64,000 bases of DNA, from assembly GCA_963751455.1 (NCBI GenBank), contig CAVVUN010000012.1, positions 288,001-352,000 of the forward strand. The letters are read 5' to 3'. This document shows positions 1-64,000 of the stretch, piece by piece. The stretch is from Nitrospirota bacterium (lineage in GTDB: Bacteria; Nitrospirota; UBA9217). A program made the position numbers and the translations under genes. The notes under the pieces were generated by a model. It ran no database searches and had not been told where the DNA came from. It worked only from the letters and a program-made list of their open reading frames with translations. How positions within the stretch are numbered: position 1 is the stretch's first letter; every line of letters starts with the position of its first letter.

Positions 1-2117
1 CCTATGCTCACGGTGGCCTGCACAGTCGTTGATCCGCTCTTGAGCGTGATCAGGCTGAAGTTTGTCGCCTCCTGTATGCTCTCGCTGAACGTGACCGTGA
101 TCGTTTTATCAACAGGGACTTTTGTGGCGTTGTTTACCGGGTCGCTGCCGGACACCGTAGGCGGCAGCGCATCCGGCAGTGTGCTGAAACCGAATGTATA
201 AGCGGCCAGGCTGTTGCCCGATGGGTCGGTTATGGCGTTGTCAGGGATCGTGACGGTGTAGGTCGTATTGTTCCCCAGATTTAAAACCGGGTCGATGCTT
301 AAAACATTGCCGGTTATGTTTATCGCTGACTGCACAACGGACGTGCCCGATTTTAACGCTATCTGGCTGAAATTGCTTCCTTTGATCACTTTTTCGCTGA
401 TAGTTATTGTCACGGTTTGCATTGCGAGTACGGTTGTGGATCCGTCAGCCGGATCAGTGCCGGTTATAACGGGGAATATGGTATCCGGTGTTTTAAAGCT
501 GAAGGTGTATGATGCCAGGGGTGTTCCGTCTATCTTCTGTACGGCGCCTGCCGGGATGGTTACGGTATATGCCTTGTTCAACTCAAGATCAGCCACCGGG
601 TCTATTGTCAGCACGCTGCCGCTTATGTGGGAAACGATTGCAACCGTTGTTTCCCCGGTCTTCAGGCTGACGGCCCCGAATTCGGTTCCCGCCTGCACCT
701 CCATATTATATGTCACGGTTATGGTCTTATCGACCGGAACTTCGATCGCCCCGTTTGCCGGGTCGGTAAACCGCACGTCCAGTTTCATCAATGCGCTGCC
801 GGCCTTGGCCATCCCGCCCGACACTGTTATCCCCTGAAGAGACGCCAAAGGCGCTGCTGATTCCATGAGCAAATCGCGGACGACTTCCGGCGTGCTGGCA
901 GGGGCCCGGCTCAGGATCAGCGCAACAATACCCGCCACATGCGGGGTCGCCATCGAGGTCCCGCTGAGATAACCGTATGCATTTCCGGGCATACTACTGA
1001 GAACATCTAGCCCCGGCGCGCCGACATCCACGGTTGTTGCGCCGTAGTTGGAGAAGTACGCCAATTCTCCCTGGTTATTGATCGCGGCGACCGAGATTAT
1101 ATTGCTGCAATCGTAGGCCGCAGGATACATGGGTGAGATATCGGCATTTTGCGAACTGTTTCCGGCCGCTGCCACAAAGACTCCGCCCCAAGTCGCGATG
1201 GCGTCGTGTAAAGCCTGGGAATAGCCGCCTCCGCCCCATGAGTTGTTGGTAATTTTGACTCCCATTAATGCGGCGTACCCTATGGCATCGATAGCATCGT
1301 CGGTATAACCATATCCTCCCGGACCCAAAAATTGCAGGGCCATTATTTTTACCCTGGGCGCGACTCCCGCGACGCCGATGCCGTTGTTCGCAATACCGGC
1401 GATCGTGCCCGCAACGTGCGTGGCGTGGAAGTGGTCGCCGGCTTCAAATACGCTGGCGTGGTTGCTAAAAAAATCCCAGCCGTGAACATCGTCTATAAAA
1501 CCGTTGCCGTCATTATCGATGCCGTCACCCGCGATTTCTCCGGGATTGGTCCAGATGTTGTCCACAAGATCGGGATGGCTGATGTCCAATCCCGTGTCGA
1601 TGATACCCACAACAACCTCCGGCGACCCCAGTTCATTATCCCATGCCTCCGGACCATCGATGTCGACATCCGCGACTCCCTCGACTCCGTTTATAGCCTG
1701 GCCGGTGTTATGGATGCCCCATAACTCGCCGAATCTTGGATCGTCAACTGCGATCTGGGCTCGTACAATATAGTTCGGCTCGGCATAAATGACCTTTGGA
1801 TTTTTTTTCAGCTTTATGATGACATCTTCGACTTTGTTCTTGTCCTTATTTTTAATCTTTACCAATTCACTTCCGGTCAGGGCATGCTTTTTTACGGTGA
1901 ACACGCCCTCCTTGTCCTTTAATGCTTGCTTTTCAGCCTCATCCATATCCGGTCTGAACTTGACGATGACCTCATCCGGTGCATATTCGATTTGGCCTTC
2001 AGGCAATTTCTTATCATCCTTATCCTTCATCACTGCAAGACCGGGTGAAACACCAATCATGATGAGAGCGGCAAACAGAATGCTTAACGTAATCAAACCA
2101 GTCCAGTTTTTTCTCAT
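1..2117 (-). CDS. Secreted S8 (subtilisin-like) serine peptidase with N-terminal pro-domain and C-terminal Ig-like repeats; runs off the window start
   Basis: Absent from the ORF track (no stop in window). Read manually: ATG at 2117 with GGAGG RBS, signal peptide MRKNWTGLITLSILFAALIMIG, catalytic motifs VGIIDTG, HATHVAG and GTSMATPH; repeated DP...TITITFSE-type Ig-like segments downstream. Confidence 0.9.
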   Translation of the reverse strand, partial: MRKNWTGLITLSILFAALIMIGVSPGLAVMKDKDDKKLPEGQIEYAPDEVIVKFRPDMDEAEKQALKDKEGVFTVKKHALTGSELVKIKNKDKNKVEDVIIKLKKNPKVIYAEPNYIVRAQIAVDDPRFGELWGIHNTGQAINGVEGVADVDIDGPEAWDNELGSPEVVVGIIDTGLDISHPDLVDNIWTNPGEIAGDGIDNDGNGFIDDVHGWDFFSNHASVFEAGDHFHATHVAGTIAGIANNGIGVAGVAPRVKIMALQFLGPGGYGYTDDAIDAIGYAALMGVKITNNSWGGGGYSQALHDAIATWGGVFVAAAGNSSQNADISPMYPAAYDCSNIISVAAINNQGELAYFSNYGATTVDVGAPGLDVLSSMPGNAYGYLSGTSMATPHVAGIVALILSRAPASTPEVVRDLLMESAAPLASLQGITVSGGMAKAGSALMKLDVRFTDPANGAIEVPVDKTITVTYNMEVQAGTEFGAVSLKTGETTVAIVSHISGSVLTIDPVADLELNKAYTVTIPAGAVQKIDGTPLASYTFSFKTPDTIFPVITGTDPADGSTTVLAMQTVTITISEKVIKGSNFSQIALKSGTSVVQSAINITGNVLSIDPVLNLGNNTTYTVTIPDNAITDPSGNSLAAYTFGFSTLPDALPPTVSGSDPVNNATKVPVDKTITVTFSESIQEATNFSLITLKSGSTTVQATVSI

Positions 2118-2587
2118 ACATCGCCTCCGTTTGAGTATTTTTTTAAAATAAATATTTTCAATTAATGCTGCGACAAGACTCAGAAGGATCGAAAGATTTA
2201 AACGATAATGCGAGCTGTTCAAAAGAAATGTAGTACAGACCGGCTAGCCGGTGCGAACCAAACAGATAGAGTGAGGAGCAGGAATAAAATTATTCAGGAA
2301 GTAATATATAATTGCTACAAAGTTGCATTCAGCAGGCTAAAACTTTTGACTACACTAATAAAGTATCTCTTTTTTTTGAAATGTCAAGCGTTGGTATGAC
2401 TAAAAGATAGCACTCTGCAATAATTTGAAACTCAAAGCATTAAAAAGATAAATAATGACGATGAAAACTGATAAAGAAAGGTTATAAGGACAAATTGGCA
2501 ATGAAAGGAGCGGGAGTGCAGAGCGTGGCGAGGCCTCACAAAAGATCACGAAAATTATACGCGGTCAACTGGAACACAAAAAAATTT

Positions 2588-3352
2588 CTAGAAAACCGAT
2601 TTTACTCCCCTCATGAAGTTGATCATCTTTAGCGCAGTCGGGCTCGGCGCGCCCTTGGTTATGAGCCCAAGACTTCGGGAAATAGGATCTGTGGATACCC
2701 CTTTCACGTTTTCGGAATACATCAAAAGAAAAGTGTAACTTACGGCGCCGATGGCCGCAGGGTCTTTCGAAACCTTGACGATCTCATCCTGCGTGTTGGC
2801 CACGGTTTGAGCGGTACTCACATAGGGTTCGTTGTTCATTACCGTCTTCTGAAAGAACATCCTCGTGGCGCTGCCTTCGTGGCTCGTGATGATCCTGATC
2901 GGCAGGTCCGGTCCGCCGACGTCCTTCCAGTTCGTGATTTTTCCGGCATGCATGTCCTTGAGCTGTTTCCAGGTCAGTTTGGAAACCGGATTCTTCTCGT
3001 TCACAATAACGACGATCCGATCGGTTGTTATCTTGTGGTAGATAAGATTTTTCGGAATGATGATGTTTTTTCTGACCTTTTCCGCCGATTTAATTGCGAG
3101 ATCAAGATCTTCGGAAGCAGCGCTCACGTCTGCCTTGCCGTCTATGAGGGCTACCAGGCCTTCGCCCGTCCCGACACCATTGACCTTCAGCGATATTCCC
3201 GTCGCTTTTTTCAGCGCATCGGCATTGGGCTCGAGAAACCGCTTCTGGCACGTCGTAGACCCCCAAACGTTCAACTTCTCGGCATATCCGGCGGAGGCTG
3301 AAAACAGGTGGGCAACAAACAACGCAAAAACAATGACGGTGTTCTTTTTCAC
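2588..3352 (-). CDS. PstS-like periplasmic substrate-binding protein (PBP superfamily)
   Basis: Signal peptide; GSTT, GTGEGL, ADVSAAS, NPVSKLT..QLKD...GKITNWKDVGG and GSATR motifs; no permease genes adjacent. Confidence 0.8.
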   Translation of the reverse strand: MKKNTVIVFALFVAHLFSASAGYAEKLNVWGSTTCQKRFLEPNADALKKATGISLKVNGVGTGEGLVALIDGKADVSAASEDLDLAIKSAEKVRKNIIIPKNLIYHKITTDRIVVIVNEKNPVSKLTWKQLKDMHAGKITNWKDVGGPDLPIRIITSHEGSATRMFFQKTVMNNEPYVSTAQTVANTQDEIVKVSKDPAAIGAVSYTFLLMYSENVKGVSTDPISRSLGLITKGAPSPTALKMINFMRGVKSVF

Positions 3353-3737
3353 GACCAGTTCTCCTTACAGGTTTTTTGAAATCAGTGAACTCACGCCATA
3401 TCAGGAACTTTTTTATTCGGAATGCCTTTTCTGAATAGCAGCGAAAGCTTCGTGGCGACGATGCATACCGTGAAATCAAATCTTAAGCATATGTTGGAGT
3501 AAATAATATTAGAAACTATGTGATTGAGGAGCAGTATTATCCTTGATTGTTTTTGATTATATGGATATGCGACATATTGTCAAGGTGACAATTAGACTAA
3601 CCAATTGGACACCGACAGGCAGATGTGAAACTGACCTGTGTGACAGGGTGGGTTCAGACCGGAGTTTTGAGTTGGGAGTTCCGCGTTGTAAGGGCAGATT
3701 ATAGAGACTTAGCAAGCTATTGAAAAAACCCTTGTAG

Positions 3738-3860
3738 ACCCTTCGACTGGCTCAGGGCGAACGGAGGGAACATTGAAACCATGAGACCCTATCCGTTCGT
3801 GGTGAACCTTTATCCGTTCTTGGTGAATCTCTATCCGTTCGTGGTGAGCCTGTCGAACCA
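3738..3860. repeat. REP-like palindromic element with internal tandem ~21-bp triplication
   Basis: cccttcgactggctcagggcgaacgg pairs with ccgttcgtggtgagcctgtcgaacc; unit tatccgttc(g/t)tggtga occurs three times. Confidence 0.7.
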
Positions 3861-3989
3861 CTCTAAACACTAATTACGTGATTCCTTGTTACATTGCTTT
3901 AAGACATAACGAACCGGAAAAGCGGGGTCACTTCTCAGACCCGGGCAATGCCGCCATGGTAAGGAAGTGACCCATTCAATGCGCCTCTC

Positions 3990-4559
3990 TTACGCCGCCT
4001 TGGGCGCCCTCATCCCGGACTCGTATTCCGAGATCAATTTCAGCATTTCCCGATTGAACGCGGGAAGGTCGCTGGGTTGACGGCTGGTTACCCAGTTGCG
4101 ATCGACGACCACTTCTTTATCCACCCAGTTGCCTCCTGCGTTTTTGATGTCATCCTGGATGGTTTTGTAACTGGTCAGGGTGCGGCCTTCAACAAGGCCC
4201 GCTGAAACAAGTATCCACGGGGCATGGCAGATCACAGCGATCGGTTTTCCTGCCTTATCAAAGGAACGGACAAATTTCTGGACCTTGGGCATGCACCGGC
4301 AAACGTCCGCATTCAGCGCGCCGCCGGGAAGCATAAGGACATCGTAGTTGTCAGGGGTAACCTGGTCCAGGGTCCGGTCCACACTTACCTGGATCGATTT
4401 GTCATGGTGCTTGAAAGCCTGTATTTTCCCCGGCTTGTTCGATATGATGTCTACTTGAACACCGGCATCCAGAAGAGCTTTGACGGGCTCGGTTAATTCC
4501 GATTCCTCAAAGCCGTCTGTTGCGAGAACAGCCGCGCGTATATTGTTGAATTGAGCCAT
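3990..4559 (-). CDS. PfpI/DJ-1 family (C56) protease/deglycase
   Basis: DGFEESEL, LPGG, ICHAPW nucleophile elbow, TSRQPSDL; start moved to MAQF (AGGAGG RBS). Confidence 0.9.
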   Translation of the reverse strand: MAQFNNIRAAVLATDGFEESELTEPVKALLDAGVQVDIISNKPGKIQAFKHHDKSIQVSVDRTLDQVTPDNYDVLMLPGGALNADVCRCMPKVQKFVRSFDKAGKPIAVICHAPWILVSAGLVEGRTLTSYKTIQDDIKNAGGNWVDKEVVVDRNWVTSRQPSDLPAFNREMLKLISEYESGMRAPKAA

Positions 4560-4736
4560 AAGGTCCTCCTTCATTTTTCTATTTCGTTCCATGTCGCTCT
4601 CACAAATCCCGAGAGCAACAACTCTATTCTCATAATTTTAGTATAACTCCGTCGTGGGGGGAAGCAGTTCGGGAAAAAGGAGTAGAGATTGGAATAGGAG
4701 ATGAGAGTTTCGAATCACTCTGGAGTTGAGATGGAC

Positions 4737-5372
4737 CTATTTGTGCCGGGACCCGGAAAACGCGGTTGCAACACCAAGTCCGATATATGCGCTGCCCGCA
4801 AAGTATCGCTGCCTTCGTGAAAAGTGCTTGCATCCTTTCAGCCAGTTTCGGAGGCGGCTTGCAAGCAGAACATAAATCACTTCTATGGCTGTCGCAAGAA
4901 GAACGAGGATCAGCCCGAAGGTCAGGATCTGAACCGGCACTGAGCCGTTTTCCGCATTCACGAACTGAGGCAGGAAAGCCAGGAAAAAGAGCGACGTCTT
5001 CGGGTTCAGAAGGTTCACGAGAAACCCCTGGACAAAAACCTGCTTCAGTTCCGTCTCGGGTTCGATCTCCCTCCTGGCATCATCGTCCCGAATGACCAGC
5101 TTTCGGATTCCGAGGTACACAAGATAAGCGGCCCCAAGGTACTTGACCACGTTAAAAGCCATCGCCGATGACAGGAGAACCGAGGTCAGGCCGAGCGTGG
5201 CCGCGGAAATATGGATTAGCGTCGCAGCTTCTATTCCAAGCACGGATGCAAGTCCCGCCATGCGTCCCTGGTGAATGCTCCTTGCAATCAGGTAAAGAAT
5301 GTTCGGGCCCGGAATGACAACGATGATAATGCTGCCCGTGATAAAAAGGGCCAATTGGCTTAAGTGCGGCAT
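4737..5372 (-). CDS. LysE/RhtB family translocator
   Basis: IPGPN, KYLGAAYL and NLLNPK motifs; hydrophobic. Confidence 0.9.
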   Translation of the reverse strand: MPHLSQLALFITGSIIIVVIPGPNILYLIARSIHQGRMAGLASVLGIEAATLIHISAATLGLTSVLLSSAMAFNVVKYLGAAYLVYLGIRKLVIRDDDARREIEPETELKQVFVQGFLVNLLNPKTSLFFLAFLPQFVNAENGSVPVQILTFGLILVLLATAIEVIYVLLASRLRNWLKGCKHFSRRQRYFAGSAYIGLGVATAFSGSRHK

Positions 5373-5471
5373 TACTTCTCCTTTATGGTCTCAGTGCTTC
5401 AGGAGTCTATTCTTTTCTGAATTTGTTGTCAACCGGAAGAGACACAACGCACACACAGACCGGAGCAGAAC

Positions 5472-6629
5472 TCAGGGCGCCGAGGACCTTCGCGACAGCG
5501 TCAAATCCTTATTCTCACTGGATACTATTTCCGTTCCGAATCTTTTGCTTTCTCTACTCAGTATACCGGCAAGTAACCGGGCCTCTTCTTTTGAGGCGCG
5601 GTTCAGCTTGAAGCGTTTGATCCGCATGGGAACCAGCTTTACGTGAACAAGCCTTCCTGTTTGCGGGTCCAGGCCTGCAAAATACATAAGACCCAGATCC
5701 TTCCGAAAATTCTCATAGCCGGTGATGCCTTCGTAGTCGTTCAGAAAATCGCCGCAGCCGTACAGGATGAGCCGGTCATGATAAAACTCAATCCCCTTGA
5801 CATGGTGTGATGAATGGCCGTGAACAACGTCAGCCCCTGCATCGATCACCCGGTGCGCAAAGTGAACTTCCTCGCCGGCGATATCATACTCCCAGTTTGC
5901 TCCCCAGTGAATGGAGAAAACAACAATGTCGCCGGCGCGCTTTACTTCGCGGATCCTGGCCCGGATCCGCCGCACAGTCTCTTCCGAGAAATCGGGAAGG
6001 AGATTGACGCCAGGCCTTTCTTCTGTCGCAGCCCAATCAGGGCGAACACCGCTCGTTGCTGAGCCGCAGGCGAAGATAATAACCCTGCCCTTGCCTTCGA
6101 TCTCCAGGATTGCCGGGGTTGCGGCCTGCTTCTGATTGAGCCCTGCGCCGGCGCTTTTTATGTTTGCTTTTTCGAGCGCTGCAAGGGTCTCCTGGAGACC
6201 TTCATAGCCCCAGTCGAGCACATGATTATTGGCTAAAGTGCAGACATCGATCCCTGCAGCGGTAATAGCATCCATGTTTCCAGGATGCATCCTGTAATGG
6301 ACCTGCTTTCCTTTCCAGTACGCGTGGCTCGCCGTTACGCTTGTCTCGAGGTTGACGATTCTGACGTCCGGCGCTTCTCTTTTCAGCTCATCGAGCGCGT
6401 CTCCCCATATGTACGAAGGCCCGGAAGAACGAGGGATGGGACCGCTTGCCTGCTCTGCCAGCGTAATGTAGCCCCTCGCGTCTTTTATATATTCTTCGTA
6501 AAGCGTGGGGTCACCCGGATGCGACAGAATCTGATCGATGCCCCTGCCGGTCATGACGTCGCCGGCCAGGAATAACCTTATCAAGCGGTCGTTTCTCGGC
6601 GGGCCGGATTTGAGCTCGGTCCTCTTCAT
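5472..6629 (-). CDS. CapA/PgsA family metallophosphoesterase
   Basis: GDVMTGR, NLET, ANNHVLDWG, IHWG, GHSSHH motifs. Confidence 0.9.
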   Translation of the reverse strand: MKRTELKSGPPRNDRLIRLFLAGDVMTGRGIDQILSHPGDPTLYEEYIKDARGYITLAEQASGPIPRSSGPSYIWGDALDELKREAPDVRIVNLETSVTASHAYWKGKQVHYRMHPGNMDAITAAGIDVCTLANNHVLDWGYEGLQETLAALEKANIKSAGAGLNQKQAATPAILEIEGKGRVIIFACGSATSGVRPDWAATEERPGVNLLPDFSEETVRRIRARIREVKRAGDIVVFSIHWGANWEYDIAGEEVHFAHRVIDAGADVVHGHSSHHVKGIEFYHDRLILYGCGDFLNDYEGITGYENFRKDLGLMYFAGLDPQTGRLVHVKLVPMRIKRFKLNRASKEEARLLAGILSRESKRFGTEIVSSENKDLTLSRRSSAP

Positions 6630-6675
6630 TTCTGACCTGCACCGCCTTTTTGTTTTGTTGAAGAATACAACTATC

Positions 6676-7200
6676 TCATTTGATCACGCCGCACGCCATT
6701 CTCGCGCCTCCGCCGCCCAGCTCCGGGACATCGGTGTAGTTATCTCCGCCGGCATGGACCATGAGTGAACGGCCTTTTATGTCGGACAATTTGAGGCGCG
6801 GCGCTATTACAGGAGTGGAGGACTTTCCGTCCTGGCCGACGGTCAAAGCAGGCAAATCTCCCAGATGTCCTTTCCCCTGAGGACCCTCATGTTTGCCTGT
6901 TCCGGCAGGATCATAGTGTCCGCCTGCCGCTATTCCCGCTTGCTTTTTCCCGTCCTTTATTCCGGGAGCGCAATTTGGTTTTTCGTGTACGTGAAATCCA
7001 TGAAATCCAGGGGTCAGGCCGCTGAGTGCAGGCGTGAGTTTAAGTCCCTGCGGGGTTTGCGAAAGGGTAACTGTTCCGATTGATTTACCGATTCCCTGTT
7101 CATCAATAAGATTCATCTGAACTGCCGCTTCATTCGCTGATACTGCCGCTGTAAAGGCCAGAACCGCGACAAGTATCGTTGCCTGAATAAACCCTTTCAT
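6676..7200 (-). CDS. sodC: Periplasmic Cu/Zn superoxide dismutase
   Basis: Signal peptide; [35 protein letters not shown]. Confidence 0.95.
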
Positions 7201-7420
7201 AGCCGGTTTCTCCTTAAATGGTTTGTGTTACTGTCGGGTCTTGATTCAAGTATAGCGCACGGTCGAGCATTGACAAAACAGGGACAGCGGTAAGAGTGTT
7301 GTACAGGCAAGAAAAGGGGGCCGCTTTCGGAACGCATGCAGGCCAATCGGCAGTTTGGAACTCGGCAAGGGCTTCGCCAGCCGGAGTCAGTGCCGGCTGA
7401 GCCGGCATTGCCCAGACCGC

Positions 7421-8014
7421 TTATTTCACGACAAAAGCGAGTTTTTTTACGATATCGCCGCTTTTTACTCCCGGGAGCTTCATCTTGCCGGCTTCCCGGA
7501 CAGCATTGTCATATTCATCTCGCACTGAAACCGACATCATCCGCGTTCCGTCATGATGATAAACAATGGTGCCTATATAAACGATTTTTGCCTTCCGGGG
7601 TATATCCAGCTTTATGTTTTTATTCATTCTCAGGACTTCGTAAATCGGCCTTCCACCCGCGACATTGTGGCCAACTACCTTCATCACCTGCCCGACTCTT
7701 ATATACCGTTTGCCCGGAGGCAGGGGGAAGAAAAAGGTTTCGTTGATATCAGGGTCTATGCCCTCGCCCTGATTTATCTTGTCATTGAGCTCGAATGTAA
7801 GGCCCAGCAGCATATTGAGAGGCTCATCATCAATCTTCTTTTTTCCTACTGTTTCAAAAGGAGGGTCAAGCAGGACTTTGCCGACTATGACAACTTTGCC
7901 TGCCGGTATATCTTCCCCCTTCTTCATTGCTTCCGTAAAGGATGGCCCGCACCCGGCAACAACGGACACCAGGAAACATGCAATAACGATTGCTTTCAAG
8001 CGTCTCATCGCCAT
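7421..8014 (-). CDS. Hypothetical lipoprotein
   Basis: Lipobox VAGC after a hydrophobic stretch; GGAGG RBS. Confidence 0.7.
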   Translation of the reverse strand: MAMRRLKAIVIACFLVSVVAGCGPSFTEAMKKGEDIPAGKVVIVGKVLLDPPFETVGKKKIDDEPLNMLLGLTFELNDKINQGEGIDPDINETFFFPLPPGKRYIRVGQVMKVVGHNVAGGRPIYEVLRMNKNIKLDIPRKAKIVYIGTIVYHHDGTRMMSVSVRDEYDNAVREAGKMKLPGVKSGDIVKKLAFVVK

Positions 8015-8046
8015 ACCTCCAGCTCAATTTTGGAATGATCCGATCC

Positions 8047-8643
8047 TCAATCGAGGAGCCTGAATTTCTTCTTCTTTGCGATCATCTGCGCGGCCTTGCC
8101 GCCGTCCCTCTTGAGCCAGAACAGGCAGAAGACAGCCGACGCAATGACCACGGACGCCAGGGCACGGTCTCCCCGCCGGATCATCATGACCGCGCCGCTG
8201 ACCAGCAGTATCGTGAACCCCAGGGGTATGATTATTCTCGACAGCACTTCCCGAAGCAGTTCCATTTTCCTGAAGCATTTTCCCGCATCGCCGGTTCTGC
8301 CCATCTTTTCATAAAGGTTGCCGAGATTGAACCAGAGCAGATTGTTGTGCGCATCGTTTTTGCCCACTCGTTCATAGTAGTCCAGCGCGCGCCGCGGGTC
8401 TACAGTCTCAAGCTGTGCTGCAAGCCGGAACCAGAGTGTGAAGCGGTTCCCGGACTTTGCATAATGCTGCTCGGCCTGGCCCGCCTTCCCGTTTTCTTCC
8501 AGGATCACCGCCTTCAGAAACTGACCGCGCTGAAAATCAGGATAGCGCTGAAGCAGTTCATCTACGGCTTTTTCGGCTGCGGCATACTCTTTCTTTTCGT
8601 AATGCGCGATGGTCGTCTCGAACAACTGTTTGATGGACTGCAT
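8047..8643 (-). CDS. TPR-repeat protein with two C-terminal transmembrane helices
   Basis: Repeated TPR-like helices (e.g. LWFNLGNLYEKMG..GDAGKCF) followed by two hydrophobic segments; start uncertain (8643 or 8658). Confidence 0.7.
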   Translation of the reverse strand: MQSIKQLFETTIAHYEKKEYAAAEKAVDELLQRYPDFQRGQFLKAVILEENGKAGQAEQHYAKSGNRFTLWFRLAAQLETVDPRRALDYYERVGKNDAHNNLLWFNLGNLYEKMGRTGDAGKCFRKMELLREVLSRIIIPLGFTILLVSGAVMMIRRGDRALASVVIASAVFCLFWLKRDGGKAAQMIAKKKKFRLLD

Positions 8644-8827
8644 GCCGGCCCCTTGCATAATTAGAATAATAAAGCTTTATTATTATATCTCAATTAATAT
8701 TCCAAACAAGGAGAAACAGAGAAGTAGCGGTTTGTGTGTATTATTGACAAAATGATAATTAGTGCAAGAATAAGTATGCGGGGTTGCCTGATAGCAGAGA
8801 GTAGATCTTGACCCTGATGATCGTCTC

Positions 8828-9955
8828 CTATTTATTCCTTCCGGGCTTGCCTGCGACTCTATCCAGCATGGCTTTTACAGCGGCTATCTGGCGTCCTGAC
8901 TTTACGGCATAGTCAGGGTCCTTGTCGTAGCCCCACCAGTTCCAGCAGCCCTGGGGATTGGTGTTATTCCTATCGGTGAGAACACCGGTGAATCCGAAGA
9001 TCTTTTTCGGGATGACCTGCGGATACAGAACAATGATGTCGTTCGTATCTGCCCACTCGTTGTACCCCGCATGCTCGATAAATGTCATGCCCACGTCCTC
9101 GTGTCCCTGCTTGCACCCGTGAAAGGCCACATGGACTCTGCATTTTTTGCCGTCGCTGCAGGAGCCGGGAACATAAGCCCAGCCGGACTTATCCATGCTG
9201 TGGGAACCGGGTTTTTCGATGAATTCCCCCTGGTCGAATTCAATGAACGCTCCGCTTAGTTTTCCCGTATTTCTCGGTTTGAGGCCGCCGTAGATCTGTT
9301 GCAGCAATTCGCCCGCAGCGTCATAGCCGCAATTATTAATGAAGGGCTCGCCGAGATGGCCGCATGCTTCACCGAATGAGTCGGTCGGTACGGAGTGCTC
9401 GGCCTGAATATCTTTCTTGTATCGGATATTCTCAGCCTTCAAAAAAATCCGGTAATAGGCCTCGAGGTCGTCCATCACGGTTGGGGGTACAAGGCTGTCT
9501 TTGGCGCCGGAAAACAAGTAGATTTTGTGCTCCGACAAATGCGACAACGGATCGATCCTGTTTTTGCGTGCATCATCTCTGGTTTTTTCCGCCAAGGTGA
9601 ACAAATCAGTGCCGCCGGGCGAAACTTTGCAGGGCGTCGCGATCGCCGTGCAGGTGCAGGTTGTGGTGGCCCTCTTAATGTCGTTCTGCGCGCAATAATA
9701 GGGGCCACCGGCAATGACGCCGGCCCCTTTAATGATTGATGAATGGGCTACTTCGAACTGCACGGCCATGAATGCGCCCGATGACAAGCCGGAAACCGAG
9801 GTCTCTTCGAGCTCGACGTTAAAGGCAGGGAGTGACCTTGATTTTGCAAATGAATATTCGGCAAAAAGAATAAGCGCAAAAAGAAGAAGCGTTGAGAGCG
9901 CAATAACAGCAAAAGCTCGGCAAGTGTATCCCTTTCTATTGAAAGACGTATACAT
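8828..9955 (-). CDS. Secreted PHB-depolymerase-family esterase
   Basis: SVSGLSSGAFMA lipase box, AGGPYYCA, HVAFHGCKQ, GCWNWWGY; signal peptide. Confidence 0.85.
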   Translation of the reverse strand: MYTSFNRKGYTCRAFAVIALSTLLLFALILFAEYSFAKSRSLPAFNVELEETSVSGLSSGAFMAVQFEVAHSSIIKGAGVIAGGPYYCAQNDIKRATTTCTCTAIATPCKVSPGGTDLFTLAEKTRDDARKNRIDPLSHLSEHKIYLFSGAKDSLVPPTVMDDLEAYYRIFLKAENIRYKKDIQAEHSVPTDSFGEACGHLGEPFINNCGYDAAGELLQQIYGGLKPRNTGKLSGAFIEFDQGEFIEKPGSHSMDKSGWAYVPGSCSDGKKCRVHVAFHGCKQGHEDVGMTFIEHAGYNEWADTNDIIVLYPQVIPKKIFGFTGVLTDRNNTNPQGCWNWWGYDKDPDYAVKSGRQIAAVKAMLDRVAGKPGRNK

Positions 9956-10338
9956 GTTGACCTCCGCTCCGTCGAAATTCTTGAATTACCAAACGCAGAA
10001 TGTCTATCGGAAAAAAGTAGCCGCGAAATGGTCTCCGCAGCAGCACTTGCTTAGACCATAACGGTCTGCTTAGGGTTTGTCAAACGGCAGCGGCTGGAAT
10101 AAAGGGAACGGACTGTACATCTGAACGATATATCGACTGGATAAAACAAATCGCGGGCTGTTCAGCCTGCCGGACGCCAATAATGAAAAAACTGGAAAAG
10201 AAGTAAATAGGGGCGGGTAAGTCGATGCGGTCTGAGAACCCGATAGGAAAGCTGAGTGCACTAATCCTGAAAACAGCACCCAAGTCTCTCTACCTAAAAA
10301 GGTGGCTTTACTCTCGATCAGGATGTCACTCTTTGGCT

Positions 10339-11649
10339 TCATGCTGCTTTTTCGGCTTTTTTTATTCTGGATACCAGCACCTTGTCCACACGCCTGCCGT
10401 CCATGTCCACCACTTCAAACTTTAACCCTTTCCAGACGAAATGCTGGCCTTCGGAAGGCACCGCGCCGATCCTGGCCATCACAAAACCTCCGAGTGTGTT
10501 CATCCCCGCTCTTTCTTCTTCTTTTATATCTCCTGTCTCCAGAAAATCCGTTAATTCGTCCAGCGGCAGACTCCCGACCATGAGCCAGGACCCGTCTTCC
10601 CGGGTGATAATGTCTTTTCCTCCCTCTGCCGCCTCTTCGACGTCTTCAAATACCGAGCGCAGGATGTCTTCGACCGTTACAAGCCCCAGAATTCCGCCAT
10701 ATTCATCCACGACGAAGGCAATACGCGTTCCTGATTTCTTAAACAGCTCAAGGACCTTGATGGCGAGAGTGGTTTCCGAAACGAACAGCGGCTTCCTGCT
10801 GATTTCCTTCACATTGATGGGCTTTGCCTCCATGGTCAGGGAGAGCAGGTCTTTGCCGCTGACAACACCCAGAATATTATCGAGCGTATCCGCTGCTACG
10901 GGGAAAAATGAATATCTGTGGCGCGCAATAGTGTGCTTTGTCACTTCCTCGCTTTCGTTGACGTCGAGCCATACAATGTCGGTTCTCGGCGTCATCAAGA
11001 CCGCCACCCGGCGGTCGGCCAGTCGAAAGACCCGTTCGATCATGTCCTGCTCGAATTCGTGAAACGTCCCGGCCTGAGTCCCCTGGTCGATCAGCAATTT
11101 TATTTCCTCTTCGGTTACGGACGGTTCCGCAGGCCGCTTCATGCGAAAAATGCGGAGCAGGAGATTTGTAGATCCGCTCAGCAGTATCACAAGCGGATTC
11201 ACGGCCCGTGAAAAACGCCTTATGGGCGGAGCGATCAAGCGGGCAATCCTTTCAGGATTGTTCAGGGCAACGCGTTTCGGCACCAGTTCGCCGATGATCA
11301 GGGACAAGTAGGTGATGGAAACGACCACGATTCCTACACTGATCGCCTGGCTGTACGGCGAAAGAATGGGGATAGCCGATACATACCGGTCCAGAATATG
11401 CGCGAGCGTGGCGCCTCCGAAAGCGCCCGCCGCAATGCCTATGAAGGTGATGCCGACCTGGATGGTGGACAGAAAGCTGTCGGGCGAATTGGCAAGCTCC
11501 AATGCGACACGCGCCCTGGCGTCTCCCTGCCTGGCCCATTGCTCCAGCCGGGCTTTGCGGGAGGATACGATTGCGAATTCGGACAGCGCGAACACGCCGT
11601 TTAAAAAAAGCATGAACACAATGATGGAAATTTCGAGTCCCAGAGACAT
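10339..11649 (-). CDS. Hemolysin/CorC-HlyC (CNNM-CBS) family membrane protein
   Basis: LNGVFALSEFAIVSSRK, FLSTIQVGIT, GELVPK, CBS pair, FEVVDMDGRRVDKV; likely start MSLG. Confidence 0.9.
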   Translation of the reverse strand: MSLGLEISIIVFMLFLNGVFALSEFAIVSSRKARLEQWARQGDARARVALELANSPDSFLSTIQVGITFIGIAAGAFGGATLAHILDRYVSAIPILSPYSQAISVGIVVVSITYLSLIIGELVPKRVALNNPERIARLIAPPIRRFSRAVNPLVILLSGSTNLLLRIFRMKRPAEPSVTEEEIKLLIDQGTQAGTFHEFEQDMIERVFRLADRRVAVLMTPRTDIVWLDVNESEEVTKHTIARHRYSFFPVAADTLDNILGVVSGKDLLSLTMEAKPINVKEISRKPLFVSETTLAIKVLELFKKSGTRIAFVVDEYGGILGLVTVEDILRSVFEDVEEAAEGGKDIITREDGSWLMVGSLPLDELTDFLETGDIKEEERAGMNTLGGFVMARIGAVPSEGQHFVWKGLKFEVVDMDGRRVDKVLVSRIKKAEKAA

Positions 11650-11884
11650 CTGACCTGTTCCCTTCTGTCTACAAATTACTTCCAACAGGAAAGCCTTGTC
11701 AATAATTCTAAAGATATTGATGAGCGGGATATCCGTTTTCGCAACCCTCAATTACGAATTGATACTTTTTATTGCGGAGCGCTTTTCCTCATACCCGGGT
11801 TAAATTTCACTTCTTTGAAAAGAGTTATAATTTATATAGTGTTGCCAGAATATAACGGATAAACACTCTTTCGAGGTGAATATA

Positions 11885-14593
11885 ATGCCGGTTGTTATTG
11901 CGGAAAAACCAGAAGTGATACGGGTGGTGCTGAAAGACGGCCACACATTCAAAATGAGGCCGATGACCCGGGACGACCGTGAGAAGATGCGGAATCTGTT
12001 TTATCGGTTGAGCCCTCAGACCCGCTATCTTCGGTTCGGCCATGTGAAGGAGCATATCAGCGAGCAAGAGCTTGACTATTTTACGAACATACATCTCCCG
12101 GAGACATGTGCGTACGTAGGTTTGAGCGGCGAGGGCGAAAACGAGCAAATCCGGGCTGTAGGCAGGTGGCACCTGGCGCCGGACAAAAGCACGGCAGAGA
12201 TAGCCTTTACGGTTGAGGACAACATTCAGGCCAGGGGCATTGGTACGGCTCTGCTCGAAAAGCTCGCGGAAACGGCGCTCAAGTACCGCATTAAAAAGCT
12301 CGTCGCCCACGTCCTGCCCGAAAACAAGCGCATGCTCGGCGTTTTTGAAGAAAGCGGGTTCAGCATGAGCAGAAGGATGCACGAAGGCTACGTTGAGCTG
12401 ACCTTCGACCTCGAGCGCCAGGAGGAGTTCTCGAAGCGGCAGGCGGTCCGCGAACACCTTGCAGGCTCGCTCGGCATGCGCAGGATGATGTACCCCCGGA
12501 CGGTCGCGGTCATCGGCGCGTCCCGTGACCCGGACAGCGTCGGCGGAAAGATATTCCGCAACCTGCTGTACTGTAATTTCCAGGGCGCGGCATTTCCCGT
12601 CAACCCGAACGCATCATCCGTGAACGGGGTCCTCAGTTACCCTGCAGTCTCCAATATTCCCGGCGACCTCGATCTCGCCGTGATCGTGCTGCCCGCGGCA
12701 AAGGTCCTTGATGCCGTGGATGAATGCGGCAGAAGGGGAATCTCGAGCATCATCGTCATTTCCGCGGGCTTCCGGGAAAGCGGTCCCGAGGGCAGGGAGC
12801 GGCAGCGCCTGCTCCGGGAGAAAGTGCTCTCCTACGGCATGCGGTGCATCGGACCGAACTGCCTTGGGATCATGAACACGGACCCGACGGTCAACCTGAA
12901 CGCGACCTTCGCGCGGACGTGGCCGCCCCGCGGCAATCTGAGCATCAGCTCTCACAGCGGGGCGCTCGGCCTGGCGCTGCTCGATTACGTTAAAAGCAAT
13001 AACCTGGGCATCGCCCATTTCGCAAGCATCGGGAACCGGATGGATGTATCCTCGAACGATGTGCTCGAGTTCTGGGAGGACGATGATAACACCGGAGTCA
13101 TCCTGCTGTATCTCGAAAGCTTCGGCAATCCGCGCCGGTTCAGCCGCATCGCCCGCCGCGTCTCGAGAAAAAAGCCTATAGTCGCGGTAAAGGCGGGCCG
13201 CAGCGAGGTCGGAGGCAGGGCGGCCAGTTCCCATACGGGAGCGCTTGCGGCTGCTGATGTTGCGGTCGACGCGCTCTTCAAGCAGGCTGGTGTTATCAGA
13301 GTGACTACGATCGAAGAGATGTTCAATGTTTCAAAACTGCTGGCGAACCAGCCCCTGCTCCAGGGCAGGAATATCGGAATTCTATCGAATGCGGGCGGGC
13401 CGGGCGTTCTCGCGGCGGATGCCGTCATCAACTCAGGACTGGCTGTTCCGGCGCTGTCAGCGGAGACCAGGGCGAAGCTTGCAGCGTTTCTGCCGAAAGA
13501 AGCTGCCCTGGCGAACCCGGTAGATATTATCGCTTCGGCAACCGGCGAGCAGTTCGAGAAGGCGCTCGGGATCATGCTCGAGGACAGTTCTTTGGATGCG
13601 GTCCTCGTCATTAATATACCGCTCAGGGAACCGGAAGAAATAGCGGCAGCCGTAAGAAAGAGCATGAACGCATACCAGGGGGAAAAACCGGTCATCGCGA
13701 GCTTCATGATGTCGGACACTGCGGGCATCGATTTGCGCTATGCCGAAAGTTCCGTCGTTCCCGTTTATATGTTCCCGGAGGATGGCGTCCAGGCCCTGGC
13801 GCTTGCGTGGCATTATGCTCTCTTCCGGCAGCGTGAAGAAGGCCGGATCCCCGAATTGCCGGATATCAACGAGGATAACGCCAGGCACTATCTGAGTTCT
13901 CACGGAGCGCTGCCGACCGAGGGAGGATGGCTCGCGCCCGAGGTTGCCCTCGGACTTCTCGAGATGTACGGGATTCCGGTTGCGAATACGAAGACGGCCG
14001 CCGAGCCTGATGCCGCTGCAGGGCTTGCCCGTGAGCTCGGGTTCCCGGTCGCGATGAAACTGCGCTCCACAACCTTGACGCATAAAACGGATGTCGGCGG
14101 GATCGAGCTCAACCTGCAGAACGCGGAGGAGGTGCGGACGGCGTTTATGAAGATGCGGGACCGCCTGGCTGCTGCCGGGCAGGAGAAGGCCATGGAAGGC
14201 GTGATCATCCAGCCGATGCTGAAGGGCGGCCAGGAGGTGATCATCGGGATGTCCCAGGACCCGCTTTTCGGGCCGCTGATCATGGTTGGAATCGGCGGCG
14301 TGCATGTCGAGCTGATCAAGGACATTGCCTTCTCTCTTCACCCGCTTACCGACAAAGATCCGGACTATATGCTGGCGCAGTTGAAAGGCCTTCCGCTGCT
14401 CACCGGCTGGCGAGGAAGCAAACCGAAGGACGTCAACGCGCTGAAAGAAGTGCTGCTGCGCTTCTCCGCGTTGATCGACGATTTTCCTGAAACCGTCGAA
14501 ATGGAAATCAACCCGGTTATGGTCTTCGATGAGGGGCGGGGATGCTCAGCAGTCGATACCCGCATTTTCATGAGGGGGGAAAAGAGGCGGTAG
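11885..14593 (+). CDS. GNAT + NDP-forming acyl-CoA synthetase fusion (Pat-type protein lysine acetyltransferase, GNAT N-terminal)
   Basis: N-terminal GNAT (AEIAFTVEDNIQARGIGT), CoA-binding VIGASR, GPNCLG, ASSHTGAL, ATP-grasp HKTDVGG and EINP. Confidence 0.88.
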   Translation: MPVVIAEKPEVIRVVLKDGHTFKMRPMTRDDREKMRNLFYRLSPQTRYLRFGHVKEHISEQELDYFTNIHLPETCAYVGLSGEGENEQIRAVGRWHLAPDKSTAEIAFTVEDNIQARGIGTALLEKLAETALKYRIKKLVAHVLPENKRMLGVFEESGFSMSRRMHEGYVELTFDLERQEEFSKRQAVREHLAGSLGMRRMMYPRTVAVIGASRDPDSVGGKIFRNLLYCNFQGAAFPVNPNASSVNGVLSYPAVSNIPGDLDLAVIVLPAAKVLDAVDECGRRGISSIIVISAGFRESGPEGRERQRLLREKVLSYGMRCIGPNCLGIMNTDPTVNLNATFARTWPPRGNLSISSHSGALGLALLDYVKSNNLGIAHFASIGNRMDVSSNDVLEFWEDDDNTGVILLYLESFGNPRRFSRIARRVSRKKPIVAVKAGRSEVGGRAASSHTGALAAADVAVDALFKQAGVIRVTTIEEMFNVSKLLANQPLLQGRNIGILSNAGGPGVLAADAVINSGLAVPALSAETRAKLAAFLPKEAALANPVDIIASATGEQFEKALGIMLEDSSLDAVLVINIPLREPEEIAAAVRKSMNAYQGEKPVIASFMMSDTAGIDLRYAESSVVPVYMFPEDGVQALALAWHYALFRQREEGRIPELPDINEDNARHYLSSHGALPTEGGWLAPEVALGLLEMYGIPVANTKTAAEPDAAAGLARELGFPVAMKLRSTTLTHKTDVGGIELNLQNAEEVRTAFMKMRDRLAAAGQEKAMEGVIIQPMLKGGQEVIIGMSQDPLFGPLIMVGIGGVHVELIKDIAFSLHPLTDKDPDYMLAQLKGLPLLTGWRGSKPKDVNALKEVLLRFSALIDDFPETVEMEINPVMVFDEGRGCSAVDTRIFMRGEKRR

Positions 14594-14595
14594 CT

Positions 14596-15117
14596 TTATT
14601 TCAGAATCCCATTCAATATGCCCTGCAGGTCTTCCGCCTCATAGGGCTTCTTGAGGAAGGCCTGGAACCCCTGCGTGCGATAATTCGAAAAAGCCGCATC
14701 ATCCGAGTAGCCGCTCGATACGACCGCTTTTACGCCGGGATCGATTTCCAGGAGCTTTCGGAGCGTCTCAATACCGCCCATCCCGCCCCGGATGGTGAGG
14801 TCCAGGATGACTGCATCGAACGGCGCGCCTGCATCACGTGCGGCCCGATAGGCCTCCAGCGCTTCTTTGCCCGCTTCTGCAAAAGCCACCTCATGCCCTA
14901 AGGCGGTCAGCAATTCTCCTGTAACCAACCGGACTATCTCCTCGTCATCCATTACCAGTATCCTGGCCTGCCCGGTCGCGGCCTGCTGTTCTGAACTGCC
15001 CGACGGACGAGCGGTCCTGCTTCGGCCCGCGCCGCCTCCTGCACCGGTCCGTTTGGCGCCTGTCGGTCCCTTGGCGTCAGTGCTTTTCTTTTGTTCGATC
15101 TTGCCCGTATCTTTCAT
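14596..15117 (-). CDS. Single-domain response regulator (receiver) with disordered N-terminal extension
   Basis: ILVMDDE, VILDLT, SSGYS, KPY. Confidence 0.85.
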   Translation of the reverse strand: MKDTGKIEQKKSTDAKGPTGAKRTGAGGGAGRSRTARPSGSSEQQAATGQARILVMDDEEIVRLVTGELLTALGHEVAFAEAGKEALEAYRAARDAGAPFDAVILDLTIRGGMGGIETLRKLLEIDPGVKAVVSSGYSDDAAFSNYRTQGFQAFLKKPYEAEDLQGILNGILK

Positions 15118-15303
15118 GTATCCTCACTGTTACCGCGAAGCCTGGAAATTCCAGGAGAAAGAAGATAATGCCAGTGCGACTATATCATAAAGAACGGATT
15201 CGGTAGAAGAAGAAAGACCTGGCCCTTTCGGACGCAACCATATGGCGGATCTCTCTCCGAAGAGAGGGATTAGAGGAAAAGGATAAATTCTATCGGTGAG
15301 ATT

Positions 15304-16404
15304 TTATGATTTGCTCATTTTACCGCCGAATATCTCCACAATTTTATTTACCAAAGCCGGCAGCGAGGGGTCGCGCGCGCCCATGATAAGAATACAGTCT
15401 TCAGGTTTTGCATCGAGTTTTAATCTGGTCAATAAGTCATCGCGGCTGGTGAGCGCTTGTGCATTGAATGCCGCGGGACCAAGGCCGTTTATGATATCTT
15501 CCGAGGAAATATTTTTTTGCGCCGTGCCTCCCGCATAATCCTAAAAACGGCATTTGAACACGGATGAACACGGTAACAGCGGATCAAAACAATGTGATAG
15601 AGCAAAAAGCCATCTCGCCTTTTGGGTGAATCCATTACTGTTCGTAACTTCCTATAAATCCGTGTTGATCAGATTTTATCCGTGTCCAACTGCTTTTTTC
15701 AGGATAATAGATCGGGAGGAGATAGAGTGAATCATTTGGCCGGAACGCGGTTCGAAAAGTTTCGATGTATTCGTCTTTCAAAAACCGTGTAGGGCCGAAG
15801 CCATGCGGCTGATATACGGCCAGGATGCGTCCGGAAAGGCCTCGGGCTGCCCGAACAACAGCCGCTATTTTTGCCGGATTATGGGCAAAGTCATCAACCA
15901 CATGCACGTTCGCTTTTGTTGCGGTGACGGAAAATCGCCGGGCCACACCCTCATAATTTTTTACCGCATGCGCAAGGGCAGACGGCTCACAAGCGAAATA
16001 CTCGCATACGCAGAGCGCAGCGCACAGGTTTTCAAGATTGTGCTCTCCGGGAAGCGGCAGATGATACTCAGTGCCGCTCCTGAATAATTTGACCAAAGTC
16101 GGGAGGAGTTGCTCCCGGTCCGGCCGCCACGAACCCGAACCGTTTCGGCCGAAGCGCACGGTTGCAGGAAGCGAAGCAAGGACCGGATCGTCGGCGTTGG
16201 AGGCCGTCCAGGAAGATTGCGAAGCCAGCGTTTTGAAGAGTTTCGCGATGTCCTCAATGCTTTTGTGGTCCTTGGAAACATTCAGGATGACGGCCGCTTG
16301 CGGACGATATTTGACCACGGTTCCATCGCTTTCGTCCGCCTCCACCACCAGGAGGTCGGACCCGCCGCTATAAGCGTTTCCGATAAGGCCCTCTTTTTCG
16401 AGCC
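15304..16404 (-). pseudogene. 5'-truncated, MITE-interrupted duplicate of the 3' part of the murC/mpl-like gene at 32952-34871
   Basis: Aligns by eye to 32952-33883 (VEADESD, DDFAHNP, YQPHGF, MGARDPSL); lacks 5' half; interrupted at 15540-15703. Confidence 0.92.
15540..15703. mobile_element. 164-bp MITE, CCT...AGG termini, 5-bp target duplication ATAAT
   Basis: Empty site visible in the intact paralog (ccgc-ATAAT-agatc at ~33183); here ATAAT flanks both ends. Confidence 0.93.
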
Positions 16405-16428
16405 GTCGATTGCGCTGATATTAATATT

Positions 16429-18564
16429 TCAACCGATTCCTGGAATCCGCAAGGCTCGGTAAACCCAGAGCGCTTCATGAACGAGTACGGCGCTTAACGT
16501 ATGTGAATCAGGTTTCACATCCTTTGGAACGGTGAAAGAGTACTCCATCAATTGATCCTTGCACGGACCGATTTGTTTAAAAACAATGCGATGACTTACT
16601 TTTTCAGTTAGGCGAATCGCAACAACCGGTGAGCTTTTTGTGGACCAGACAGTATCGTTACAATCATTCACTCGCAGACAAACAACTACTTTTGCCCCTG
16701 CTCGGAGTTCGGATGGCCCCTCAAGCGATAGACGATACGCATTTTCAACCCAAAATTCGATCGGTCCGCAGACCTCGCACTCTCGCTGGATAAGGAGATT
16801 GCCGAGAGACAAGAGATGAGTAGCGGTTTCCCTAACAGTATGACCTGGCAAACATTGTGCCTCTGCCAGACAGGAATGTGAATGTAAGCCGGCATCAGCG
16901 ATAGATCGCCATAAAGCACCCCGACCTTCCCCAATAAACAGCATTTCGCAAAACAGAGTAGCCGCCAGTTCGTCCCACTGCCGAAATCCGAACTGAAGCG
17001 GATTGAGAAGTCGGCCGAGCTCGGGGTGCCACAAAAGCGAACGTTGGCAGCTTCGCACTAAATTCAGTCCTGCTTGCGCTGTTTCACTTATTTCACGGCT
17101 GATCTCTGCCATTCCGGCAAGTAACTCCTGACCGCTATTCGAGCCACTCAATTCCTTAGCGTAATGACGACGAACTGCTCGCTCCACTATGTTTGCATAT
17201 CCCGTTCGATCCAAATAGTGTAGCAACATGCTTGCTAATTTCTCCAACTCGTGACCACAGTTTCTTAGTTTAATTTCTCCGGGCTCGGCACTCTCCGTTA
17301 TAATAACGGCGCCGGTCGAGCCTCCTTGAATTACCGTTTGATCTTTAAGGCCTATTGTAGCAGCTAGGGGAGTTCCGGCTAGTTCAGATGGAAGAGCGAA
17401 TAGCTTAACCTTGGTCGATTGTGAATGCCACTTAGCTTCTTTATTGCCTAAGAGTTGTATTGATGGAGCAGGTCCGCAAGCATCGCCGAAAAGGACGTAT
17501 GGTCTTCTGCCTGTTGCACTCTCCTGAAAATCGTTCAGAAGGCATGCTATCTGTCCAAGTCCGACATTGTCCATTGAAAGAGAGTGACCAAGGGTAAGAT
17601 AATATTCGCTCAGTTCTGAGTTGCACCTGGTGGCAAGAAACGCTGCGGGAAAACCTTCGGCTATTGCAATTACGCTGTTTAGATCCGATGGGTAGAGTTC
17701 TCCGCCGAGCGCAAATCCACCGCATGAATGCAGCAGCAGGTTTCGGGCACTTAAATCCCCGAAGCCAATCGAAGTACGCGTACCAGCCGGTGCGCGCTTG
17801 CATTTACGAGTACCCAAGCCACTACAACCGTTAATAGGCCGATTATCAAGTAATCTTTCCGAGCTTATGCCGGCCCCGCAGAGGACAAGATTGCCTAGCT
17901 TAGCATGCCCGAATGTGCCGTGCGCGAAGACACTTAAGACATTCCAACTAGATTCCCGAATCCAGCGTCGAGCCTCATCCTCCATCCAGAGTATTTCATT
18001 GCAGCCGCTGGAAGTCCATCGTGACATTTTTTCTCGATCGAAATCTATCTCAGCTGAGTCAGGCCAATGAGCGTATTTAGCCAAATAGATCTTGGCCAAT
18101 GAAAAACTTAGACCCTCACTGTCAATTGCAGTAATTATACTCCAGGGACGCCGAAAGTGGACTGCCAATTGTTCAACTTGTGCAAAAGGGAAGTCATCGC
18201 GTAAACCTACGAGAACTGCTGAATCCCACACCGCAGCTTCAACTGAAAGCCAATTTTGTACTTTGGCAACGGGACGCTCCAACAACTGGGCATAGAACCT
18301 GACGATGCCGCTTAGTGCATCGTTTATGAAAAAAATCGGATTTCTATCATTTGTTCTCTTTCTTGGAGCGTCTATTTCACCCTTTTCCACCTGTTCTGAA
18401 GCAATATACCATTTTAAAATAGACTCCCAACGTGCAGATCGACCATCTTTCGGTCGCAGCACCATGGGTCCTCTCGCCGTGCCCTTCTTGAGCTGCTCTT
18501 CGAACGCAGTATGTCTTTCAGTCCAAGTAACCTTGTTGCTCATAACTTTGTCTTTAGTCATCAC
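16429..18564 (-). CDS. 711-aa protein with probable clan CD (caspase/CHAT/gingipain C25-like) His-Cys peptidase domain
   Basis: Beta-strand-preceded VFAHG and LLLHSC motifs and later YVLFGD; the rest is unrecognised. Confidence 0.5.
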   Translation of the reverse strand: MMTKDKVMSNKVTWTERHTAFEEQLKKGTARGPMVLRPKDGRSARWESILKWYIASEQVEKGEIDAPRKRTNDRNPIFFINDALSGIVRFYAQLLERPVAKVQNWLSVEAAVWDSAVLVGLRDDFPFAQVEQLAVHFRRPWSIITAIDSEGLSFSLAKIYLAKYAHWPDSAEIDFDREKMSRWTSSGCNEILWMEDEARRWIRESSWNVLSVFAHGTFGHAKLGNLVLCGAGISSERLLDNRPINGCSGLGTRKCKRAPAGTRTSIGFGDLSARNLLLHSCGGFALGGELYPSDLNSVIAIAEGFPAAFLATRCNSELSEYYLTLGHSLSMDNVGLGQIACLLNDFQESATGRRPYVLFGDACGPAPSIQLLGNKEAKWHSQSTKVKLFALPSELAGTPLAATIGLKDQTVIQGGSTGAVIITESAEPGEIKLRNCGHELEKLASMLLHYLDRTGYANIVERAVRRHYAKELSGSNSGQELLAGMAEISREISETAQAGLNLVRSCQRSLLWHPELGRLLNPLQFGFRQWDELAATLFCEMLFIGEGRGALWRSIADAGLHSHSCLAEAQCLPGHTVRETATHLLSLGNLLIQRECEVCGPIEFWVENAYRLSLEGPSELRAGAKVVVCLRVNDCNDTVWSTKSSPVVAIRLTEKVSHRIVFKQIGPCKDQLMEYSFTVPKDVKPDSHTLSAVLVHEALWVYRALRIPGIG

Positions 18565-19492
18565 CCATCTCTCTATTTTTTACCAGATCGTTCCTTAACT
18601 CCAAAAGGTTTTCAACTTGCTTTTGGTCTTCGCGAGATAAGATAGGGATACGGGTCAGTTTCTCCAACTCTTCCTCTCGATCAAGCAGCCCGAAGCGTAT
18701 CCGCTCGGCTATGTAATCGATCAATATCCGGGGGGCGTGACCGCCGTTCCGCAGCAAAATGTTATAGATACCATAACTGGCCATCAAACAATCAGAATCA
18801 TAGGGTCCGACACCAGGGTCCTCCCAGGGCAGTTCAGCGATTGCACGCTCTATATCCCTCTTTGTAAGAGAATATGCCGCGACTACTCGAATGAAAGTCG
18901 GATCTTTCTGATCTATACAACTCCAGTTCTTGGGAGTATCACCTCCCGTAAAGATGGCTTTGGCGCCATAGCGTTGAGCAACAGTTCTGAAAACTGGAAG
19001 CTTCCACGCAGTCTTGCACGTTTGGCCACAGACTGAACTGCCTTGAATAATCATCTCCCGGAAGGCCTTGTAGGGATAGGAATGGATAAGCAGCCAATCA
19101 ACTTTTAGAAAATCGATAATAGAATTAATATTGGCTCTTGTCTTCACGTTTTTCATGCCTTGGTCCACGGTGAACGCCAGAACTTTGAGCCCTCTCTCAA
19201 CAAGCAGCTTCAGCGCTACCGCACTATCCTTACCGCCTGAAAACGCCAAAATAGCATCGTACTCCGCAGTCTTTGCCTCTTTTAGTGCCTCCTCGAATTC
19301 GCTCATGAGCACTTGAGGATCGATAGGCCTCTCGACGAGAGCAGCACACTGCAAACAGAGAAAGCGTCCCTTCGTTTCAACGAACTTTAATTTATTGTCC
19401 ATTCCCTCCCGGTAGATACAGATTTCACACATTCGACCGCCAGGCAGTGTTGCAGAAATAGTTCCGTTCAGCATTTTTGATTTAGACTCCAT
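18554..19492 (-). CDS. PP-loop (N-type ATP pyrophosphatase) protein, WbpG/WbuX-like amidotransferase architecture
   Basis: N-terminal CxxC...CxxC, AILAFSGGKDS, CxxxC, C-terminal IRFGLLDREE. Confidence 0.75.
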   Translation of the reverse strand: MESKSKMLNGTISATLPGGRMCEICIYREGMDNKLKFVETKGRFLCLQCAALVERPIDPQVLMSEFEEALKEAKTAEYDAILAFSGGKDSAVALKLLVERGLKVLAFTVDQGMKNVKTRANINSIIDFLKVDWLLIHSYPYKAFREMIIQGSSVCGQTCKTAWKLPVFRTVAQRYGAKAIFTGGDTPKNWSCIDQKDPTFIRVVAAYSLTKRDIERAIAELPWEDPGVGPYDSDCLMASYGIYNILLRNGGHAPRILIDYIAERIRFGLLDREEELEKLTRIPILSREDQKQVENLLELRNDLVKNREMGDD

Positions 19493-19520
19493 GACTTTTC
19501 AAGTTCAGAATTTGACTTCA

Positions 19521-21032
19521 TTAAATGCAGTAGGTTCTTAGTTCATCGAGAGCACGACGAGCTTCAATCCGATCATCGAAAGCGAAACGCCGGCCGCTCA
19601 CGAGCTGATAAGTTTCATGTCCCTTGCCGGCAATTAAAACCACCCCTTTTGATCCGGCCCGCATGATTCCCATCCGAATAGCAGCAGCGCGGTCAGTCTC
19701 AACTTCATACTTAAGATTGAGTTGAGACGTTGCTGATAGGTTTGCTTCACTCACTCCGGATAAAATTTCCTCTATTATTGCCCGGGGATCCTCGCACCTT
19801 GGATTATCAGATGTAATAATTACGTGATCGCTAAGATTACATGCGATTGCACCCATCAACGGTCGCTTACTGCGATCGCAGTCGCCTCCGCACCCAAAGA
19901 CGGTCACTAGTTTGCTATTTCCGGATAATGCCCGCAAGGAACCGCATACGTTTTCAAGTGCATCAGGCGTATGGGCATAATCAATAAAAACTCGCGGACC
20001 ATTGACTCCCTGCACCAGTACTCGTTCGAGCCTGCCTGGCACACCATGAAAAGTCGCTATGGCCTCCGCGGACGAATTTAGATCAACACCGAGAGCAAGT
20101 GTTGCGCTGACAGCTGCCATAATATTGTAAACGTTGTAAATGCCGGTCATAGGCGAGACGATGTGAACACTATTAAACCCTTCCGCATCAAGCTGGAACT
20201 TCAACTGCTCTAACGTCATCCCAAGTTTTGACGCCCTTATTGTGGCCCGCCTCTCAATTCCGTACGTCATGAAACGCGAGCTGACCCGCTCAACTAAATG
20301 CCGGCCCCAGAGATCATCTATGTTAATCACCGCCAAAGCTTTAGTCGGAAGCATTTGGAACAACCGTGCCTTTGCCTCGAAATAGGCATCCATGGTGCCG
20401 TGATAATTCAAGTGATCTCGAGTTAAATTTGTAAAAATACCGATTCCGAAGTGAAGGCCATCCACACGATGCTGGCAAAGTGAGTGGGAGGATACTTCAA
20501 TTGCCGCCGTGTTTTGTCCCGTAACACGCATAGCCTCCAGGCATGCATGAATCTCTATGGCTTCGGGAGTAGTGATGCCGCCGTAGAAGGTTTGATTTCC
20601 GACAACCCAATCAACGCTGCCGATCATGCCGCAGCCACGATTGACATGGTTGAGAATATGCCGAATAAGATAACCCGTTGTAGTTTTGCCATTAGTTCCG
20701 GTAATGCCGACAATATCCATCATTAAACTGGGATGGTTATAATAGGCTGAACAGAGGTGTCCAAGTGCTTGACGTGGATTGTTAGCGATAATATGGGGGA
20801 GTTTTGGAGAAAATCGTTTTTTCGCTAAAATTGCGACAGCTCCGTTCCTCACCGCTTGGGATATGGCTGCTAAATAATTTTTATTGTTTTCGTCAGTCGC
20901 AGTGAAAATGAAACCCGGTTCCACGCTACGGGAGTCCAGAGCTATACCGAGAATATCAACATTTGCCGAATTAGTGATGGTAATGTCTGGATAGGACGCG
21001 CTTAGGCGATTAATGAGCGTGTTGAAATTCAT
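19521..21032 (-). CDS. murE: MurE-like Mur ligase (island-borne paralog)
   Basis: DSRSV, GTNGKTT, NLTRDHL, DYAHTPD, FGCGGD, DNPR, AGKGHE; not in a dcw cluster. Confidence 0.88.
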   Translation of the reverse strand: MNFNTLINRLSASYPDITITNSANVDILGIALDSRSVEPGFIFTATDENNKNYLAAISQAVRNGAVAILAKKRFSPKLPHIIANNPRQALGHLCSAYYNHPSLMMDIVGITGTNGKTTTGYLIRHILNHVNRGCGMIGSVDWVVGNQTFYGGITTPEAIEIHACLEAMRVTGQNTAAIEVSSHSLCQHRVDGLHFGIGIFTNLTRDHLNYHGTMDAYFEAKARLFQMLPTKALAVINIDDLWGRHLVERVSSRFMTYGIERRATIRASKLGMTLEQLKFQLDAEGFNSVHIVSPMTGIYNVYNIMAAVSATLALGVDLNSSAEAIATFHGVPGRLERVLVQGVNGPRVFIDYAHTPDALENVCGSLRALSGNSKLVTVFGCGGDCDRSKRPLMGAIACNLSDHVIITSDNPRCEDPRAIIEEILSGVSEANLSATSQLNLKYEVETDRAAAIRMGIMRAGSKGVVLIAGKGHETYQLVSGRRFAFDDRIEARRALDELRTYCI

Positions 21033-21292
21033 GGTATCTGTGTTTTTCTATGCCGCCATTATTGTCGAAAGTTTAATTCAACATTTATCTACCACGCTGC
21101 CCTTCTGTTGACGAGTGCCGCGAAGAGTCTGAGCCAGGCTGAAAGGCTGCCCCTCGCCGGCATTTCTCTCCGCAAAGCTGTAGAATCTTCAACCAACCCA
21201 AAGCACTGGTTGAGGAGCCATAGCTGAGCAAAGTTCTGCCGAGAAAACCATGCTAATGAAGCGAGGGGCCAAAGTTGTTTTTTGCCGATGGA

Positions 21293-21505
21293 CTACCAGT
21301 TCATGATACCGCCACCCCGCACGAAACCTGCACGAGCCAAATCAGCACGAATATTCGCCAGTTTGGCTTTTGCTTCTTGAACTTTCGCCTTAGCTTCATG
21401 GAACTGAGCCAAGGCCTGAAAGTCCTTGGAAACTAAATTTTTGTGCTCCGTTCGGAGGCGGAGCTCCACAATACCACTGGTACTCACTTTCTTCTTTTCT
21501 GCCAT
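21293..21505 (-). CDS. Putative RiPP precursor peptide 2 (70 aa, ends LARAG-FVRGGGIMNW)
   Basis: AAGGAGG RBS; paralog of 21607-21810; located in an RRE/rSAM cluster. Confidence 0.8.
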   Translation of the reverse strand: MAEKKKVSTSGIVELRLRTEHKNLVSKDFQALAQFHEAKAKVQEAKAKLANIRADLARAGFVRGGGIMNW

Positions 21506-21606
21506 CTTCCTGTCCTCCTTTTTTAATTAAGATTCTCCAATAGACACTTCGCACCGTTTGCTGTCCAAATGTTCATTAAGCCATTAATGGCACTGGGCTT
21601 GGTGAT

Positions 21607-21810
21607 TTACCAGTTATCCGATACGTCGCCAAGCACTAAACCCGCACGAGCCAAGTCAGCACGAATATGCGCCAATTTGGCTTTTGCTTCTTGAACTTTC
21701 ACTTTAGCTTCATGGAACTGAGCCAAAGCCTGAAAGTCCTTGGAAACTAATTTTCTGTGCTCCGTACGAAGCTCCTCGATACCGCGAATACCTAATTTCT
21801 TTTCAGCCAT
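21607..21810 (-). CDS. Putative RiPP precursor peptide 1 (67 aa, ends LARAG-LVLGDVSDNW)
   Basis: AAGGAGG RBS; shares LVSKDFQALAQFHEAKxKVQEAKAKLAxIRADLARAG with peptide 2. Confidence 0.8.
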   Translation of the reverse strand: MAEKKLGIRGIEELRTEHRKLVSKDFQALAQFHEAKVKVQEAKAKLAHIRADLARAGLVLGDVSDNW

Positions 21811-21869
21811 TTTTTTCTCCTCCTTTCTTGAATTAAATTAAACACAAGAGATTTTGATCTCAGCAATCC

Positions 21870-23390
21870 CTATATATGATTACTAAATCGATTTGAATCG
21901 TTCAAAACAAAGTTCTTATGACCAACAGCCGCAGCTGAGGCGCCTGCCATCCTCCCAAAAAAAGCGCCAGATAACAGACCAGTTCCGGCTAAATAGTTAT
22001 GATTGAAAAGGCCTCCCACCATTTCTCCGCAAGCGAAAAGGCCGGAGATAGGTTTCTGATTTGAATCAAGCACCTGAGCCATCTCATTTATTTTTACACC
22101 TCCATAAGTAAAAGTGATACCACCAGTAACGGGATATGCAAAAAAAGGCGGATCCTCAAGCCGGCGCGCCCAATTAGATTTAGGTGGTTGAATACCCGCA
22201 GCCGTCAAACCATCCAATTGGGTCGGGTCGAACTCACCTTGGCGCTGAGCCCCGTTATATTGCTTAAGCACTTCACATGCCCTAGCTTGATTTATTGGCA
22301 ACATCTTAACGAGGGATCCCAAGGAATCAGCGAGGATTGGTTTCCCGGTCTTATAGCGTTTCTCCAGCAGCGGCACGGCATTCGCGTCAAATATCTGGTA
22401 GGCTATGCCATTGGGCTGGCTTAGGATGATTCGACCCATCTTTGCATACGTGAAAAACTGAAAGTCTTCTCCTTCGTCACAAAAGCGCTGGCCGAGGCGA
22501 TTCAGCATCACTCCAAAAGGATAGGAAAGCCGGTTGGACTTATCAGTCAATGAACGGGAGCCGAAAAATGAAGTGCCCGCGTCAATGGGTGTAGAATGAC
22601 AGTGCGTGAAATTACCGTATCGAAGCGCGTTTAAGTCAAAAGCCATGCGCAAACCATCTCCGGTATTATAGGCAGTGCCTCGAACTCTCGCTTGAGCCCA
22701 TTGCCTACCCAAATAGTGCGCACGCCAAGCAGCATTAGACTCAAACCCCCCACAGGCCAGTATAATAGCTTTAGCGGTTAATTGAGAATATCCTTTCGGG
22801 CTCCGGGCAAGAACACCCGTAACCCTCGACCGATTATCCCGGGTTAGCGATACTGCAGCTGTTTGATATAGCACCTCTATTCCTCGTTCAGCAGCAATGT
22901 TGAACCACATTCGTGATAGTCCTACGCCTCCATCGCGTACCTGAACCAAAGCTCCAGGCGACCATCCCACCTTATTTTTGTGGCAAATAGCGCTCAAGGA
23001 TACGGCCAATTCCATAGCTATGCCTTGGTTTACCAACCAGCGGACTGTGTCATAAGAGTGATTGACCAACAGCATGCTCAAATGTAAATCGATTTGACGA
23101 TGAGTAAGGCGCTGTAGATCCTCCCAAAATTGTTGAGCTGTATAAGATGTTATCTCCTCGAAAAAGCCAGGAACTTGACGTTCGGCATCAGGTAACAGTG
23201 GCCGTAGATCGTTTCTCGAATCGAAGGCGAAACGCAATAGCCCTCCGCTGAAGTAAGTATTTCCACCACGAAAATGTTCAGGTGCTTTCTCGAGAACAAT
23301 AACTCGCTTCGCGCCATTTTCGTGGGCGGATACGGCGGCAGCCATAGCGGCGTTCCCAGCGCCAACGATTATTACGTCAAAATCAGACAT
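21870..23390 (-). CDS. FAD-dependent oxidoreductase, TcuA/CobZ-like (succinate dehydrogenase/fumarate reductase flavoprotein superfamily)
   Basis: VIIVGAGNAA, EKAP..RGGNT, LACGGFESN, NTGDG, GITFTYGG, GLFACGE; no tcuB/tcuC nearby. Confidence 0.85.
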   Translation of the reverse strand: MSDFDVIIVGAGNAAMAAAVSAHENGAKRVIVLEKAPEHFRGGNTYFSGGLLRFAFDSRNDLRPLLPDAERQVPGFFEEITSYTAQQFWEDLQRLTHRQIDLHLSMLLVNHSYDTVRWLVNQGIAMELAVSLSAICHKNKVGWSPGALVQVRDGGVGLSRMWFNIAAERGIEVLYQTAAVSLTRDNRSRVTGVLARSPKGYSQLTAKAIILACGGFESNAAWRAHYLGRQWAQARVRGTAYNTGDGLRMAFDLNALRYGNFTHCHSTPIDAGTSFFGSRSLTDKSNRLSYPFGVMLNRLGQRFCDEGEDFQFFTYAKMGRIILSQPNGIAYQIFDANAVPLLEKRYKTGKPILADSLGSLVKMLPINQARACEVLKQYNGAQRQGEFDPTQLDGLTAAGIQPPKSNWARRLEDPPFFAYPVTGGITFTYGGVKINEMAQVLDSNQKPISGLFACGEMVGGLFNHNYLAGTGLLSGAFFGRMAGASAAAVGHKNFVLNDSNRFSNHI

Positions 23391-23469
23391 AAAACCTCTG
23401 TTAAAAACATCAAAGAACTATGAATAACAGCTAGTTGTCAATCAACTTCAACGGTTGCTAAAAATAAAT

Positions 23470-25164
23470 TTAGTCCCGCATCTTTCTAGGTTGAACGGTT
23501 GTATGGCCAGAAAATAACCATATTTCGCGTTCACGGGGCAGATTGTTGACATCAACATTAGCAGGAGTGTCTATAAATTTTTTTACATTTTCCCCTAAAT
23601 GCAAGGCGATCAATGAAGCCATATCCTCTTTCGACGGAACTGGTATCAGGATTTGTGCACCGAGAAGCTTCATCATGTCCATCGTTTTCGCATTGTTAAA
23701 GGCACAGGTATGTGCATCGTCATAGAGGCAGAGTAATACATCTACCGGCATAAGTGCAGAAATCTCATCGTGAGATAATGAACGTGTCAATCCGCCAATA
23801 TAACAAAACCGGAAGCCATCGAACTCGATGACTGCTATCGGAGATTGATAGACTCCTCCCGAAATCAAACTCTCGTCCCGGTTAATTAGCTGTATTGAGC
23901 AAAAGTCATAATTTATGATGTCGACGGCTCTCTTCCTGTTTACGTTAGAAGCGCCCAAGGGTGTTTGTAACTGATGTTTTTTCGACCAAATACCATCTCT
24001 GTCAAGCACTACCACATCTTCTTGCTGTTCAATTAGTCGAGAGCTTTTTCTGCGGGGGTCCAGAATGACCAGGCCTGGCTTCGATGCCGATTGAAGTTCA
24101 ATAAACCCATCACGACATCTAATACTGTACTTGCCGGCTGATCCTGAAACATAAGGCTTACGCGCCGATGAAACTGATAGCGGGCAGTACAAATCCGCCT
24201 CATCAGATCGTAGCCCCCAACCGACTGCACATGCTCTACAGCCTCCGAGACAATTAGAAAGGTGACCGCAGCTAGAGCAGGTATCAGGCACATTGAGAGT
24301 ACGCAATGCATTCATCCGCGCGCCATAAAACACTTCAGTAAGTCGATGAGTGACGAGATTGCCTAATGGCAATTTAATATAACCGCAAGGGACAAGGTTC
24401 CCCAGGGCATCAACGTGCAAATGCTTACTGAAGCAGCCTGGCTGAGTCGAAGGTGTCGTCCCCTGCAAAAACTCAAAACAGGATGAGCCAAAAGTGATCT
24501 GTCTGTATTTTGACATCGCAATGGCGCTCTTCACGACCTCGGCAACCTGCTCCGCCGAGGGACAAAGCTCATGACTTGCACGGCCCGACGGCACTACGGG
24601 GCGGATTTTAAATATCGCAGCGCCTGCATTGTGGGCGGAATCAGCGACCTGCTTCATTTCTGCGATATTGACTCGTGTAAGCGTCATGCGTACGAGGACC
24701 TGGAATCCCATACTTGAAGCCGTCTCAATATTGGCCAGCGTACGTGCAAATGCTCCCGGTGTGTTCCGATGCCAATCATGAGTAGGTCCAAATCCGTCTA
24801 GGCTCACGTGCATCGTAAAAATGCCTGCATCGAGCATACGGTCCAATTCTTCAGAATTCAAATTATAGGCGTTCGTGAAAAGTATTGATGCGATGCCGGC
24901 GTCAATCAGATGCCTTCCAATAGCGCATACAAGATTTAATTCTAAGGTAGGTTCTCCGCCGGTGATGGCCACTTCTTTCGTATCGAGCTGATGAAGATCC
25001 TCAATAAGCTTTGACCTAAAGCGGGAGAAGTTAAAAACAGCACCTTTTTTCGGCGCCGGGCGCGCACAATGCCGGCATTTCATGTTGCACTGGTCGTTTA
25101 TGCGAATGCGGAGACTCTGGAGTCGCGCATATGGAACGGTCGGAAGCATGTTAGGTTTCAACAC
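23470..25164 (-). CDS. Radical SAM/SPASM protein with C-terminal degenerate metallo-beta-lactamase-like domain
   Basis: CNMKCRHC, TGGEP, SLDG; SPASM C..VPC..CSSC...CLGGCRAC..YCP; C-terminal FDGFRFCYIGGL..VDVLL..ILIPV. Confidence 0.85.
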   Translation of the reverse strand: MLKPNMLPTVPYARLQSLRIRINDQCNMKCRHCARPAPKKGAVFNFSRFRSKLIEDLHQLDTKEVAITGGEPTLELNLVCAIGRHLIDAGIASILFTNAYNLNSEELDRMLDAGIFTMHVSLDGFGPTHDWHRNTPGAFARTLANIETASSMGFQVLVRMTLTRVNIAEMKQVADSAHNAGAAIFKIRPVVPSGRASHELCPSAEQVAEVVKSAIAMSKYRQITFGSSCFEFLQGTTPSTQPGCFSKHLHVDALGNLVPCGYIKLPLGNLVTHRLTEVFYGARMNALRTLNVPDTCSSCGHLSNCLGGCRACAVGWGLRSDEADLYCPLSVSSARKPYVSGSAGKYSIRCRDGFIELQSASKPGLVILDPRRKSSRLIEQQEDVVVLDRDGIWSKKHQLQTPLGASNVNRKRAVDIINYDFCSIQLINRDESLISGGVYQSPIAVIEFDGFRFCYIGGLTRSLSHDEISALMPVDVLLCLYDDAHTCAFNNAKTMDMMKLLGAQILIPVPSKEDMASLIALHLGENVKKFIDTPANVDVNNLPREREIWLFSGHTTVQPRKMRD

Positions 25165-25292
25165 TGATTGCTCCTTTTGATCTTGTCATCACTAGTTGCA
25201 ATATCTCCGCGGCTGGTCACTGTGTATTCGCGCAAAAATTTTAAGCTTTTAATTGGTCTCGCCTAAGATTCTGCAATTCGCCCGCGTCATAA

Positions 25293-26333
25293 TCAAAATT
25301 CCAGAGAGTTTGGCTTAATATTCTGACAAGATGGTACGCTTACCGTGAGGTCATTGAAAAAATTGAAACCCAGCGCCCTGCATGCCGAACAAAAATATTG
25401 ATCGTCACAATTTCCACATTTTCCTTGATATTTTCCAGGCGTTTGTTTTCGTAGAAGTGCCAAAAGTTCAGATGACCAAATTTTTTTCAAATCGTCATTA
25501 ACAAGATTTCCCAAGGCGGATGCCAAAACAGGTTTAAAATGCTCGCAAGGTCGAACTGTGCCATCAGGGGATATTGATAATTTGAACCTACCCGCAGAAC
25601 AAAGCTTCAGATGATCATTTTCCGGACTGCGACTGCAACTGCTGTATCGTAATGGTAACTTGCTAACTGTTGTCTTCGCGCGTTGCCACAAAGCGAATGC
25701 CGCCGACTCATCTTGTGCAAATATATGCTGTCCAAATTTAAACGGTACATAATATTGCATGATAACTCCGCGCAGTCGGTCTGGCAAAGCAGATATAAAC
25801 TCGGCTGGTTCAGGGCATCCTGCTAAAAGTGACCAGACAACCATCACATTAAGACCAGCATCCATTGCATGTATCATAGCCGAGCAAGTCTCATCGAAGC
25901 TGCCTGCCCGCGTTTGCTTGTCGTGGTAAACGCGGTTGCCAAATAATTCAAATATAATATTTCCAACGCCGGTTTTTCCCAATTTAAACCAAAAATCCGC
26001 TTCAGGCATTGGGCCACCTGTAATAAGGTCGCAATCGAGGTCATCTTTAGTTGACTCCTCCAGTATCTCTGGGAGCCACGGGAAAGCATTACAGCCCGGT
26101 GCGATAAATAACACATGCCGAATATTGTGCTCCGACAGAACCAGTAAAACCTTTCGTATGATTCTTTGCTGTTCTTTTGGCTCATAACCTTGGAAAAAGT
26201 AGGGGCAATGTTTGCATTCAAACGCACATTTCCAAGCGAGCTGGATATGGGCCTCAATTGCAACGCTCGGTAGTATGGATAAAAAATCTTTAATCCTCTG
26301 ATCGACTTGTTGATTCATTTTATCAACCAGCAA
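25293..26333 (-). CDS. Radical SAM/SPASM protein (divergent core)
   Basis: CAFECKHC; no clear GGEP; SPASM CSAG..VRPC..CGNC...CSACRA..SC. Confidence 0.8.
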   Translation of the reverse strand: MLVDKMNQQVDQRIKDFLSILPSVAIEAHIQLAWKCAFECKHCPYFFQGYEPKEQQRIIRKVLLVLSEHNIRHVLFIAPGCNAFPWLPEILEESTKDDLDCDLITGGPMPEADFWFKLGKTGVGNIIFELFGNRVYHDKQTRAGSFDETCSAMIHAMDAGLNVMVVWSLLAGCPEPAEFISALPDRLRGVIMQYYVPFKFGQHIFAQDESAAFALWQRAKTTVSKLPLRYSSCSRSPENDHLKLCSAGRFKLSISPDGTVRPCEHFKPVLASALGNLVNDDLKKIWSSELLALLRKQTPGKYQGKCGNCDDQYFCSACRALGFNFFNDLTVSVPSCQNIKPNSLEF

Positions 26334-27427
26334 TAAGGGTCGGGCGCGTATAAATCTCCTGAACTAATGTAAGCCATGGCACGACATCCGCCACCGCATT
26401 GCATAAAGCTGCTGCAATTGCAGCAACGTGGATCGATTCCATCTCTAGCCCTCAGAGCATCCATAACTGGATGCCGCGACAAGATATCATCTATATGGTT
26501 AGATGCCAGTGTACCCAGCGTCAAGGGGAAAACCGGGCATGGATAAGCATGTCCTTGAGCTGTATAATGCAACATATAACCTGCTCCGCACTGAGCTCGT
26601 TCGTCGATGGATCTTTCTGCGAAAAGAGCTGCACAGTGTGGCAGCTCCAAGTGAATACCTATATGAAAAGTAGAAATCTTTTTGATATCTAAAATAAAAC
26701 GCTTTAATGATTCTCCGGACAAAATAGGACCAGACAGGCCGGCTTGTCTGCCCAGAGGCATAAGTGGGAATAGGATTAAGGTGTTGACACCCAGTTCATC
26801 TAGCATGTGAATCATTTGCTGGATATCACTTTGATTATGGCGAGAAACGGCTGTTTGAACAGCCACTCTGACGCCTTTTCTAACAAGGCGCTCGATCGCA
26901 GACCAGGCTTTAATGAACGTGCCCGGGCCTCTCACAGCCTCATGAGCCTTGGATAGCCCGTCCAACGAGACCTTAATACCATAAATATTCATAGAAATGA
27001 GTTGCTCGATTCGTTCATCTGAAAGGAGAATTCCATTGGTTGTTAAACCCCAGAACATTTGCTTACGAGTTGCATAAGTGCCGAACGACTTGACTATATT
27101 CCACTCAAGTAGCGGCTCTCCACCGGTCAAGTCGAGAATAGGTGTGCGTTCACCCATCTGGTTAAAAAGTTCTGCTACCATCAATTCTGACCAAGAGGAA
27201 GTCGAACTCGCAGAGCTGTCGACGGCGCAATGGGTACACGAAAGATTGCATCGTGCAGTTATTTGAACGCTAATGGAAGTAAGGGGCGCTGATTCGAATG
27301 CCATTGTCGGAGAACTCCTGTAATGCTGCGATGAATTTGGGGGATAACCAACTATTGGGTATCCCCCATGTGGTAATGCAGCTAGCGTTTTAGAGACAAT
27401 GGGCAATGTTGACCATACAACCCGCAA
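26315..27427 (-). CDS. Radical SAM/SPASM protein
   Basis: CNLSCTHC, TGGEPL, TTNG, VSLDG; SPASM CGAG..YPC..CCNC...CGGGCRA..DPYC; true start may be downstream (MAFESAP). Confidence 0.88.
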   Translation of the reverse strand: MRVVWSTLPIVSKTLAALPHGGYPIVGYPPNSSQHYRSSPTMAFESAPLTSISVQITARCNLSCTHCAVDSSASSTSSWSELMVAELFNQMGERTPILDLTGGEPLLEWNIVKSFGTYATRKQMFWGLTTNGILLSDERIEQLISMNIYGIKVSLDGLSKAHEAVRGPGTFIKAWSAIERLVRKGVRVAVQTAVSRHNQSDIQQMIHMLDELGVNTLILFPLMPLGRQAGLSGPILSGESLKRFILDIKKISTFHIGIHLELPHCAALFAERSIDERAQCGAGYMLHYTAQGHAYPCPVFPLTLGTLASNHIDDILSRHPVMDALRARDGIDPRCCNCSSFMQCGGGCRAMAYISSGDLYAPDPYCWLIK

Positions 27428-27494
27428 ATCGAACTTTTTTCAACTTAAGCTTAAATTTGCGCATATAGCACCTCCTTTCTCCGTTTGAGTTCTC

Positions 27495-28319
27495 CTAAAG
27501 AGGCCCTGGGCATAATTTATCCCTGCCTGTGCGTCTTCTGCGGGCTCGGCATCCCCCGCCACAATCCTTAATAGCACACTTTAAACATTCATCGGGAACC
27601 CGAGACCAGGTGAGAAGCCTCTCATCATTCCAAATTTCGCTCAAGCTTTTGTTGTCTAAGGAGCCCAGGCAAAGGCGTGAGCGTCGACATGGACGAACTT
27701 CAGCCTGCTCCGAAACAAACAGGGCAAATCGACCAGCTGGGCATTTACTTCCGACATTTACAAAATCAGGGAAAAAACGCTGCATTAATACCAGATCTGA
27801 TATGACAGGTATCGAGCAATTGTCGGAAAATTCAGATACTGCATAAAGAAATTGTCGGTAAGTATCAACCGAAGCGTGTGGAAGCTCCTCGATGTTCACG
27901 GCTGCCACAGATCTTGCTGACAGCCATTCGATCCAAACCTCTTGATTCGCCTTAGGAGGCAAGTAACCAACAATGACAATACTAAAGCCAAAATCCAGGA
28001 GCATGGCGATTTTTTCCTTGAGACTTTTATCGGGCGAAAGACTTGTATCAACGCTGACTCGCAATGTACATGGAGCAAGCCGGCGCCAGGATGGACGAGG
28101 TTGCAAATCCTCGTATGCGAGGGTCAACACAAGTTCATAACCATGTATTACACTTAAATCCAAAGCCGTTTCAATTGGACCCTTGCATACCATGTTAATA
28201 ATGGAAATTCCTCCAGCAAGTATCATTGACAAGCGTTCGGTCCACAGCGTGTGGTCGGGCTGCAAAGGCAAATCTACCTCGGCAATCATAGGCGCTATCA
28301 GGCGTTCGCTTTCGGACAT
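27495..28319 (-). CDS. SPASM-domain protein lacking the radical SAM CxxxCxxC motif
   Basis: C-terminal CPAG..VRPC..CLKC...CGGGCRA..DKLC; only isolated Cys in N-terminal 170 aa. Confidence 0.75.
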   Translation of the reverse strand: MSESERLIAPMIAEVDLPLQPDHTLWTERLSMILAGGISIINMVCKGPIETALDLSVIHGYELVLTLAYEDLQPRPSWRRLAPCTLRVSVDTSLSPDKSLKEKIAMLLDFGFSIVIVGYLPPKANQEVWIEWLSARSVAAVNIEELPHASVDTYRQFLYAVSEFSDNCSIPVISDLVLMQRFFPDFVNVGSKCPAGRFALFVSEQAEVRPCRRSRLCLGSLDNKSLSEIWNDERLLTWSRVPDECLKCAIKDCGGGCRARRRRTGRDKLCPGPL

Positions 28320-29269
28320 AAAGGATCGTTACCCCAAATTTCCTTTGTGGCGCTGTAGGCTGCTGCTCGGCAACCTCTGCATATCGTGCAAAAATCGCAA
28401 GTATAGCACTTGGCTTCAGATGGAACGGTGCGCAGCGATGCCATTAATTCAGAAGTTTGCCATGCGGCGGTAAATCCTACATCGAAAACATTACGATCAG
28501 AAATACGCAGTTTCGCACAGGGTAGCATAGAGCCATCACTGGAGATTACAACCGCCCATCTGCCGGCGGAACAGCCACTCCAGATATCGTTGGGAATATC
28601 TTTGATATATTTTTTTGGAGTTAATAAATTAAGCAAAGGTTCTTCACAAGATAAATTCTCATGCGATTGCATCCATCCCGAGATCGTCTTCAAGACATGA
28701 TCATACTCGACTACTCCGAGAGAAAAATCATAATCAAGCTTGCCGGGTAAGGCGCAAATTCTCTGGAAACCTGCAGGAACTCCAAGACGAACGAACAGAT
28801 TTAAGAATTTGTCTATTTTAGCGATATTTCGCGACGAAAGTGTCACGAGAAAAGTAATTGGAAGGCCTGCATCTCGCAAGCGCAAGACTTGTTCACACAC
28901 TGCTTGCGCCCTTTCATCCTCTGTTGGAAGAGCATGAAGACTGAGTTGAATAAAAGAAATTTTGTTGTGAAGACGGCTAAAGAAATTTTCAGGAATTCGG
29001 AGTCCATTTGTCAAAAGACCTGGTCGCCAGCCAAACTGATTAGCTTTCCCGACCAGTTCCTCAATATGCGGATATTGCAAACACTCGCCCCCTGTAAAAA
29101 CGATTCGCTCTACTCCCGCCTTTTTAGCCTCAGCCAGAAGTTGAGTGCCTTCAAACAGCGGCATATCTGTAATATGGCGTTCAGAGCCTAAATAACAAAA
29201 GGGGCAATCCAAGTCACATCGTGTAGTTACCTCCAGCTCGAGTAAACTTGGCGCTTGCAAATTCAGCAT
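28298..29269 (-). CDS. Radical SAM/SPASM protein
   Basis: CDLDCPFC, TGGEC, LTNG; SPASM CSAG..LPC..CYTC...CRGCRA..DPLC. Confidence 0.88.
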   Translation of the reverse strand: MLNLQAPSLLELEVTTRCDLDCPFCYLGSERHITDMPLFEGTQLLAEAKKAGVERIVFTGGECLQYPHIEELVGKANQFGWRPGLLTNGLRIPENFFSRLHNKISFIQLSLHALPTEDERAQAVCEQVLRLRDAGLPITFLVTLSSRNIAKIDKFLNLFVRLGVPAGFQRICALPGKLDYDFSLGVVEYDHVLKTISGWMQSHENLSCEEPLLNLLTPKKYIKDIPNDIWSGCSAGRWAVVISSDGSMLPCAKLRISDRNVFDVGFTAAWQTSELMASLRTVPSEAKCYTCDFCTICRGCRAAAYSATKEIWGNDPLCPKANA

Positions 29270-29270
29270 T

Positions 29271-29594
29271 TTACAATCCCTTTTCGATCCGGATTAGTTT
29301 GTTATCATTCATTTCCTGGAGAAAACCAGATAACTCTTCTATTAACTCCTTTCTTTCTGGAATTTCAACGTTACCGATTTTTTCTAAATTATAAGTAATA
29401 TCGTCGCAAATTTTGCCGAACGTTGTCGGTTTATCCAATAGACGCCATACCATTGCTTCGAACTCGCCAAATTCGTAGAAGCCGTGAAAATCCGGTCGTT
29501 CTCCTTTGTATCTTGGGAAAACCAGTATCCTCCCATCCTCAGTATCTCGCCACTGATGGCTCTCTAGTCTATACACTAACGTTGAGTCATCCAT
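29271..29594 (-). CDS. PqqD-family stand-alone RiPP recognition element (RRE)
   Basis: 107 aa; three strands then helices with MVWRLLDKPTTFGKICDDI...Y...ELSGFLQEMNDNKLI pattern; directly upstream of rSAM genes; AGGAGG RBS. Confidence 0.8.
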   Translation of the reverse strand: MDDSTLVYRLESHQWRDTEDGRILVFPRYKGERPDFHGFYEFGEFEAMVWRLLDKPTTFGKICDDITYNLEKIGNVEIPERKELIEELSGFLQEMNDNKLIRIEKGL

Positions 29595-29671
29595 TTTACC
29601 TCCTGCTGAACCTAGTGAATTAGCCCAAAGTTCGGAATCACCTCGATAATAAAGTTTAAAAAGGGAGACTA

Positions 29672-32317
29672 TTACTTACTAAATATAATATTCGAAACAT
29701 CGATAACATCTTCCTTCAACGCAGTGTTAGATAGCAGCTCCCATGATGTGCTCCTTATGGCTGCCTTCAAATCACTCGCAATTGGCTCTATAATGTTTAT
29801 TATATTTGGGTTGGCATGGATGACTATACTCTCAATGCTTCGCCAACTTGGGAGCTGATGAGCCGCCTTCGCCTTATTGACCGCAGAATACACGGCCTGA
29901 GCTACATCAAAACTACTGTTCTTGTCAGGCGGAGAAATCCCCTTGAAATCCGTGTCGTTGGGCCAAGGTGCAATTGAAATACTCTTAATTCCAGTTTCCC
30001 CTGCAAATTCCCAAGACCAAACTTCCTCGCAGATATAGGGAATAAACGGTGCAAACATCTTGATTAATGTTTTAAGACCGAGACGCTGAGCGGCTATAGA
30101 CGACCCTTGATCTTCTGATTTAATACCATCTCCGCCCCATGTTCTCTTTTTGCTTAACTCAAGATAACTATCTGTGAAAGAATGCCAGAAGAAACTTTCA
30201 AGGGTGGAAAGGGCACTGCAGAAATTATATTCGTTTAATTGTTCAGTTACCGTTCGTACAGCTTTTCTGAGATGATCAATGAATGCCCGGTCTAATTCAC
30301 AAGATATGCTGTTTCCAGGTCCCTTTTGTGAAAGCACGAATTTTGAGGCATTATATATTTTTACAACAAGTCGGTTGCCTATTTTTACGATATTCTCATC
30401 ATATGCAGTATCAACTCCAAGTCGCGCATTCCCTGCCCAATAACGGAGGGCATCGGAGGAATACTTTTCAAGAAGATCGGTCGGCACAATAACATTACCT
30501 TTACTCTTGGACATTTTTTTTCTGTCTGGATCAAGAACCCATCCTGAAATGTTAATATTTTTCCAAGGTATTATATTTTCATGCAGCAGAGATTTCACTA
30601 TTGTGTAAAAAGCCCACGTTCTTATAATTTCATGACTTTGTGGCCGCAAATCCATAGGAAATAACTTACTGTGCCGATCTTCGTCTACTAACCATCGAGA
30701 TGCGATTTGAGGAGTCAATGAACTCGTGAACCAGGTATCAAAAACATCGGCTTCTGCAACAAACCCATTTGCTATTCCTCTCTGCCCTTCAGAATAGCCA
30801 GAGGGACAGGTTACTGCCGGGTCAACTGGAAGTTGATCTTCAGCGGCAATTATTGGCTTTGCGTAGTCTGGAATTCCATTATTATCGATAGGATACCATA
30901 CCGGGAAAGGGACGCCGAAATATCTTTGACGGCTGATGCACCAGTCCATATTTAAATTTTGGGTCCAATCCCTATATCTATTAAGCATAAAACTCGGATA
31001 CCAGTTGATTTCCTCCCCCTTTTCCAAAAGTTGTGCTTTCTTATCAAGTAGACGTACGAACCATTGACGTGTTGTTATGTATTCAAGAGGATGATCCCCT
31101 TTCTCGTAGTACCTGACAAAGTGTTTTAATGATCTCTTCGCGATTAAGGGGGGGGCATTTCCGACTGCAGCGCCATTTGGCCGTCTTAACATTTCAGCAA
31201 TTATTTCTCGAGCTTTCCGCACTGGCTTGCCGGCAAGTTCTGAATAAAAAGTATTTGCTAAACTCGGATTTTGACTATGCCAACCCTCATGGCCAAAGCT
31301 GATGTTTGCGAATCTCCCATCTCCTGAAATAATCTGCCTTAAAGGCAGATTTTCTTCACGCCACCATTGAACATCGTTTTGATCTCCGAATGTACAGACC
31401 ATAAGGATGCCGGTGCCTTTTTCAGGATTCACCATTTTACTAGGAAAGCATCGAACTTCTGAAAAAAATAAGGGAGTAATGGCTTTTTCCCCGACTAGGT
31501 GCTTATACCTTGGGTCGTCCGGATGAAATGTAACTCCAACGCAGGCCGGTAGAAGCTCGGGGCGGGTAGTCGATATGGTGAAACCAGCATCTGATTCGGC
31601 TAGACCAAAACGAATATCGTGAAAAACGCCTTCAACTTCTCGATCTTCAACTTCTGCTTGAGCAATTGCAGTTTGAAAGTCAATATCCCACATGGTGGGC
31701 CCTTCCGAACTATACAGGTGGCCCTTTCTCAGTAGGTCCAAAAAACTTACTTGCGCAATAGTTCTACAAAGCTTATCAATGGTTGAGTATTCCTGATGCC
31801 AATCCACAGACAATCCGATTCTTTGCCACAAACTTTTGAATACTTCTTCATCTTCTTTTGTCAGTTTAACGCAAAGATCTAAAAAATTAGATCGTGATAT
31901 AATCTGCGGTTTTTTCTTCCTATCTTCCGAGTCCGCCTGTTTTATGTTCAAATGCTCTTTATACGGCTCATTAGGATCGCATCGGACATGAAAATAATTT
32001 TGAACCCTTCTCTCTGTTGGAAGGCCATTGTCGTCCCATCCCATTGGATAAAATATATTTTTCCCGACCATTCTTTGATATCGAACGATGATATCAGTAT
32101 GCGTGTAGCTAAATATATGACCGATATGAAGAGAACCTGAAACTGTTGGTGGCGGTGTATCGATTGCAAATGTTTCGGCACGTTTTTTCGAGGAATCGTA
32201 TTTGAATATACCAAGCTCATCCCATAGCGCTTGATATTTTTTTTCAGCTGCTCTTGAATCGAAATGTTTTGGTAAGGTACTCGCATCAAATGAATTTCTA
32301 TCGTTTTTAATTATCAT
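29672..32317 (-). CDS. valS: Valyl-tRNA synthetase, type 2 (archaeal/actinobacterial-like), island-borne
   Basis: DTPPPTVSGSLHIGH, GWDDNGLPTER, WCISRQRYFG, DTWFTSS, RPQSHEIIRTW, KMSKS; no long C-terminal coiled coil. Confidence 0.93.
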   Translation of the reverse strand: MIIKNDRNSFDASTLPKHFDSRAAEKKYQALWDELGIFKYDSSKKRAETFAIDTPPPTVSGSLHIGHIFSYTHTDIIVRYQRMVGKNIFYPMGWDDNGLPTERRVQNYFHVRCDPNEPYKEHLNIKQADSEDRKKKPQIISRSNFLDLCVKLTKEDEEVFKSLWQRIGLSVDWHQEYSTIDKLCRTIAQVSFLDLLRKGHLYSSEGPTMWDIDFQTAIAQAEVEDREVEGVFHDIRFGLAESDAGFTISTTRPELLPACVGVTFHPDDPRYKHLVGEKAITPLFFSEVRCFPSKMVNPEKGTGILMVCTFGDQNDVQWWREENLPLRQIISGDGRFANISFGHEGWHSQNPSLANTFYSELAGKPVRKAREIIAEMLRRPNGAAVGNAPPLIAKRSLKHFVRYYEKGDHPLEYITTRQWFVRLLDKKAQLLEKGEEINWYPSFMLNRYRDWTQNLNMDWCISRQRYFGVPFPVWYPIDNNGIPDYAKPIIAAEDQLPVDPAVTCPSGYSEGQRGIANGFVAEADVFDTWFTSSLTPQIASRWLVDEDRHSKLFPMDLRPQSHEIIRTWAFYTIVKSLLHENIIPWKNINISGWVLDPDRKKMSKSKGNVIVPTDLLEKYSSDALRYWAGNARLGVDTAYDENIVKIGNRLVVKIYNASKFVLSQKGPGNSISCELDRAFIDHLRKAVRTVTEQLNEYNFCSALSTLESFFWHSFTDSYLELSKKRTWGGDGIKSEDQGSSIAAQRLGLKTLIKMFAPFIPYICEEVWSWEFAGETGIKSISIAPWPNDTDFKGISPPDKNSSFDVAQAVYSAVNKAKAAHQLPSWRSIESIVIHANPNIINIIEPIASDLKAAIRSTSWELLSNTALKEDVIDVSNIIFSK

Positions 32318-32529
32318 CTTTCAAAATCCTAAAACAACCCAAAGTAATAAATTTGCATTTGGCTGACAGTTAATTTTCAATTAAGCTTACATAGCTTAAA
32401 ATTAAACATAATATGTAATTGAAAAATTGCGGATAGTAAGGAAAGAAGGAGTAGCCGAACCTAGTATCACTCTATCTAAAAAGGACTCTATTTAGATAAG
32501 GCAGCGTTCTGCGGATATCATTTAAGGGC

Positions 32530-32559
32530 ATTATAGTGATCTACACACTTGTTTGTCAA
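32530..32559 (-). promoter_or_regulatory. Consensus sigma70 promoter driving the island
   Basis: Minus strand TTGACA (32559-32554) - 18 bp - TATAAT (32535-32530), about 210 bp upstream of valS. Confidence 0.8.
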
Positions 32560-32773
32560 GCGTTTATTTGCGGTGTTCGCGGGTCGCAAACATGCTGATC
32601 TCGCCGGTATATCCCTAGCGGGAGGACTAGGTTCCCCGGCTTTGACGATATTTCCATTTACCCTGCGGATGGACCACTATGCAGAGGCATCTGTGAGAGA
32701 ACTACGGGCTCGAGGTATCGCTAACGCTCGCTTCTTCTCAGAGATCGCTGCTCTTACCTAAGAAATCATCTTG

Positions 32774-32946
32774 CGGAACAGCGAGGCTATAATGAAACTG
32801 TTATACATCGCAATGTAAATCTCAAAGAAATGGACCATGCCGATCCATGACTGAAGTCGGCGCTGAGCGGTTTTACGATCTTATTTTAAGAAAGAACGCC
32901 TGCGCTTTAAATCGAGTGGACATTTACACAAACTATTTACATGGCC
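32774..32946 (+). mobile_element. Degraded IS256-family transposase 3' end and terminal inverted repeat
   Basis: Broken frames read NSEAIMKLLYIAM*/ISKKWTMPIHD/KSALSGFTILF*ER, matching the IS256 C-terminal KLLYLA..ISKKWTMPI.DWK.AL..F.I.F.ER pattern; followed by tttacacaaactatttacatggcc. Confidence 0.8.
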
Positions 32947-32951
32947 GACTG

Positions 32952-34871
32952 TTATAACTTTCTCATTTCGCCGCCGAACATTTCCACAACCTTATTTACC
33001 AAAGCCGTCAGCGAGGGGTCGCGCGCTCCCATGATAAGCACGCAGTCTTCCGGTTTCGCATCGAGTTTTAATGTTTTCAATAACTCGTCTCGGCTGTTGA
33101 GGGCTTGCGCATTGAATGGCGCGGGACCAAGGCCGTTTATGATATCTTCCGAGGAAATATTTTTTTGCGCCGTGCCTCCCGCATAATAGATCGGGAGGAG
33201 ATAGAGTGAATCATTTGGCCGGAACGCGGCTCGAAAAGTTTCGATGTATTCGTCTTTCAAAAACCGTGTAGGGCCGAAGCCATGCGGCTGATATACGGCC
33301 AGGATGCGTCCGGAAAGGCCTCGGGCTGCCCGAACAACAGCCGCTATTTTTGCCGGATTATGGGCAAAGTCATCAACCACATGCACGTTCGCTTTTGTTG
33401 CGGTGACGGAAAATCGCCGGGCCACACCCTCATAATTTTTTACCGCATGCGCAAGGGCAGACGGCTCGCAAGCGAAATACTCGCATACGCAGAGCGCAGC
33501 GCACAGGTTTTCAAGATTGTGCTCTCCGGGAAGCGGCAGATGATACTCAGTGCCGCTCCTGAATAATTTGACCGAAGTCGGGAGGAGTTGCTCCCGGTCC
33601 GGCCGCCACGAACCCGAGCCGTTTCGGCCGAAGCGCACGGTTGCAGGAAGCGAAGCAAGGACCGGATCGTCGGCGTTGGAGGCCGTCCAGGAAGATTGCG
33701 AAGCCAGCGTTTTGAAGAGTTTCGCAATGTCCTCAATGCTTTTGTGGTCCTTGGAAACATTCAGGATGACCGATGCTTCCGGACGATATTTGACCACGGT
33801 TCCATCGCTTTCGTCCGCCTCCACTACCAGGAGCTCGGACCCGCCGCTGTATGCATTGCCGATAAGGCCCTGTTTTTCGAGCCTGCGCAGGCCCGCGCCG
33901 CTGATCAACGATGGCGACTTTCCGCATGCGGTCAGGAATTCGAATATCATAGCAGTAACCGTCGACTTGCCGCTTGTGCCGGCGACTGCAATGGTCTTTT
34001 TTAGTCCGATGAGAGCGCTCAGCAGATCAGAGCGATGGACGATGGGAATGCCGCGGCTGCGGGCGGCTACAATATCCGGATTCGATTCTTCTATGGCGGT
34101 TGAAACGCAAATGACATGGGTATCCGCACTCACACCGGAACCGTCCTGCTGAACGATGGAGCACCCGAGGCTTTCAAGCGATTGCCGGATCGGGGCGGTA
34201 TCCTCGCTTGCATGGAAACGATCGGAACCCGAGACCGTGATTCCCTGAAAGCGCAGGTATTGCGCGAGAGCGCTCATGCCGCTGCCGAAAACTCCGGTAA
34301 AATGAACGTTGCGGCATGGATGGCCGTTGATGACAATCGCGGGAGGATCGATATAGACCAGCGTACCTTCTCCGACGGTTTCAAACAGCCGGGTAATATC
34401 GAGATTGCGCATGCAGACGCACCCGTACGACAGGGGAGTTCCGATCAGGTCTTCTCTGCCGGTGCCGTGGATATAAATATAACGCTCATAGGAATCCACG
34501 CCCCCGCCCTTATTGATGCCCTCTTCAAGACCTTCGAGCCGCAGAATGCGGGTCAGGATGAGATTATCCCGGGTAAGACGGTGGTCCCAGTCGATGCCGG
34601 TATCCTCGCGGTCCGTGAAAATGCGACCTACGCGCGCGCCGGCTCCGAACTTTTCCCTGATCCGATGAAGACCGAGCGGCGTTTTGAGCGAGTTTTCCCG
34701 ATTGCCGATGCCGAAGCGGGAGGTCGAGGCGTCATATCGCTCGACGATGGTATCGTTCGAGCAGACAAGGAGCGTCTGTGTCTCGATGGATACGATGAGA
34801 AATAGATCGTGCGGGGCCGGTAAAAACTTCCGTATTTTTTCGTGAATACAGCGTAATCGGACTGTTTCCAT
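32952..34871 (-). CDS. Fusion of YkuD (L,D-transpeptidase fold) domain and MurC/Mpl-like Mur ligase
   Basis: N-terminal TPLGLH, RYIYIHGT, SYGCVCM; then GVFGSGMSALA, GTSGKST, VEADESD, DDFAHNP, YQPH; no signal peptide. Confidence 0.88.
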   Translation of the reverse strand: METVRLRCIHEKIRKFLPAPHDLFLIVSIETQTLLVCSNDTIVERYDASTSRFGIGNRENSLKTPLGLHRIREKFGAGARVGRIFTDREDTGIDWDHRLTRDNLILTRILRLEGLEEGINKGGGVDSYERYIYIHGTGREDLIGTPLSYGCVCMRNLDITRLFETVGEGTLVYIDPPAIVINGHPCRNVHFTGVFGSGMSALAQYLRFQGITVSGSDRFHASEDTAPIRQSLESLGCSIVQQDGSGVSADTHVICVSTAIEESNPDIVAARSRGIPIVHRSDLLSALIGLKKTIAVAGTSGKSTVTAMIFEFLTACGKSPSLISGAGLRRLEKQGLIGNAYSGGSELLVVEADESDGTVVKYRPEASVILNVSKDHKSIEDIAKLFKTLASQSSWTASNADDPVLASLPATVRFGRNGSGSWRPDREQLLPTSVKLFRSGTEYHLPLPGEHNLENLCAALCVCEYFACEPSALAHAVKNYEGVARRFSVTATKANVHVVDDFAHNPAKIAAVVRAARGLSGRILAVYQPHGFGPTRFLKDEYIETFRAAFRPNDSLYLLPIYYAGGTAQKNISSEDIINGLGPAPFNAQALNSRDELLKTLKLDAKPEDCVLIMGARDPSLTALVNKVVEMFGGEMRKL

Positions 34872-34926
34872 AAGAAACTGCTGCTTTATCCTTTGTAAAA
34901 GTTTATTTCGAACGCTGTCCGGTTAT

Positions 34927-35090
34927 CCTGAAAAAAGCAGTTGGACACGGATAAAATCTGATCAACACGGATTTATAGGAAGTTACGAACAGTAATGGAT
35001 TCACCCAAAAGGCGAGATGGCTTTTTGCTCTATCACATTGTTTTGATCCGCTGTTTCCGTGTTCATCCGTGTTCAAATGCCGTTTTTAGG
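34927..35090. mobile_element. 164-bp MITE, target duplication GTTAT
   Basis: Reverse complement of 15540-15703 with one difference seen by eye; GTTAT on both sides. Confidence 0.93.
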
Positions 35091-35218
35091 GTTATAGATG
35101 CCTGGCACTAGTCTCCTTCGCAAAATACTGTATTTTAAAGAAAACGACAAGAGAAAAAAGAAGAGCTGCAGCGTTGTCAGCCTTGCAGGTTGAATGGATT
35201 CGGAGGCGGAATAAAAAA

Positions 35219-36139
35219 TTAATGCATAGAGACCAGGCCCGGTTGGCTACTGGCCTGCTCAGGTGAAACCGTCCGGACGCCCCCTGCACCGGGCCTTTGG
35301 AGCAAAGCGGCCGACTCGAGGTTAATGCCGATCTCGGCAAGCATCAGCGTGCTTCTCCATAAGCTGTTCCTGGAGCGCGCGCCGAGAACAGCGGTATAAA
35401 AGGGGCCCTTGTCCGTGTCGATCGCGCAAACGAAACAGTGCCGCGCATCACCCGTATAACCTGTTTTCCCGATGAAATTGTCCTTTTTCCAGAGCAGATC
35501 GTTCGAGTTCTCCACAACGATTACCCTCCCCGTGGAGGTCGTGACAATCCATATTTTTTTGGAGAGAATATCCTTTATGAGAGGATAAGCAAACGCGGCC
35601 TTCATAATGAGCGCAAGATCGCTTGCTGTCGTGTATTGTATCCCTTCAGGAAGGCCGGTTGCGTTTGCAAATAACGTTTTTTTCGTCCCGATATCTTTGG
35701 CTTTCCTGTTCATGAGCGCCACGAATTCCCGCTCCGTACCGGCGGCAGCCTCGGCAAGGGCGACTGCCGCGGAATTGATGGACTTCATAAGCGCAAGATG
35801 AAGAAGATCGGAAACAGCCATTTCTTCATCAAAATATATTTTCGGCGGAATGGTCTTGACCTTTGCGGCTTTTCTGCTGACCCTTACTTTGAGTGATGGC
35901 TCGAGCTGGTCGAGCACAACCATGGCGGTAACGAGCTTGACCGTGCTGGCGGGTGCGAGTTTTGCGTCGGGGTATTTTGAATAAACCACGGTGCCGGCGG
36001 AATCCATGAGCACGGCAGCCTCTGCCGGGATCGCGTTCCGCGGTTTAGCGGAGACCGCGGGTTCCCCTATGAGGAACAGGATTGAGAACGCAAAAGCAAG
36101 ACAGAGGTATTTAAACGCGGCCGCCCTAGAGATGTCCAT
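35219..36139 (-). CDS. D-alanyl-D-alanine carboxypeptidase (S11, DacA-like)
   Basis: PASTVK (SxxK), SIN (SxN), GKTG; signal peptide. Confidence 0.9.
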   Translation of the reverse strand: MDISRAAAFKYLCLAFAFSILFLIGEPAVSAKPRNAIPAEAAVLMDSAGTVVYSKYPDAKLAPASTVKLVTAMVVLDQLEPSLKVRVSRKAAKVKTIPPKIYFDEEMAVSDLLHLALMKSINSAAVALAEAAAGTEREFVALMNRKAKDIGTKKTLFANATGLPEGIQYTTASDLALIMKAAFAYPLIKDILSKKIWIVTTSTGRVIVVENSNDLLWKKDNFIGKTGYTGDARHCFVCAIDTDKGPFYTAVLGARSRNSLWRSTLMLAEIGINLESAALLQRPGAGGVRTVSPEQASSQPGLVSMH

Positions 36140-36332
36140 ATATAAAATAGCGAGATGAAGGAAATGCTTTAAATTGTAATTCTTTGTTCCTGCCCCGTAG
36201 GCGAGCCAATATTAAACCGAGAAGAGGACTTCGTCAAGAATATAGTTCAAGCAAGGATAGGGTGTAGTTGGGCGTGAGGCCGGGGAGATCGGGAAAAAAT
36301 CCGAGAACCGGTATGGATCGGATATGTGTGTT

Positions 36333-37235
36333 TTAAAGTGACCTGGATGATTTACGTTTTCTCGTCTTCGTGGCTTGTCTCTCTTCCGCTGTCTCCACTG
36401 ACGGAACAAAGTCAGGTTCAGATGTCAGATTGACCAGCACCGAGGTGCTTTTCCATAACTTTCTCCGGGAAGGCGCTCCGAGAACCGCGGCATAAACAAG
36501 TCCCTTCTCCGTTTCTATCGCCCCTACGAAGCAGTGTTGAGCCGTGTTCGTGAACCCCGTCTTTCCGCCAACCATGTCGTCTCTGTACCACAGCAGCGCA
36601 TCGGTGTTTCCAAAGCTTAATTTTCGTCCTTGAACCGTAGTGATGACTGCCGTTTTTTTGCCGATGATCTCCCGGATAAGCGGATAGGTAAGCGCCTTTT
36701 TCAGGATGGTCGTTAGATTGAGGGCTGTTGTATGCTGTTCCGTGCCGGGAAGCCCGGATGCGTTCCTGAAATCGGTGTCATTCGCCCCGATCTCCTGAGC
36801 TTTCCGGTTCATCACTACCACAAAATACTCTTCGGTTTGGCTTGTGGCTTCCGCCAAAGCAACGGCAGCAGCGTTGCTGGATTTCATTAAGGCGAGATGG
36901 AGCAGGTCGGATACGGTAACCTGGTCGCCTGCCTTAAGCCGCGGCCTCCCTGAACGCGTCCTTGCAGCAGTGCTGCTGACCGTCACGACGGCCGCCGGAT
37001 CCAGGCTATCCAGAGCTACCATGGCGGTCATCAGTTTTACGGTACTGGCGGGAGGCAGCTTTGTGGAGGCGTTTTTCGAGAACAGGATAGTGTCGTCGGC
37101 ACCAAGGATAACGCAAGCCTTCGCACGGATGGCCCTTGGCGAAAAAGAATAAGCAGGTCGGGCCAGGAAGAGAAACCCGATAATCACAAAAAATAAAATT
37201 CTTCTCATGCCCGGCCCCGGCCTCTTGAACTGCAC
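36333..37235 (-). CDS. D-alanyl-D-alanine carboxypeptidase (S11), tandem paralog
   Basis: PASTVK, SSN, GGKTG; signal peptide; start may be MRRILFF. Confidence 0.9.
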   Translation of the reverse strand: MQFKRPGPGMRRILFFVIIGFLFLARPAYSFSPRAIRAKACVILGADDTILFSKNASTKLPPASTVKLMTAMVALDSLDPAAVVTVSSTAARTRSGRPRLKAGDQVTVSDLLHLALMKSSNAAAVALAEATSQTEEYFVVVMNRKAQEIGANDTDFRNASGLPGTEQHTTALNLTTILKKALTYPLIREIIGKKTAVITTVQGRKLSFGNTDALLWYRDDMVGGKTGFTNTAQHCFVGAIETEKGLVYAAVLGAPSRRKLWKSTSVLVNLTSEPDFVPSVETAEERQATKTRKRKSSRSL

Positions 37236-37349
37236 GTTGTACGTTAAAGGTATTATATACAGGAGCCGGGATTTCTTTGTGTGATTTGCATCACCAAACT
37301 AACAATAATCGTCGCCATGGTGGACGCGCTTTCGCGGCTGTGGCTGCAA

Positions 37350-38315
37350 TCATCCTTTTCTGCCTGTCACGAGAACTGTTTCGCCGAGCGGCTTTGTCCT
37401 GATGCCCTTGAATCCCGCCTTTTCCAGCCATCCTTTAATTTCCTGAACCGTGTAAGACCGGCCGGCTGTTGTGTTGACCAGCATATTTACGGAGAAGAGG
37501 GCGCCGGGCACAGGATGGGCCCGGTCCTTTTCGAGCAAAAATTCCTGGATAACGATCCGGCCCATCGGGTTCATGGCATTGCGCGCCTTCTCGATAAGCG
37601 CCGTGCTTTCATCAATCGAAAGGGAGTGCACGATCTGGCTGATGAAGACCAGATCATAGCCGCTGCCGATGTTGTCGGTATGGAAATCTCCCGGGACGTA
37701 ATAAATATTCTTTACGCCCTGTTCGCTCCCGATCTCTTTCGCGATGGTAATTGTTTCGGGCAGGTCAAAGAGCGTAACGCTGATTTTTTTTCGCGCAAGT
37801 TCGATGCTGTACGTTCCGGGACCGCCGCCCAGATCGAGCGCCCTTATCACGCCTTTGAGGTCTATGGCCGCAATAACGCCTTTTGCCCGGAATACGGCAT
37901 TGTTATGCATGGCCCTGATAAATGATCCGTAGTCACGCACGCCTGACCGGTTCGGCAGACCGGTTTTGACGACTTCATCCAGGCCGGACCAGCTCTTCCA
38001 GAGGTTGTCGGCATGGCGCAGCATATCTCCCTGGTAAAGCGCGCTGTCCTTTACCAGAAACCGTTTAGCCGTCTCGGTATTCCGATATTTGCCGCCTGAT
38101 TTTCTGAGCAGCCCCAGGGAAGTAACGGCATCGAGCAGGACCTCCGTGGCCCTTGCATCAGCGGCAATGACGCCCGCAATTTCTCCCGCAGTCTTCGGAG
38201 ATTTCAGATAATCGAAAACCCGGTAATTGTTCGCAGTCAGAACCACGCGTGAAGCCCTGAACCCGCCCCAGAGTCTCGCAAATTCCTGATGCTGTTTCAA
38301 AAGGTCCTTGCTCAT
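37350..38315 (-). CDS. Class I SAM-dependent O-methyltransferase with dimerisation domain
   Basis: LDLGGGPG, FDLP, GDF, ISQIVH. Confidence 0.88.
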   Translation of the reverse strand: MSKDLLKQHQEFARLWGGFRASRVVLTANNYRVFDYLKSPKTAGEIAGVIAADARATEVLLDAVTSLGLLRKSGGKYRNTETAKRFLVKDSALYQGDMLRHADNLWKSWSGLDEVVKTGLPNRSGVRDYGSFIRAMHNNAVFRAKGVIAAIDLKGVIRALDLGGGPGTYSIELARKKISVTLFDLPETITIAKEIGSEQGVKNIYYVPGDFHTDNIGSGYDLVFISQIVHSLSIDESTALIEKARNAMNPMGRIVIQEFLLEKDRAHPVPGALFSVNMLVNTTAGRSYTVQEIKGWLEKAGFKGIRTKPLGETVLVTGRKG

Positions 38316-38415
38316 AACATATTCCTCCTCCCGCAGAGTGATGGCTTATGATAGGCAAAAAGAATACGAAAGTCAAAGTGAATTCGAGTGAGCCTTGCGA
38401 GCGAATAAGATTTAT

Positions 38416-38592
38416 CCTAAAAAGAGCGATTGGGACGCAGATAAGATCGGATAAACGCGGATAAAAACTGGATAAAAAAATACTTCTGAAACTGAAAAAA
38501 GCTCACCCTTGTGGTGAAGCTACTTTACACCTGAATGTCCGGTTTTATCTGCGAAAATCTGCGTTCATCTGCGTCCAACTGCCGTTTTCAGG
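38416..38592. mobile_element. 177-bp MITE of the same family, target duplication TTTAT
   Basis: cctaaaaa...ttttcagg termini; TTTAT at 38411-38415 and 38593-38597. Confidence 0.88.
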
Positions 38593-38721
38593 TTTATTGG
38601 AAAAGCGGGTCCACGCGAAAAGCTGTACAAAAGATCAAGTGAGACTGCCGGCAGTTTCATCTCCTTATGGTAAAATTTATATAAAAGCTTCAGCAGGCTG
38701 TTTTTTCAGTTGAGGAATGCC

Positions 38722-39378
38722 ATGATCAATACCATTTCCGAACAACAAGTCGAGATACCTTCAGGCGGGATCGTCCTCGAAGGCGCGCTCGCGCTGCCCT
38801 CGCGGGCCCGCGCCGCCGTTATCTTTGCGCACGGCAGCGGAAGCAGCAGGCACAGCCCGCGAAACAGGTCCGTCGCGGACGTACTGCATCAGGCAGGCAT
38901 CGGCACGCTCCTTTTCGACCTTCTGACACACGCGGAGGACGTTGCCTATGCAAACCGTTTCGACATCGAGTTGCTCACTGAGCGCCTCATTGCCGCAACA
39001 GCCTGGATGCGAAGAGGGAAGTTGACGGGAAGCCTGAAGCTTGGTTACTTCGGGGCAAGCACGGGAAGCGCAGCTGCGCTCAGCGCGGCAGCGGAACTCG
39101 GGGAAGAGATCAAGGCCGTTGTGTCCCGCGGAGGCAGGCCGGACCTTGCCGGTGACGCCCTCGCGCGCGTAAAGGCGCCCGTGCTCCTTATCGTCGGCGG
39201 CAACGACTACCAGGTAATCAACCTTAACCGGCAGGCATATGCCATGATCCATGCTGAAAAAAAACTTGAGATCGTGCCTGGCGCGACGCATCTTTTTGAG
39301 GAACACGGCGCACTCGAGGCAGTTTCCCGAATAGCCGCGAACTGGTTTACGGTGCAGCTTATTGGCAAGAGCGGCTAA
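38722..39378 (+). CDS. Dienelactone-hydrolase-like alpha/beta hydrolase
   Basis: FAHGSGSSRHSPRN, GASTG, VSRGGRPDLA, GATHLFEE. Confidence 0.85.
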   Translation: MINTISEQQVEIPSGGIVLEGALALPSRARAAVIFAHGSGSSRHSPRNRSVADVLHQAGIGTLLFDLLTHAEDVAYANRFDIELLTERLIAATAWMRRGKLTGSLKLGYFGASTGSAAALSAAAELGEEIKAVVSRGGRPDLAGDALARVKAPVLLIVGGNDYQVINLNRQAYAMIHAEKKLEIVPGATHLFEEHGALEAVSRIAANWFTVQLIGKSG

Positions 39379-39447
39379 GGATCGCAATAACATTCTTCCC
39401 GCCGCTCCGGCCTTGCAGTAAATATGTCGCTGTTCGAACCCGTTATT

Positions 39448-40284
39448 TTACGCCTTGATTACGAGCGGATATCTTCCGATCGGCTCGGCATCCGGTTCTC
39501 CGGGGACTTCGAATTTGGCGATTGTCCATTGTCCGCCAAAACCAAGTGCATGGGCAGCGAGTTGCAGATGGGCCATGGCAATTCCACAGTCAAGCAGGTG
39601 GTAGTCCTTGCCCTCTCTGCTCTGGCGTCTCTTTTTGTAAATCAGGACTTCGCTCCCGGTAAAGATAAAAAACCACGGCTGTTTATTCATCCATGACGGC
39701 GCCCAGCGGACTGCTTCGAGAAGGCGCGCAAGCAGCTCCTGGGCAAGGATGCCCGAAGGCAACTGCTCTCCATGGCTCTGCCAGAAAAAAATCTGATCGA
39801 TCGGTTTTCGCGTTGACGAACGGGCCATTGACCTGAGCGCACGGCTCACAAAGGTGGGACCGGCAGGCAGCCCGATCGGAGTGAGTGCAATCACGCGCCA
39901 GGAAGGATCCAGTCCGAGAAAAGAACGGAGCGAGGCCTCCTTGAACATAAGCCCGACCCAGCAGGTGCCGAGCCCCCTGCCGGTGGCGTCGAGGATCATC
40001 TGCTCGAACCGGAACCCTGCGTCTGTAAGATACCCGTCGCTTTCCCGTGAGGCAAGCACGATGTAATGCGGGGCGCGGATAGTCTTCCCGTAATCGCCGA
40101 TTACACCCTTGACCTCTTTGCCCATTTCTTCATGACGGTGAAGATAAAACCTCATTTCTGCGCCAGTGAGCGCCTCTGCCGCTTCTCCTGTTCGGCGGAC
40201 CTCTTCAAGAAGAGTCGCATCTGCAGGCTGCGGTTCATAGCTCCGCACTGCTGTGCGCCGGAAAATGGTTTCCAGAATCTCCAC
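39448..40284 (-). CDS. Two-domain nitroreductase family protein
   Basis: RTAVRSY, GLGTCW, APSWMNKQPW, DCGIAMAH. Confidence 0.85.
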   Translation of the reverse strand: MEILETIFRRTAVRSYEPQPADATLLEEVRRTGEAAEALTGAEMRFYLHRHEEMGKEVKGVIGDYGKTIRAPHYIVLASRESDGYLTDAGFRFEQMILDATGRGLGTCWVGLMFKEASLRSFLGLDPSWRVIALTPIGLPAGPTFVSRALRSMARSSTRKPIDQIFFWQSHGEQLPSGILAQELLARLLEAVRWAPSWMNKQPWFFIFTGSEVLIYKKRRQSREGKDYHLLDCGIAMAHLQLAAHALGFGGQWTIAKFEVPGEPDAEPIGRYPLVIKA

Positions 40285-40332
40285 GTATTTATCCCCGTCT
40301 TCTCAAGAGAGAGGTCACTCGTTCAGCAAGTG

Positions 40333-40812
40333 CTAAAACTGATACCCCGCCTGAAGCAACACGTGACCCGTTGTGTCGCCGCTGCGCCGGCCTATTGCCG
40401 GAGTTATTCCTGCATTCCACCCGCTGCTCTGTATTCCCTTGAAAAGGTATACATACGAAATACCGGCCCCATAGATCGTGTGTGGATCTCGAAGAAAGTC
40501 CTTGAAACCAACCGGGCCGAGATAGACGCCAATGCCGTGGTTATTGCCGGACTTGGACAAGATGTCTGCGCGGATCCAGCCTGCGCCGACTCCGCAGGCG
40601 GCCTCCCAGCCTGAAAAGGAAGTATAACCCATTTCTGTGCAGCCGGCAGCAATGTATTGAAAATCGCTTTCACGCTGTAATCCGGCGTTGACCCCGATGC
40701 CCGCATAGAATGCTCCCAAACCTGCGCCGAAAGACATATCGTTATCGGACGCATTTGCGTGGAGCGAACAAAAAAGCAGCAATATCAAAATACAGGCTGA
40801 TTTTATTTTCAT
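40333..40812 (-). CDS. Hypothetical small outer-membrane beta-barrel protein
   Basis: Signal peptide, Gly/aromatic alternating strands, C-terminal GYQF. Confidence 0.6.
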   Translation of the reverse strand: MKIKSACILILLLFCSLHANASDNDMSFGAGLGAFYAGIGVNAGLQRESDFQYIAAGCTEMGYTSFSGWEAACGVGAGWIRADILSKSGNNHGIGVYLGPVGFKDFLRDPHTIYGAGISYVYLFKGIQSSGWNAGITPAIGRRSGDTTGHVLLQAGYQF

Positions 40813-40954
40813 AACTTACTCCTCTTCCTGCAGAGATCCATGAGAGAGCGCGTGAAACATTGATAGCGCGATTACTTTTAGCATATGTTCGAAAAGGGTG
40901 TCAATACCCAATACCCGGATCATCAGTACTGCCTCCTGAGAGAATACCCGGCCC

Positions 40955-40988
40955 AACAAAAAAGCAGGTCCCCAAGGAACCTGCTTCT
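40955..40988 (-). terminator. Intrinsic terminator downstream of the dsrE-like gene
   Basis: aagcagg..cctgctt stem with A-run on the left (U-tract on minus strand). Confidence 0.7.
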
Positions 40989-41112
40989 TTGCGAATGAAT
41001 CAATATGGCTTAAGCATAATAGAACCGGACATAGTTTACCGCCCGGCTTTAAACCCGCAAAAAGATTTTGCTGTTGCTTTTATCCGTGTTCAGCTGTGGT
41101 TAATAACAAATT

Positions 41113-41586
41113 CTATATGAACAAATTGATCTGCGCGTCCGATGCCGCATCGAGCCACGTCGCTGCGCCGCCGAACTCTACGCCGCTGACAATATCGGAC
41201 TGCTTGTAGCCCATTACATCCATGGTCATCTGGCAGGCGATAAGTTTCACCCCGCTCTCCTTCGCCATATCCAGAAGCTGGCCCACGGTCGCGACCCCGT
41301 GTTTGTTGAACATGGACTTCATCATGCCCGTTGCCATGGCTTCCATGCCCGGCAGGGACGCGATAAGTGTCGGAATCGGCACCGGCATCGGCATTGCCGG
41401 ATTCCCGAGAGGAGACACCTTCAACTTGCCCGTATTATCTTTTTTGATGATTTCAAGCCCGTAAAACGTGAAAAAGATCGTGACATCGACGTCCATGGCT
41501 GCTGCCGTAGTTGCCAGGATAAGCGGAGGATATGCCATGTCGAGCGAGCCCTTGGATGCGATGATCGTCATTTTTTTGTTTGCCAT
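41113..41586 (-). CDS. DsrE2/DrsH-like sulfur-relay family protein
   Basis: KGSLDMAYPPLILATTAAA, IFFTFYGL, IACQMTMD, GGAA. Confidence 0.85.
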   Translation of the reverse strand: MANKKMTIIASKGSLDMAYPPLILATTAAAMDVDVTIFFTFYGLEIIKKDNTGKLKVSPLGNPAMPMPVPIPTLIASLPGMEAMATGMMKSMFNKHGVATVGQLLDMAKESGVKLIACQMTMDVMGYKQSDIVSGVEFGGAATWLDAASDAQINLFI

Positions 41587-41656
41587 GTATTTCTCCTTAA
41601 GTTTTGGCCCTCACCGAAGTTCGTGTGAATGCGGGCGAGGGATCTTTTGTTTGAGC

Positions 41657-42571
41657 CTACAGCTTGCCGCCCGCAGCCTGCGTCAATGCCTTCCGGATGG
41701 CCTCCGGACTCTTCATGATGTTCATGAAGCTGTTTTTCCCCATCATGGACAGGTCAGGAAAACTGATTGCTATGCGAAACCGGGCGTAGAGCGCATACAC
41801 TTTGTTGCCCGACACGAGTATTTCATACGGCAGATGAGCGGTGGACCGCAGTTCCTTGAAATCGATTTCGCTCATAATGAACTTGTCATCCCTGTACTTG
41901 TCCGCGTCCGTCGCGCCTTTCATCCCAACGCCGAACACTGCCTCTTTCTTTTCCGGAATGTCGATCCGGTAAATCCGCGTTACACCGCCCCGTCCCTGGG
42001 ATAGCCCGGTCTCAACAGCGGCGGCTGCCTCCTCGAAACTGCCGTATTCCGCAAGAACGCTCGGTTCGTCGAAATATTCCATGCCGAGCATGTAGTGATA
42101 GGAACGAAGTTTTTTAGCGGTCAGGCCCTTTGCGCCGAATTCCTCTTTTTTCCCGAGCGCAACAGCAAGCCGCGCTGCAACGCCTTCGAGGCGGGCCTGC
42201 ATTCTGTATGCATGGGCCATGTATATGGGGTTCGTATACGCCACCTGCACTTCGTCGTTCACCTTCGTGACCGACACCCGTACCGCTGCGCCGAATCCGC
42301 CATGCTCCGATCTGGCGGCATTGTTCTTCAATTCGTCGTCGGTTGCGACAATTACGACCGCTTCCGGGTACGGCGCATATTCTCCTGCTATCGTGAACCC
42401 CTGCGCGGTCAGAGCGGCTTTGACCAGAGAGACGTGCTCGCCGACCGTACCACGATTACGGGACCCGAGAACAAACGGCTTCAGAAGTGTTTCGTCGGCA
42501 GCGGACGCGCTTACGAAGCAGATCGTAAGAAGCGACATTGCGGCGAGCAATTTTCTCCATGATGTTTTCAT
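41657..42571 (-). CDS. Exported hypothetical protein
   Basis: Signal peptide; GGAGG RBS; LRSYHYMLGMEYF and AHLPYEILV..RFRIAISFPDL segments; co-oriented with neighbours. Confidence 0.7.
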   Translation of the reverse strand: MKTSWRKLLAAMSLLTICFVSASAADETLLKPFVLGSRNRGTVGEHVSLVKAALTAQGFTIAGEYAPYPEAVVIVATDDELKNNAARSEHGGFGAAVRVSVTKVNDEVQVAYTNPIYMAHAYRMQARLEGVAARLAVALGKKEEFGAKGLTAKKLRSYHYMLGMEYFDEPSVLAEYGSFEEAAAAVETGLSQGRGGVTRIYRIDIPEKKEAVFGVGMKGATDADKYRDDKFIMSEIDFKELRSTAHLPYEILVSGNKVYALYARFRIAISFPDLSMMGKNSFMNIMKSPEAIRKALTQAAGGKL

Positions 42572-42587
42572 AGTCCCTCCCTTTTCA

Positions 42588-42625
42588 GAACAAAAAGGGC
42601 TACTTATGCATAGCCCTTTTTGTTC
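42588..42625. terminator. Bidirectional-type intrinsic terminator after the FadL-like gene
   Basis: gaacaaaaagggcta-cttatgca-tagccctttttgttc perfect inverted repeat. Confidence 0.8.
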
Positions 42626-42650
42626 GTTTCATCGTATAAAAACAAACCTG

Positions 42651-44129
42651 CTAAAACCGGTAGCTGTACATCACCTGTCCATTCGTCTGGCTGTGGCCCA
42701 CGACGACACCCTGGCCGTTGGCTACTTTCACCTCCGGAGCATACGTTACGGAGGCATCCACGCTCGACACCGTGCTCATCATGTATCCCGCGCCGATCAT
42801 ATAGTGGTTCTTTATGATTGCCGGGAAGAGCGGATTCATATAGTAGTCGGGAATGGGGTTTTTCGACAGGTTCGCTCCGACACGCAGCGTAAGATCGTTC
42901 GTTGCTTTATACCCTGCTCCGAGCATGAACACATTTTGATCCTTCCAGTTTTGGAACATCGTTGCATTCAACTCGGTGCCGGCAAAGCCGCCGGCGAGGC
43001 CGGGCTGCGTCGAGTCAGCAGTGAAGGTCATTTTGAAGTCCTTCATAACATCTTTCCAGTTAATCCACTTATAGTCGAATACGAGCATCAGTTTGTCGGT
43101 CGCCTGATAGGCAGTCCCCACACCGAGCATCTGCGGCCACTGGAAATCCTTGACTTTGATGTTCCCGCGTAAGGGAATGGTCATGGGTGCATAGGTGCCG
43201 CTCGGAGCTCCTCCCGCCGCAACACCTGTGTCGACGTTGGCGTTAAAGGTTACATTCGCGCCTGTGGCCTCAAGATCCCCCAAAGATGTCTTGCTGTGAT
43301 ATGCCGCGCCCACAGTAAGCGTGTCGCTTACCTTATAGACGCCGCCGATCTTCGCTGCAAAGCCGTTCCCTTTTGCCTTGCCGGTAAAATCGCTTGCATC
43401 GGAGAAATCAAAGCGGCCCCAGTTCACCGGATTGGCCGGATTAATCGTTCCGGCCGGCACCGCTCCTCCGCCGAACACAAAGCTTCCGAAGGTGTCCATC
43501 ATGCTGCCCGAAACAGTCCCGTAAGTCTGCGTCGAACCCGGAAAAGCGGCCATATCCAGAAATTGGGCCCCGGAAAGCGCCATCTTCAAATCCATGCTTG
43601 CCCAGACAAAATCAAGAGATCCGCCGATGCTTAAATTCTTGTTTACTTCATATGCAACCGGGAACAGGGCGCGTCCTACTCCGACTTCCGAGCGCACCTT
43701 TTCTCCTGAACCGGCAGCGAGGAACGAATTCGCATCATACTCATACTCGGTGCCCATGCCGCCCTGTGAGAATATGCCGACCCCGTAGGTGAACAGGCCG
43801 GACTTCCTCGCCCATCCCAGCGCCGGCATATAATAGGCATCACCGGATGATTTATCATCGGGCATTCCCGACATTTTTACCGTGATATCGGGACCGAGCA
43901 GGCCTACCGCAAGATCGAACCGATTCCCTTGCGGCATCAGACCGAGCGTCGCCGGATTGTTCATGACCGCGGCTGCGCCGTTGTCATAGGCCATTGAAGC
44001 ACCGCCCATGCCGGTCGCTATCGGGCCGTAGCCCTCAAGGTTCATGCCGTTTGTAGCGAAAGCCGGGACTGAAGCCACTGCAAATACAACGCTCAAACAC
44101 AACAGATACAATAAGAAACTCTTTTTCAT
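42651..44129 (-). CDS. OmpP1/FadL/TodX family outer-membrane channel
   Basis: Signal peptide, TNG..GMGGA..A...NNPA hatch motif, C-terminal YRF. Confidence 0.88.
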   Translation of the reverse strand: MKKSFLLYLLCLSVVFAVASVPAFATNGMNLEGYGPIATGMGGASMAYDNGAAAVMNNPATLGLMPQGNRFDLAVGLLGPDITVKMSGMPDDKSSGDAYYMPALGWARKSGLFTYGVGIFSQGGMGTEYEYDANSFLAAGSGEKVRSEVGVGRALFPVAYEVNKNLSIGGSLDFVWASMDLKMALSGAQFLDMAAFPGSTQTYGTVSGSMMDTFGSFVFGGGAVPAGTINPANPVNWGRFDFSDASDFTGKAKGNGFAAKIGGVYKVSDTLTVGAAYHSKTSLGDLEATGANVTFNANVDTGVAAGGAPSGTYAPMTIPLRGNIKVKDFQWPQMLGVGTAYQATDKLMLVFDYKWINWKDVMKDFKMTFTADSTQPGLAGGFAGTELNATMFQNWKDQNVFMLGAGYKATNDLTLRVGANLSKNPIPDYYMNPLFPAIIKNHYMIGAGYMMSTVSSVDASVTYAPEVKVANGQGVVVGHSQTNGQVMYSYRF

Positions 44130-44345
44130 ATACTCCTCCTTTCCCCCTCCTCTTGATTTAAAAGTTTCGATAGTCCTATAGTTATAGACTTAACCGTATC
44201 ACTATATTCTAAACTTTGCAAGTAAATAATATGCGTACATACTAAACTACGCATTATCAGAACAATTAATAATTACAATATGATATGCTTAATAACGTCT
44301 TCACATAATAGCGAGTTCATACAATACAACAGGAGCTGACATTTC

Positions 44346-45380
44346 ATGAAACTCCACTTCAACAAGACAAACGGCCCACTGGATGAAGCTATCGACAGAT
44401 TGATAGACCTCTCGGGCGACATCCGACAGCCCGAATACGTCCGGGAAATGATACTGAGCGCTCTGAAGGCCGGCCAGGAGCAGAACGGCGACACCGGGGG
44501 GCTCAAACTGATGAACACCACGCTTAAGGAGATGCGGTTCACATCGAAGATATTTGCGCCCTACCGGAACGTCCGCAAGGTCACTGTCTTCGGCTCTGCC
44601 CGCATTCCTCCGGGCGAAGCGGTCTACGAGATGGCAAAACATTTCGGGAGGAAGCTGGCTGAAGAGGGCTATATGGTAATTACCGGCGGCGGGGGTGGCA
44701 TCATGCATGCCGCGCATGAAGGGGCCGGGTCCGAACACTCCTTCGGCGTGAACATCCGTCTGCCGTTCGAACAGAAGCCGAACCCGGTCATCGAAGGGAA
44801 CCCTCGCCTCATTATGTATAAATACTTTTTCAACAGGAAGGTCGCGTTCCTGAAAGAAGCCGACGCGGTCGCCCTTTTCCCCGGAGGATTCGGCACACTG
44901 GATGAAGCGATGGAAACCCTGACGCTCGTTCAGACCGGCAAACGGAATCCGCTTCCCCTTGTCCTTGTAGACAGCCCCTCCGGTTCCTATTGGTCCCATT
45001 TGATCGGCTTTATGAAAGCGGAGCTGTTCGCGCGCAAATATATCGGCGAGAGCGACTTCTCGCTGTTTGAAACGGTTACCTCCGTTGATGAAGCTGTTGC
45101 AATCATCAAGCGGTTTTACCGCCGCTACCACAGTCTTCGCTATGTGAACGGACAGCTTGTCGTGCGCCTGAGTTCAGAACTCGGCCCTGATGCGCTCAGG
45201 GAATTGAAGCACGCGTTTCAGGACATCCTGCTGCCTCATGGAGATATCGTCCCGACTGCGGCCTTGCCGCCGGAAGTAGAAGATAATGATTTTGTCGAAC
45301 TGCCCAGGCTGGCTATGGATTTCAACAGAAGGGATTTCGGGCGGCTGAAAAACTTTATCGATGCCGTAAACTCATTTTGA
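44346..45380 (+). CDS. LOG family (TIGR00730-like) nucleotide phosphoribohydrolase, extended form
   Basis: VFGSAR, ITGGGGGIM, YFFNRK, PGGFGTLDE. Confidence 0.88.
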   Translation: MKLHFNKTNGPLDEAIDRLIDLSGDIRQPEYVREMILSALKAGQEQNGDTGGLKLMNTTLKEMRFTSKIFAPYRNVRKVTVFGSARIPPGEAVYEMAKHFGRKLAEEGYMVITGGGGGIMHAAHEGAGSEHSFGVNIRLPFEQKPNPVIEGNPRLIMYKYFFNRKVAFLKEADAVALFPGGFGTLDEAMETLTLVQTGKRNPLPLVLVDSPSGSYWSHLIGFMKAELFARKYIGESDFSLFETVTSVDEAVAIIKRFYRRYHSLRYVNGQLVVRLSSELGPDALRELKHAFQDILLPHGDIVPTAALPPEVEDNDFVELPRLAMDFNRRDFGRLKNFIDAVNSF

Positions 45381-45641
45381 CCATTCGTTTTTGTATGTAA
45401 TAAAATGCCACTTAGTTAAACTTTTATAAACGTACCACGCCCTGTCTCTTGACAATGCCTTTCCGAGTGATACCTTTATTATATGGCCTTTGGACATACT
45501 TGACAAAAATAAACGATTGCTGCGTTACATTAGTTTCAGAACGATATTAATTTTGTTACGTAGCCGGGGACTGAAGCTTATTAGTGAGGCTCCGGACAAA
45601 CTTCGTCCCGAGGACAGCAGATCGTTAAAGCGGAGGAAGAA

Positions 45642-46232
45642 ATGGCGGAACTTCGGGTTTCAGCATTGCTGCTTGCTGCAGGGTGGTCGGGCGAAACACG
45701 CACCGCAAAGCAGCGTCTTCGCGGGCAGAGAACCGCAATACGACAGCGTCTCGATTCTATAATGGCTGCAGGAATACGGGATACCGTTGTGGTCCTCAAC
45801 CGGGAGGCAGCCGGGTGCAGCAAGGACTTCCGGGGACTGCCCGTGCGTTTCGCGGTAGAAACCTCTGATGGATCCGAACTGACTGAATCCGTCAGGGCCG
45901 GGCTTCGCTGTCTCGGCGATTCCCCCACAGGCGTTCTTCTGTGCCGCATGGACCAGCCGCCCGCTTCTGCTGCCACAATGAGGAAACTCGCTCTTGACCA
46001 CTACTCTTTCTGCGGAAAAGTCATAATTCCGGTTTATCAGGGACAGCCCGGACATCCCGCCTTATTTCCCCGCCAGATCATCATTGAAACTCTTTCGGGC
46101 TTAAGTCTGCAAGATGTAATAAGGAAGGATTCGAGAAGGCTGCGGATGATCAGCTTGCCGGACGAAGCGGCGCTTTTCGACAGGGACATCCGTGAGGACT
46201 ATGAAAAGATGACGAAAAGAATTATGGCATAA
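45642..46232 (+). CDS. MocA/YgfJ-like nucleotidyltransferase family protein (degenerate motifs)
   Basis: LLAAG, DQP, GHPALF, D.DxxEDY; usual S.RMG..K motif altered. Confidence 0.7.
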   Translation: MAELRVSALLLAAGWSGETRTAKQRLRGQRTAIRQRLDSIMAAGIRDTVVVLNREAAGCSKDFRGLPVRFAVETSDGSELTESVRAGLRCLGDSPTGVLLCRMDQPPASAATMRKLALDHYSFCGKVIIPVYQGQPGHPALFPRQIIIETLSGLSLQDVIRKDSRRLRMISLPDEAALFDRDIREDYEKMTKRIMA

Positions 46233-46328
46233 TTTCGTTTCATGGGTCAGCAGGCCTGATCATGAACCCGAAAGGCTGTCAGGAAGTTCAAGATCATTTT
46301 TTTCCGCGGTCCTAGCCGAAAAACCATT

Positions 46329-46553
46329 CTATTTACAACCGCTGCAGGATGAGGATGAGCAGCTGCCGCAGCCAGAACTCCCGGATGCACCCTCCGATGA
46401 CCCGCCTGACGATCTTCCCATTCCGAAACGCGACATGCGCTTTTCAGTCTTCGGAGAACCGCATTTTTCGCAGAGGACTTCGGCCTTCGATCCGAAGACC
46501 AGTTTCTCGAAATCGGCTCGGCAGTTATGGCAATGATATTCGTAAATAGGCAT
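46329..46553 (-). CDS. FmdB-family zinc ribbon protein
   Basis: MPIYEYHCHNC...CEKCGS, Cys/Gly/Ser-rich tail. Confidence 0.9.
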   Translation of the reverse strand: MPIYEYHCHNCRADFEKLVFGSKAEVLCEKCGSPKTEKRMSRFGMGRSSGGSSEGASGSSGCGSCSSSSCSGCK

Positions 46554-46666
46554 GATTTTAGATCACGATAGAACCGATGGACGACCGTTCGCTTCGCTCA
46601 CTGGGAGGAGGGACGAATGAATCCTGCTTTTTCATCCCTCGTCCCTCGCCCCTCGGCTTCTCAGAT

Positions 46667-47314
46667 TTACTTCTTCTCCAGCTTCTTCCAGTCCGACAAG
46701 AACTTCTCGATCCCGATGTCGGTAAGCGGGTGCTTGAGCAGCTGGTCGATCACGCCGAACGGGATCGTGGCAATGTGTGCTCCCGCGAGGGCAGCATCCA
46801 CCACGTGGAGCGGGTTGCGGACACTGGCGACGATCACTTCAGTCGGGTAGCCGTAATTATCGAATATCGTCACAACCTGGCGCACGAGGTCCATTCCGTA
46901 GTGGCTGATGTCATCGAGCCTTCCGACAAAGGGGCTTACATATGCGGCGCCGACCTTGGCGGCGAGCAGGGCCTGCATCGGCGAAAATACGAGCGTCACG
47001 TTCACCTTGATTCCCTTTTCCGCAAGGACTTTCGTGGCCTTGAGGCCGTCCTTGGTCATCGGAAGCTTCACCACGATGTTCTTGTGGATCTTCGCGAGAT
47101 CCATGCCCTCGGCCACCATCTTGTCCGCCTCGAGGCTGACTGCCTCGGCGCTGATCGGGCCGTCAACGATTGAGCAGATTTCCGCGATTACCTGCTTGAA
47201 ATCTCTGCCCTCTTTGGCTATAAGCGACGGATTGGTGGTCACCCCGTCGACCACTCCGATGCTTGCAGCCTCCCGGATCTCTTTTACGTTTGCCGTGTCG
47301 ATAAAAAATTTCAT
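46667..47314 (-). CDS. tal: Transaldolase (small Fsa/TalC type)
   Basis: [35 protein letters not shown]. Confidence 0.92.
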
Positions 47315-47427
47315 GCTTTATCCTTTCAATAAGTAAAATGATGCATTGCTCAGAGATTCAAGATGCATGATCCATGATGCAGGATATCGTTGCGGTCTTT
47401 TATCGTGCATCCTGCATCGTGCATCGT

Positions 47428-48648
47428 TTATTCTTTGGCATTGCAGATGGCTTCTTCCAGGATCTGGATGGGGTGAACAACCCTTACATCGGATCCCGCC
47501 CGTCTCAGCCCTTCCCCTATCTGCATTCTGCAGCCCGGGCATCCCGTAGCGACCACCGCTGCACCCGTTCTTATGATGCTTTTTGCCTTTTCTTCCGCCA
47601 TGCTGTCTGAGAGCTCCGGGTGGCTCACGCGCATGACTCCTCCAAAACCACAGCAGCGGTCCGCGTTATCCATCTCAATGAGCGTGAGCCCCGGCACTTT
47701 GCGCAGCACGTCCCTGACTACCGATGACAGACCCTGGCCCCTGCCGAGATGGCACGGCTCGTGGAGAGTGATGTTTCCGTGGATGGGACCGAGGGTGAGT
47801 TTTACAAGCTCGGATGAAAGGAATTCATGGATGTCGAGCACCGGGATCGTCTTCGTATGCGCGAGCAGTTTAGGATATTCCCTCTTAAAAGTCAAGCCGC
47901 AGGAGGCGCATGCCGTAACAACCACATCAGCGCCCAACCGCGAAAAAACTGCATTGTTCCAGGCGGCGACTTCTTCGGCGCCCCTCCGGTCGCCCAGCGA
48001 AAGCAGCGGTCTGCCGCAGCACTTGAGCTCATCGGGAACGACGACTTCGTAGCCCGCGGCGTTGAGAACCGAAATCGCCGACTCCCCTATATCGGTTTGA
48101 AAGTAATTTATCGCGCAGCCCGGGAAAAAAGCCGCTGTACCTCCGGGTATTTTTTTCCCTTCGCATTCAGATGTTCTCGGATTCTGAACTTTGAACTGTG
48201 AACGCAGTTGCCCTCCTGTTTCATACTTCGAATAATGAAGCGCTATCGGTGCGAGCCATGCGGCCGCCCGGAACAGAGCCGGGCGCTTTACGATTCCGGA
48301 GAGCAGGCTTCCGATGATTCCCGGCCCGCATTCCGCGATCGCCTGTTCTTTCGCGGCCTGGATAATCTCGGTTACCTTAACGCCCCCCGGACAGGAATCT
48401 TCGCAGGCCAGGCAGGTCGTGCATGTTGCGAGCCTGTCCCTGAAAATTTCCGAAACAGCCAGCCGACCGTCGAGCACAGCCTTGACCAGGGCTATGCGCC
48501 CGCGGGCAGAGAGCGATTCCTCCCGCGAGGCCAGGAATGAAGGACACACGGAGCGGCACGTGCCGCACTTGACGCAGCGCTCAATGTCGGCGCGGTATTC
48601 GTGGAACTGCGATAGGGTAATGACCGGGAAATGAGAGGCCTGTTTCAT
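47428..48648 (-). CDS. GlcF-like Fe-S oxidoreductase subunit (2x4Fe-4S plus two CCG domains)
   Basis: CVKCGTCRSVCP, CTTCLACEDSCP, CCG twice; start MKQ overlaps upstream stop (ATGA). Confidence 0.88.
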   Translation of the reverse strand: MKQASHFPVITLSQFHEYRADIERCVKCGTCRSVCPSFLASREESLSARGRIALVKAVLDGRLAVSEIFRDRLATCTTCLACEDSCPGGVKVTEIIQAAKEQAIAECGPGIIGSLLSGIVKRPALFRAAAWLAPIALHYSKYETGGQLRSQFKVQNPRTSECEGKKIPGGTAAFFPGCAINYFQTDIGESAISVLNAAGYEVVVPDELKCCGRPLLSLGDRRGAEEVAAWNNAVFSRLGADVVVTACASCGLTFKREYPKLLAHTKTIPVLDIHEFLSSELVKLTLGPIHGNITLHEPCHLGRGQGLSSVVRDVLRKVPGLTLIEMDNADRCCGFGGVMRVSHPELSDSMAEEKAKSIIRTGAAVVATGCPGCRMQIGEGLRRAGSDVRVVHPIQILEEAICNAKE

Positions 48649-49328
48649 GGCAGAATAGTCACCGGCGTGCCAAGGGTCACGACTTCGTAGATTTCGTCGA
48701 CGTCCGCGTTCGATAGAGCGATGCAGCCGTCGGTCCAGTTGATAGTAGAATAGTAGTGGGGCGCGACGGACGGATCGAGCATGCGGCCGTGGATGCCGAT
48801 CGCCCCGCCGATGCGTGTGCCCCACGGCGGCAGCTGACGCTCTTCGATTGCTTTTTTAATCAATGCGTATTCGCCGGGCGTTATCAATTTGTTCTGAAGA
48901 CCGTATTCGGCGTGCTTGAGGCCGGGATAGCTCAGGCCCATGAATTTGTAGAACCGCTTGCTGTGATTCATACTGCAGATATAGAACTCGCCTTCAGGCG
49001 TCCTCTTGTCTCCTGCCCTTTGCTTGTCGCCGTCACGGAAACCCTTGCCGAATGCCGACCGGTAGGTCTTGACCGGCGTTTCCCCCTTATAGAGCGTCAA
49101 GGTATACTGCGACTTCCAGATTACAAGACTGACTGGCCCGCTTCCCGCTGAGACGAGTGTGGCGAAGGTGGACGGCTTTTGTACGGGGGTATCCGGCAGA
49201 GGCGACAGACAGACAACCAGCAGCAAGGAAGCGAGGAGCCTGAGGGCTATAAATATATGTGAGTGAATGCACGCCATTGTTCCATCGACGTTCAGCGAAC
49301 GTTTCGTTCTTCGTACCGCTGAGCGCAT
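48645..49328 (-). CDS. L,D-transpeptidase (YkuD) family protein
   Basis: GDKRTPEG, LSYP, IGIHG, WTDGCIAL; start uncertain. Confidence 0.85.
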   Translation of the reverse strand: MRSAVRRTKRSLNVDGTMACIHSHIFIALRLLASLLLVVCLSPLPDTPVQKPSTFATLVSAGSGPVSLVIWKSQYTLTLYKGETPVKTYRSAFGKGFRDGDKQRAGDKRTPEGEFYICSMNHSKRFYKFMGLSYPGLKHAEYGLQNKLITPGEYALIKKAIEERQLPPWGTRIGGAIGIHGRMLDPSVAPHYYSTINWTDGCIALSNADVDEIYEVVTLGTPVTILP

Positions 49329-49552
49329 GCCTCACTGCAAAAGGAATGGACTTTGCCTCGTACCCTCCGGTTTATTGCCCGGTCCTTGACGACGTAGGTA
49401 CGGCACTCGGGGTCGAGCACCATTTCTTCGCCCTTGATCCGCGCCGGGCCCCGATCCTTTTCATGGTACGACTTCATGGCCGAAACGACAACCGTTTTGA
49501 CCGCATAATAAATGAAGACAACGGCGATGAATATAACAAGATTTCTCATCAT
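49292..49552 (-). CDS. Small membrane-anchored YHS/TRASH-domain protein
   Basis: TM helix, DPECRTY, FCSEAC. Confidence 0.8.
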   Translation of the reverse strand: MMRNLVIFIAVVFIYYAVKTVVVSAMKSYHEKDRGPARIKGEEMVLDPECRTYVVKDRAINRRVRGKVHSFCSEACAQRYEERNVR

Positions 49553-49589
49553 TTCCTTTTAGTCCCGGTTCTCGCCGGAGGCGCATTTC

Positions 49590-51149
49590 CTAATGCCTGA
49601 AGTGCCTCATCCGGGTCATTACCATGGCAATGCCGTGCTCATCAGCGGCCTTGATGACCTCTTCGTCCTTAAGTGAACCGCCCGGCTGGATCACGGCTGT
49701 CACGCCGGACCTGGCGGCCTCATCAAGGCCGTCCCTGAAGGGGAAAAAGGCATCAGATGCGAGCACGCTGCCGGCAAGCGGCGACCTGGCCTTCATCACC
49801 GCAATCCGCACTGAGTCAAGACGGCTCATCTGTCCGGCCCCGATGCCGATCGTCCGATCCTTTGCCGTAAAGACGATTGCATTCGATTTCACGTGCTTGC
49901 ACACCTTCCAGGCAAAAGCGAGCGCCTCGTACTCGTCATCCGTGGGCTTCCTTCTGGTCGCCACGTCGAGCGCCCGAATGTCGTTAAGCCGCCCCATATC
50001 CCGGTCCTGGTAGATCAGACCGCCCACGATTTTTTTCAGGTCCATACCCTCGGGCTTTCCCGTTACACTGGGACCGATATCAAGGACCCTTACGTCTTTC
50101 TTTCGCTGAAGCTCCTCGCGGGCATCAGGAGCAAAGCCCGGAGCGGCTACGACTTCGACAAACGTTTCCGTTAGTTCCCTGGCCGTATCAATTTCGACAA
50201 TGCGGTTGAAGGCGATCACGCCCCCGAAAGCGGAAACCGGATCGCAGTCGCGCGCCTTACGGTACGCATCAACGAGGGTCTTTGCCGTGGCGGCCCCGCA
50301 TGGGTTGTTGTGCTTCACAATAACGGCGGCGGTCTCTTCATACTCCTTTACCAGTTCAAGCGCGCTGTTCGCGTCCAGAAAATTGTTGAACGACATCTCC
50401 TTGCCCTGGAGCTGCTTCGCGCCCGATATCGACGGTTCCTTGCGCCCGAATTCGCGGTAGAAGGCCGCCTGCTGGTGAGGATTCTCCCCATACCGGAGGT
50501 TCTGCACCTTTTCGAGTTGGAGCGTGAGGATGTTCGGAAACCTTGTCTTTTCATCGGCCGGGACCTGGCCGTCCAGCCATGCCGAGATTGCGCTGTCATA
50601 CCGCGCCGTATGCAGGAAAACGGTCCTGCAGAGCTCAAAGCGCGTCTTTGCCGAAACTTCGCCGCTCTTCTTTATTTCCAGCAGCACGCGTTCGTAATCA
50701 CGGGGCGACACGACAACTGCGACATCAGTGTAGTTCTTCGCCGCGGAGCGCAGCATCGTCGGGCCGCCGATATCGATATTCTCGATCGCATCTTCGAGCG
50801 AACACCCGGGTTTGGCGACTGTCTGTTCAAAAGGATAGAGGTTCACCACAACAAGATCGATGGGTTCAATGCCGTGCGCTTTCATCTGCTTCACGTGTTC
50901 GGGATTGCTCCGCCTGCCGAGCAGCCCGCCGTGAACTTTCGGGTGCAGCGTCTTTACCCTGCCGTCCAGCATTTCGGGAAAACCGGTAAATTCGGAAACG
51001 TCCTTTACCTTGACGCCGCCGTCTCTTAAAAGTTTTGCGGTGCCGCCCGTCGACAGGATCTCGATTCCCAGCTCTGAAAGAGCTCTGGCAAAATCGAGAA
51101 TGCCTTCTTTATGAGAAACACTGATGAGTGCGCGCGTCACTTTGGCCAT
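49590..51149 (-). CDS. purH: Bifunctional AICAR transformylase/IMP cyclohydrolase
   Basis: STGGT, GRVKTLHP, IDIGG, LRYGENPHQ, KHNNPCG, SDAFFPF, RHFRH. Confidence 0.98.
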   Translation of the reverse strand: MAKVTRALISVSHKEGILDFARALSELGIEILSTGGTAKLLRDGGVKVKDVSEFTGFPEMLDGRVKTLHPKVHGGLLGRRSNPEHVKQMKAHGIEPIDLVVVNLYPFEQTVAKPGCSLEDAIENIDIGGPTMLRSAAKNYTDVAVVVSPRDYERVLLEIKKSGEVSAKTRFELCRTVFLHTARYDSAISAWLDGQVPADEKTRFPNILTLQLEKVQNLRYGENPHQQAAFYREFGRKEPSISGAKQLQGKEMSFNNFLDANSALELVKEYEETAAVIVKHNNPCGAATAKTLVDAYRKARDCDPVSAFGGVIAFNRIVEIDTARELTETFVEVVAAPGFAPDAREELQRKKDVRVLDIGPSVTGKPEGMDLKKIVGGLIYQDRDMGRLNDIRALDVATRRKPTDDEYEALAFAWKVCKHVKSNAIVFTAKDRTIGIGAGQMSRLDSVRIAVMKARSPLAGSVLASDAFFPFRDGLDEAARSGVTAVIQPGGSLKDEEVIKAADEHGIAMVMTRMRHFRH

Positions 51150-51192
51150 GACAGAGCCTCCCGGAAAAAAATCAATTTTTGTTCGATATATA

Positions 51193-51281
51193 GCCGCAGA
51201 TTACGCAGATTACGCCGATAAAAAACCAGGCCTGTTTTATTTATTTCTTAAAATCTGCGAGCATCTGCGAAATCTGCGGAT
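51193..51281. repeat. REP-like palindrome with 9-10 bp internal repeats
   Basis: gccgcagattacgcagattacgccgat pairs with atctgcgagcatctgcgaaatctgcgga. Confidence 0.7.
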
Positions 51282-51403
51282 GAATTGCTTTGCTTAATAT
51301 TCCGTTTCGAGAATGATAACAGGCACATCCGTAAATTGAAATAGTAACCGAAAACAATAATAGATGTCAATTAATTACAGCGCCAAAATAGTAAGACTGC
51401 CTT

Positions 51404-52774
51404 TCACCCCACGACATTATACTCCCGCACGCGAAACCGCGCTCCAAGCTCCTCAGCGATCGTGCGGCAGGCATCAACGTCCACATCCGGAAGCGATACG
51501 ACCGTGGCAGTAACGTCCGGAATATGCTTTTTGGCTTCGCGGATGAAGTCTTTGACCGCCTCGTACGTATCAGGGCCGAATGTGGGCTGACTTATCCTGG
51601 CGTAGATTTCTTTGTTCTGTGCGTTCAGACTGATGCTCACCGCGTCGACCAACCCCGACAGTTCCGGCAGGATATTGCGCTTATAAATCAGGTTCGCGTG
51701 TCCGTTCGTGTCGATACGGACCCTGCCGCCGTTCCGCTTTACCTCGGCGGCAACGGTCTTGACCACATCCAGCCTCAGGAGCGGCTCGCCGTATCCACAG
51801 AATACTATTTCGGCATACCGGCGAGGGTCTCCTATCTCCCTGATCAGGTCTTCGGCAGCCGGCTCCGTTCCGAGGCGGAGGTTGTGACCTTTTACGAAAT
51901 CCGTGTTGTAGCGGACACAGAAGGTGCAGGCAGCCGTGCAGCGGTTCGTGATGTTGAGGTAAAGCGAGTTCCGAATGGGATAGGTTATTCTCCCTGCTTC
52001 GGGGACGGCACCGATCCCGAAGAGCTGCATCGCGTTAAAGGTCGTAATCCTGGCAACATCGTCGACGGAGAGGCCCTTGATCCTTGCAACTTCCTCCGCG
52101 GTATGGCGAACGAACGCAGGCTCATTCCGCCTGCCGCGAACAGGCTGCGGCGCGAGATACGGCGAATCCGTTTCTATCAGCATGTGCTCAATCGGGATCT
52201 GGCGCACCACTTCGCGCAGCGATTCCGCCTTGGGAAAGGTTACGGGGCCGGCGATCGAAATTGAAAAACCCATCTCGATCACCTTTTTCGCCATGGCCGC
52301 GTCCCCCGAGAAGCAGTGCATCACGCCTCCCAGGTCCGGGGACCATTCTTCGGACAGGATCCGGATGGTGTCCTCATGCGCCTCGCGGTCATGGATGATG
52401 ACCGGCAGGTCCAACTCCCGCGCCTCGCGCAGCATGTCGCGGAATTTTATCTTCTGGTCGGACCGCGGCGAATTCTCGTAGTGGTAGTCCAGGCCTATCT
52501 CGCCGTATGCAACCACCTTTTTGTGCTGCGCAAAGTGCCTGATGATGCCGTACGCGGGATGCAGGATGTCTTTGACTTCATGCGGGTGAATGCCGATCGC
52601 GGCGTAAATAAAATCGTATTTCTCGGCCAGGAGAACGGCATCGCGGCTGGACTCCACCGTCGTCCCGATCGTGACGATATACTCTACACCGGCCTCACGG
52701 GCCCGCTGTATCACTTCGTCCCGGTCGTCGTTGAATTCACGCATCTCCAGGTGCGCGTGAGTGTCAATTAACAT
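51404..52774 (-). CDS. TatD-family nuclease fused to TatD-associated radical SAM domain
   Basis: IDTHAH, GEIGLD, HCFSG, ETDSPYL; then YLNITNRCTAACTFC, FCGYGEP. Confidence 0.92.
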   Translation of the reverse strand: MLIDTHAHLEMREFNDDRDEVIQRAREAGVEYIVTIGTTVESSRDAVLLAEKYDFIYAAIGIHPHEVKDILHPAYGIIRHFAQHKKVVAYGEIGLDYHYENSPRSDQKIKFRDMLREARELDLPVIIHDREAHEDTIRILSEEWSPDLGGVMHCFSGDAAMAKKVIEMGFSISIAGPVTFPKAESLREVVRQIPIEHMLIETDSPYLAPQPVRGRRNEPAFVRHTAEEVARIKGLSVDDVARITTFNAMQLFGIGAVPEAGRITYPIRNSLYLNITNRCTAACTFCVRYNTDFVKGHNLRLGTEPAAEDLIREIGDPRRYAEIVFCGYGEPLLRLDVVKTVAAEVKRNGGRVRIDTNGHANLIYKRNILPELSGLVDAVSISLNAQNKEIYARISQPTFGPDTYEAVKDFIREAKKHIPDVTATVVSLPDVDVDACRTIAEELGARFRVREYNVVG

Positions 52775-52892
52775 GATTTCAACCCGCCTTACAGATCCAA
52801 AAGCAAAAAAAGATCAGCCACTGATTATCACTGATAGCACGGATAAAAACGAATTATCCTAACCCGGACAAGCCGGAACCAAAACCGTTGAA

Positions 52893-53066
52893 CCTGAAAA
52901 CGGCATTTGGACGCAGATGAACGCGGATAACCGCGGATCAAACAAAAGAATTTTTAGAGAAATAAATTTACCCGCAGGGTGACTGCTTTTACGATATAAG
53001 AACGTTTTTTTATTCGACCTTATCTGCGTTTATCGATTTTTCTGCGTCCCAAATGCTTTTTTTAGG
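52893..53066. mobile_element. 174-bp MITE of the same family, target duplication TTGAA, nested in other repeats
   Basis: cctgaaaa...ttttagg termini; TTGAA at 52888-52892 and 53067-53071. Confidence 0.88.
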
Positions 53067-53349
53067 TTGAACCGCCAAGGCGCAATGGTCGCGAGGAAAG
53101 CTCAAACCAAATACTGGATTTTTAATATCAAAAACGTTTTCCGGTTTCCTCGCGTCCCTCGCGTCTTCGCGGTAAATATTTTCTTGGGTCCTTTTTGAGA
53201 AGATTTTCACTCGTAACTGACTGAATTCATCCGTGTAATCCGTGGCAAAAATAAGGATCCTGATTCTATTCCGCATTCCGCCTGCGCCCAGCGATACGAG
53301 TGCTTGCGCGAGTGCAGGGTGCATCCGCAATAAAGCGCGAAGCGCGTTC

Positions 53350-55359
53350 TTACTTCACTCTGCTTCCCGGCTTTACATCGCGGTCGAACGTGGCAACCCC
53401 GAGCAGCTCTCCGCTGCTCCCGGCCAGGAGCATGCCCTGCGACTCGATCCCCATGAGCTTCGCGGGCTTCAGATTGGCGACCAGCACCACGCTTTTGCCC
53501 AGCAGTTCTTCCGGGGCGTAGCTCTTGCCGATGCCGGCGACCACCTGCCGGGTTTCGGTACCGACATCGACCTTCAGCTTGATCAGCTTCTCGGATTTTT
53601 CCACCCGCTCGGCGGAGAGTATCTTCCCGACGCGCAGATCGACTTTCATGAAATCCTCTATCCCGATAAGCTCGGGCAGCGCCGTCTTCGGCGCCTCCGC
53701 TGCAGCGGTTTTCTCCGGTTCCGGACTCGTTTTCTCCACTTTTTTCTCCTTTGGCTTGCCTTTCTCCGCGGCCGGCGCAGGCCCCTGTTTTCTGTCTTCT
53801 TTTTCTATCCGCGGGAAAAGCTGGGCCCCGGGCTGAATCGAGGAGCCTTCAACGAGTTTTCCCCAGCCTTGCTCCTCGTTCATGCGGCATGAACCAATTA
53901 GTTTAGCCGCCCCTATAGCATTCCATATCTTTTGAGAAGTGGACGGCATGACCGGGTAAAGGAAGAGCGCGATCAACCTGAGCGATTCGGAAAGATTATA
54001 GAGAACACTTCCGAGCCGGGCCATATCATTGTTCTTTGCGAGGGCCCAGGGTGCGTTCTCCTCGACATAGCGGTTCGCGCGGGTGACGAGCGACCATACG
54101 TCCTGGAGGTATTTGGTAAAGGCCAGCGACGACAAGTCCTCGCTAATCCTCGCCGGAATGGATGCAGCAGTTTCCCGCAGCTCCCGGTCAAATGGCTGAT
54201 CCGTACTGCTCCGGGGGATCTTGCCGTCAAAATATTTGCCGATCATCGTCATGACGCGGGACAACAGGTTGCCCAGGTCATTCGCAAGCTCCGTATTGAA
54301 CCGGGTCACAAAGGTCTCGGTCGAGAAATCGCCGTCGAGGCCGAAGGGCACTTCGCGCAGCACAAAATACCGGAACGCGTCGGCGCCGTACGTATCGACA
54401 ACCTCGTTCGGGTCGATGACATTGCCGAGCGACTTGGACATTTTTTTCCCGTCCCTGGTCCACCAGCCATGGGCAAAAATATTGCCGGGTAGCGAAAGGC
54501 CGAGCGCCATCAGCATCGTGGACCAGTAAACAGCATGAGTCGTCAAAATATCTTTTCCGACAAGATGATGGTTCGCAGGCCACCAAAACCGGTCCCTCTG
54601 CATCGGATACTCCGTGCCGGTAACTTCGGGGCTCAGGTATCGGGTTGCGGAATAATAATTTACGAGCGCATCGAACCAGACATACGTGACAAAGTTCCGG
54701 TCAAAAGGTATTTCGATGCCCCATGAAAGCCTTGCCTTGGGGCGACTGATGCACAGGTCGCCCAGTTTCTGGGATTTCAGAAAACCGAGGACTTCGTTGC
54801 GGCGGCTTTCAGGAAGGATATAATTCGGATTATCCATGATATGCTGGACAAGCCGGTTCTGATATTTGCTCATCAGGAAAAAGTAATTGTCTTCGGAGAT
54901 CCGCTCCACCGGCCTTCCGCACTCCGGGCACTTTCCGTCCACGATCTCCTTCTCGGTCCAGAAGCGCTCGTCAGGAGTGCAGTACCAGCCTTCGTAGGTC
55001 CGCCGTTCTATCTCGCCTTTGTCGTAGAGTTTCTGGAGAAGCTCCTGAACGACAAGAATATGCTCAGCATCAGTAGTGCGGATAAAGTTATCGTGTGTTA
55101 TGTCGAGTTTTTTCCACAGCCGCTGGAAATTAACAGTCATGCTGTCGGCATGCGCCATCGGACTGAGCCCCCGCTCCTGGGCGGCTTTTTCGACCTTCTG
55201 GCCGTGCTCATCCGTGCCTGTCAGAAAGAACACCGGGTCGCCCAGCAGACGGTGATAGCGCGCAAGCGTGTCCGCCGCAATCGTGGTGTAGGCGTGGCCG
55301 ATGTGAGGCACGTCGTTAACGTAGTAAATGGGCGTTGTTATGTAGAATTTAGCGGCCAT
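53350..55359 (-). CDS. metG: Methionyl-tRNA synthetase with C-terminal tRNA-binding domain
   Basis: YYVNDVPHIGH, GTDEHG, YVWFDAL, KMSKS, OB-fold SQGMLLA. Confidence 0.98.
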   Translation of the reverse strand: MAAKFYITTPIYYVNDVPHIGHAYTTIAADTLARYHRLLGDPVFFLTGTDEHGQKVEKAAQERGLSPMAHADSMTVNFQRLWKKLDITHDNFIRTTDAEHILVVQELLQKLYDKGEIERRTYEGWYCTPDERFWTEKEIVDGKCPECGRPVERISEDNYFFLMSKYQNRLVQHIMDNPNYILPESRRNEVLGFLKSQKLGDLCISRPKARLSWGIEIPFDRNFVTYVWFDALVNYYSATRYLSPEVTGTEYPMQRDRFWWPANHHLVGKDILTTHAVYWSTMLMALGLSLPGNIFAHGWWTRDGKKMSKSLGNVIDPNEVVDTYGADAFRYFVLREVPFGLDGDFSTETFVTRFNTELANDLGNLLSRVMTMIGKYFDGKIPRSSTDQPFDRELRETAASIPARISEDLSSLAFTKYLQDVWSLVTRANRYVEENAPWALAKNNDMARLGSVLYNLSESLRLIALFLYPVMPSTSQKIWNAIGAAKLIGSCRMNEEQGWGKLVEGSSIQPGAQLFPRIEKEDRKQGPAPAAEKGKPKEKKVEKTSPEPEKTAAAEAPKTALPELIGIEDFMKVDLRVGKILSAERVEKSEKLIKLKVDVGTETRQVVAGIGKSYAPEELLGKSVVLVANLKPAKLMGIESQGMLLAGSSGELLGVATFDRDVKPGSRVK

Positions 55360-55591
55360 GATTTACGGTATAAAATAATTTACCACGAAGGCAGAGTCAG
55401 GAACGCGATTTTTCATGCTGAAGCCGGGTTGTAATATCTGGTTTCGCGGACTTCTGTGCTTCGTGGTCCGATTCCCAAATGTTCAATTTTTATTGGAACA
55501 GGCATTACGTCGTCGCCGGTTCTTCGTGACTTTCGTGCACTCCATGGTCCAATCACAGTTTCACTTTGCACTTTGCACTTTGCAATATGTT

Positions 55592-56893
55592 TTACGTAGT
55601 CGCCGGCGCTCCACCGTTTCCCTGGGGCGGCTTGTTTTCGCCGCCCGGCTGACCCTTCTTCTTTCGCCGCCAGAAACGACGCCTTTTCTTCTTACTACTC
55701 TGCTTCTCGCCTTCCTGCTGCACCTGGGGGGCTTTCTGCTGCTGGGCCTGCTGTCCTTCAACCGCGGGCTGCTGCGGCTCGGCCGGCCGGTCAGGGCGGG
55801 CTTGCATCTTTTTATCCTGGTTCTTCTCCTGCGGGTTCTTTTGCTGATGGCTCTTCTGCTGCTGATTTTTTTCTGGATGGATTTTTTCCAGTTGGTTCTT
55901 TTTCTTCTCCGGCCTTGCGCTGTCTTTCAGCGCTGCTTCTTTCTGTTTGTCATGCCGCTGCTCGTGATGTCTTCGGTCCTCCTGCCGCTTCCTGTCGTCG
56001 GCGGTACGCCGCTCTTCGGCATCCCTGCGTTCCTGGTGAATACGCCGCTCCTCCTCGTCCTTCTTTTCCTTTACGACCGCATCACGCATGTCCGCGACGT
56101 CCTTTTTGATCTGGTCGTACATCTCATATTCATAGGAGAGGCAGCAGAGCAACCTGCCGCATACGCCGGAAATTTTCGCCGGATTCAGCACCATGTCCTG
56201 TTTTTTGGCCATTCTGATCGAGACCGGCTCGAAGTTCTTCAGAAATGACGAGCAGCAGAGTTCCCTCCCGCAGGGACCGAAACCGCCTATCATGCGCGCA
56301 ACGTCCCGCACGCCGATCTGCCGCATTTCGATGCGGCTTTTGAGCTTGAATGCGAGGTCCTTCACCATCTCGCGAAAATCGATCCTCGTCTCCGAAAAGA
56401 AATAGAACGTCGCCCGGGAAGCGTCAAATGAGTATTCCACCCGGATCAGCTTCATCGGCAGCTCGCGCTCCGCGACGATGTCCTGCGCGATCGTGAACGC
56501 TTCCGCTTCACGGACCCGGTTCTTTTCTTCCCTGGCGATATCGTCGCCGGTGGCCTTCCGAAGCACCTTCCGGGACCCTTTCGGCGGATGGATTCTCGAG
56601 GCCGCTTCCGGGGACGCTTTCTTTTCCGCTTCGTCAATATCCATCTCGACGCCGTCGGGTATTTCTTCAACAGGGGCTGCGGCAACGACCGGTTCGTCGG
56701 ATTCCCGGACTTTTCTTACGCGGACGACCTGCGCGATCCCGGCGCCCCGCTCCGAATCGACAATCACCCTGTCGCCGACGCTCAGTTCGATGCCGTTGGA
56801 ATCGAAATCATAGACCTTCCAGTTTTCCCGGAATCGAACTCCCGCGATTTTCTTTTGATTCTCTATTATATGTATATGCGCTGTCTCTTCCAT
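55592..56893 (-). CDS. ricT: PSP1/RicT (YaaT) family protein with long low-complexity tail
   Basis: RIDFREMVKDLA, RIEMRQIGVRD, GPCGRELCC, ISGVCGRLLCCL; conserved position between holB and metG. Confidence 0.88.
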   Translation of the reverse strand: MEETAHIHIIENQKKIAGVRFRENWKVYDFDSNGIELSVGDRVIVDSERGAGIAQVVRVRKVRESDEPVVAAAPVEEIPDGVEMDIDEAEKKASPEAASRIHPPKGSRKVLRKATGDDIAREEKNRVREAEAFTIAQDIVAERELPMKLIRVEYSFDASRATFYFFSETRIDFREMVKDLAFKLKSRIEMRQIGVRDVARMIGGFGPCGRELCCSSFLKNFEPVSIRMAKKQDMVLNPAKISGVCGRLLCCLSYEYEMYDQIKKDVADMRDAVVKEKKDEEERRIHQERRDAEERRTADDRKRQEDRRHHEQRHDKQKEAALKDSARPEKKKNQLEKIHPEKNQQQKSHQQKNPQEKNQDKKMQARPDRPAEPQQPAVEGQQAQQQKAPQVQQEGEKQSSKKKRRRFWRRKKKGQPGGENKPPQGNGGAPATT

Positions 56894-57013
56894 AGTATTT
56901 AGTCGTTTCTAATAGAAATTTCTATTTTTTGCGTCTTCGTCCTTTGTGTGAAAACCTGTCAATATTCGATCGTCTCGCAAAACTCAACATAATCTATAAA
57001 ATCATTGTTTGTA

Positions 57014-57988
57014 TTATCCTCTTCCCAGTTTCAGGAGCAGATTCTCGGCAACGAGTTGAGCGCTGACACGCCTGTCCAGCAGGCGCCTGCTGTTGGTAAA
57101 CAGATCGATTTGCGCGAGCATCCGGCCGAGCGGGATGTGTTCCGTCCACTGCCGGTATGCGTCCGCGCCATCCGGATAAACCAGCAGCTGCTGGTCGCCG
57201 GTTTTTTGAAAGACCATCGCGTCGCGCAGCCGTTCAACGCCGATATCCAGGAACCGTTCGAGCCGCTCCCGGTCCCTTGAGAGCGCCTCGGACTGTACCA
57301 GTATGTCTCCGGGGCTCATTGTTTCCAGCCCGGACCAGAGGGCGGCAAGCTCCGCCCGCGCGGTTTTTTCCTCTGCGGCGTTCATCTCGAGCGCGCGGCC
57401 CATGCTGCCCTGCGCAAGCGCGGCCAGAAACCGGCCGTCTTCCTCGGAAAACCCCCGGCTTACGAGCGCCTTCGCGAGAATATGCCGGGGAAGCGGAAGA
57501 AAAGTCAGCTCCTGGCACCGCGACCTGATGGTCGGCAGCAGGCTCTGGGGCATTGCGCTGACGAGAATTATACAGGCGTCGCCCGGCGGTTCTTCCAGCG
57601 TTTTTAAAAAAGCGTTTGCCGAAGCTGCATTCATGCAGTCGGCGTCATCGACAATCAGGATTTTTTTCGCACCCTGAAAGGGCCTGAGCGAGAGCTCGGC
57701 CTGGACCTGTCTGATCTGGTCAATCTTGATCTCGGCGCCGTCCGGTCCCAGCGTGTGCACGTCCGGGTGGCCGCCAGCGGCGATCATCCTGCACGATGTG
57801 CATTCGCCGCACCCGTCTTCCCCGTGAGGGTTTGCGCAGTTCACGGCAGCGGACAGCGCAAGCGCCGTCATCCTCTTGCCGATGCCCTCGTCACCGGAGA
57901 ACAGGTAGGCATGGGCAAGCGTTTTATTCGCCACCGTCCTCTTCAGGATGCTGATGGGCCGGTCATGACCGATGATAGTGTTGAACAT
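57014..57988 (-). CDS. holB: DNA polymerase III subunit delta'
   Basis: HAYLFSG..GIGK, CGECTSC, HPD, NAFLKTLEEPP, TIRSRC. Confidence 0.95.
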   Translation of the reverse strand: MFNTIIGHDRPISILKRTVANKTLAHAYLFSGDEGIGKRMTALALSAAVNCANPHGEDGCGECTSCRMIAAGGHPDVHTLGPDGAEIKIDQIRQVQAELSLRPFQGAKKILIVDDADCMNAASANAFLKTLEEPPGDACIILVSAMPQSLLPTIRSRCQELTFLPLPRHILAKALVSRGFSEEDGRFLAALAQGSMGRALEMNAAEEKTARAELAALWSGLETMSPGDILVQSEALSRDRERLERFLDIGVERLRDAMVFQKTGDQQLLVYPDGADAYRQWTEHIPLGRMLAQIDLFTNSRRLLDRRVSAQLVAENLLLKLGRG

Positions 57989-58027
57989 AGCGGGTTTAAA
58001 ATTTGATAGATTCGGAAGTCAAGATTT

Positions 58028-58100
58028 GCCACAGAGCACACAGAGAGCACGACGTAAGGCTTTGATTCTCTCTCTGAGTCCTCTGCGACCTCTGTGGCTA
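58028..58100. repeat. REP-like palindrome
   Basis: gccacagagagcacacagagag pairs with ctctgagtcctctgcgacctctgtggc. Confidence 0.7.
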
Positions 58101-58177
58101 AAAAAGACTTTTACGATTTATCAATCATTCTATTCTTCATGTCCTCTGCCTGCGTCCTAAAATTAACAGTAGAATTT

Positions 58178-58837
58178 TTACTTCGTGGCCCGAACGGCGT
58201 CGCCCAGCGCCTCATCAATTATCCTGCGAATGCTCCGCTGTATTTCGTCCGGTGAGAACGAGGCGGGCACAACCCGAAAGCGCCCGGGTTCCTGCCGCGC
58301 CAGCGCAAGATACCCTTCCCGCACGCGCTCATGAAATGCAATGTCTTCGTTCTCGAAACGGGCTTCTGCCTGAAGCCCGCTGGTTTTGTTTCTTCCCCGC
58401 GCACGCAAAAGTCCGGCTGCCGCATCCAGGTCCAGCAGTATCGTCAGATCCGGCCTTAACCCGGCGGTCACCATTCTGTCCAGGGATCCAATCATGCCGA
58501 TGTCCAGGCCCCGGCCATGCCCCTGGTAGGCGAGCGTCGCATCAGAGAAGCGATCGCACAACACGACATCCCCGGCCGACAGCGCCGGTCCTATAAGTTC
58601 TTCAAGATGCTGAGCGCGGGCAGCCGCGTACAGGAGCAGTTCGGCTTTCGGCGCAAGCATCTTGTTGTCCGGATCAAGCAGGATCTTCCTGATCTGGTCT
58701 CCGATGTCGGTACCGCCGGGCTCCCGCGTAAGCGTTACGGCTTTTCGCAGGCCCGTCAGGTAATTGGCGTACAATACGATCTGCGTGGATTTGCCGGATC
58801 CCTCAATTCCCTCGAAGGTGATGAAGACTCCCTTCAT
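58178..58837 (-). CDS. tmk: Thymidylate kinase
   Basis: FEGIEGSGKST, TREPGG, CDRFSDAT.AYQG. Confidence 0.97.
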   Translation of the reverse strand: MKGVFITFEGIEGSGKSTQIVLYANYLTGLRKAVTLTREPGGTDIGDQIRKILLDPDNKMLAPKAELLLYAAARAQHLEELIGPALSAGDVVLCDRFSDATLAYQGHGRGLDIGMIGSLDRMVTAGLRPDLTILLDLDAAAGLLRARGRNKTSGLQAEARFENEDIAFHERVREGYLALARQEPGRFRVVPASFSPDEIQRSIRRIIDEALGDAVRATK

Positions 58838-60736
58838 TTATTTGAGTTCTCCCCCGGCGTCACCCGCCGCTTTGAGCGCGGGATTCGAGGTGTACAGGAC
58901 AACCTGGGTCTTGGCGCCTAAAGCCCGGAGGACCTGGCAGGCAGCCTGCTGGCGTACCGGATCAAAACCGGCGAGCGGGTCATCGAGGATGAACGGCAGT
59001 CTCCGTTTTCCCGCCAAGGCTTCGATCAGCCCGGTCCTCAGACAGAAATAAATAACATCCCGCGTGCCGTGGCTCAAGTCTTCGAAATGAACGACGGAGT
59101 CGTCCTTCGCATGAACGACCGGAGATCCTTCATGCCCCGCCTCGACACGAACGTACCTTCCGCCCGTTATCGCCGCCAGGTTTCGCTGCGCGGCAGCCTC
59201 GACAGCTGCGATCAGCGTATCCATCTCTATACCGCCGATGCGGCTCGCGGTGGCGAGCTCGGCCAGAATTCCCGCATGAGCCGCAGCAGGCGGCGCAATA
59301 ACCATGACGTCTTCGGAAAGCTCCGGTCCTGCACCGCGTTCCGGCGCGCCTGTCGCGACGGCCAGTTCCGTTTCCAAACGCTCGATATCCTGCCGGAGGC
59401 TGTAGGCGTCGACTGCATCGTTTGCCAGGGCTGCGGCATTTTTTTCCAGGTCCATTACTTCCTGCTGCATCTGTTCATACCGGGTTTGGAGTTCTTCCCG
59501 GGTGGCATCCCCGAGAATGCGTTCCCTCTGGCCTGTCAGGTCCTCTTGCAGCGATAAGAAATACCGGTAGTTCCCGGCCTTGTCTTCCAGTTCGGACGTC
59601 GTGGAAGACCCGGTTGCCTTCATGCATTCAAGAATGGCTGCTCCACCCTGTTCAAAGCTCTTTTCCGTGCCCGAGAGGTCCGCCTCCAGGATCTTGACCT
59701 CATTGACGATCAGCTTTCGCTGGGCATTTTTCCGCGAGCCGTTATACCACGCGATGGCGATCAGAAACAGGGAAAACAGTATCCCGATCGGAAAATATTC
59801 CGCGGGGATCAAGGTGGGAAGAAACAGTCCGATCGCAAGCGATGCGGCCCCTGCCAGGGCGCCGACGAGAAATAACTTGTCGGACAGGAGTGAGTACACG
59901 GGCATTTCGTCCAGCTGGTTTTGCAGTCCTTCTATCTCCTGGGTCAACTTATCGGTTTCAGCCATTTTCTGGCCCTGGCGCATTTCATGTTCTTTTATAA
60001 GATCGTTCAGGTTTTCGGGAAGCGTCTCGCATCCCTTGAGAGCCGCGAACTGCGACTGGAGGTCTTCCCGCCGCGCCTGTATTTCTTCGAGAGAGTCCAG
60101 CTTCTTTCGCAGTTCCTCGAGCTTCAGTTTGGCGGCATGAGCGCGATAGTCTGCATCGGCCGCTTCCTCCGCCTTCCGGAGCGCTTCCCGACGTTCCGCG
60201 ATCCGGGCCTCGAGTGGTGCGGTTGAGTTTCTTTGCGCCGGCTTCGTCACGACCGGGCGGACGGAAGCAGTAATGGCGCGGTTCACGGACCGCCCGCGCA
60301 ACCCGTTGTAGTGGTCGCGGCGCAGGATAAATAACTTCGTAAACTCCTCTTCGGTAATGCCGGCAGTCAAACTGCCCATGAATTGGATGGTGTTGTCCCA
60401 GTCCTTATACAGGAGACTGAAATCCTTGGTTTCGGGATTGTACTTCGAGAGGTTGACCGCGCATTTCGAGAAGTCCTCGATCACACGGTAATAGGCGCCA
60501 TCGTCGGAGAACGCGACCAGCGCCGCCCGCGAAGCGTCGGGCGTGTATTTCGACAGGAGGCCCGCTGTGACCGCGGGATCGCTGATCGGGAAAAGCAGGC
60601 GGACGATCGTGTCCGCGGACGAAGTCTTTCCCGATTCGTTTCCGGCGGCAATGAAATTGAATCCGCCCTGAAATCTCAGGCGGGAAAGTTCACGGATGCC
60701 GCGCACTCCCTGCATCACAAGCTCCACAAGGAACAT
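58838..60736 (-). CDS. SMC/YhaN-like coiled-coil ABC-type ATPase with internal TM segments
   Basis: GNESGKT Walker A, long coiled coils, LSHGT signature, FILDDP Walker B. Confidence 0.8.
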   Translation of the reverse strand: MFLVELVMQGVRGIRELSRLRFQGGFNFIAAGNESGKTSSADTIVRLLFPISDPAVTAGLLSKYTPDASRAALVAFSDDGAYYRVIEDFSKCAVNLSKYNPETKDFSLLYKDWDNTIQFMGSLTAGITEEEFTKLFILRRDHYNGLRGRSVNRAITASVRPVVTKPAQRNSTAPLEARIAERREALRKAEEAADADYRAHAAKLKLEELRKKLDSLEEIQARREDLQSQFAALKGCETLPENLNDLIKEHEMRQGQKMAETDKLTQEIEGLQNQLDEMPVYSLLSDKLFLVGALAGAASLAIGLFLPTLIPAEYFPIGILFSLFLIAIAWYNGSRKNAQRKLIVNEVKILEADLSGTEKSFEQGGAAILECMKATGSSTTSELEDKAGNYRYFLSLQEDLTGQRERILGDATREELQTRYEQMQQEVMDLEKNAAALANDAVDAYSLRQDIERLETELAVATGAPERGAGPELSEDVMVIAPPAAAHAGILAELATASRIGGIEMDTLIAAVEAAAQRNLAAITGGRYVRVEAGHEGSPVVHAKDDSVVHFEDLSHGTRDVIYFCLRTGLIEALAGKRRLPFILDDPLAGFDPVRQQAACQVLRALGAKTQVVLYTSNPALKAAGDAGGELK

Positions 60737-60868
60737 AAAGGCCTCCTTTCCTGGTAAATCCGCGAAATCGGAAAGCGCAACTGCAACCGCCGATTAACGG
60801 CTCTGGTAATCGTAACAGCTTGATACTATAGCTCAAGTAGCCGTAAGTTGCAACAGGGAAAACCGTGT

Positions 60869-62389
60869 CTAGAGCCGTTCCAGGGCCTTTTTAAGCGCCT
60901 CCGCCTTCTGGAGGGTTTCGAGATACTCGCTCCGGGGGTCGGAATCCGCGACAATGCCGGCGCCGACCTGTATGAAGGCCAGCCCGTCTTTTATTACGAA
61001 CGTCCTTATGATGATGTTCAGGTCCATGTCACCAGCGTTCGAAATATAGCCGATCGAACCCGTATACGGCCCGCGTGCTACCGGCTCCAGTTCGTCGATT
61101 ATCTCCATGCACCTTACTTTCGGCACCCCCGTGATCGTGCCTCCGGGAAAGACTGCGCGCACGACATCGAAAGCATCCATCCCCTTTGCCAGATCGCCCC
61201 GCACGTTCGAGACGATGTGGATGACGTGCGAGTAATCCTCGACCACCATCATTTCATCGACCCGCACCGACCCGTACTCGCACACCTTTCCCAGATCATT
61301 CCGCTCCAGGTCGAGCAGCATTATGTGCTCCGCGCGCTCTTTTTCATTCATCAGAAGCTCGGCCGAAAGTTTGTCTGTCTCGGCCCGGTCCCTGCCCCGG
61401 CGCCGGGTGCCCGCTATCGGCCGGGTATCGACGGCGCCGTTAACGAGTCGGACAAGACGCTCCGGGGAAGAACTGACGAGCTGCAGGTCCCCGAAGTCGA
61501 GGTAAGCGGCAAAAGGGGAAGGATTGATTTCGCGGAGTACGCGGTAAAGCCGCAGAGGGTCGGAATCGTGCAGCTCGACCGAAAGGCGCTGAGACAGGTT
61601 TGCCTGGTAGATGTCGCCGGCCGCGATGTATTCCTTGCAGCGCAAAACCATGGACTCGAACACCCCGCCCGTAATGTTCGGCTCAAGCGAGGCAGCCGCG
61701 CTTTTTCCGGCGGCCGCGGACAGGGGGGTATCTTTTTCCGCGGCTACGGCTGCGCTGATTTCCGCGATCTTTTGCGTTGCCCCGTCATAGAGACGGCCAC
61801 CCTCGGTCTTCTCCATCCTGCGGAAACCCATCTCCTGCTCCCGGGCGCCCGGGTTCACGATCACCCATATTTTTTGCTGGATGTGGTCGAATGCTATGAC
61901 AAAGTCCACAAATACAAAATACGACTCGGGAATATCCAAATCGCGTACGGCATTCCGGGGGATTTGTTCGAACTGGCGGACAAAGTCATAGGAAAAGAAC
62001 CCGAGTGCGCCGCCGGTAAACGGCGGAAGGCCGGGCACGCGCTCTGTTCTATAGTTTGACATCAGCTCACGGAGCTTGACCAGAGGTTTTCGGCGCATCG
62101 AGGCGCGTCTGCCGAACTTTCCCTCGGGCGTGGCCGGCAAATGCAGTTCGACCGTATCTGCGTGAGACCGGAATATGAGATAAGGACCTGCAGTTACATA
62201 GGAATATCTGCCGATTTTGTCGTTCACGCGCGCACTCTCGAGCAGCATGGGATACCCTTGCGTACGGACGGCTTCGAGGGCCATAAACGGCGTCACGCCG
62301 CTCGCTTCCAGCTCAACGGAAACGGGAAGGATCTTGCCGGATTGCAGTGATCGGACAAATTCGTCTTTTAAGGGCCGGACTGTTTTCAT
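60869..62389 (-). CDS. Chorismate-binding enzyme: anthranilate synthase component I or ADC synthase PabB
   Basis: LLESA, YQANLS, SSPERL, RPIAGTRRR, AEHIMLLDLERND, FPGGTITGVPK; trpE versus pabB not resolved. Confidence 0.88.
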   Translation of the reverse strand: MKTVRPLKDEFVRSLQSGKILPVSVELEASGVTPFMALEAVRTQGYPMLLESARVNDKIGRYSYVTAGPYLIFRSHADTVELHLPATPEGKFGRRASMRRKPLVKLRELMSNYRTERVPGLPPFTGGALGFFSYDFVRQFEQIPRNAVRDLDIPESYFVFVDFVIAFDHIQQKIWVIVNPGAREQEMGFRRMEKTEGGRLYDGATQKIAEISAAVAAEKDTPLSAAAGKSAAASLEPNITGGVFESMVLRCKEYIAAGDIYQANLSQRLSVELHDSDPLRLYRVLREINPSPFAAYLDFGDLQLVSSSPERLVRLVNGAVDTRPIAGTRRRGRDRAETDKLSAELLMNEKERAEHIMLLDLERNDLGKVCEYGSVRVDEMMVVEDYSHVIHIVSNVRGDLAKGMDAFDVVRAVFPGGTITGVPKVRCMEIIDELEPVARGPYTGSIGYISNAGDMDLNIIIRTFVIKDGLAFIQVGAGIVADSDPRSEYLETLQKAEALKKALERL

Positions 62390-62538
62390 TATAAAAGATG
62401 TTTGTTGCTCATCGCGGCGAGTCAAGCTTCCAGGTTGACCTGAAATGCGGGCGCGCCGCTTATCAATAAAGACAAAATTTTAAAGGCAATTCCCCGGCAG
62501 GTCAAGATAATTCTCGAAAATTATCAGTGGTGCTTTTA

Positions 62539-62576
62539 TGCTATAATAAATTTATAGATTATTTAGATCTTTGAAA
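62539..62576 (+). promoter_or_regulatory. Extended -10 promoter followed by boxA-like motif
   Basis: TGcTATAAT at 62539-62547; GATCTTTGAAA at 62566-62576. Confidence 0.5.
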
Positions 62577-62588
62577 GATTAATCAGTG

Positions 62589-62882
62589 AGGGCGTTGCCG
62601 AACCAACACCCAATAGGTGAACGTTCTAAACCCGTTTACAAGGGCGATAAGCGCCGACAACCGTTTCCTGCAACCGTGCAGAAAGACCGCAGTTCGGGCC
62701 TTTCTCTCTTTTGCAGGGTTTCGGTAAAACGGAAGTGCCAAAAGCTCGAAGTCCGGGTATGAGGGCAAAAGACGCAAGCTTCACAAGGTCCGCATGGCGG
62801 AGCAGCAGAAGCAGGTCTGATACCCGTTACTCAGCCGGGCTGAACGGAAGTTTAAAGAGATGGTTCGCTGGCAACGCCTTTT
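62589..62882 (+). ncRNA. Candidate structured ncRNA 1 (family unknown)
   Basis: 5' agggcgttgccgaacca pairs with 3' tggttcgctggcaacgcctt; several internal stems; U-run at the end; no credible ORF. Confidence 0.5.
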
Positions 62883-62948
62883 ATAATTACAGAACGTGCT
62901 GCGCAGTTGGAATTAAAAAAACCGGAAAGGGTCGGTCAGAGCACTCGC

Positions 62949-62977
62949 TTGACAACCTTTTTTTGGGGTGCTATATA
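62949..62977 (+). promoter_or_regulatory. sigma70-type promoter upstream of ncRNA candidate 2
   Basis: TTGACA - 17 bp (ending TGc) - TATATA. Confidence 0.55.
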
Positions 62978-62995
62978 AAGACAAAGATCAAAATG

Positions 62996-63302
62996 TTAAT
63001 CCAGCCCTTCGGAGGGTTGGATTAGCGAGGCGTTGCCGGGCCGTATTTTATTATCCGTTGAGAACTTCAAGCGTCGGCTTCTCCTGGTTTTTGATGTGAA
63101 GGCCATGTCGGTCGTGAGACCTTCTGGTTTCATGTTGAGGGCTTCGAAAAGTCCGAAGAGGCTGAAACTCCCTGGCCGGTGAATGATCAATGCAAACATT
63201 CTGCATTGGAATCGCGCAAGCGATTTCTGTGAAGAGTGATCATTGAACTTTCTCTGGTTCAACGATGCTATAAAATACGCGCCTTGGAAACGCCTTTTTT
63301 TT
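62996..63302 (+). ncRNA. Candidate structured ncRNA 2 (family unknown)
   Basis: 5' hairpin 62996-63025; aggcgttgccgggccgtatttta pairs with taaaatacgcgccttggaaacgcct; GNRA hairpins ggtc-GTGA-gacc and aatcgc-GCAA-gcgatt; ends in 8 T. Confidence 0.55.
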
Positions 63303-63352
63303 ATAAAACCCGCTGGCTTTAAGCAATCAGCAGTAAGTGATACCATGGTTGC

Positions 63353-63925
63353 TTAAAAATAATAATGAATCCCCGCCTCAATTGAAACAGTATCTCCGTC
63401 GACATCAGGGTCCAGTGAAAAAGAAAATCCGTTTATTTCTATCTCGTCATACCGAATAAACCGGTAAATGAAACCGAGATTCAACGCCATATTTCTGTTC
63501 AAAAATCGCTCGAGTCCTGCGCCGAAATTCCATCCGCTGCCTTTCAGAGTCGTATCTGCTCCTTCAAAGGGATTATACTCGTCCAAAGAGTAGGACCCCA
63601 GGCCGAACAGAAAGTAGAACTGGTTGGGATCCACAACAGGGGACACAAAAACACGAAGATCGAGGGTGAACCCGTTGAAATCGGCGCTCCCGAATCCGGG
63701 GTCAGTATCCTCGTGATTGGAACCCATAAAGGCGCCTTCAAGCGCGACCTGGCCGAAATCATAACCGAATTTGAATTGAAGCCCTGTTCCTGCGTCGAGA
63801 TAATCGATATCCGAACTGCGGGGATTGTTAAAGACCAGCCCGGCGCCCACATACGGTCCTTCGTCGGCAGATGCAGGACTCAAACAGAGCAGTATGATCA
63901 GTGCTGATAAAGACAGAATCTTCAT
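63353..63925 (-). CDS. Eight-stranded outer-membrane beta-barrel (OmpA/porin-like)
   Basis: Signal peptide, GPYVGAG, amphipathic strands, C-terminal HYYF. Confidence 0.8.
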   Translation of the reverse strand: MKILSLSALIILLCLSPASADEGPYVGAGLVFNNPRSSDIDYLDAGTGLQFKFGYDFGQVALEGAFMGSNHEDTDPGFGSADFNGFTLDLRVFVSPVVDPNQFYFLFGLGSYSLDEYNPFEGADTTLKGSGWNFGAGLERFLNRNMALNLGFIYRFIRYDEIEINGFSFSLDPDVDGDTVSIEAGIHYYF

Positions 63926-64000
63926 GGGTTCCCTCCGCGGAATGGCTTTTATCTAAGTATAGCGCGGAGGTTTTGGATTAAAACCTAAAGCAAATTTTCA

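What the first reader, a model, noticed from the sequence alone, without database searches (positions are those of the whole stretch)
16429..32559. Unfamiliar RiPP-type cluster: Asn-Trp-terminal precursors, RRE, five SPASM proteins, flavoprotein, Mur ligase, PP-loop enzyme, clan-CD protease and a dedicated ValRS
Seen: 13 co-oriented genes on an AT-richer island behind one consensus promoter, in the order valS, RRE, rSAM, SPASM-only, rSAM, rSAM, rSAM-MBL, TcuA-like, precursor 1, precursor 2, murE, PP-loop, protease-like. Established: a PqqD/RRE plus SPASM radical SAM enzymes next to small peptides is the hallmark of peptide-modifying systems (PQQ, mycofactocin, sacti/ranthipeptides), which usually have one or two such enzymes. 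I know no described class with five SPASM proteins together with MurE and ValRS paralogs. Inference: heavy radical tailoring of a short C-terminal core, possibly releasing a Trp-derived small molecule as mycofactocin is released from a C-terminal Val-Tyr. No exporter or regulator is visible in the island.
Basis: partly seen in the sequence, partly recalled or inferred. Interest (0 to 1): 0.95.

Follow-up and report, generated by a model that had tools for sequence, protein, structure and literature searches.

The report
Overlooked peptide matches its tRNA synthetase
An acquired gene island encodes five iron-sulfur (SPASM-type) proteins and a previously missed 24-residue peptide whose one variable core residue matches the tRNA synthetase carried beside it (valine here, leucine in an archaeal copy), so it likely makes an undescribed peptide-derived inhibitor of that synthetase and likely carries its own resistant enzyme.

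Summary
A 24-aa ORF (27390-27464, strong RBS; MRKFKLKLKKVRFAGCMVNIAHCL) lies between the SPASM genes. A DPANN archaeon (L008) has orthologs of all five SPASM proteins and the RRE (28-36% identical) and the same peptide, 11 of 12 core residues identical. No Asn-Trp peptide, TcuA, MurE or protease homolog was found in that genome. So the island holds two modules. In module A the only core difference, Val versus Leu, matches the embedded synthetase: ValRS here, LeuRS there. Both are archaeal-type. Host relatives use bacterial-type ValRS, and two relatives of the archaeon have bacterial-type LeuRS at the same site. Best reading (0.5): a radical-SAM RiPP that yields a Val-based inhibitor of ValRS, with the cluster synthetase giving immunity. 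The match rests on two loci; the chemistry is inferred. Module B (Asn-Trp peptides, TcuA-like, altered MurE, PP-loop, gingipain-fold protein) looks like a separate peptide-tailoring set with no second locus found. No NCBIfam RiPP cut-off is met, and eight literature searches found no such cluster.

The parts
32530..32559 (-). sigma-70-type promoter match TTGACA-18-TATAAT upstream of valS
   Evidence: 12 of 12; function untested
29672..32317 (-). archaeal-type (alt_ValS) valyl-tRNA synthetase, 881 aa, HIGH and KMSKS intact; module A
   Evidence: 28-33% identical to relatives' ValRS; groups with plasmid-borne ValRS
29271..29594 (-). PqqD-like RiPP recognition element, 107 aa; module A
   Evidence: orthologs in L008 and L048
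28298..29269 (-). rS1: radical SAM/SPASM, 323 aa, CxxxCxxC at C18 in both loci
   Evidence: 33.5% to L008 ortholog
27495..28319 (-). SP2: SPASM-only protein, 274 aa, no CxxxCxxC in either locus; likely non-catalytic partner
27390..27464 (-).
   Evidence: RBS GGAGAAAGGAGG; ortholog at L008:3426-3503; last 13 codons differ at 9 bases but 1 residue; background best 3 of 12 in L008 and 6 of 12 in the genome
26315..27304 (-). rS3: radical SAM/SPASM, 329 aa from the RBS-preceded ATG; directly downstream of the peptide in both loci
   Evidence: 36.3% to L008 ortholog
25293..26318 (-). rS4: degenerate radical SAM/SPASM; CxxxCxxC here, absent in L008
   Evidence: (PF04055 26.4, below 29.5)
23470..25164 (-). 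rS5: radical SAM/SPASM with a C-terminal metallo-beta-lactamase-fold domain; the L008 ortholog lacks that domain
   Evidence: 32.4%
21870..23390 (-). TcuA-like FAD oxidoreductase (fumarate reductase family); module B
   Evidence: no TcuB over cut-off in the genome
21607..21810 (-). 67-aa Asn-Trp-ended peptide 1; module B
21293..21505 (-). 70-aa Asn-Trp-ended peptide 2; conserved leader, variable 10-residue tail
   Evidence: leader 43 codons with 4 non-synonymous and 6 synonymous changes, tail 10 codons with 6 and 1
19521..21032 (-). MurE paralog, 39% to the housekeeping MurE; DNPR kept, GGDCD in place of GGDRD/GGERD, N-terminal loop glycine changed
18554..19492 (-). PP-loop ATP pyrophosphatase with N-terminal CxxC pairs, distantly WbuX-like
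16429..18564 (-). 711-aa gingipain-fold (clan CD-like) His-Cys protein of an unnamed family; peptidase or acyl-transferase
   Evidence: relatives in nucleoside/NRPS clusters
15304..16404 (-). left boundary: 3' remnant of the ElsL-MurC-like gene, interrupted by a ~170-nt multicopy element (15535-15707)
32952..33883 (-). right boundary: 3' part of the intact ElsL-MurC-like gene (32952-34871), direct repeat of the left remnant (98% and 89%)
   Evidence: single copy in 5 of 5 family members

Best explanation
The RRE and five SPASM proteins likely modify the 24-residue peptide at 27390-27464 into a small valine-containing inhibitor of valyl-tRNA synthetase, and the archaeal-type ValRS in the same operon likely makes the producer immune. 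Shown: the genes, the peptide, their co-conservation in a bacterium and an archaeon, the Val/ValRS versus Leu/LeuRS match, and the foreign type of both synthetases. Inferred steps: the RRE binds the basic leader; rS1, rS3 and rS5 do the radical chemistry with SP2 and rS4 as partners; Cys16/Cys23 and Val18-Asn19 are the modified sites; proteolysis frees a Val-led fragment. Of two chemical forms I favour an active-site valyl-adenylate mimic, made by adding the SAM-derived adenosyl radical to a desaturated residue next to Val18 (about 0.3), over a non-canonical Val such as cyclopropylglycine (about 0.2). Module B (TcuA-like, Asn-Trp peptides, MurE-like, PP-loop, gingipain-fold protein) is most likely a second peptide-tailoring set: C-terminal activation, amide ligation and desaturation on the variable tail, then cleavage or transfer. 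It may also decorate the module A product in this host.
For: Peptide ortholog with RBS directly upstream of the rS3 ortholog in L008. Core 11 of 12 identical while the enzymes are 28-36% identical; 9 base changes give 1 residue change. The motif occurs once in the 5.7-Mb genome, and among the fetched loci only at these two sites. Each of rS1, SP2, rS3, rS4, rS5 and RRE has its best match in a different L008 ORF. L008 LeuRS overlaps the rS4 start and is divergent from the RRE; it is archaeal-type (TIGR00395 819, cut-off 648) and the only full-length LeuRS hit in G031. Two relatives of G031 carry bacterial-type leuS beside argS, the place the cluster occupies in L008. No ValRS closer than 33% to the island enzyme was found in 30 relatives of the host. 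A BLOSUM-based estimate that a single core substitution is exactly this Val/Leu swap is 0.012-0.016, post hoc. ValRS of this type is mobile: 7 plasmid-collection records, 2 of 5 viewed inside enzyme operons. Precedents read: a second synthetase as immunity for agrocin 84, albomycin, borrelidin, mupirocin, indolmycin (PMC7916415, PMC9032320, passages); a SPASM enzyme turning peptide Val into cyclopropylglycine (PMC9062424, abstract); a ribosomal scaffold trimmed to a one-residue warhead (PMC13622209, abstract and discussion).
Against: The residue-synthetase match rests on two loci and was noticed after the fact; Val/Leu is a common swap and both peptides also end in Leu. Four more rS1 orthologs exist but their neighbourhoods could not be fetched. 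No exporter, protease or desaturase is conserved between the two loci, which an exported antibiotic would be expected to need. L008 also has AlaRS- and ArgRS-like genes at its edges (my reading of the sequences). Three of five plasmid ValRS viewed stand alone. Nothing in the ValRS sequence was shown to confer resistance. No product or activity was observed.
Confidence: 0.5

Rival explanations
1. The 24-mer is the substrate, but the product is an ordinary thioether-bridged peptide or a cofactor; the synthetase is a passenger that stabilises the island by replacing the native gene, and the Val/Leu match is chance.
For: Two conserved Cys and SPASM enzymes fit sacti/ranthipeptide chemistry. The cluster LeuRS is the only one found in G031. 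The host's native valS is broken in the assembly. No exporter. n = 2.
Against: Two different synthetases were recruited into the same cluster, each of the foreign type, each matching the single variable residue.
Confidence: 0.25
2. The synthetase is a biosynthetic enzyme supplying Val-AMP or Val-tRNA for ligation onto a radical-SAM-built scaffold, as AbmK and VlmL do, with or without an immunity role.
For: AbmK supplies seryl-adenylate in albomycin biosynthesis (PMC9032320, passages). The island has candidate ligases and transferases (MurE-like, PP-loop, gingipain-fold).
Against: Those candidates were not found in the L008 genome. The matching residue is already encoded in the peptide. The synthetases look like full-length housekeeping enzymes.
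Confidence: 0.13
3. One reading: one pathway in which all five SPASM proteins tailor the Asn-Trp tails of the 67/70-aa peptides and release a Trp-derived molecule.
For: One promoter match and one orientation for all 14 genes. The Asn-Trp peptides have the conserved-leader, variable-tail pattern of precursors.
Against: The five-SPASM set occurs with the 24-mer and without detectable Asn-Trp peptides in G031. No homolog of these peptides beyond the pair was found in 5.8 billion proteins. The modules differ in GC (44.5% and 47.7%), and no PP-loop or protease homolog looked up had the same longest-contig length as an rS1 homolog.
Confidence: 0.07

Closest known systems
Microcin C (RiPP-derived aspartyl-adenylate mimic)
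   Same: A ribosomal peptide supplies the amino acid of a synthetase-directed warhead (AspRS target in PMC9032320, passages; the role of a terminal Asn is recalled). Here Asn follows the variable residue.
   Different: No ThiF-type adenylyltransferase family was hit; the residue is internal; five SPASM proteins and an RRE; immunity would be a synthetase copy.
Agrocin 84/AgnB2, albomycin/AbmK, mupirocin (cluster-borne resistant synthetase)
   Same: An extra, divergent synthetase inside a biosynthetic cluster (PMC7916415, PMC9032320, passages). That the mupirocin-resistant IleRS is of the non-bacterial type is recalled.
   Different: Those products are not RiPPs; no ValRS case appeared in the passages read; here the synthetase changes with one codon of the precursor.
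TvgA/TvgB (Val to cyclopropylglycine)
   Same: A SPASM radical SAM enzyme modifying peptide Val to a non-canonical residue (PMC9062424, abstract and section 4).
   Different: One enzyme on TVGG repeats; here a single Val/Leu between two Cys, five SPASM proteins and a synthetase. No sequence comparison with TvgB was run.
Mycofactocin, PQQ, GeoRSP and SynChlorMet cassettes
   Same: Short precursor, PqqD-type RRE, SPASM enzymes; GeoRSP also has a SPASM-only protein model (TIGR04304).
   Different: All scores far below cut-off: mycofactocin at most 104 of 265, PqqE 81 of 381, GeoRSP 101 of 400, ScmE/F 96 and 93 of 400. The peptide hits no NCBIfam model.
Fosfazinomycin (peptide scaffold trimmed to a small warhead)
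   Same: An overlooked short precursor, an RRE and an ATP-dependent C-terminal activating enzyme; a model for module B (PMC13622209, abstract and discussion).
   Different: No phosphonate genes; the PP-loop protein is not scored as an asparagine synthetase.

Membership tests
RRE-dependent radical SAM/SPASM RiPP | Short precursor with RBS co-conserved with the enzymes | tested here: met
   (two loci)
RRE-dependent radical SAM/SPASM RiPP | PqqD-like RRE | tested here: met
   weak Pfam/NCBIfam PqqD hits below cut-off here and in both L008 copies
RRE-dependent radical SAM/SPASM RiPP | CxxxCxxC radical SAM domain plus SPASM cysteines | tested here: met
   rS1, rS3, rS5 in both loci; SP2 in neither; rS4 here only
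RRE-dependent radical SAM/SPASM RiPP | Enzymes bind and modify the peptide | not testable with these tools
   needs biochemistry; the 24-mer is below the size accepted for complex prediction
Mycofactocin / PQQ / GeoRSP / SynChlorMet / sacti-ranthipeptide maturases | Maturase reaches the curated family cut-off | tested here: not met
   best 25 families shown per protein; only the generic SPASM domain model TIGR04085 passes
Mycofactocin / PQQ / SynChlorMet | Precursor matches the family model | tested here: not met
   0 NCBIfam families for both peptide orthologs at E up to 5
Synthetase-inhibitor cluster with self-resistance copy | Divergent synthetase inside the cluster, distinct from the native type | tested here: met
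Synthetase-inhibitor cluster with self-resistance copy | An intact housekeeping copy elsewhere | tested here: inconclusive
   native valS present but broken in this assembly; no second LeuRS found in G031
Synthetase-inhibitor cluster with self-resistance copy | Product inhibits the native enzyme and not the cluster copy | not testable with these tools
   no product known
Microcin C-like | ThiF/MccB adenylyltransferase and C-terminal Asn | tested here: not met
   no such family hit; the peptides end in Leu or Trp
Gingipain-like clan CD (C25) peptidase | His-Gly and Cys dyad on a gingipain fold | tested here: met
   dyad conserved in 84 rows; model pLDDT 90.8; Kgp match over about 500 columns, TM 0.27-0.29 of query and 0.41-0.43 of target, 10-11% identity, E 3.5e-4: weak. 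Atlas neighbour named C25
Gingipain-like clan CD (C25) peptidase | Pfam Peptidase_C25 match | tested here: not met
   0 of 61 members
Gingipain-like clan CD (C25) peptidase | Hydrolyses a peptide bond | not testable with these tools
   4 of 4 plasmid relatives viewed follow a stand-alone NRPS and a HAD phosphatase, which suits acyl transfer as well
MurE (peptidoglycan) | Family score and DNPR motif | tested here: met
MurE (peptidoglycan) | Arg of the GG(D/E)RD motif | tested here: not met
   Cys here; Arg in the two bacterial structures aligned and in the host's own MurE. Its role in binding the diaminopimelate carboxylate is recalled
TcuA tricarballylate dehydrogenase | Family score and a TcuB partner | tested here: inconclusive
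   passes PRK08274, fails TIGR02485; no TcuB over cut-off, but none of 14 control genomes had one either

The most novel reading that the evidence does not exclude
A new RiPP class of programmable synthetase inhibitors: one codon of a 24-residue precursor sets which aminoacyl-tRNA synthetase is hit, radical SAM enzymes build an aminoacyl-adenylate mimic on the peptide, and the cluster travels between bacteria and DPANN archaea with a matching archaeal-type synthetase that ends up displacing the host's own gene. It would include a natural ValRS-directed and a LeuRS-directed member.
Probability: 0.3. Interest if true: 0.95.

Novelty: new variant of a known kind. Interest (0 to 1): 0.82.

Why it matters
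It gives a defined 24-residue substrate for five uncharacterised SPASM proteins, which makes the chemistry directly testable by co-expression and mass spectrometry. It predicts the target from the genes alone, and a single Val-to-Leu swap with the two natural synthetases gives a built-in control. If right, it adds a ribosomal route to synthetase inhibitors, a validated antibacterial target class, and shows a secondary-metabolite cluster in a 1.4-Mb DPANN genome that appears to have replaced a core translation gene.

Tried and rejected
A SecD marker search over 60 handles to pick a narrower group did not discriminate. Protease family: 0 of 30 relatives, 0 of 271 and 0 of 131 genomes in two phyla, 0 of 5 handles; no significant PDB sequence hit. 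Complex prediction of the RRE with Asn-Trp peptide 1 gave no answer, score 0.00, and is not used as evidence. Sequencing runs: no RNA holder listed; one DNA run with a 0.06 share covered neither the island continuously nor the valS lesions. The idea that the native valS is a true pseudogene could not be settled: it has three frameshifts and an 81-nt in-frame gap against a relative, but 8 of 149 ortholog rows were multi-frame (valS counted twice, one row probably broken in the relative) and the single leuS is also broken several times, so assembly error is possible. Atlas search of the Asn-Trp peptide gave only scores of 0.85 or less. The rS4 alignment was in the wrong frame and was redone. The wide structural search did not complete, so the gingipain fold rests on Foldseek and the Atlas.
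Full report
Observation. The window is G000:C12:288001-352000. The stretch 16405-32951 is 45.7% GC against 52.6% and 54.1% on either side. It is bounded by a direct repeat of the 3' part of an ElsL-MurC-like gene: 701 nt at 98% and 236 nt at 89%, the left copy split by a 170-nt element with dozens of copies in the genome. Five of five family members searched have one copy of that gene. I infer insertion by recombination with a donor piece of the same gene. No integrase, exporter or regulator family was hit in the island. One perfect sigma-70 match precedes valS.

The missed gene. rS1 (28298-29269) has five homologs at E <= 1e-20 among 5.8 billion proteins. A genome scan with their alignment returned 39 loci, of which one, L008 from a Candidatus Iainarchaeum MAG, is orthologous. 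It encodes counterparts of all five SPASM proteins and two RREs, at 28-36% identity, each window protein having its best match in a different ORF. Just upstream of its rS3 ortholog is a 25-aa ORF with an RBS. The same place in the window holds MRKFKLKLKKVRFAGCMVNIAHCL behind GGAGAAAGGAGG (27390-27464). The last 12 residues are 11 of 12 identical. The last 13 codons differ at 9 bases, 7 of them third positions, and change one residue. Among ORF ends of 12 or more residues the next best identity is 3 of 12 in L008 and 6 of 12 in the host genome. This is a protein-coding gene under strong constraint and, by standard RiPP logic, the substrate of the RRE and SPASM set. Binding and modification are inferred.

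Two modules. In the L008 genome (G031, 1.4 Mb, completeness not given) I found no homolog of the Asn-Trp peptide (only an SMC coiled coil at E 0.28), the protease family, TcuA or MurE, and only a 52-residue motif hit for the PP-loop protein. The Asn-Trp peptides have no homolog beyond each other. They do look like precursors, with 4 non-synonymous and 6 synonymous changes in 43 leader codons against 6 and 1 in the 10-codon tail. So module A is valS, RRE, rS1, SP2, the 24-mer, rS3, rS4, rS5 (44.5% GC); module B is tcuA-like, two peptides, murE-like, PP-loop, gingipain-fold (47.7% GC).

The synthetase link. In L008 a LeuRS gene lies inside the cluster, overlapping the start of rS4 and divergent from the RRE. 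The single difference between the two cores is Val here and Leu there. A rough BLOSUM estimate for that exact swap is 0.012-0.016; it is post hoc and n is 2. Both synthetases are of the archaeal type. No ValRS closer than 33% to the island enzyme was found in 30 host relatives, and in a 13-row tree it groups with plasmid-borne ValRS and not with six family ValRS, on a long branch. Of 20 relatives of G031, 3 have a full-length archaeal-type match (44-52%), 2 have a LeuRS that I read as bacterial-type lying beside argS, the site the cluster occupies in L008, and 15 gave no match at 1e-40 and were not examined. The cluster LeuRS is the only full-length LeuRS hit in G031, so it appears to have displaced the native gene. 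In the host the native valS carries three frameshifts and an 81-nt gap, which would parallel this, but the assembly also breaks leuS and about five other tested genes, and reads did not cover the site. That point is open.

Mechanism. A divergent synthetase inside a biosynthetic cluster is the known immunity pattern for agrocin 84, albomycin, borrelidin, mupirocin and indolmycin (PMC7916415 and PMC9032320, passages read). I therefore infer that module A turns the peptide into a Val-based compound aimed at ValRS. rS1, rS3 and rS5 keep CxxxCxxC in both loci and would be the catalysts; SP2 lacks it in both and rS4 in L008, so these are likely partners. One route is a valyl-adenylate mimic: adding the adenosyl radical to a desaturated residue after Val would put three atoms between the Val carbonyl and C5' of adenosine, as in the natural intermediate (my reasoning; no precedent was read). 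The other is a non-canonical Val, for which TvgB is a precedent (PMC9062424, abstract and section 4). Trimming a ribosomal scaffold to a one-residue warhead by general peptidases is described for fosfazinomycin (PMC13622209, abstract and discussion). Against this model: no exporter, protease or desaturase is shared by the two loci, three of five plasmid ValRS viewed stand alone, and resistance was not shown.

Module B. The MurE paralog keeps DNPR but has Cys for the Arg of GG(D/E)RD, suggesting a changed acceptor; the role of that Arg is recalled. The TcuA-like protein has no TcuB over cut-off in the genome, though the control was uninformative. The 711-aa protein belongs to a family of 237 representatives with a conserved His-Cys pair; its model (pLDDT 90.8) matches gingipain K weakly over about 500 columns, most other rows being short matches of 100-190 columns, and 0 of 61 members hit Pfam C25. 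Four of four plasmid relatives viewed, out of six hits, follow a stand-alone NRPS and a HAD phosphatase, three of them in 7-deazapurine clusters, so it is not RiPP-specific and may transfer acyl groups. I infer C-terminal activation, ligation and desaturation on the Asn-Trp tails. No second locus was found to test this.

Known systems and novelty. No maturase model reaches its cut-off among those shown and neither peptide ortholog hits an NCBIfam model. Eight full-text searches found no cluster of this make-up (0 papers; 68, 87, 108, 109: 2, 2, 2 and 8 listed, none describing it in what I read). PMC13149037 was read in passages and concerns tRNA deacylases. I did not open the supplement of PMC9062424, whose list of 22 predicted pathways could hold a relative, and subscription journals are not covered. 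Unchecked notes from this scan describe other peptide-plus-synthetase cassettes; look-ups by sequence returned none of them, so they are leads and not support.

Verdict. A real, acquired, uncharacterised radical-SAM RiPP system whose substrate is the overlooked 24-mer (about 0.85). Interest 0.82.

Noticed in passing
window 15535-15707 and 34923-35095; genome-wide: A ~170-nt element at 97-100% identity occurs in dozens of copies on most contigs and has inserted into the left murC remnant; looks like a recently active MITE.
   Followed up: no
window 32952-34871: Fusion of an ElsL/YkuD-type L,D-carboxypeptidase-like domain to a MurC/Mpl-like ligase, conserved at 76-82% in 5 of 5 family members; suggests a one-protein peptidoglycan recycling unit.
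   Followed up: partly
G000 C3:167.5-170.1 kb (L075) and C2:141-143.7 kb (L076): Native valS has three frameshifts and an 81-nt gap; the single leuS has several frameshifts. Either assembly error or, for valS, decay.
   Followed up: partly
L067, L068, L070 (Streptomyces plasmids): A roughly 20-gene 7-deazapurine nucleoside cluster (QueD, QueE, FolE, QueC, stand-alone NRPS, HAD, gingipain-fold protein, radical SAM, aminotransferase) recurs on several plasmids; product not identified.
   Followed up: no
L109:4943-13310 and L111:6084-14258: Archaeal-type ValRS inside small enzyme operons on Streptomyces and Variovorax plasmids (radical SAM and arginine deiminase family; aminotransferases, amidohydrolase, branched-chain ABC transporter): candidate clusters for other Val-directed compounds.
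   Followed up: no
L049:1935-2825 and L050:12579-13097: Lipoprotein-like ORFs with repeated EP(E/D)YGVP motifs next to a SPASM radical SAM gene, possibly repeat-type RiPP substrates.
   Followed up: no
window 21033-21292: A 260-nt gap between peptide 2 and murE has no convincing ORF; could hold a regulatory RNA or a remnant.
   Followed up: no

Follow-up and report, generated by a model that had tools for sequence, protein, structure and literature searches.

Why does a genome that holds a complete dcw cluster with an intact murE of its own carry another murE, in the middle of an operon of putative precursor peptides and radical SAM enzymes? The gene in question (19521..21032, minus strand) lies in the window, i.e. 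the whole stretch of 64,000 nucleotides of a Nitrospirota bacterium that was analysed. A sequence-only reading of this stretch had proposed that the enzyme ligates DAP or Lys to the modified peptide, with a muropeptide-like or wall-linked product as one possibility, or, alternatively, that it is a second copy conferring resistance.

The enzyme and its operon

The reading frame is intact (503 codons, zero internal stops), and its 503-aa product scores 509 with NCBIfam NF001126 (curated cut-off 373), 478 with NF001124 (cut-off 476) and 461 with TIGR01085 (cut-off 257), staying under cut-off for NF001123 and for the Lys-type NF010628. Its AlphaFold model (pLDDT 94.9) matches solved MurE structures with TM scores of 0.85-0.89. 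By profile, fold and phylogeny the protein is a member of the MurE family which lacks one feature, the Arg389 of Escherichia coli; this residue is not essential for membership, because the MurE of T. maritima lacks an Arg there. The DNPR and GGDCD motifs that had been read from the sequence are borne out at residues 409-412 and 382-386, respectively, and C385 aligns with E. coli Arg389 (1e8c numbering). Borne out, too, is the claim of an extra MurE outside the dcw cluster: the host's complete cluster, with an intact murE 40% identical to the island protein, is on a separate contig (G000:C15). Among the matches listed, none of 40 relatives has a second MurE-grade match. The host assembly has frameshifts elsewhere, though an assembly error is an unlikely source of GGDCD, for the separately assembled database copy P0001 carries the identical GGDCD and loop; the alignment shows the two proteins to differ at residue 203.

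The island spans about 16.5 kb of low GC content (window 16404-32952), and its genes form a same-strand run from 32317 to 16429, with intergenic gaps of -22 to 260 bp. A sigma-70 consensus promoter (32530..32559, minus strand) points into it; it is the only 12/12 site of the 40 sigma-70 sites seen, 28.0 +/- 4.7 being expected by chance. All the genes that follow are on the minus strand. Nearest to the promoter is a second valyl-tRNA synthetase of the alt_ValS type (29672..32317; NF000540, 1062 bits against a cut-off of 900; HIGH and KMSKS present), which could be a resistance gene or a supply of Val-tRNA. The host's valS (G000:C3:167518-170121) and leuS (G000:C2:141141-144285) are in frameshifted pieces, probably through sequencing indels; if the break in valS were real, the island synthetase would be the sole intact copy.

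There follow a probable PqqD-type RiPP recognition element (29271..29594; a weak match, E 0.0018, far under cut-off) and five SPASM proteins, four of which have the CxxxCxxC motif: three radical SAM/SPASM proteins (28298..29269, 26315..27427 and 25293..26333), a SPASM protein whose sequence lacks CxxxCxxC (27495..28319, a pseudo-radical-SAM), and a fusion of radical SAM/SPASM and metallo-beta-lactamase-fold domains (23470..25164). A TcuA-like FAD dehydrogenase (21870..23390; NF006130, 516 bits against a cut-off of 369) is next to the two putative precursor peptides, B (21607..21810; 67 aa) and A (21293..21505; 70 aa), which are 74% identical; both have a strong Shine-Dalgarno sequence, a C-terminal Asn-Trp, and no Glu in their last ten residues. 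On the other side of murE, starting 28 bp past its stop, is the gene of a PP-loop protein of the adenine nucleotide alpha-hydrolase kind, which has Cys pairs and a weak likeness to WbuX (18554..19492), and the run ends with a 711-aa C25/gingipain-like protein of an unnamed family (16429..18564), so assigned from its Atlas features together with a weak fold match. Gingipain K is the only fold match of this protein past 400 columns, at E 2.5e-4 and a TM score of 0.26; the family has 237 representatives, and H215, H220 and C281 are invariant in the 56 aligned members.

The murE gene appears to lie mid-operon, on a common strand with the putative precursors, the recognition element and the maturases, and behind one perfect promoter. 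It had been described as directly downstream of the precursors, which is not quite so: its start is 260 bp past the second peptide gene. No terminator-like site was called in this gap, whose predicted structure does not exceed that of shuffles (z -0.30), and no strong Shine-Dalgarno sequence precedes murE. Rfam gives no match in window 14000-36000, and no integrase lies within the island or close to it. Taken as a whole, the island matches no described system, and may merit more interest than the MurE alone.

Origin, insertion site and relatives of the island

Of 7,999 scored proteins, the closest to the island MurE is P0002 (53% identity), followed by P0003 and P0004 (42-46% for the next relatives). 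P0002 sits between ftsI and murF (locus L006) in a Planctomycetaceae bacterium MAG, where no other murE was found. The island MurE is matched in 27 of 30 genomes of one class of Planctomycetota (that of genome G041), and at the 24 loci of this class that were examined murE is always beside murF and in 22 cases beside ftsI as well. In a 90-row tree, made by a quick method with SH-aLRT supports and no bootstrap, the island MurE belongs to a 5-row clade with P0002-P0004 (support 98), nested in a 27-row clade of the same Planctomycetota class (support 95), and the 21 murE of the host phylum form a separate group (support 96). An AU test on a 30-row subset rejects the topology in which the island MurE is forced together with nine host-phylum murE (p 2e-5). 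The comparison with the host dcw murE that the sequence-only reading had called for thus sets the two genes apart: the island MurE does not group with the host gene as a host-lineage paralog would, and duplication within the host is ruled out by the tree and the AU test.

Tree and AU test together identify the gene as a xenolog of the Planctomycetota housekeeping dcw murE rather than a host duplicate. Its capture from a Planctomycetota dcw cluster into the island is likely, this direction of transfer being suggested by the dcw context in which its relatives sit. The end branch of the island MurE is long, at 0.79 against 0.26 and 0.36 for two sisters. Its GC3 of 0.46 falls within the range of the island genes (0.36-0.51), as against 0.68 for the host dcw murE and 0.73 for the closest relative; nearby host genes are mostly at 0.5-0.7. 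A passenger that brought dcw remnants along was considered, and no trace of ftsI or murF flanks the island gene.

On either side of the island stands a copy of the 3' end of a host gene, ykuD-murC, about 940 bp of which are duplicated in direct orientation. The upstream copy is the 3' part of the intact gene (32952..34871, minus strand), a fusion of an ElsL-like ykuD with murC/mpl; the second copy (15304..16404, minus strand) is truncated and aligns over 701 bp at 97.7% and 236 bp at 89.0%. This displaced murC fragment is split by a 173-bp repeat (15535-15707), the other copy of which (34923-35095) is 98.8% identical; with an inverted copy nearby and many genome-wide matches, the repeat is MITE- or REP-like. 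Between the two murC 3' copies (15304-16404 and 32952-33883) mismatches gather towards either end and are few in between, a pattern suggesting that a copy came from a related strain or species and underwent conversion later. The fusion joins an ElsL/YkuD-like carboxypeptidase to a MurC/Mpl-like ligase, is additional to the dcw murC, and is likely a peptidoglycan-recycling enzyme.

The ykuD-murC gene occurs in 55 of 63 other genomes of the host family (56/64 with the host), and the C25-like marker of the island in none of 400 other host-phylum genomes, those 63 included (2-4 candidates scored per genome). From the duplicated flanks we infer that the island integrated by recombination at a core gene. 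Because ykuD-murC is core and is duplicated at the flanks, the cell-wall setting is read as the insertion site, and the neighbourhood is probably a landing site without functional meaning. A functional link of the island to its ykuD-murC and dacA neighbours was accordingly set aside, the former being core and the C25-like marker missing from the family; dacA beside ykuD-murC has no match in 14 relatives with flanks of up to 1.5 kb. Of the cell-wall locus that had been pointed out, then, the adjacency to YkuD-MurC stands, in the form of a duplicated flank, and the functional meaning does not, insertion being its best explanation.

Searches of genomes, the protein database and metagenomes with the peptides and the C25-like protein found no true homologous cluster, and the island MurE is a single occurrence in one genome. 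Peptide B has peptide A as its only relative in the genome contigs and the protein database, and the C25-like alignments in metagenomes contain no homologous cluster. Weak matches to the C25-like profile number 0 in the 400 host-phylum genomes, 1 in 401 Planctomycetota genomes, and 0, 0 and 1 in three more sets of 301, 351 and 251 genomes, with 2-4 candidates per genome being scored in every set; five single genomes have none. MurE is absent from six loci around C25-like relatives (four of six plasmid matches and two weak genome matches). The four plasmid loci are Streptomyces clusters with small NRPS, three of them with deazaguanine genes (L119-L122). Standing there beside stand-alone NRPS and queD, queE, folE and queC, the 711-aa family may form or cleave amides in unstudied peptidyl-nucleoside pathways.

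Around relatives of the PP-loop protein, MurE is found at 0 of 80 loci (of 309 relatives; many of the loci are shorter than 5 kb) and radical SAM proteins at 3; one relative, 63% identical, is on a 1.7-kb contig. PqqD-type multi-radical-SAM/SPASM cassettes share with the island a PqqD-like protein, several SPASM proteins, a pseudo-SAM, a PP-loop protein and small peptide genes; the island SPASM enzymes, all five of them, fall far below the cut-offs of the GeoRSP, SynChlorMet, ACGX and mycofactocin models, and the island peptides are without relatives. At L168 (9905-16332) the order is PP-loop, pseudo-SAM/SPASM, radical SAM, PqqD-like, radical SAM, then methionyl-tRNA synthetase, without MurE; no precursor was identified in this cassette. 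L217 (5617-15819) is a candidate peptide cluster, in which a 36-aa Glu/Lys-rich ORF ending in Cys-Gly-Asp is followed by two radical SAM genes, a PP-loop gene and more enzymes. Since the related cassettes examined have no MurE, it would be a one-off addition and no standard cassette part. Absence of MurE from homologous clusters had been named as grounds against the ligase idea; none truly homologous was found, and its absence from the distant cassettes leans that way.

The plasmid collection holds 28 murE records; of the three opened, two are stand-alone, with GGDRD and DNPR intact, and one is in a dcw cluster. One of the stand-alone genes (L145, 11926-13410) comes from Streptomyces plasmids, of whose four records (100-177 kb) one was opened; the other (L146, 9944-11425) is flanked by IS4 elements on a conjugative plasmid of Bacillus mycoides. 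Genes of the alt_ValS type are also on plasmids (L148-L150) of Burkholderia glumae, Variovorax and Streptomyces, the last adjoining a radical SAM gene and an arginine-deiminase-family gene.

Kept and changed residues

The island MurE was compared with 221 other MurEs, a highly redundant set of which 118 come from the protein database and 103 from loci. It agrees with them at 105 of the 117 columns that are at least 85% conserved, and its E48, Y53, S139, N209 and C385 are found in none of them. At columns at least 98% conserved it has four private changes, as against zero in 207 of the 221; only one Thermotogae MurE ties with it. The site of Arg389 is Arg in 220 of the 221 and Cys385 in the island copy. 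In the G-x4-G loop of domain 1 (uridine loop), which presumably corresponds to the E. coli HQA45 loop framed by the two glycines, it has G48E and G53Y, the glycines being present in 219 and 212 of the others. Judged from the codons, R385C, D209N and G48E would each be a single C-to-T or G-to-A step.

What is kept comprises the ATP loop TGTxGKT, E179, H207, the carbamyl-lysine position K221 and DYAH (D351, H354); the pocket for the D-centre of DAP (D409-R412, with G469 and E473 equivalent to G464 and E468); and most contacts to UDP-MurNAc-dipeptide, namely S34, T154, T155, S181, Q187, R189 and H207. The initial description of full MurE motifs hence holds for the ATP core and DNPR, but G48E, G53Y, T139S and D209N break conserved columns, the latter two being at columns that are invariant in the other sequences. 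According to excerpts of PMC9434261, Arg389 contacts the L-centre carboxylate of meso-DAP, D413, N414, G464 and E468 the D-centre, and R416 both centres, UDP-MurNAc being bound by S28, HQA45, NTT158, S184 and QxR192; an ATP loop, a carbamylated lysine and an acyl-phosphate mechanism are described for Mur ligases in excerpts of PMC3829189, and an excerpt of PMC3681970 has some UDP-MurNAc contacts made via main-chain atoms, which may tolerate substitution. The literature excerpts listed contain no published role for the D209 or T139 position.

The meso-DAP MurE of E. coli (1e8c) and M. tuberculosis (2wtz) have in common with the island protein the three-domain fold (TM 0.86-0.89), DNPR and the G464/E468 equivalents; unlike them, the island copy has Cys at Arg389, replaced loop glycines, D209N and T139S, and is outside dcw in a genome with an intact murE. 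Its dcw relatives P0002-P0004 begin at the same position and have a comparable insertion in domain 3, but read GGDRD (P0002, P0004) or GGNRD (P0003) and have both loop glycines. The MurE of T. maritima (4bub, an L,D-lysine ligase) resembles it in lacking Arg at the Arg389 site, where it has Ser, and in having Arg at motif position 4; it differs in being a housekeeping enzyme with DDPR and the first loop glycine kept, about 33% identical. The separate places of the two in the tree indicate that the loss at the Arg389 site is convergent.

At sites where its sisters agree, the island MurE has changes at 62 of the 142 variable positions, at 6 of the 41 with moderate conservation and at 6 of the 81 with high conservation; for P0002, in the same analysis, the figures are 18/98, 1/36 and 0/75. 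The steepness of the gradient and the open frame therefore point to lasting constraint, and indicate that selection continued on the island gene after its split from the sisters. Its excess over P0002 amounts to about 6-7 points in each conserved class. Changes are in excess in domain 1 (25/53 vs 49/211, p 0.001), with a similar ratio in P0002 (7/35 vs 12/174), and a scan for clustering along the protein is not significant (p 0.21). The mean BLOSUM score of private changes is 0.0, compared with 0.68 and 0.91 in the sisters and -0.35 under simulated neutrality; by estimate, some 35 neutral replacements should be accompanied by about 1.2 stops (0.034 per replacement) plus indels. A new job and a recent relaxation are inseparable from sequence alone.

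What the enzyme may do

The preferred reading, to which a probability of about 0.4 is given, is that the island MurE is a cluster-dedicated ATP-dependent amide ligase, joining a diamino acid to the island product instead of the cell-wall precursor. From the residue map we infer the steps that lie beyond it. By established MurE chemistry, a carboxylate would be activated by ATP as an acyl phosphate and then attacked by an amine. The carboxylate might be that of the radical-SAM-modified peptide, at its C-terminal Trp or an Asp, or else that of a small piece cut from the peptide by the gingipain-like protein. The amine might be that of meso-DAP or the side-chain amine of D-lysine, through which T. 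maritima MurE joins D-Lys; the D-amino-acid head would rest in the DNPR pocket, with Arg389 unneeded. On this proposal, the changed uridine loop would reflect the loss of UDP-MurNAc as a substrate, and the loss of Arg389 would admit amine donors that have no carboxylate at an L-centre, D-lysine for example.

Speaking for a dedicated ligase are the foreign origin of the extra copy (supports 98 and 95; AU p 2e-5), the constraint gradient, the island-like GC3 and the lack of ftsI or murF remnants; its mid-operon position behind one perfect promoter, 28 bp before the PP-loop gene; and four private changes at columns at least 98% conserved, alongside an intact ATP core and D-centre pocket. Excerpts of PMC9434261 report that T. 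maritima MurE, with Ser at the Arg389 site, is active with both L- and D-Lys. The same excerpts, however, have this enzyme also adding meso-DAP in vitro, so that R385C alone is compatible with normal activity. Further points against the dedicated ligase are the single occurrence without a homologous cluster, the distant cassettes without MurE (0/80, L168 and the six C25-like loci), the retention of most UDP-MurNAc-dipeptide contacts, the even 6-7-point excess over P0002, which is the pattern of general relaxation, the similar domain-1 ratio in P0002 and the non-significant clustering scan (p 0.21), the lack of Glu in the last ten residues of the peptides, and that of a strong Shine-Dalgarno sequence before murE. 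A predicted MurE-peptide B complex scores 0.01 and is uninformative either way. The initial proposal finds partial support: an extra, non-host MurE in a peptide operon, with altered substrate contacts and an intact ATP core, fits a changed job, and ligation to the peptide, a muropeptide-like or wall-linked product and resistance are putative.

Rather doubtful is the more specific proposal of a peptidoglycan MurE recruited as a ligase for RiPP tailoring, whose meso-DAP or epsilon-D-Lys cap would make the product mimic a wall fragment and enter cells or wall via recycling, carrying a warhead against valyl-tRNA synthetase.

A decaying passenger is a rather unlikely rival reading: the gene would have been housekeeping murE in some unsampled species of the Planctomycetota class with a lower GC content, would have been picked up along with the island, and would be redundant in its new host and recently gathering neutral changes, at invariant sites as well. 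Its class relatives are indeed dcw genes (beside murF in 24/24, ftsI in 22/24), P0002 being the only murE found in its genome, and the roughly uniform excess across conservation classes, the BLOSUM mean midway between sisters and neutral, the single transitions behind R385C, D209N and G48E, and the related cassettes without MurE all fit neutral change. The frame, on the other hand, has zero stops or frameshifts where about 1.2 stops plus indels are estimated, and the gene has an untouched ATP core and a clean mid-operon place without dcw remnants.

Slightly less likely again is self-resistance, by which the enzyme would still make UDP-MurNAc-tripeptide but be insensitive to an inhibitor or DAP mimic produced by the island, in parallel with the second ValRS. 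Resistance typically shows itself as an additional, horizontally gained version of an essential gene placed within a biosynthetic cluster, and the island does contain a foreign extra copy of such a gene. DNPR, G469, E473 and most dipeptide contacts are kept, and stand-alone extra murE genes travel on plasmids; the in vitro activity of T. maritima MurE, as given in the excerpts of PMC9434261, makes loss of the Arg compatible with DAP addition. Yet the two plasmid copies keep GGDRD and DNPR, whereas the island copy alters four near-invariant columns plus G53 and has bulky residues at two uridine-loop glycines. Two unrelated targets for one product would also be unusual.

Improbable, lastly, is a non-catalytic or partly catalytic binder or scaffold for ATP, diamino acid or product, for although the repurposed plant MurE PAP11 resembles the island protein in its Ser at the Arg389 site (8w9z) and lost G-x4-G loop (8r5o), and moss MurE2 keeps DNPR with preliminary data for no ligase activity (excerpt of PMC9434261), PAP11 is part of the plastid RNA polymerase, an unrelated context, with long terminal extensions that the island MurE lacks, and the latter keeps the ATP loop, E179, H207, K221, D351 and H354.

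Searches of the open-licence full-text literature returned no paper that links Mur ligases to RiPPs and radical SAM enzymes, ValRS to radical SAM enzymes and precursor peptides, or C25 peptidases to biosynthetic clusters, and none on Mur ligases and natural-product amide bonds or on a second, horizontally acquired murE; the papers listed for MurE and self-resistance are mostly on mureidomycin or are reviews. The island MurE is genuine and unusual, a variant form of a known enzyme seen in a single case, and the peptide island around it is undescribed. Were it a decaying passenger, the gene would be ordinary and the interest would be left in the island only. Under the rival readings, too, it offers a natural test of Arg389, of the uridine-loop glycines and of the DHLD-motif Asp. 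If the dedicated-ligase reading is true, the enzymes available for RiPP tailoring would come to include a Mur ligase, amidating a peptide with a diamino acid, and this would be a clear recruitment of a cell-wall enzyme into specialised metabolism, with the family of its housekeeping ancestor available for comparison; if the RiPP-cap reading is true as well, the island would hold a new RiPP chemistry at an early stage of its evolution from a housekeeping gene.

What the first reader, a model, noticed from the sequence alone, without database searches (positions are those of the whole stretch)
21293..21810. Two paralogous precursors with conserved helical leader and variable 10-residue cores both ending in NW
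Seen: near-identical middle (LVSKDFQALAQFHEAKxKVQEAKAKLAxIRADLARAG), then divergence to LVLGDVSDNW and FVRGGGIMNW, equal in length and sharing only Val2, Gly4 and the terminal Asn-Trp. Both have AAGGAGG RBSs, and neither has Cys, so thioether chemistry is excluded. Inference: the leader binds the RRE, and the terminal Asn-Trp is the modified site (C-C or C-N crosslinking, decarboxylation or ring tailoring), conceptually like mycofactocin or the scaffold-peptide pearlins, although no LanB-like PEARL gene is present.
Basis: partly seen in the sequence, partly recalled or inferred. Interest (0 to 1): 0.85.

Follow-up and report, generated by a model that had tools for sequence, protein, structure and literature searches.

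The report
Tryptophan-tipped precursors with gingipain-fold enzyme
Two duplicated small genes encode helical peptides ending in tryptophan inside an enzyme-rich island, and tryptophan-ended peptides recur beside relatives of the island's unnamed, predicted gingipain-fold protein in other bacteria, so they likely mark an undescribed route to tryptophan-derived natural products.

Summary
In detail: two paralogous ORFs (67 and 70 aa, 74% identical, AAGGAGG RBSs) with a conserved helical middle and divergent 10-residue ends. They lie in a 16.5-kb low-GC island with a weak RRE, four radical SAM/SPASM genes plus a SPASM-only gene, a TcuA-like flavoprotein, MurE, a PP-loop ATPase and a second ValRS.

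It belongs to an unannotated family (302 representatives) whose predicted N-terminal domain matches gingipain (Z 18.1) and keeps His-Gly and Cys. Of 15 non-NRPS loci of this family, 9 carry a small ORF ending in Trp; the 5 others fetched sit beside standalone NRPS A-T genes instead. Trp is the shared feature. Asn is not (Ser, Ala, Arg elsewhere), and the tailoring enzymes differ between loci.

Best reading (0.5): the peptides are scaffolds whose encoded C-terminal Trp is modified and then released by the gingipain-fold enzyme, pearlin-like but without a PEARL. Rivals are a crosslinked multi-residue core (0.28) or a transpeptidase (0.15). No chemistry, binding or expression was shown. Nine literature searches and the scan's notes gave no description of the family.

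The parts
21607..21810 (-). Precursor/scaffold peptide B, 67 aa, single Trp at the C-terminus
21293..21505 (-). Precursor/scaffold peptide A, 70 aa, single Trp at the C-terminus
21819..21825 (-). AAGGAGG ribosome-binding site of peptide B
21514..21520 (-). AAGGAGG ribosome-binding site of peptide A
16429..18564 (-). 711-aa protein of an unannotated family: predicted gingipain/C25 (clan CD) domain at about 70-365 with H214-G215 and C280, extra conserved H219/C228/C246/C254, a helical bundle, a Cys-rich motif and an Ig-like C-terminal domain
   Evidence: (no family)
18554..19492 (-). PP-loop ATP pyrophosphatase (SGGKDS), weakly WbuX/N-acetyl-sugar amidotransferase-like, Cys-rich
   Evidence: (TIGR03573 E 1e-14, below cut-off)
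19521..21032 (-). Second MurE-type ligase (39% to host MurE); Arg of the GGDRD motif replaced by Cys, DNPR intact
21870..23390 (-). TcuA-like FAD-dependent dehydrogenase
   Evidence: NF006130, 516 bits, cut-off 369
23470..25164 (-). Radical SAM/SPASM enzyme with a C-terminal metallo-beta-lactamase-like domain
25293..26333 (-). Radical SAM/SPASM enzyme, CxxxCxxC present
26315..27427 (-). Radical SAM enzyme, CxxxCxxC present, with SPASM-like cysteines
27495..28319 (-). SPASM-domain protein lacking CxxxCxxC (pseudo-rSAM)
28298..29269 (-). Radical SAM/SPASM enzyme, CxxxCxxC present
29271..29594 (-). Probable standalone RRE (PqqD-like), weak
   Evidence: searches (PF05402 E 0.003; NF033536 E 0.0018), both below cut-off; 111 and 133 inconclusive
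29672..32317 (-). Second, alternative-type valine-tRNA ligase; the host has its own valS elsewhere
   Evidence: (NF000540 above cut-off)
32952..33883 (.). Upstream copy of the roughly 930-bp direct repeat (3' part of the LD-transpeptidase-MurC fusion gene) bounding the island
15304..16404 (.). Downstream copy of the direct repeat (98% and 89% identical), interrupted at 15535-15708 by a 174-bp multicopy element

Best explanation
The two ORFs are likely ribosomally made helical scaffold peptides whose encoded C-terminal Trp is likely modified by the island's enzymes and then likely cut off by the neighbouring 711-aa protein, which is predicted to have a gingipain (clan CD) peptidase fold. Shown: the ORFs, their selection pattern, the operon and island, the 711-aa family with conserved His-Gly and Cys, and the recurrence of Trp-ended small ORFs beside that family. 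Predicted: the fold. Inferred: (1) the RRE and the enzymes grip the conserved helix; (2) the four rSAM/SPASM enzymes and the SPASM-only partner do radical chemistry on the indole or side chain, and the TcuA-like flavoprotein desaturates next to the carboxylate; (3) the PP-loop ATPase and perhaps MurE activate the free C-terminal carboxylate and add an amine or amino acid; (4) the clan CD enzyme releases the Trp-derived product, alone or with a few residues; (5) the second ValRS is self-resistance or a Val-tRNA supply. The varied tailoring genes at other loci would give different products from the same peptide-plus-release core.
For: The constrained helix and free end fit a scaffold. Each peptide has one Trp, at the very end. 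An HMM built only from 7 foreign peptides ranks the two window ORFs 1st and 2nd of 29,876 small host ORFs (E 0.022 and 0.074, next 1.0); the reverse HMM picked out those peptides and the L014 frame before I had seen its peptide. All 6 new homologues end in Trp. 9 of 15 non-NRPS family loci have a Trp-ended small ORF. With an ATG+SD filter, near-gene ORFs end in Trp 5 of 5 versus 1 of 14 far (p 5e-4), or 7 of 17 versus 2 of 54 at the looser SD (p 4e-4); host background is 28 of 1401. These loci fall on several separate branches of the enzyme tree. Positions -2 to -5 are not conserved. Model pLDDT 90, pTM 0.89; top matches are gingipain RgpB Z 18.1 (rmsd 3.2, 249 aligned) and Kgp Z 17.2, then separase and CHAT. 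H214 is invariant and G215 and C280 at least 90% conserved in 77 sequences. Precedent for Trp tailoring on a scaffold followed by proteolytic release: PMC12715798 (abstract and introduction); PMC10885120 (passages).
Against: No product, cleavage site, binding or expression is shown. The significant enrichment rests on a filter chosen after seeing the data; unfiltered (all 20 loci, three start codons) it is 9 of 91 versus 26 of 474, p 0.15. 6 of 15 non-NRPS loci show no Trp-ended ORF: three are contigs under 4 kb and one operon runs off its contig, but L017 (9 kb) has none and L030, with full flanks, has only a helical candidate ending in Gly. L013, L014 and L018 are one peptide lineage, so not independent. 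All 5 actinomycete loci pair the family with an NRPS A-T gene and no such peptide, which a pure carboxypeptidase role does not explain. Similarity of the window peptides to that lineage is modest and could partly reflect helix composition. The catalytic dyad was assigned from the recalled clan CD motif, not from a residue-level superposition. An encoded Trp cannot be reloaded without a PEARL, so the scaffold would be single-use. One L005 peptide looks like an ordinary leader plus a Tyr/Cys/Trp core.
Confidence: 0.5

Rival explanations
1. A conventional leader-core RiPP: the rSAM/SPASM enzymes crosslink the terminal Trp to other residues of the 10-residue core (cyclophane or biaryl type), and the gingipain-fold protein is a new kind of leader peptidase cutting near the end of the helix, for example after Arg.
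For: Four intact rSAM/SPASM genes and an RRE-like gene; both cores are exactly 10 residues with no indel; gingipain R cuts after Arg (recalled) and Arg lies just before both cores; the L005 peptide has a double-glycine-like leader and a Tyr/Cys/Trp core beside a P450 and a B12-rSAM.
Against: The cores share only 4 of 10 residues, and across loci only the last Trp. The nearest peptide relatives have no homologue of these rSAM/SPASM genes in the fetched DNA. No rSAM reaches the cut-off of any NCBIfam maturase family.
Confidence: 0.28
2. The gingipain-fold protein is a transacylase or ligase, not a hydrolase. It forms a Cys acyl-enzyme from a peptide (Trp as leaving group or as the acyl residue) or from an NRPS carrier, and couples it to an amine such as a nucleoside-like acceptor, giving an aminoacyl conjugate that may inhibit a tRNA synthetase.
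For: All 5 actinomycete loci place the gene just after a roughly 570-610-aa standalone NRPS gene with a carrier motif. One member is fused to ATP-grasp and two to HAD domains. Neighbours include deazapurine, HisG-like, TruD, NTP-transferase and class II tRNA-synthetase-like genes. An asparaginyl peptide ligase shares the fold (5h0i, Z 6.8). Fosfazinomycin shows C-terminal conjugation on a scaffold plus a Val-tRNA step (PMC13622209, abstract and discussion).
Against: This island has no nucleoside-pathway genes and no recognisable tRNA-dependent transferase. The NRPS-linked members are few and closely related (four form one clade), and two have altered His-Gly motifs.
Confidence: 0.15
3. The small proteins are not substrates but helical partners (inhibitor, trans-acting pro-domain or chaperone) of the peptidase, with the terminal Trp as a docking residue; the rSAM enzymes act on something else.
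For: Gingipains carry inhibitory pro-domains (top match 4ief is the pro- and mature-domain complex); the peptides are long amphipathic helices; the tailoring genes vary while the peptide-peptidase pairing stays.
Against: An RRE-like gene and five SPASM-family genes in the same operon point to a peptide substrate, and these are the operon's only small ORFs with a strong RBS that I saw. Duplication with a varied end is typical of precursors. The partner peptides at different loci are not homologous to each other apart from one lineage.
Confidence: 0.07

Closest known systems
Pearlins: ammosamide (amm) scaffold-peptide pathway
   Same: A Trp at the C-terminus of a ribosomal scaffold is tailored and then released by dedicated proteases (PMC12715798, abstract and introduction).
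   Different: There a PEARL appends Trp from Trp-tRNA and release is by TldD/E plus a dipeptidase; described pearlin clusters use TldD/E or M50 proteases (PMC10885120, passages). Here Trp is encoded, no PF04738 gene is in the island, the predicted protease is clan CD, and tailoring is by rSAM/SPASM.
Fosfazinomycin (fzm) and nitrilobacillin (pes) pathways
   Same: An ATP-dependent asparagine-synthetase-like enzyme acts on the C-terminal carboxylate of a ribosomal peptide; fzm has an RRE and a Val-tRNA-dependent step (PMC13622209, abstract and discussion; PMC13060819, abstract).
   Different: The PP-loop protein here is WbuX-like, not AS-like. There are no phosphonate, hydrazine or MNIO genes, and the fzm authors found no dedicated peptidase.
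GeoRSP, SynChlorMet and mycofactocin RRE + rSAM/SPASM cassettes
   Same: A standalone PqqD-like gene with rSAM/SPASM enzymes; GeoRSP also has a SPASM-only partner (family names; cassette make-up recalled).
   Different: All scores are far below cut-offs (for example GeoRSP rSAM 101 against 400, MftC 104 against 265); none is known to me to include a gingipain-fold protein or paired Trp-ended helices.
Gingipains RgpB/Kgp (peptidase family C25, clan CD)
   Same: Predicted fold of residues about 70-365 (Z 18.1 and 17.2) and a His-Gly...Cys motif.
   Different: About 10% identity; no PF01364 hit in 36 members scanned; an extra conserved His/Cys set, a helical bundle and a Cys-rich motif; encoded in biosynthetic clusters rather than being a secreted protease.

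Membership tests
RiPP precursor (general) | Short ORF with RBS clustered with peptide-modifying enzymes | tested here: met
RiPP precursor (general) | Conserved recognition region with a variable end | tested here: met
   2 replacements in 37 codons versus 6 in 10
RiPP precursor (general) | RRE in the cluster | tested here: inconclusive
   PqqD hits below cut-off; PDB search and single-sequence model uninformative
RiPP precursor (general) | Peptide is translated and post-translationally modified | not testable with these tools
   needs proteomics or co-expression
Pearlins | PEARL (PF04738, LanB-like) in the cluster | tested here: not met
   None of the 13 island ORFs hit PF04738. The genome-wide search was also empty but had no positive control.
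Pearlins | Product is one modified C-terminal residue released by a carboxypeptidase | not testable with these tools
   inferred only from the conservation pattern
Pearlins | TldD/E or M50 protease | tested here: not met
   none among the island ORFs
Mycofactocin | MftC above family cut-off and an MftA-type precursor | tested here: not met
   TIGR03962 best 103.9 bits against cut-off 265; the peptides hit no NCBIfam or Pfam model
GeoRSP / SynChlorMet cassettes | TIGR04303/TIGR04304 or TIGR04250/TIGR04251 above cut-off | tested here: not met
   best 101.3/400, 23.7/300, 96.4/400, 92.6/400
Sactipeptides / ranthipeptides | Cys in the core | tested here: not met
   0 Cys in both peptides
Clan CD cysteine peptidase (C25-like), 711-aa protein | Caspase/gingipain fold | tested here: met
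   predicted model: Z 18.1 to 4ief, 17.2 to 4rbm, next row 10.7
Clan CD cysteine peptidase (C25-like), 711-aa protein | His-Gly ... Cys catalytic dyad | tested here: inconclusive
   H214, G215 and C280 are conserved at the expected strand ends, but the motif is recalled and was not superposed residue by residue
Clan CD cysteine peptidase (C25-like), 711-aa protein | Match to Pfam Peptidase_C25 (PF01364) | tested here: not met
   0 of 36 members scanned, of 150 listed; the Atlas gave only an automatic C25 name and 0.77-0.78 leads
Clan CD cysteine peptidase (C25-like), 711-aa protein | Proteolytic activity | not testable with these tools
   needs an assay

The most novel reading that the evidence does not exclude
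The 711-aa family is the class-defining enzyme of a widespread, undescribed natural-product class in which one gingipain-fold enzyme off-loads or transfers an aromatic amino acid from either of two interchangeable carriers: a ribosomal helix with an encoded terminal Trp, or an NRPS A-T didomain. It would be a direct bridge between RiPP and NRPS logic. This island would be its most radical-SAM-rich member and would make a Trp-derived inhibitor of valyl-tRNA synthetase.
Probability: 0.2. Interest if true: 0.92.

Novelty: new variant of a known kind. Interest (0 to 1): 0.76.

Why it matters
It gives a sequence marker, a family of at least 302 clusters at 50% identity with no Pfam hit in the 36 members scanned, for a set of biosynthetic loci that domain-based mining would not group. 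The review of RiPP proteases I searched has no mention of C25, gingipain, caspase or legumain, so a clan CD release enzyme would be new to that list. The system is directly testable: short synthetic substrates, a predicted catalytic Cys, one conserved residue to mutate, and four rSAM/SPASM enzymes aimed at a Cys-free end, which promises new Trp chemistry. The second ValRS offers a target hypothesis.

Tried and rejected
Direct homologue search with peptide A found only the two window proteins; 0 of 63 genomes of the host family matched; the Atlas gave no hit at 0.8 or above.
A metagenome scan with the two-sequence alignment of the 711-aa protein found none, nor did viral contigs. Own-phylum sample: 1 of 300 other genomes gave a 43-position match at E 7e-7, not counted as a member. 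L005's phylum: 1 new of 400.
No RNA holder was listed, which is no evidence on expression. Complex prediction of peptide with the 711-aa protein was not available, so nothing was folded. The fold search of the RRE model was not available; the model itself had pLDDT 49.
No unusual RNA structure or terminator-like site around the two ORFs (best z -1.3).
The first tree run did not finish. FastTree on 47 rows and IQ-TREE on 39 rows, with 8 long-branch or fragment rows left out, have a weak backbone. L014 is mislabelled 'none' in both. The one-clade test for the window enzyme with the L013/L014/L018 group gave p-AU 0.39, which neither shows nor rejects it.
Rejected: Asn-Trp as an invariant motif, and so legumain-type cleavage after Asn as the family rule; mycofactocin, GeoRSP, SynChlorMet and pearlin membership.
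Literature searches listed no description of this family. I read only listings for most hits. PMC12235509 passages concern DNA-modification islands and are not relevant. No supplements were read, subscription journals are mostly absent, and genome-mining supplements could list these clusters.
The scan's notes held nothing for this genome, the 711-aa protein, the peptide family or two word searches.

Full report
Observation. The two ORFs exist as described on the minus strand: 21607-21810 (67 aa) and 21293-21505 (70 aa), 74% identical, each with AAGGAGG 8 nt before the ATG, no Cys, and one Trp, at the end. Over residues 24-60 the copies differ by 2 replacements and 5 silent changes; over the last 10 codons by 6 replacements and 1 silent change. 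This fits a real gene with a constrained helix and a free end. The shared Asn-Trp is inherited, so the pair alone cannot show that it is conserved.

Surroundings. In order of transcription the cluster holds an alternative-type ValRS, a weak PqqD-like RRE, four radical SAM genes with CxxxCxxC and one SPASM-only gene, a TcuA-like flavoprotein, the two peptides, a second MurE, a WbuX-like PP-loop ATPase and a 711-aa ORF with no Pfam or NCBIfam hit. No rSAM reaches a named family's cut-off. The block 16405-32951 has GC 0.457 against 0.526 and 0.541 for its flanks. It is bounded by a roughly 930-bp direct repeat of the 3' part of a murC fusion gene, one copy interrupted by a 174-bp element with 52 near-identical copies in the genome. 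The peptides and the island ValRS were found in 0 of 63 family genomes. The host has its own valS and murE. The cluster is therefore likely an acquired island.

The overlooked gene. Peptide A had no outside homologue by word-indexed search, so I followed the 711-aa protein. It had one close hit (33%). A two-sequence profile found 302 representatives at E up to 0.001, of which 150 were listed. None of 36 scanned had a Pfam hit above cut-off on the shared part; extra domains were HAD (2 members, one weak) and ATP-grasp (1). In 77 aligned members H214, H219, C228, C246, C254, G359 and C595 are invariant, and G215 and C280 are at least 90% conserved. The model is confident (pLDDT 90, pTM 0.89) and its N-terminal half matches gingipain RgpB (Z 18.1, rmsd 3.2, 249 residues) and Kgp (Z 17.2), followed by separases and CHAT proteases. 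The Atlas independently listed a cluster automatically named 'C25 family cysteine peptidase' at 0.95. I read H214-G215 and C280 as the clan CD dyad from the recalled motif; the other His/Cys residues may bind a metal (inference).

Related loci. Scans gave 1 genome locus, 13 metagenome loci, 1 further genome locus and 8 plasmid-collection records, of which I fetched 5. Of the 15 non-NRPS loci, 9 carry a small ORF ending in Trp: L005, L007, L008, L012, L013, L014, L015 and L018 within 1 kb of the gene, and L016 at the head of its operon. Six do not: L009, L010 and L011 are contigs under 4 kb, the L006 operon runs off its contig, L017 has none, and L030 has a helical candidate ending in Gly. Without filtering the excess is not significant (9 of 91 near versus 26 of 474 far, p 0.15, all 20 loci). 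With ATG starts, a Shine-Dalgarno motif and short frames, a filter chosen after seeing the data, it is 7 of 17 versus 2 of 54 (p 4e-4), or 5 of 5 versus 1 of 14 (p 5e-4), against a host background of 28 of 1401. That filter drops L007 and L014 and counts L016 as far. The Trp-peptide loci lie on several branches of the enzyme tree (39 of 47 rows, weak backbone).

One of these peptide lineages (L013, L014, L018 and P0161-P0166, all ending in Arg-Trp) resembles the window pair. An HMM from 7 of them ranks the window ORFs first and second of 29,876 small host ORFs (E 0.022, 0.074; next 1.0), and the reverse HMM hit those peptides and the L014 frame. The similarity is modest. Across 11 peptides the last residue is Trp in all (they were picked on that), the penultimate is Ser 4, Ala 3, Asn 2, Arg 2, and positions -3 to -5 vary. 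So Trp, not Asn-Trp, is the shared feature.

The tailoring genes are not shared. None of the window's other proteins hit loci L005-L018 at 1e-3. Among 67 hand-picked ORFs from those loci, Pfam found HisG-like, nucleotidyl-transferase, class II tRNA-synthetase-like, TruD, PLP aminotransferase, 2OG-Fe(II) oxygenase, B12-rSAM, P450 and methyltransferase genes. All 5 actinomycete loci instead place the gene after a standalone NRPS A-T gene, with no Trp-ended ORF nearby, in two cases among deazapurine genes. Their A-domain pocket residues look like aromatic-residue codes to me from recall; this was not tested.

Mechanism. The simplest account is a scaffold peptide whose terminal Trp is tailored and then released by the clan CD enzyme (0.5). 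The ammosamide pathway is the precedent for Trp tailoring on a scaffold and proteolytic release (PMC12715798, abstract and introduction). Fosfazinomycin and nitrilobacillin show ATP-dependent chemistry at a peptide's C-terminal carboxylate (PMC13622209, abstract and discussion; PMC13060819, abstract). Every chemical step here is inferred. Rivals are a conventional crosslinked core with a new leader peptidase (0.28), a transacylase shared with NRPS carriers (0.15) and a non-substrate partner helix (0.07). That the ORFs are peptide substrates of this cluster, under any of the first three readings, I put at about 0.9.

Comparison and novelty. It works most like a pearlin but fails membership: no PEARL and no TldD/E or M50 protease among the island genes (the genome-wide PF04738 search lacked a positive control). 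Mycofactocin, GeoRSP and SynChlorMet scores are far below cut-off. A review of RiPP proteases has no occurrence of C25, gingipain, caspase or legumain (PMC10885120, term search and passages). Nine searches listed no description of this family; supplements and most subscription papers were not seen. The scan's own notes had nothing on it; one note on a different rSAM cluster came up.

Verdict. Real, and more interesting than first read: a likely undescribed family of peptide-based pathways marked by a gingipain-fold protein and a C-terminal Trp. New variant of a known kind; interest 0.76.

Noticed in passing
window 15304-16404 and 32952-33883: The island is bounded by a roughly 930-bp direct repeat of the 3' end of an LD-transpeptidase-MurC fusion gene; no integrase was among the island ORFs, so it may have entered by homologous recombination.
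   Followed up: partly
window 15535-15708 and 34923-35096: A 174-bp non-coding element with imperfect inverted ends; 52 copies at 95% identity or more in the genome (MITE-like).
   Followed up: partly
window 19521-21032: The island MurE has Cys in place of the Arg of the GGDRD motif found in host MurE, with DNPR intact; it may have altered specificity, or this may be a sequencing error.
   Followed up: partly
G000 C3:167518-169603 and C2:141141 onward: Host valS and a leuS-like gene read in more than one frame, which suggests indel errors in the assembly; if host valS were truly broken, the island ValRS would be the working copy.
   Followed up: no
L019-L022, L027: Streptomyces plasmid and Nonomuraea clusters pair the gingipain-fold family with a standalone NRPS A-T gene; two also carry QueD/QueE/FolE/QueC deazapurine genes and a phosphoribosyltransferase.
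   Followed up: partly
L013:12157-16935, L014:2188-6989: Arg-Trp-ended peptides beside HisG-like and nucleotidyl-transferase genes (plus class II tRNA-synthetase-like and HIT in L013, NUDIX in L014), suggesting ribosylation or nucleotidylation of a Trp product.
   Followed up: no
L006:8008-11363, L016:3440-9606, L017:5512-6552: A recurring cassette of radical SAM, PLP aminotransferase and two 2OG-Fe(II) oxygenases (L016; in L006 the rSAM is a fragment without a Pfam hit), and TruD-like genes (L016, L017), beside the family gene.
   Followed up: no
L005:1919-12166: A Polyangiaceae locus with two family genes, a B12-rSAM, a P450 and three Trp-ended small ORFs.
   Followed up: partly
L030:11278-11478 (-): A 66-aa helical ORF overlapping or facing the start of the family gene and ending in Gly, not Trp; a possible exception.
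   Followed up: partly
window 35219-37235: Two tandem S11 D-Ala-D-Ala peptidase genes next to the murC fusion, outside the island.
   Followed up: no

Follow-up and report, generated by a model that had tools for sequence, protein, structure and literature searches.

A second, type-2 valyl-tRNA synthetase gene heads a predicted radical-SAM peptide cluster on a Nitrospirota island and is a candidate self-resistance gene

Why does a second valyl-tRNA synthetase (ValRS) gene stand at the head of what looks like a biosynthetic island? The question arises from a 64,000-nucleotide stretch of a Nitrospirota genome (hereafter the window), in which the original prediction had picked out an intact ValRS with HIGH and KMSKS motifs and an island-like composition as the first gene of an operon, and had proposed that it either serves as a self-resistance marker or supplies Val-tRNA for transfer onto the peptide product. 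The gene is as follows.

29672..32317, minus strand: valS, type-2 (alt_ValS) valyl-tRNA synthetase, 881 aa, intact; the genome's second valS

Both descriptive claims were borne out. Positions 29672-32317 are taken up by one minus-strand ORF of 881 codons, the plus strand there being full of stops, and the product is a complete class Ia ValRS, i.e., HIGH (residues 64-67), KMSKS (601-605), and the editing and anticodon domains are all intact. It scores 1062 bits against NCBIfam alt_ValS NF000540 (cut-off 900) and 1012 against PRK13208 (cut-off 738), and it stays under both type-1 cut-offs (605 against 612 for TIGR00422, 478 against 704 for NF004349); by these profiles it is a type-2 (archaeal-like, alt_ValS) enzyme. 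The GC content of the gene is 0.417, and its GC3 of 0.36 lies at the 1.9th percentile among 2015 ORFs of the genome. Its codon usage is nearer to that of the cluster than to that of the genome (mean log-likelihood -1.14 vs. -1.29). At 0.361, its GC3 is lower than the 0.439 of the other 10 island genes tested (Fisher p 2e-5), which are homogeneous in this respect (p 0.10), and lower than the 0.411 of the five nearest island genes (p 0.018), which hints at an origin of valS separate from that of the cluster genes. An apparent depletion of valine in the island ValRS (46 vs. 50-60 in its clade) amounts to about 1.1 SD once AT bias is corrected for, and was dropped as evidence.

The island copy is not the genome's only valS. 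A type-1 gene was found on contig C3 at 167.5-170.1 kb, with 72-89% identity per segment to that of a family relative; type-1 and type-2 ValRS share about 30% identity. In the assembly this host valS is fragmented: the reading frame changes near the 5' end and again near codon 720, and some 80 bases are missing around codon 390. It also carries two radical changes at conserved sites. The breaks are probably sequencing error, because 6 of 101 conserved orthologues in the assembly are frameshifted (190 relative ORFs were queried), valS and the neighboring cheA among them, the genome's single leuS is frameshifted too, and changes at invariant sites are not in excess (7 of 455, within the range of 3-23 in relatives).

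Nor does the island gene look vertically inherited. A protein passing as alt_ValS occurs in 0 of 400 other genomes of the phylum, and this absence implies that the type-2 gene is an imported second copy. In a search of 40 close relatives the island ValRS was recovered from none (best match 34%). Nine proteins are 65-71% identical to it, after which identity drops to 55-59%; the nearest relatives that carry a name belong to Desulfomonilaceae, Desulfatitalea, and Thermodesulfobacteriota. The ValRS phylogeny places the island enzyme inside a Desulfomonilaceae/Desulfatitalea clade, with a FastTree support of 1.0 (42 sequences) and a UFBoot value of 97 (21 of those). Its root-to-tip distance is 0.33, compared to 0.27-0.33 in the sister group, i.e., it does not sit on a long branch. 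Judged by distribution and phylogeny, the island valS is thus a horizontally acquired second copy. Type-2 ValRS is rare even in the donor-side phylum (4 of 401 genomes), and no ValRS was found in viral contigs.

Each of the five nearest-clade genomes checked yielded no ValRS other than the type-2 enzyme, and none of the island genes occurs in the flanks of the relatives' valS (five GTDB and two metagenome loci, flanks of up to 10 kb). These housekeeping enzymes resemble the island ValRS in clade, in identity, and in motifs, and differ from it in being the sole ValRS found, in their host-like GC (GC3 of 0.59-0.81 vs. 0.36 for the island), and in lying outside clusters. A comparison of active-site residues, suggested as a check by the original prediction, cut both ways: the island ValRS differs from type-1 enzymes at many pocket positions, but its motifs match those of the housekeeping type-2 relatives except for V68I beside HIGH and T314N in the editing motif, and at the latter site type-1 enzymes also have Asn. 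By sequence, the island ValRS is an ordinary charging enzyme that is not visibly specialized.

The gene lies on a 16.5-kb island (16405-32951) with a GC content of 0.457, as against 0.526 and 0.541 in the flanks. The elements that define its borders and its presumed start of transcription are listed below.

32952..34871, minus strand: host gene at the insertion site, fusion of an ElsL-like L,D-carboxypeptidase and a MurC/Mpl-like ligase, 639 aa
32830..32848, minus strand: terminator-like hairpin after the host fusion gene, weak (3-nt loop)
32530..32559, minus strand: match to the sigma-70 consensus, 12/12, with an 18-nt spacer, about 210 nt ahead of the valS start
15304..16404, minus strand: left copy of the flanking direct repeat (3' part of the host fusion gene)

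The ElsL-MurC/Mpl fusion gene is conserved in 55 of 63 other family genomes, and the island is bounded by two copies of its 3' 932 bp, the right copy lying within the host gene. Identity between the copies is 97.7% over 701 bp and 89% over the last 236 bp, with mismatches clustered at both ends, and the left copy is interrupted by a 165-bp element of which the genome holds 52 near-full copies; the mismatches and the element together argue that the repeat is not an assembly duplicate. We infer that this pattern fits single-crossover integration of a circle carrying a related copy of the host gene end. No integrase and no transporter was recognized among the island ORFs by Pfam or NCBIfam, and the island's content is valS and the cluster, with no other cargo.

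The original prediction also had valS leading the operon. What stands is that it is the first of 13 co-oriented ORFs and that, of 40 promoter-like sites at 15000-34000 (28 expected), the one ahead of it alone matches the sigma-70 consensus at 12/12; co-transcription itself is inferred, the next gene lying 77 bp away with no terminator-like site between them. Terminator-like sites in the region are fewer than in shuffled sequence. A 10/12 promoter-like site within the valS 3' end (29826-29799, minus strand) could allow separate transcription of the cluster. The valS leader folds unremarkably (z 0.34), Rfam gave no match in 14000-36000 (leader included), no T-box was found in the genome, and no tRNA gene lies within the 64-kb window.

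Downstream of valS, the following genes make up the cluster.

29271..29594, minus strand: PqqD-like peptide-recognition protein, predicted, 107 aa (ESM Atlas 0.92; 21/30 hits in PqqD clusters)
28298..29269, minus strand: radical SAM/SPASM enzyme, 323 aa, CxxxCxxC intact
27495..28319, minus strand: SPASM-domain protein without CxxxCxxC, 274 aa
26315..27427, minus strand: radical SAM/SPASM enzyme, 370 aa counted from the first TTG
25293..26333, minus strand: divergent radical SAM/SPASM enzyme, 346 aa, CxxxCxxC present
23470..25164, minus strand: radical SAM/SPASM enzyme with a C-terminal metallo-beta-lactamase-fold domain, 564 aa
21870..23390, minus strand: TcuA-like FAD oxidoreductase, 506 aa, above the NF006130 cut-off
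21607..21810, minus strand: putative precursor peptide 1, 67 aa, tail ending in Asn-Trp
21293..21505, minus strand: putative precursor peptide 2, 70 aa, 78% identical to peptide 1
19521..21032, minus strand: second, divergent MurE-family ligase, 503 aa, 39% identical to the host MurE
18554..19492, minus strand: PP-loop (N-type) ATP pyrophosphatase, weakly WbuX-like, 312 aa
16429..18564, minus strand: 711-aa protein, putative cysteine peptidase, with a C-terminal Ig-like domain

The cluster is predicted to be an undescribed radical-SAM RiPP-like pathway, as it combines a PqqD-like RRE, radical SAM/SPASM maturases, and short precursors with a conserved leader and a variable core. The two precursors have near-identical leaders and variable 10-residue tails that share only Val, Gly, Asn, and Trp, as RiPP precursors do; among 5.8 billion proteins they have no homologue, the search matching only the precursor itself and its paralogue. 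The PqqD-like protein has no Pfam or NCBIfam match, and all four radical SAM enzymes fall far below every NCBIfam family cut-off. No tcuB or tcuC lies beside the TcuA-like gene, and no literature on Mur ligases in RiPP pathways was found by a search that had most subscription journals outside its scope. The 711-aa protein falls into a family that has 237 representatives and no name, with His215 and Cys281 conserved. Its second Atlas match (0.95) is named "C25 family cysteine peptidase", itself without Pfam support, which suggests a C25-type peptidase; Pfam and Foldseek did not confirm this, Pfam C25 being absent in 34 members of the family and the Foldseek match of the model (pLDDT 89.6) being confined to the Ig-like tail. 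Cyclopropylglycine chemistry of the kind carried out by the radical SAM cyclopropyl synthases TvgB and TigE, which are marked by a GYW motif (accessible text of PMC10878394), was considered and rejected, the motif being absent from all 14 proteins checked.

Searches with the precursors, the PP-loop protein, the 711-aa protein, and the radical SAM enzymes found no homologous cluster. For the PP-loop protein a single relative (63%) turned up, on a contig of 1.7 kb that offers no gene context. The 711-aa profile found no full-length match in 400 other phylum genomes and two partial matches, in unrelated neighborhoods, in 401 genomes of the donor-side phylum, and scanning metagenomes with this profile gave no confirmed match. 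On plasmids, where 5 of 6 records with a relative of the 711-aa protein were examined, the surroundings are deazapurine/NRPS-type clusters; loci sharing only this family (five plasmids, two genomes) have no valS nearby, but their pathways differ. Plasmid relatives of the radical SAM enzymes (32%; 2 of 3 examined) lie in other PqqD cassettes without valS. Type-2 valS itself was found in seven plasmid records, of which five were examined, an 11.9-Mb Nonomuraea record and a Microbacterium record being left out. In three of these five the gene stands alone; on a Variovorax plasmid it lies in an aminotransferase-amidohydrolase operon, and on a Streptomyces plasmid it lies in an operon with TauD, radical SAM, amidinotransferase-like, hydrolase, and methyltransferase genes. 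The five hosts presumably have a chromosomal type-1 valS of their own.

Of the readings that we weighed, self-resistance is the best single one and is held tentatively; a passenger gene comes second, a biosynthetic role third, and replacement of the host enzyme last. Under the self-resistance reading, the island ValRS may be a backup that protects the cell against the product of the radical-SAM peptide cluster. It would likely charge tRNA-Val normally. In the pathway envisaged, both precursors would reach the radical SAM enzymes, flavoprotein, MurE-like ligase, and PP-loop ATPase by way of the PqqD-like protein, and their tail would be released by the 711-aa protein. Type-1 ValRS would then be inhibited or mischarged by this product or by a valine-like piece of it. 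Any insensitivity of the island enzyme would go back to the ancient active-site difference between type-1 and type-2 and not to new mutations; IleRS2 is the parallel, its insensitivity to mupirocin being a property of the type (accessible parts of PMC9437257 and PMC5388404). If insensitivity is a property of the type, an unmodified type-2 ValRS is just what protection would lead one to expect.

Several observations point to protection. The gene is a second copy of the opposite type in a repeat-bounded island, it is absent from the 40 close relatives and the 400 other phylum genomes, it comes first behind the 12/12 promoter with cluster-like codon usage, and all its catalytic and editing motifs are kept intact although a host valS exists. 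With no transporter among the island ORFs, the product could stay inside the cell; Val is among the four residues conserved in the variable precursor tail; and the Streptomyces plasmid carries its type-2 valS within a different radical-SAM operon. There is precedent for a second aminoacyl-tRNA synthetase as an immunity gene, namely the mupirocin IleRS, AgnB2, documented for agrocin 84, and further copies, MetRS included, proposed in related clusters (PMC8323819, in part), and AcmD, shown for ascamycin (PMC12945691, in part). Against protection, the nearest relatives' loci lack island genes and their type-2 enzyme is the sole ValRS found in 5/5 genomes, the branch is not long and the active-site motifs are those of housekeeping relatives, the GC3 of valS lies below that of otherwise homogeneous cluster genes, and type-2 valS stands alone in three of the five plasmid records examined. 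As the island brings a second murE too, the argument from a duplicate gene is not specific to ValRS; the Asn-Trp conserved at the C-terminus gives no hint of a valine mimic; and no homologous cluster was found. Of the original prediction's self-resistance marker, what stands is that a second copy, imported and of the other type, heads a RiPP-like cluster; its tie to the cluster is one of position.

Several of these observations are equally at home in a second reading, which is a serious possibility though less probable than protection: valS may be the housekeeping gene of a Desulfomonile/Desulfatitalea-like donor, carried as accessory cargo of a mosaic island and without link to the product. 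The closest relatives serve their genomes as the sole, housekeeping ValRS and lie in varied neighborhoods that are not biosynthetic, the island enzyme shows no change in rate or active site, its GC3 is unlike that of the cluster genes, stand-alone type-2 valS genes do occur on plasmids, and the promoter-like site in its 3' end could serve the cluster alone. What weighs against a passenger is that second ValRS genes are rare (0/400 in the phylum), making a chance landing 77 bp ahead of a biosynthetic operon unlikely, that the island holds no cargo other than valS and the cluster, and that the codon usage of valS is cluster-like. ValRS is among the most stable aminoacyl-tRNA synthetase families (PMC5388404, in part).

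We regard as unlikely the other branch of the original prediction, in which the ValRS would supply Val-tRNA or Val-AMP, or would itself transfer valine onto the modified peptide or a fragment of it, as SbzA does with isoleucine. SbzA is a full-length IleRS homologue which keeps the canonical architecture with HIGH and KMSKS and yet moves Ile from tRNA (accessible text of PMC6331615 and PMC12945691), and fosfazinomycin, a RiPP-derived product, receives Val from Val-tRNA via a dedicated enzyme, FzmI (accessible text of PMC13622209). The island also recruits other families of primary metabolism (MurE, TcuA). The donor branch lacks a recognized acceptor enzyme: among the other island proteins, no aminoacyl-tRNA-dependent transferase of the GNAT/Fem, LanB-like, CDPS, or DUF2156 kind was recognized with Pfam (10 of 12 other ORFs, the two peptides left out) or NCBIfam (12 of 12), a negative that concerns recognized families and leaves room for an unrecognized fold. 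Additionally, housekeeping enzymes are 65-71% identical to this ValRS, whose motifs are unchanged and whose rate is normal, and the host can supply Val-tRNA, having three tRNA-Val genes. Least probable of all is that the breaks in the host type-1 valS are genuine and that the essential ValRS is now the island one, which would also lock the island in the chromosome: the host gene is in pieces in the assembly with its two radical changes, and type-2 displaced type-1 in the donor lineages, but the frameshifts in cheA, leuS, and other orthologues indicate sequencing error, and the host gene's differences at invariant sites are within the range of its relatives.

To return to protection, if the link between valS and the product holds, the target of a compound would be named before its isolation, and a comparison of type-1 with type-2 ValRS would offer a simple assay. 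Natural inhibitors with in-cluster resistant copies have been described for several synthetases. The accessible parts of three reviews (PMC8323819, PMC9437257, PMC12945691) make no mention of ValRS as an in-cluster self-resistance enzyme, and our literature search, with most subscription journals outside its scope, found no natural ValRS inhibitor with an in-cluster resistant copy. A bolder claim, which we consider rather improbable, is that the island encodes the first natural-product ValRS inhibitor, made from a ribosomal peptide via four radical SAM enzymes, a repurposed MurE ligase, and an unnamed peptidase family; if it were true, a spare type-2 valS would be a general genome-mining marker for an unexplored class of anti-ValRS compounds. 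Whatever the role of valS, the cluster itself would be a RiPP-like pathway not described before, with precursors that lack homologues in the databases.

Among known systems, the self-resistance synthetases (mupirocin IleRS2, agrocin 84 AgnB2 LeuRS, albomycin SerRS, and ascamycin AcmD AlaRS) are likewise full-length, divergent second copies in a biosynthetic locus, with a housekeeping copy elsewhere and horizontal arrival, and in being of the other type the island ValRS is like IleRS2. Unlike those systems, the island has a ValRS, a multi-radical-SAM peptide pathway, and no nucleoside or polyketide genes, and its resistance is putative. SbzA of SB-203207/8 is alike in being an in-cluster class Ia synthetase with intact signature motifs, and the FzmI step of fosfazinomycin, in which valine is added to a RiPP-derived product, is alike as regards the donor reading; in contrast to both, the island has no recognized FzmI-like transferase and no sulfonamide or phosphonate genes, and its ValRS is close to housekeeping enzymes. 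Membership of the GeoRSP system was considered and rejected, the best scores being 101 against a cut-off of 400 for TIGR04303 and 24 against 300 for TIGR04304. In architecture, GeoRSP, PQQ, mycofactocin, and SynChlorMet are alike in their stand-alone PqqD-like protein, radical SAM/SPASM enzymes, and short precursors, and the SPASM-only protein of the cluster is as in GeoRSP. Compared with these PqqD-dependent systems, the island is distinct in having four radical SAM enzymes together with a MurE-like ligase, a PP-loop ATPase, a TcuA-like enzyme, and a peptidase-like protein.

No integrase was recognised among the proteins of the island ORFs. Both island borders carry the 3' end of the host gene, i.e., the gene at the insertion site, as a direct repeat. 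The features discussed here (window coordinates) are:

15304-16404 and 32952-33883: flanking gene-end repeat, 0.93 kb, at both island borders
32952-34871, minus strand: host gene, ElsL-like L,D-carboxypeptidase fused to a MurC/Mpl-like ligase
15540-15703 and 34925-35090: 165-bp non-coding repeat element
19521-21032, minus strand: second MurE-family ligase, in the island
16429-18564, minus strand: 711-aa island protein, member of an unnamed 700-aa family

Together with the lack of a recognised integrase and the repeat borders, the crossover-like distribution of mismatches between the two repeat copies suggests that the island would have integrated, and possibly could also excise, by homologous recombination. 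The fusion gene is conserved in the host family and likely encodes a cell-wall recycling enzyme. The 165-bp element has 52 near-full genomic copies, with a short target duplication at its insertion; further repeat families of the window lie near 38412-38600, 51194-51285 and 52890-53220. Elsewhere in this genome (G000), cheA, valS and leuS contain patches of several frameshifts, at C3:162000-170200 and C2:141100-143700, that indicate locally poor assembly, and pseudogene calls in G000 require read support.

The island MurE retains the DNPR motif, but in its GGDRD motif Cys replaces the Arg of the host MurE and PDB homologues, a residue that binds diaminopimelate. The N-terminal G..DGH motif is changed as well. 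The enzyme could have been repurposed as a peptide ligase, or else be a second resistance candidate. The 700-aa family (237 representatives, confident structure model) recurs in Streptomyces plasmid clusters (records L036-L040) combining 7-deazaguanine genes (queD/queE/folE/queC) with NRPS genes; its members apparently act as promiscuous tailoring proteins in pathways not yet described.

Type-2 valS also occurs in two plasmid operons:

L079:4166-16310 (NZ_CP109170.1): Streptomyces plasmid operon
L076:2551-17258 (NZ_LR594668.1): Variovorax plasmid region with the operon and its neighbour

Among 39 sequences, the two cluster-linked type-2 ValRSs (window 29672-32317; L079:11938-14502) rank lowest and third lowest in valine content, a weak and post hoc signal that AT bias explains in part for the window copy. 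The Streptomyces operon, broken up by an IS701 element, encodes TauD, a radical SAM protein, an amidinotransferase-like protein, an unannotated protein, the type-2 ValRS, a hydrolase and a methyltransferase, and is a candidate independent source of a putative ValRS-directed compound. In the Variovorax operon, type-2 valS is found together with aminotransferases, an amidohydrolase and a VOC protein, adjoined by a branched-chain amino-acid ABC transporter; this operon may handle a toxic valine analogue.

Follow-up and report, generated by a model that had tools for sequence, protein, structure and literature searches.

The window, a 64-kb stretch of DNA from a Nitrospirota genome, contains a gap of 927 bp between a pabB/trpE-like gene and an outer-membrane barrel gene, and two RNA units lie inside this gap. 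The features of the locus are the following (the two subtypes, A and B, are described below).

60869 to 62425, minus strand: divergent pabB/trpE-like gene (Pfam Chorismate_bind and Anth_synt_I_N)
62539 to 62547, plus strand: extended -10 promoter word of unit 1, TGCTATAAT, read from the sequence
62566 to 62576, plus strand: boxA-like antitermination word, GATCTTTGAAA, read from the sequence
62591 to 62878, plus strand: unit 1, type-A Y-shaped ncRNA, 288 nt
62879 to 62882, plus strand: U-run right behind the closing stem of unit 1
62949 to 62977, plus strand: sigma70-type promoter of unit 2, TTGACA (62949), 17 bp, TATATA (62972), with a TG extension
62995 to 63026, plus strand: 14-bp hairpin in the unit-2 leader (-22.1 kcal/mol), noted for this copy with no systematic look at the others
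63029 to 63294, plus strand: unit 2, type-B Y-shaped ncRNA, 266 nt
63295 to 63302, plus strand: U8 run behind unit 2, read from the sequence
63353 to 63925, minus strand: convergent outer-membrane beta-barrel gene (Pfam OMP_b-brl), a neighbour that is not conserved

The pabB/trpE-like gene is followed in the window by a gene (58838-60736, minus strand) for a 632-aa AAA/coiled-coil protein, whose Pfam matches are all below cutoff, and then by genes that we take from their translations to be tmk, holB, PSP1, and metG. The AAA/coiled-coil gene lies between pabB and tmk in class members; in other families, 8 of 40 genomes contain a match to the protein, which is strong only in family f2, and at four loci of other families around this gene we found neither a match to the RNA nor a pabB gene.

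Both units open with the word GGCGTTGCC(G), at 62591 and 63029, and close with its complements, of the form GG(C/A)AACGCC, whose last positions are 62878 and 63294, each with a U-run behind it; exact forward matches of this pair of opening and closing words occur only at these two places in the 64-kb window. The units are ~48% identical to each other. When folding was compared with dinucleotide shuffles, unit 1 had a z-score of -2.8 (1 of 100 shuffles folded as well) and unit 2 a z-score of -7.1 (0 of 200). A first-pass annotation of this DNA had described two tandem, related, structured units with shared closing words, each behind its own promoter-like motif. The coordinates and the shuffle folding bear out the first part of this description, and the motifs are the extended -10 word at 62539 and, before unit 2, TTGACA at 17 bp from TATATA; a promoter consensus scan listed neither promoter. 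At the level of sequence these data confirm the two units as paralogous genes for structured RNAs, and we consider it very probable that they are genuine ncRNA genes. We infer that the RNAs are transcribed and stable. In one run (X1), whose RNA status is a guess (share 0.08), a single 242-nt contig with a depth of 2.3 covered positions 62936-63177, including the unit-2 promoter, and unit 1 was uncovered; for the relative L043 the run gave no useful signal, and we take neither result as evidence for or against expression.

Both units are predicted to adopt one fold, in which a closing stem leads to a three-way junction and two irregular arms. From the ends inward, the elements are P1 and P2, a CAC/GUG side hairpin, an A/U-rich helix, a (C)CGUU/AACG(G) helix, the three-way junction, and two long arms. 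The helices are placed as follows.

Unit 1: P1 62591-62599/62870-62878; P2 62600-62605/62861-62866; P5 62632-62636/62843-62847; side hairpin 62607-62619; two arms
Unit 2: P1 63029-63034/63289-63294; P4 63042-63050/63271-63279; P5 63056-63061/63259-63264; arm-2 tip 63210-63225 with a GCAA loop

We evaluated this fold on an alignment of 32 copies (31 type A and one later classed as type B) using a 68-pair structure that was set by hand. In this alignment, 92.7% of cells were paired, and 33 of the 68 pairs had changes on both sides, compared to 15.4 in shuffles, of which none of 500 reached the observed value. Sliding the partner columns by 1-3 positions brought pairing down to 28-44%, a control that favours the structure because it was picked from the same alignment. 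Among nine short or type-B copies, including unit 2, 83.5% of cells were paired and 10 of 38 pairs were double-changed, a value matched or exceeded in 20 of 500 shuffles. Covariation support is strong in type A and weaker in type B. Unit 1 reached -106.1 kcal/mol in the family fold, with constraints or with none; imposing the family-type pairs on unit 2 carried a penalty of 8 kcal/mol, which leaves the register of its junction less certain, and unit 2 is without the small CAC/GTG side hairpin present in unit 1 and most relatives. Every helix word named in the first-pass annotation was located where that annotation had put it, but its tcagcc/ggctga hairpin (62831/62838) did not hold up: it would enclose a 1-nt loop, and in the family fold this stretch pairs with a junction strand. 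The assignment to the plus strand, in turn, is favoured by the excess of G-U over A-C cells at paired columns (152 vs 55) and by the positions of promoters and terminators.

Across the family, about two thirds of the RNA is paired, and the ends and junction are near-invariant, with the invariance of the terminal helix partly built in by the pattern used to extract units, which demanded it; the arms are variable. Unit lengths range from 229 to 346 nt and spread over all three classes modulo 3, indicating that no reading frame is kept. Variants of 229-250 nt have lost most of arm 1, and such short variants define a minimal core for biochemistry. We recovered no covarying non-nested stem (pseudoknot) in 65 type-A rows; the corresponding type-B analysis (24 rows) was very noisy.

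Searches against Rfam gave no family match: there was none at E up to 10 over 6 kb, only two microRNA chance matches in the 761-nt stretch, and 11 matches at 15 homologue loci, every one far under the gathering score. ARAGORN found nothing in the window. At other positions, the source genome (5.7 Mb; completeness 100%) encodes a canonical 6S RNA, RNase P RNA, a small SRP RNA, tmRNA, and 5S rRNA; RNase P, SRP, and tmRNA are each present in single copy, and there is one Ffh. SRP RNA, RNase P RNA, tmRNA, 5S rRNA, and tRNA were thus rejected as identities, with no model match and canonical genes elsewhere, and readings of the units as an expanded 5S, an SRP-like RNA, or a tRNA-acceptor mimic were dropped as well. 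This agrees with the earlier judgement that the units fit neither tRNA, rRNA, tmRNA, RNase P, 6S, nor SRP and belong to an unknown family. We found no description of this RNA in the titles and abstract openings of the Nitrospirota ncRNA literature, and the main text of two genome-wide ncRNA surveys (PMC11109978, PMC8632094) contains no Nitrospir-, Thermodesulfovibrio, or Leptospirill- names.

The genome family of the window constitutes a whole Nitrospirota class of 64 genomes (probably UBA9217, which has been described as a Nitrospirota class; PMC11033732), and BLAST recovered unit-1 homologues across many of its genera. All genome searches used two sequence-only models, R1 (built from 23 copies) and R2 (built from type B). 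At E 1e-5 or better, R1 matched 63 of 64 genomes in the class and all 32 of those rated high-quality; the single genome without a match is 68% complete. Genomes with the family carry one to five full-length paralogues. In 123 genomes of other Nitrospirota families, R1 gave a single weak partial match (16 bits, E 0.009, in G073) and no convincing copy. With R2, partial matches of 14-17 bits appeared in 17 of 124 such genomes, and the 10 inspected each fell within an open frame and had no closing stem. The one match in 151 genomes of another phylum was unrelated to the RNA family. Because the searches were sequence-only, remote structural homologues may exist beyond the class. A pattern scan of metagenomes yielded at least 119 stretches, and 33 of the first 80 matched the profile at E 0.01 or better. 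No family member was found on viral contigs (two chance matches, with two further scans empty), on plasmids, or in phages, where one 36-bp match fell upstream of the RNA. The RNA family is thus new, uncatalogued, and class-wide.

Phylogenetic analysis of 119 distinct units, drawn from genome and metagenome loci and including some near-duplicates, placed 85 in type A and 34 in type B; a single branch (support 100/97) divides the two. The labels derive from profile scores, which makes this split partly circular, but features outside the RNA still follow it. A boxA word lies 15-50 nt upstream of 68 of 83 type-A copies and of none of 34 type-B copies, and at least four U directly follow the stem in 78 of 83 type-A compared to 7 of 34 type-B copies. 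A separate downstream terminator hairpin shows the reverse pattern (7 of 70 type A, 26 of 31 type B). For promoters, 67 of 83 type-A copies have a TG-TA---T word at a distance of 38-72 nt upstream, and in type B a -10 word lies 6-9 nt upstream in 15 of 34. The conserved arm-1 loop of type A is not retained in type B.

Genomic context also separates the subtypes. The first-pass annotation had suggested collecting homologues beside trpE/pabB; these exist and covary, with pabB upstream of type A in 64 of 66 cases and of type B in only 3 of 30, all three being tandem copies behind a type A. Type A is usually single per genome and syntenic beside pabB, and type B is accessory and scattered; five genomes without a clear type-A copy are also without a close match to the pabB of the window. 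By its sequence, unit 1 is assigned to type A and unit 2 to a divergent type B, with a long branch, atypical composition, and an intermediate layout (a leader of ~45 nt with a hairpin, no boxA, and a U-run behind the unit). Tandem arrays of the form A+A+B or A+B occur in other genomes. Beyond what had been annotated, the two units therefore stand for two subfamilies with different leaders, and the genome holds three more paralogues, all type B (C12:189064-189361, C12:197398-197700, and C15:1188127-1188375), for a total of five copies. This A/B pair is a natural experiment, in which the same fold is combined with a different leader and a different inheritance. All three further paralogues have a terminator hairpin and, 7-8 nt before the RNA, a -10 word, and the two on contig C12 have ~96 bp of upstream sequence in common (87.5%). 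Elsewhere, locus L039 (G002:C67) carries pabB and a type-A RNA twice, the two sets lying ~3 kb from each other on either side of an amino-acid ABC transporter, and a type-B copy at L249 (G047:C179) is convergent to an rtcB gene.

The leader of unit 1 resembles that of rRNA operons. The boxA-like word that had been noted before unit 1 is the same as in the rRNA leaders, and when the whole genome was scanned for promoter words with boxA behind them, three sites emerged: both rRNA leaders and unit 1. In type A, this boxA word precedes the closing helix by ~25 nt. It fits the B. subtilis consensus that was shown to bind NusB (PMC13753749), and the passages on boxA in the same paper describe the element before rRNA operons, suhB, and CRISPR arrays only. 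Unit 1 thus has the sequence hallmark of a boxA-controlled transcript, an rRNA-leader boxA word downstream of a promoter. The parallel with rRNA leader antitermination by boxA and NusB-S10 extends to the word itself; it differs in that boxA here stands before one RNA of 300 nt instead of an rRNA operon or a CRISPR array, and in that type B has none.

The subtypes also appear to differ in inheritance. Type-A sequences largely cluster by genus, and one type-B clade does not. In nine genomes with both subtypes, type-B copies were more alike than type-A copies in 29 of 29 cross-genus pairs (0.79 vs 0.68), pairs that are non-independent and were chosen from the tight type-B clade, but in only 3 of 7 same-genus pairs. 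The shared type-B cassette measures ~480-520 bp, from ~90 bp upstream to just beyond the terminator, and is surrounded by unrelated neighbours. The greater similarity of type B across genera suggests, as the simplest reading of these sequences, that one type-B clade has spread horizontally between genera; alternatively, this clade may be under stronger constraint. We saw no dedicated mobility gene at the type-B cassettes. Locus L231 adjoins an IS110 transposase and L216 an IS605-type ORF (two of the loci scanned). Such flanking genes, together with the apparent spread of a cassette, are what a MITE-like or other mobile repeat whose fold matters as DNA would lead one to expect. This reading is largely refuted and we regard it as exceedingly improbable: the genome has only five divergent copies in 5.7 Mb; type A is syntenic and largely genus-clustered; the inverted repeat is internal to the cassette, between promoter and terminator; and the cassette ends, examined by eye, show no terminal repeat or target duplication. 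In type-B cassettes, an AGTACT palindrome in a conserved block ~95-50 nt upstream of the RNA, before the -35 box (loci L226, L228, L229, L231, L233, L234, L217, and L218), is a possible regulator site.

These results support the conclusion of the first-pass annotation, which read the units as two stable RNAs of an unknown family that share a stem for processing or protein binding; stability is its inferred part. Stand-alone units, changing neighbours, and the absence of a reading frame argue for action in trans, and the tolerance of extra copies and arm-1 deletions, together with near-invariant ends and junction, fits protein titration by a dose-type sponge; RNase P, SRP, and tmRNA, by comparison, are single-copy in this genome. 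We therefore propose, with a probability of roughly one in three, that the Y-shaped RNA titrates a protein in trans as a stable decoy. Each unit would fire from its own sigma70-type promoter, that of unit 1 being followed by the boxA word seen in the sequence. NusB-S10 would load on boxA and shield the untranslated type-A transcript from Rho (genes for Rho and NusB are present in the genome), and the 40-65 nt type-A leader would be trimmed, leaving an RNA that starts at the same G where many type-B genes start directly. Once folded into its predicted closing stem, junction, and two long irregular arms, the RNA would be recognised by a protein at the near-invariant closing stem and junction, with the arms free to undergo large changes (229-346 nt). 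Type A would be expressed constitutively and inherited vertically, and the type-B cassettes, probably acquired by horizontal transfer, would add dose or different regulation. Weighing against a sponge, this genome gave no match to CsrA or Ro60, which known sponges target; identities as a CsrB/RsmZ sponge (no CsrA match, PF02599) or a bacterial Y RNA, a type whose Ro60 gene is usually a neighbour (no Ro60 match; TROVE, PF05731), were accordingly rejected. A retron/DRT ncRNA was also rejected, with no RT domain in the 30 + 54 neighbouring proteins scanned.

RNA polymerase core would be the likeliest single target of such a decoy, and is in itself an unlikely one, its place as lead candidate owing to the precedents of Ms1 and CoRP. 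These are lineage-restricted RNA polymerase-binding RNAs of Actinobacteria (Ms1, 304 nt; PMC4191392) and Corynebacterium (CoRP, 516 nt; PMC11077062). Like them, the family consists of stand-alone, lineage-restricted genes for a long irregular duplex closed by its own ends, and Ms1 is also similar in size (~300 nt). Unlike them, it is Y-shaped with two arms, not a rod with a central bubble, coexists with canonical 6S RNA, has an rRNA-type boxA leader, and is multi-copy with an accessory subtype. Homology to Ms1 or CoRP is unsupported, as judged from the Rfam searches, in which no family of any kind scored above chance. Ms1 requires its bubble for core binding and peaks in stationary phase (PMC4191392). 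In the present family, no large conserved central bubble is predicted, only small loops: single-stranded runs of at least 12 nt were predicted for 30% of type-A copies (n = 40) and 21% of type-B copies (n = 34), compared to 67% of 6S controls (n = 30). Retention of canonical 6S, the lack of 6S profile similarity, and a large bubble predicted only in a minority of copies all speak against polymerase as the target, and by analogy the rRNA-type leader points to expression during growth, unlike the stationary-phase Ms1.

The relation to 6S RNA itself (RF00013) is limited to a closing stem, a stand-alone gene, and short words near the inner closing helix of type B that resemble the Rfam consensus, a likeness noticed post hoc. 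6S is a rod of ~180-200 nt with a large central bubble; the Y-shaped RNAs are 50-170 nt longer (229-346 nt), and most are predicted to have no large bubble. Canonical 6S RNA was present in 26 of 27 class genomes searched, and a profile of 30 Nitrospirota 6S RNAs found nothing among the 119 units (best E 0.81), nor did the reverse search, leaving the derivation from 6S hinted at by the short words unsupported.

Several other functions would account for parts of these data. A structural scaffold of a class-specific ribonucleoprotein, in the manner of OLE, with a dedicated protein on the closing stem and junction and arms that recruit further factors, is possible if doubtful: it would explain why the family is near-universal in one class and not found in others, why ends are invariant and arms variable, and why there is usually one syntenic copy per genome, but no partner gene travels with either subtype, and type-B cassettes appear to move without a protein gene. 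Among large orphan bacterial ncRNAs, OLE, raiA motif RNA/ModT, GOLLD, and ROOL (PMC11706538; PMC12286853) are likewise large, covarying, and non-coding; the present family differs in having no Rfam match, no supported pseudoknot, a range of one Nitrospirota class, and no linked protein gene that we could find. A ribosome- or translation-associated RNA made in step with rRNA, such as an assembly or hibernation factor, would fit the restriction of promoter-plus-boxA sites to the two rRNA leaders and unit 1. We hold it distinctly unlikely, given that type B is without boxA, that 5S rRNA, SRP RNA, and the single Ffh are intact elsewhere, that there is no tRNA-like fold, and that the C2 rRNA operon contains none of three words that would pair with the conserved loop of arm 1.

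That same arm-1 loop of type A could instead belong to an RNA acting independently of protein, as a ribozyme, a ligand binder, or a self-assembling oligomer like GOLLD/ROOL, and at least 80% of type-A rows would allow a loop-junction pairing (GUUG/CAAC). This pairing is without covariation (APC about 0), most of arm 1 can be deleted, and type B does not keep the loop, which makes such an activity quite improbable. Lastly, a regulatory sRNA that base-pairs with mRNAs would be expected to have its own promoter and terminator, as here, and paralogues are common among sRNAs; with about two thirds of the RNA paired and no long conserved single-stranded seed common to both subtypes, we give this reading very little weight.

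New large bacterial RNA classes are rare, and most of those known (6S, Ms1, OLE, raiA) touch core physiology. The present family is near-universal in an uncultured Nitrospirota class, where it occurs alongside the full set of standard housekeeping RNAs, and it bears the boxA signal of rRNA. It is conceivable, but on balance unlikely, that the family is a new RNA class controlling core machinery (RNA polymerase or the ribosome) beside 6S, with an rRNA-antiterminated housekeeping copy and mobile type-B cassettes that retune it.

Two further observations concern other RNAs in these genomes. Rfam 6S matches are missing from all 7 genomes of family f17, and in many genomes of at least one other family (f17 and f9 were noted) the matches are only partial and apical (model positions 59-134), a pattern that probably reflects divergent 6S RNAs or replacements. 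The source genome also has two different tRNA-SeC predictions, at C1:369631-369729 and C13:3947-4041, the second on a 9-kb contig.
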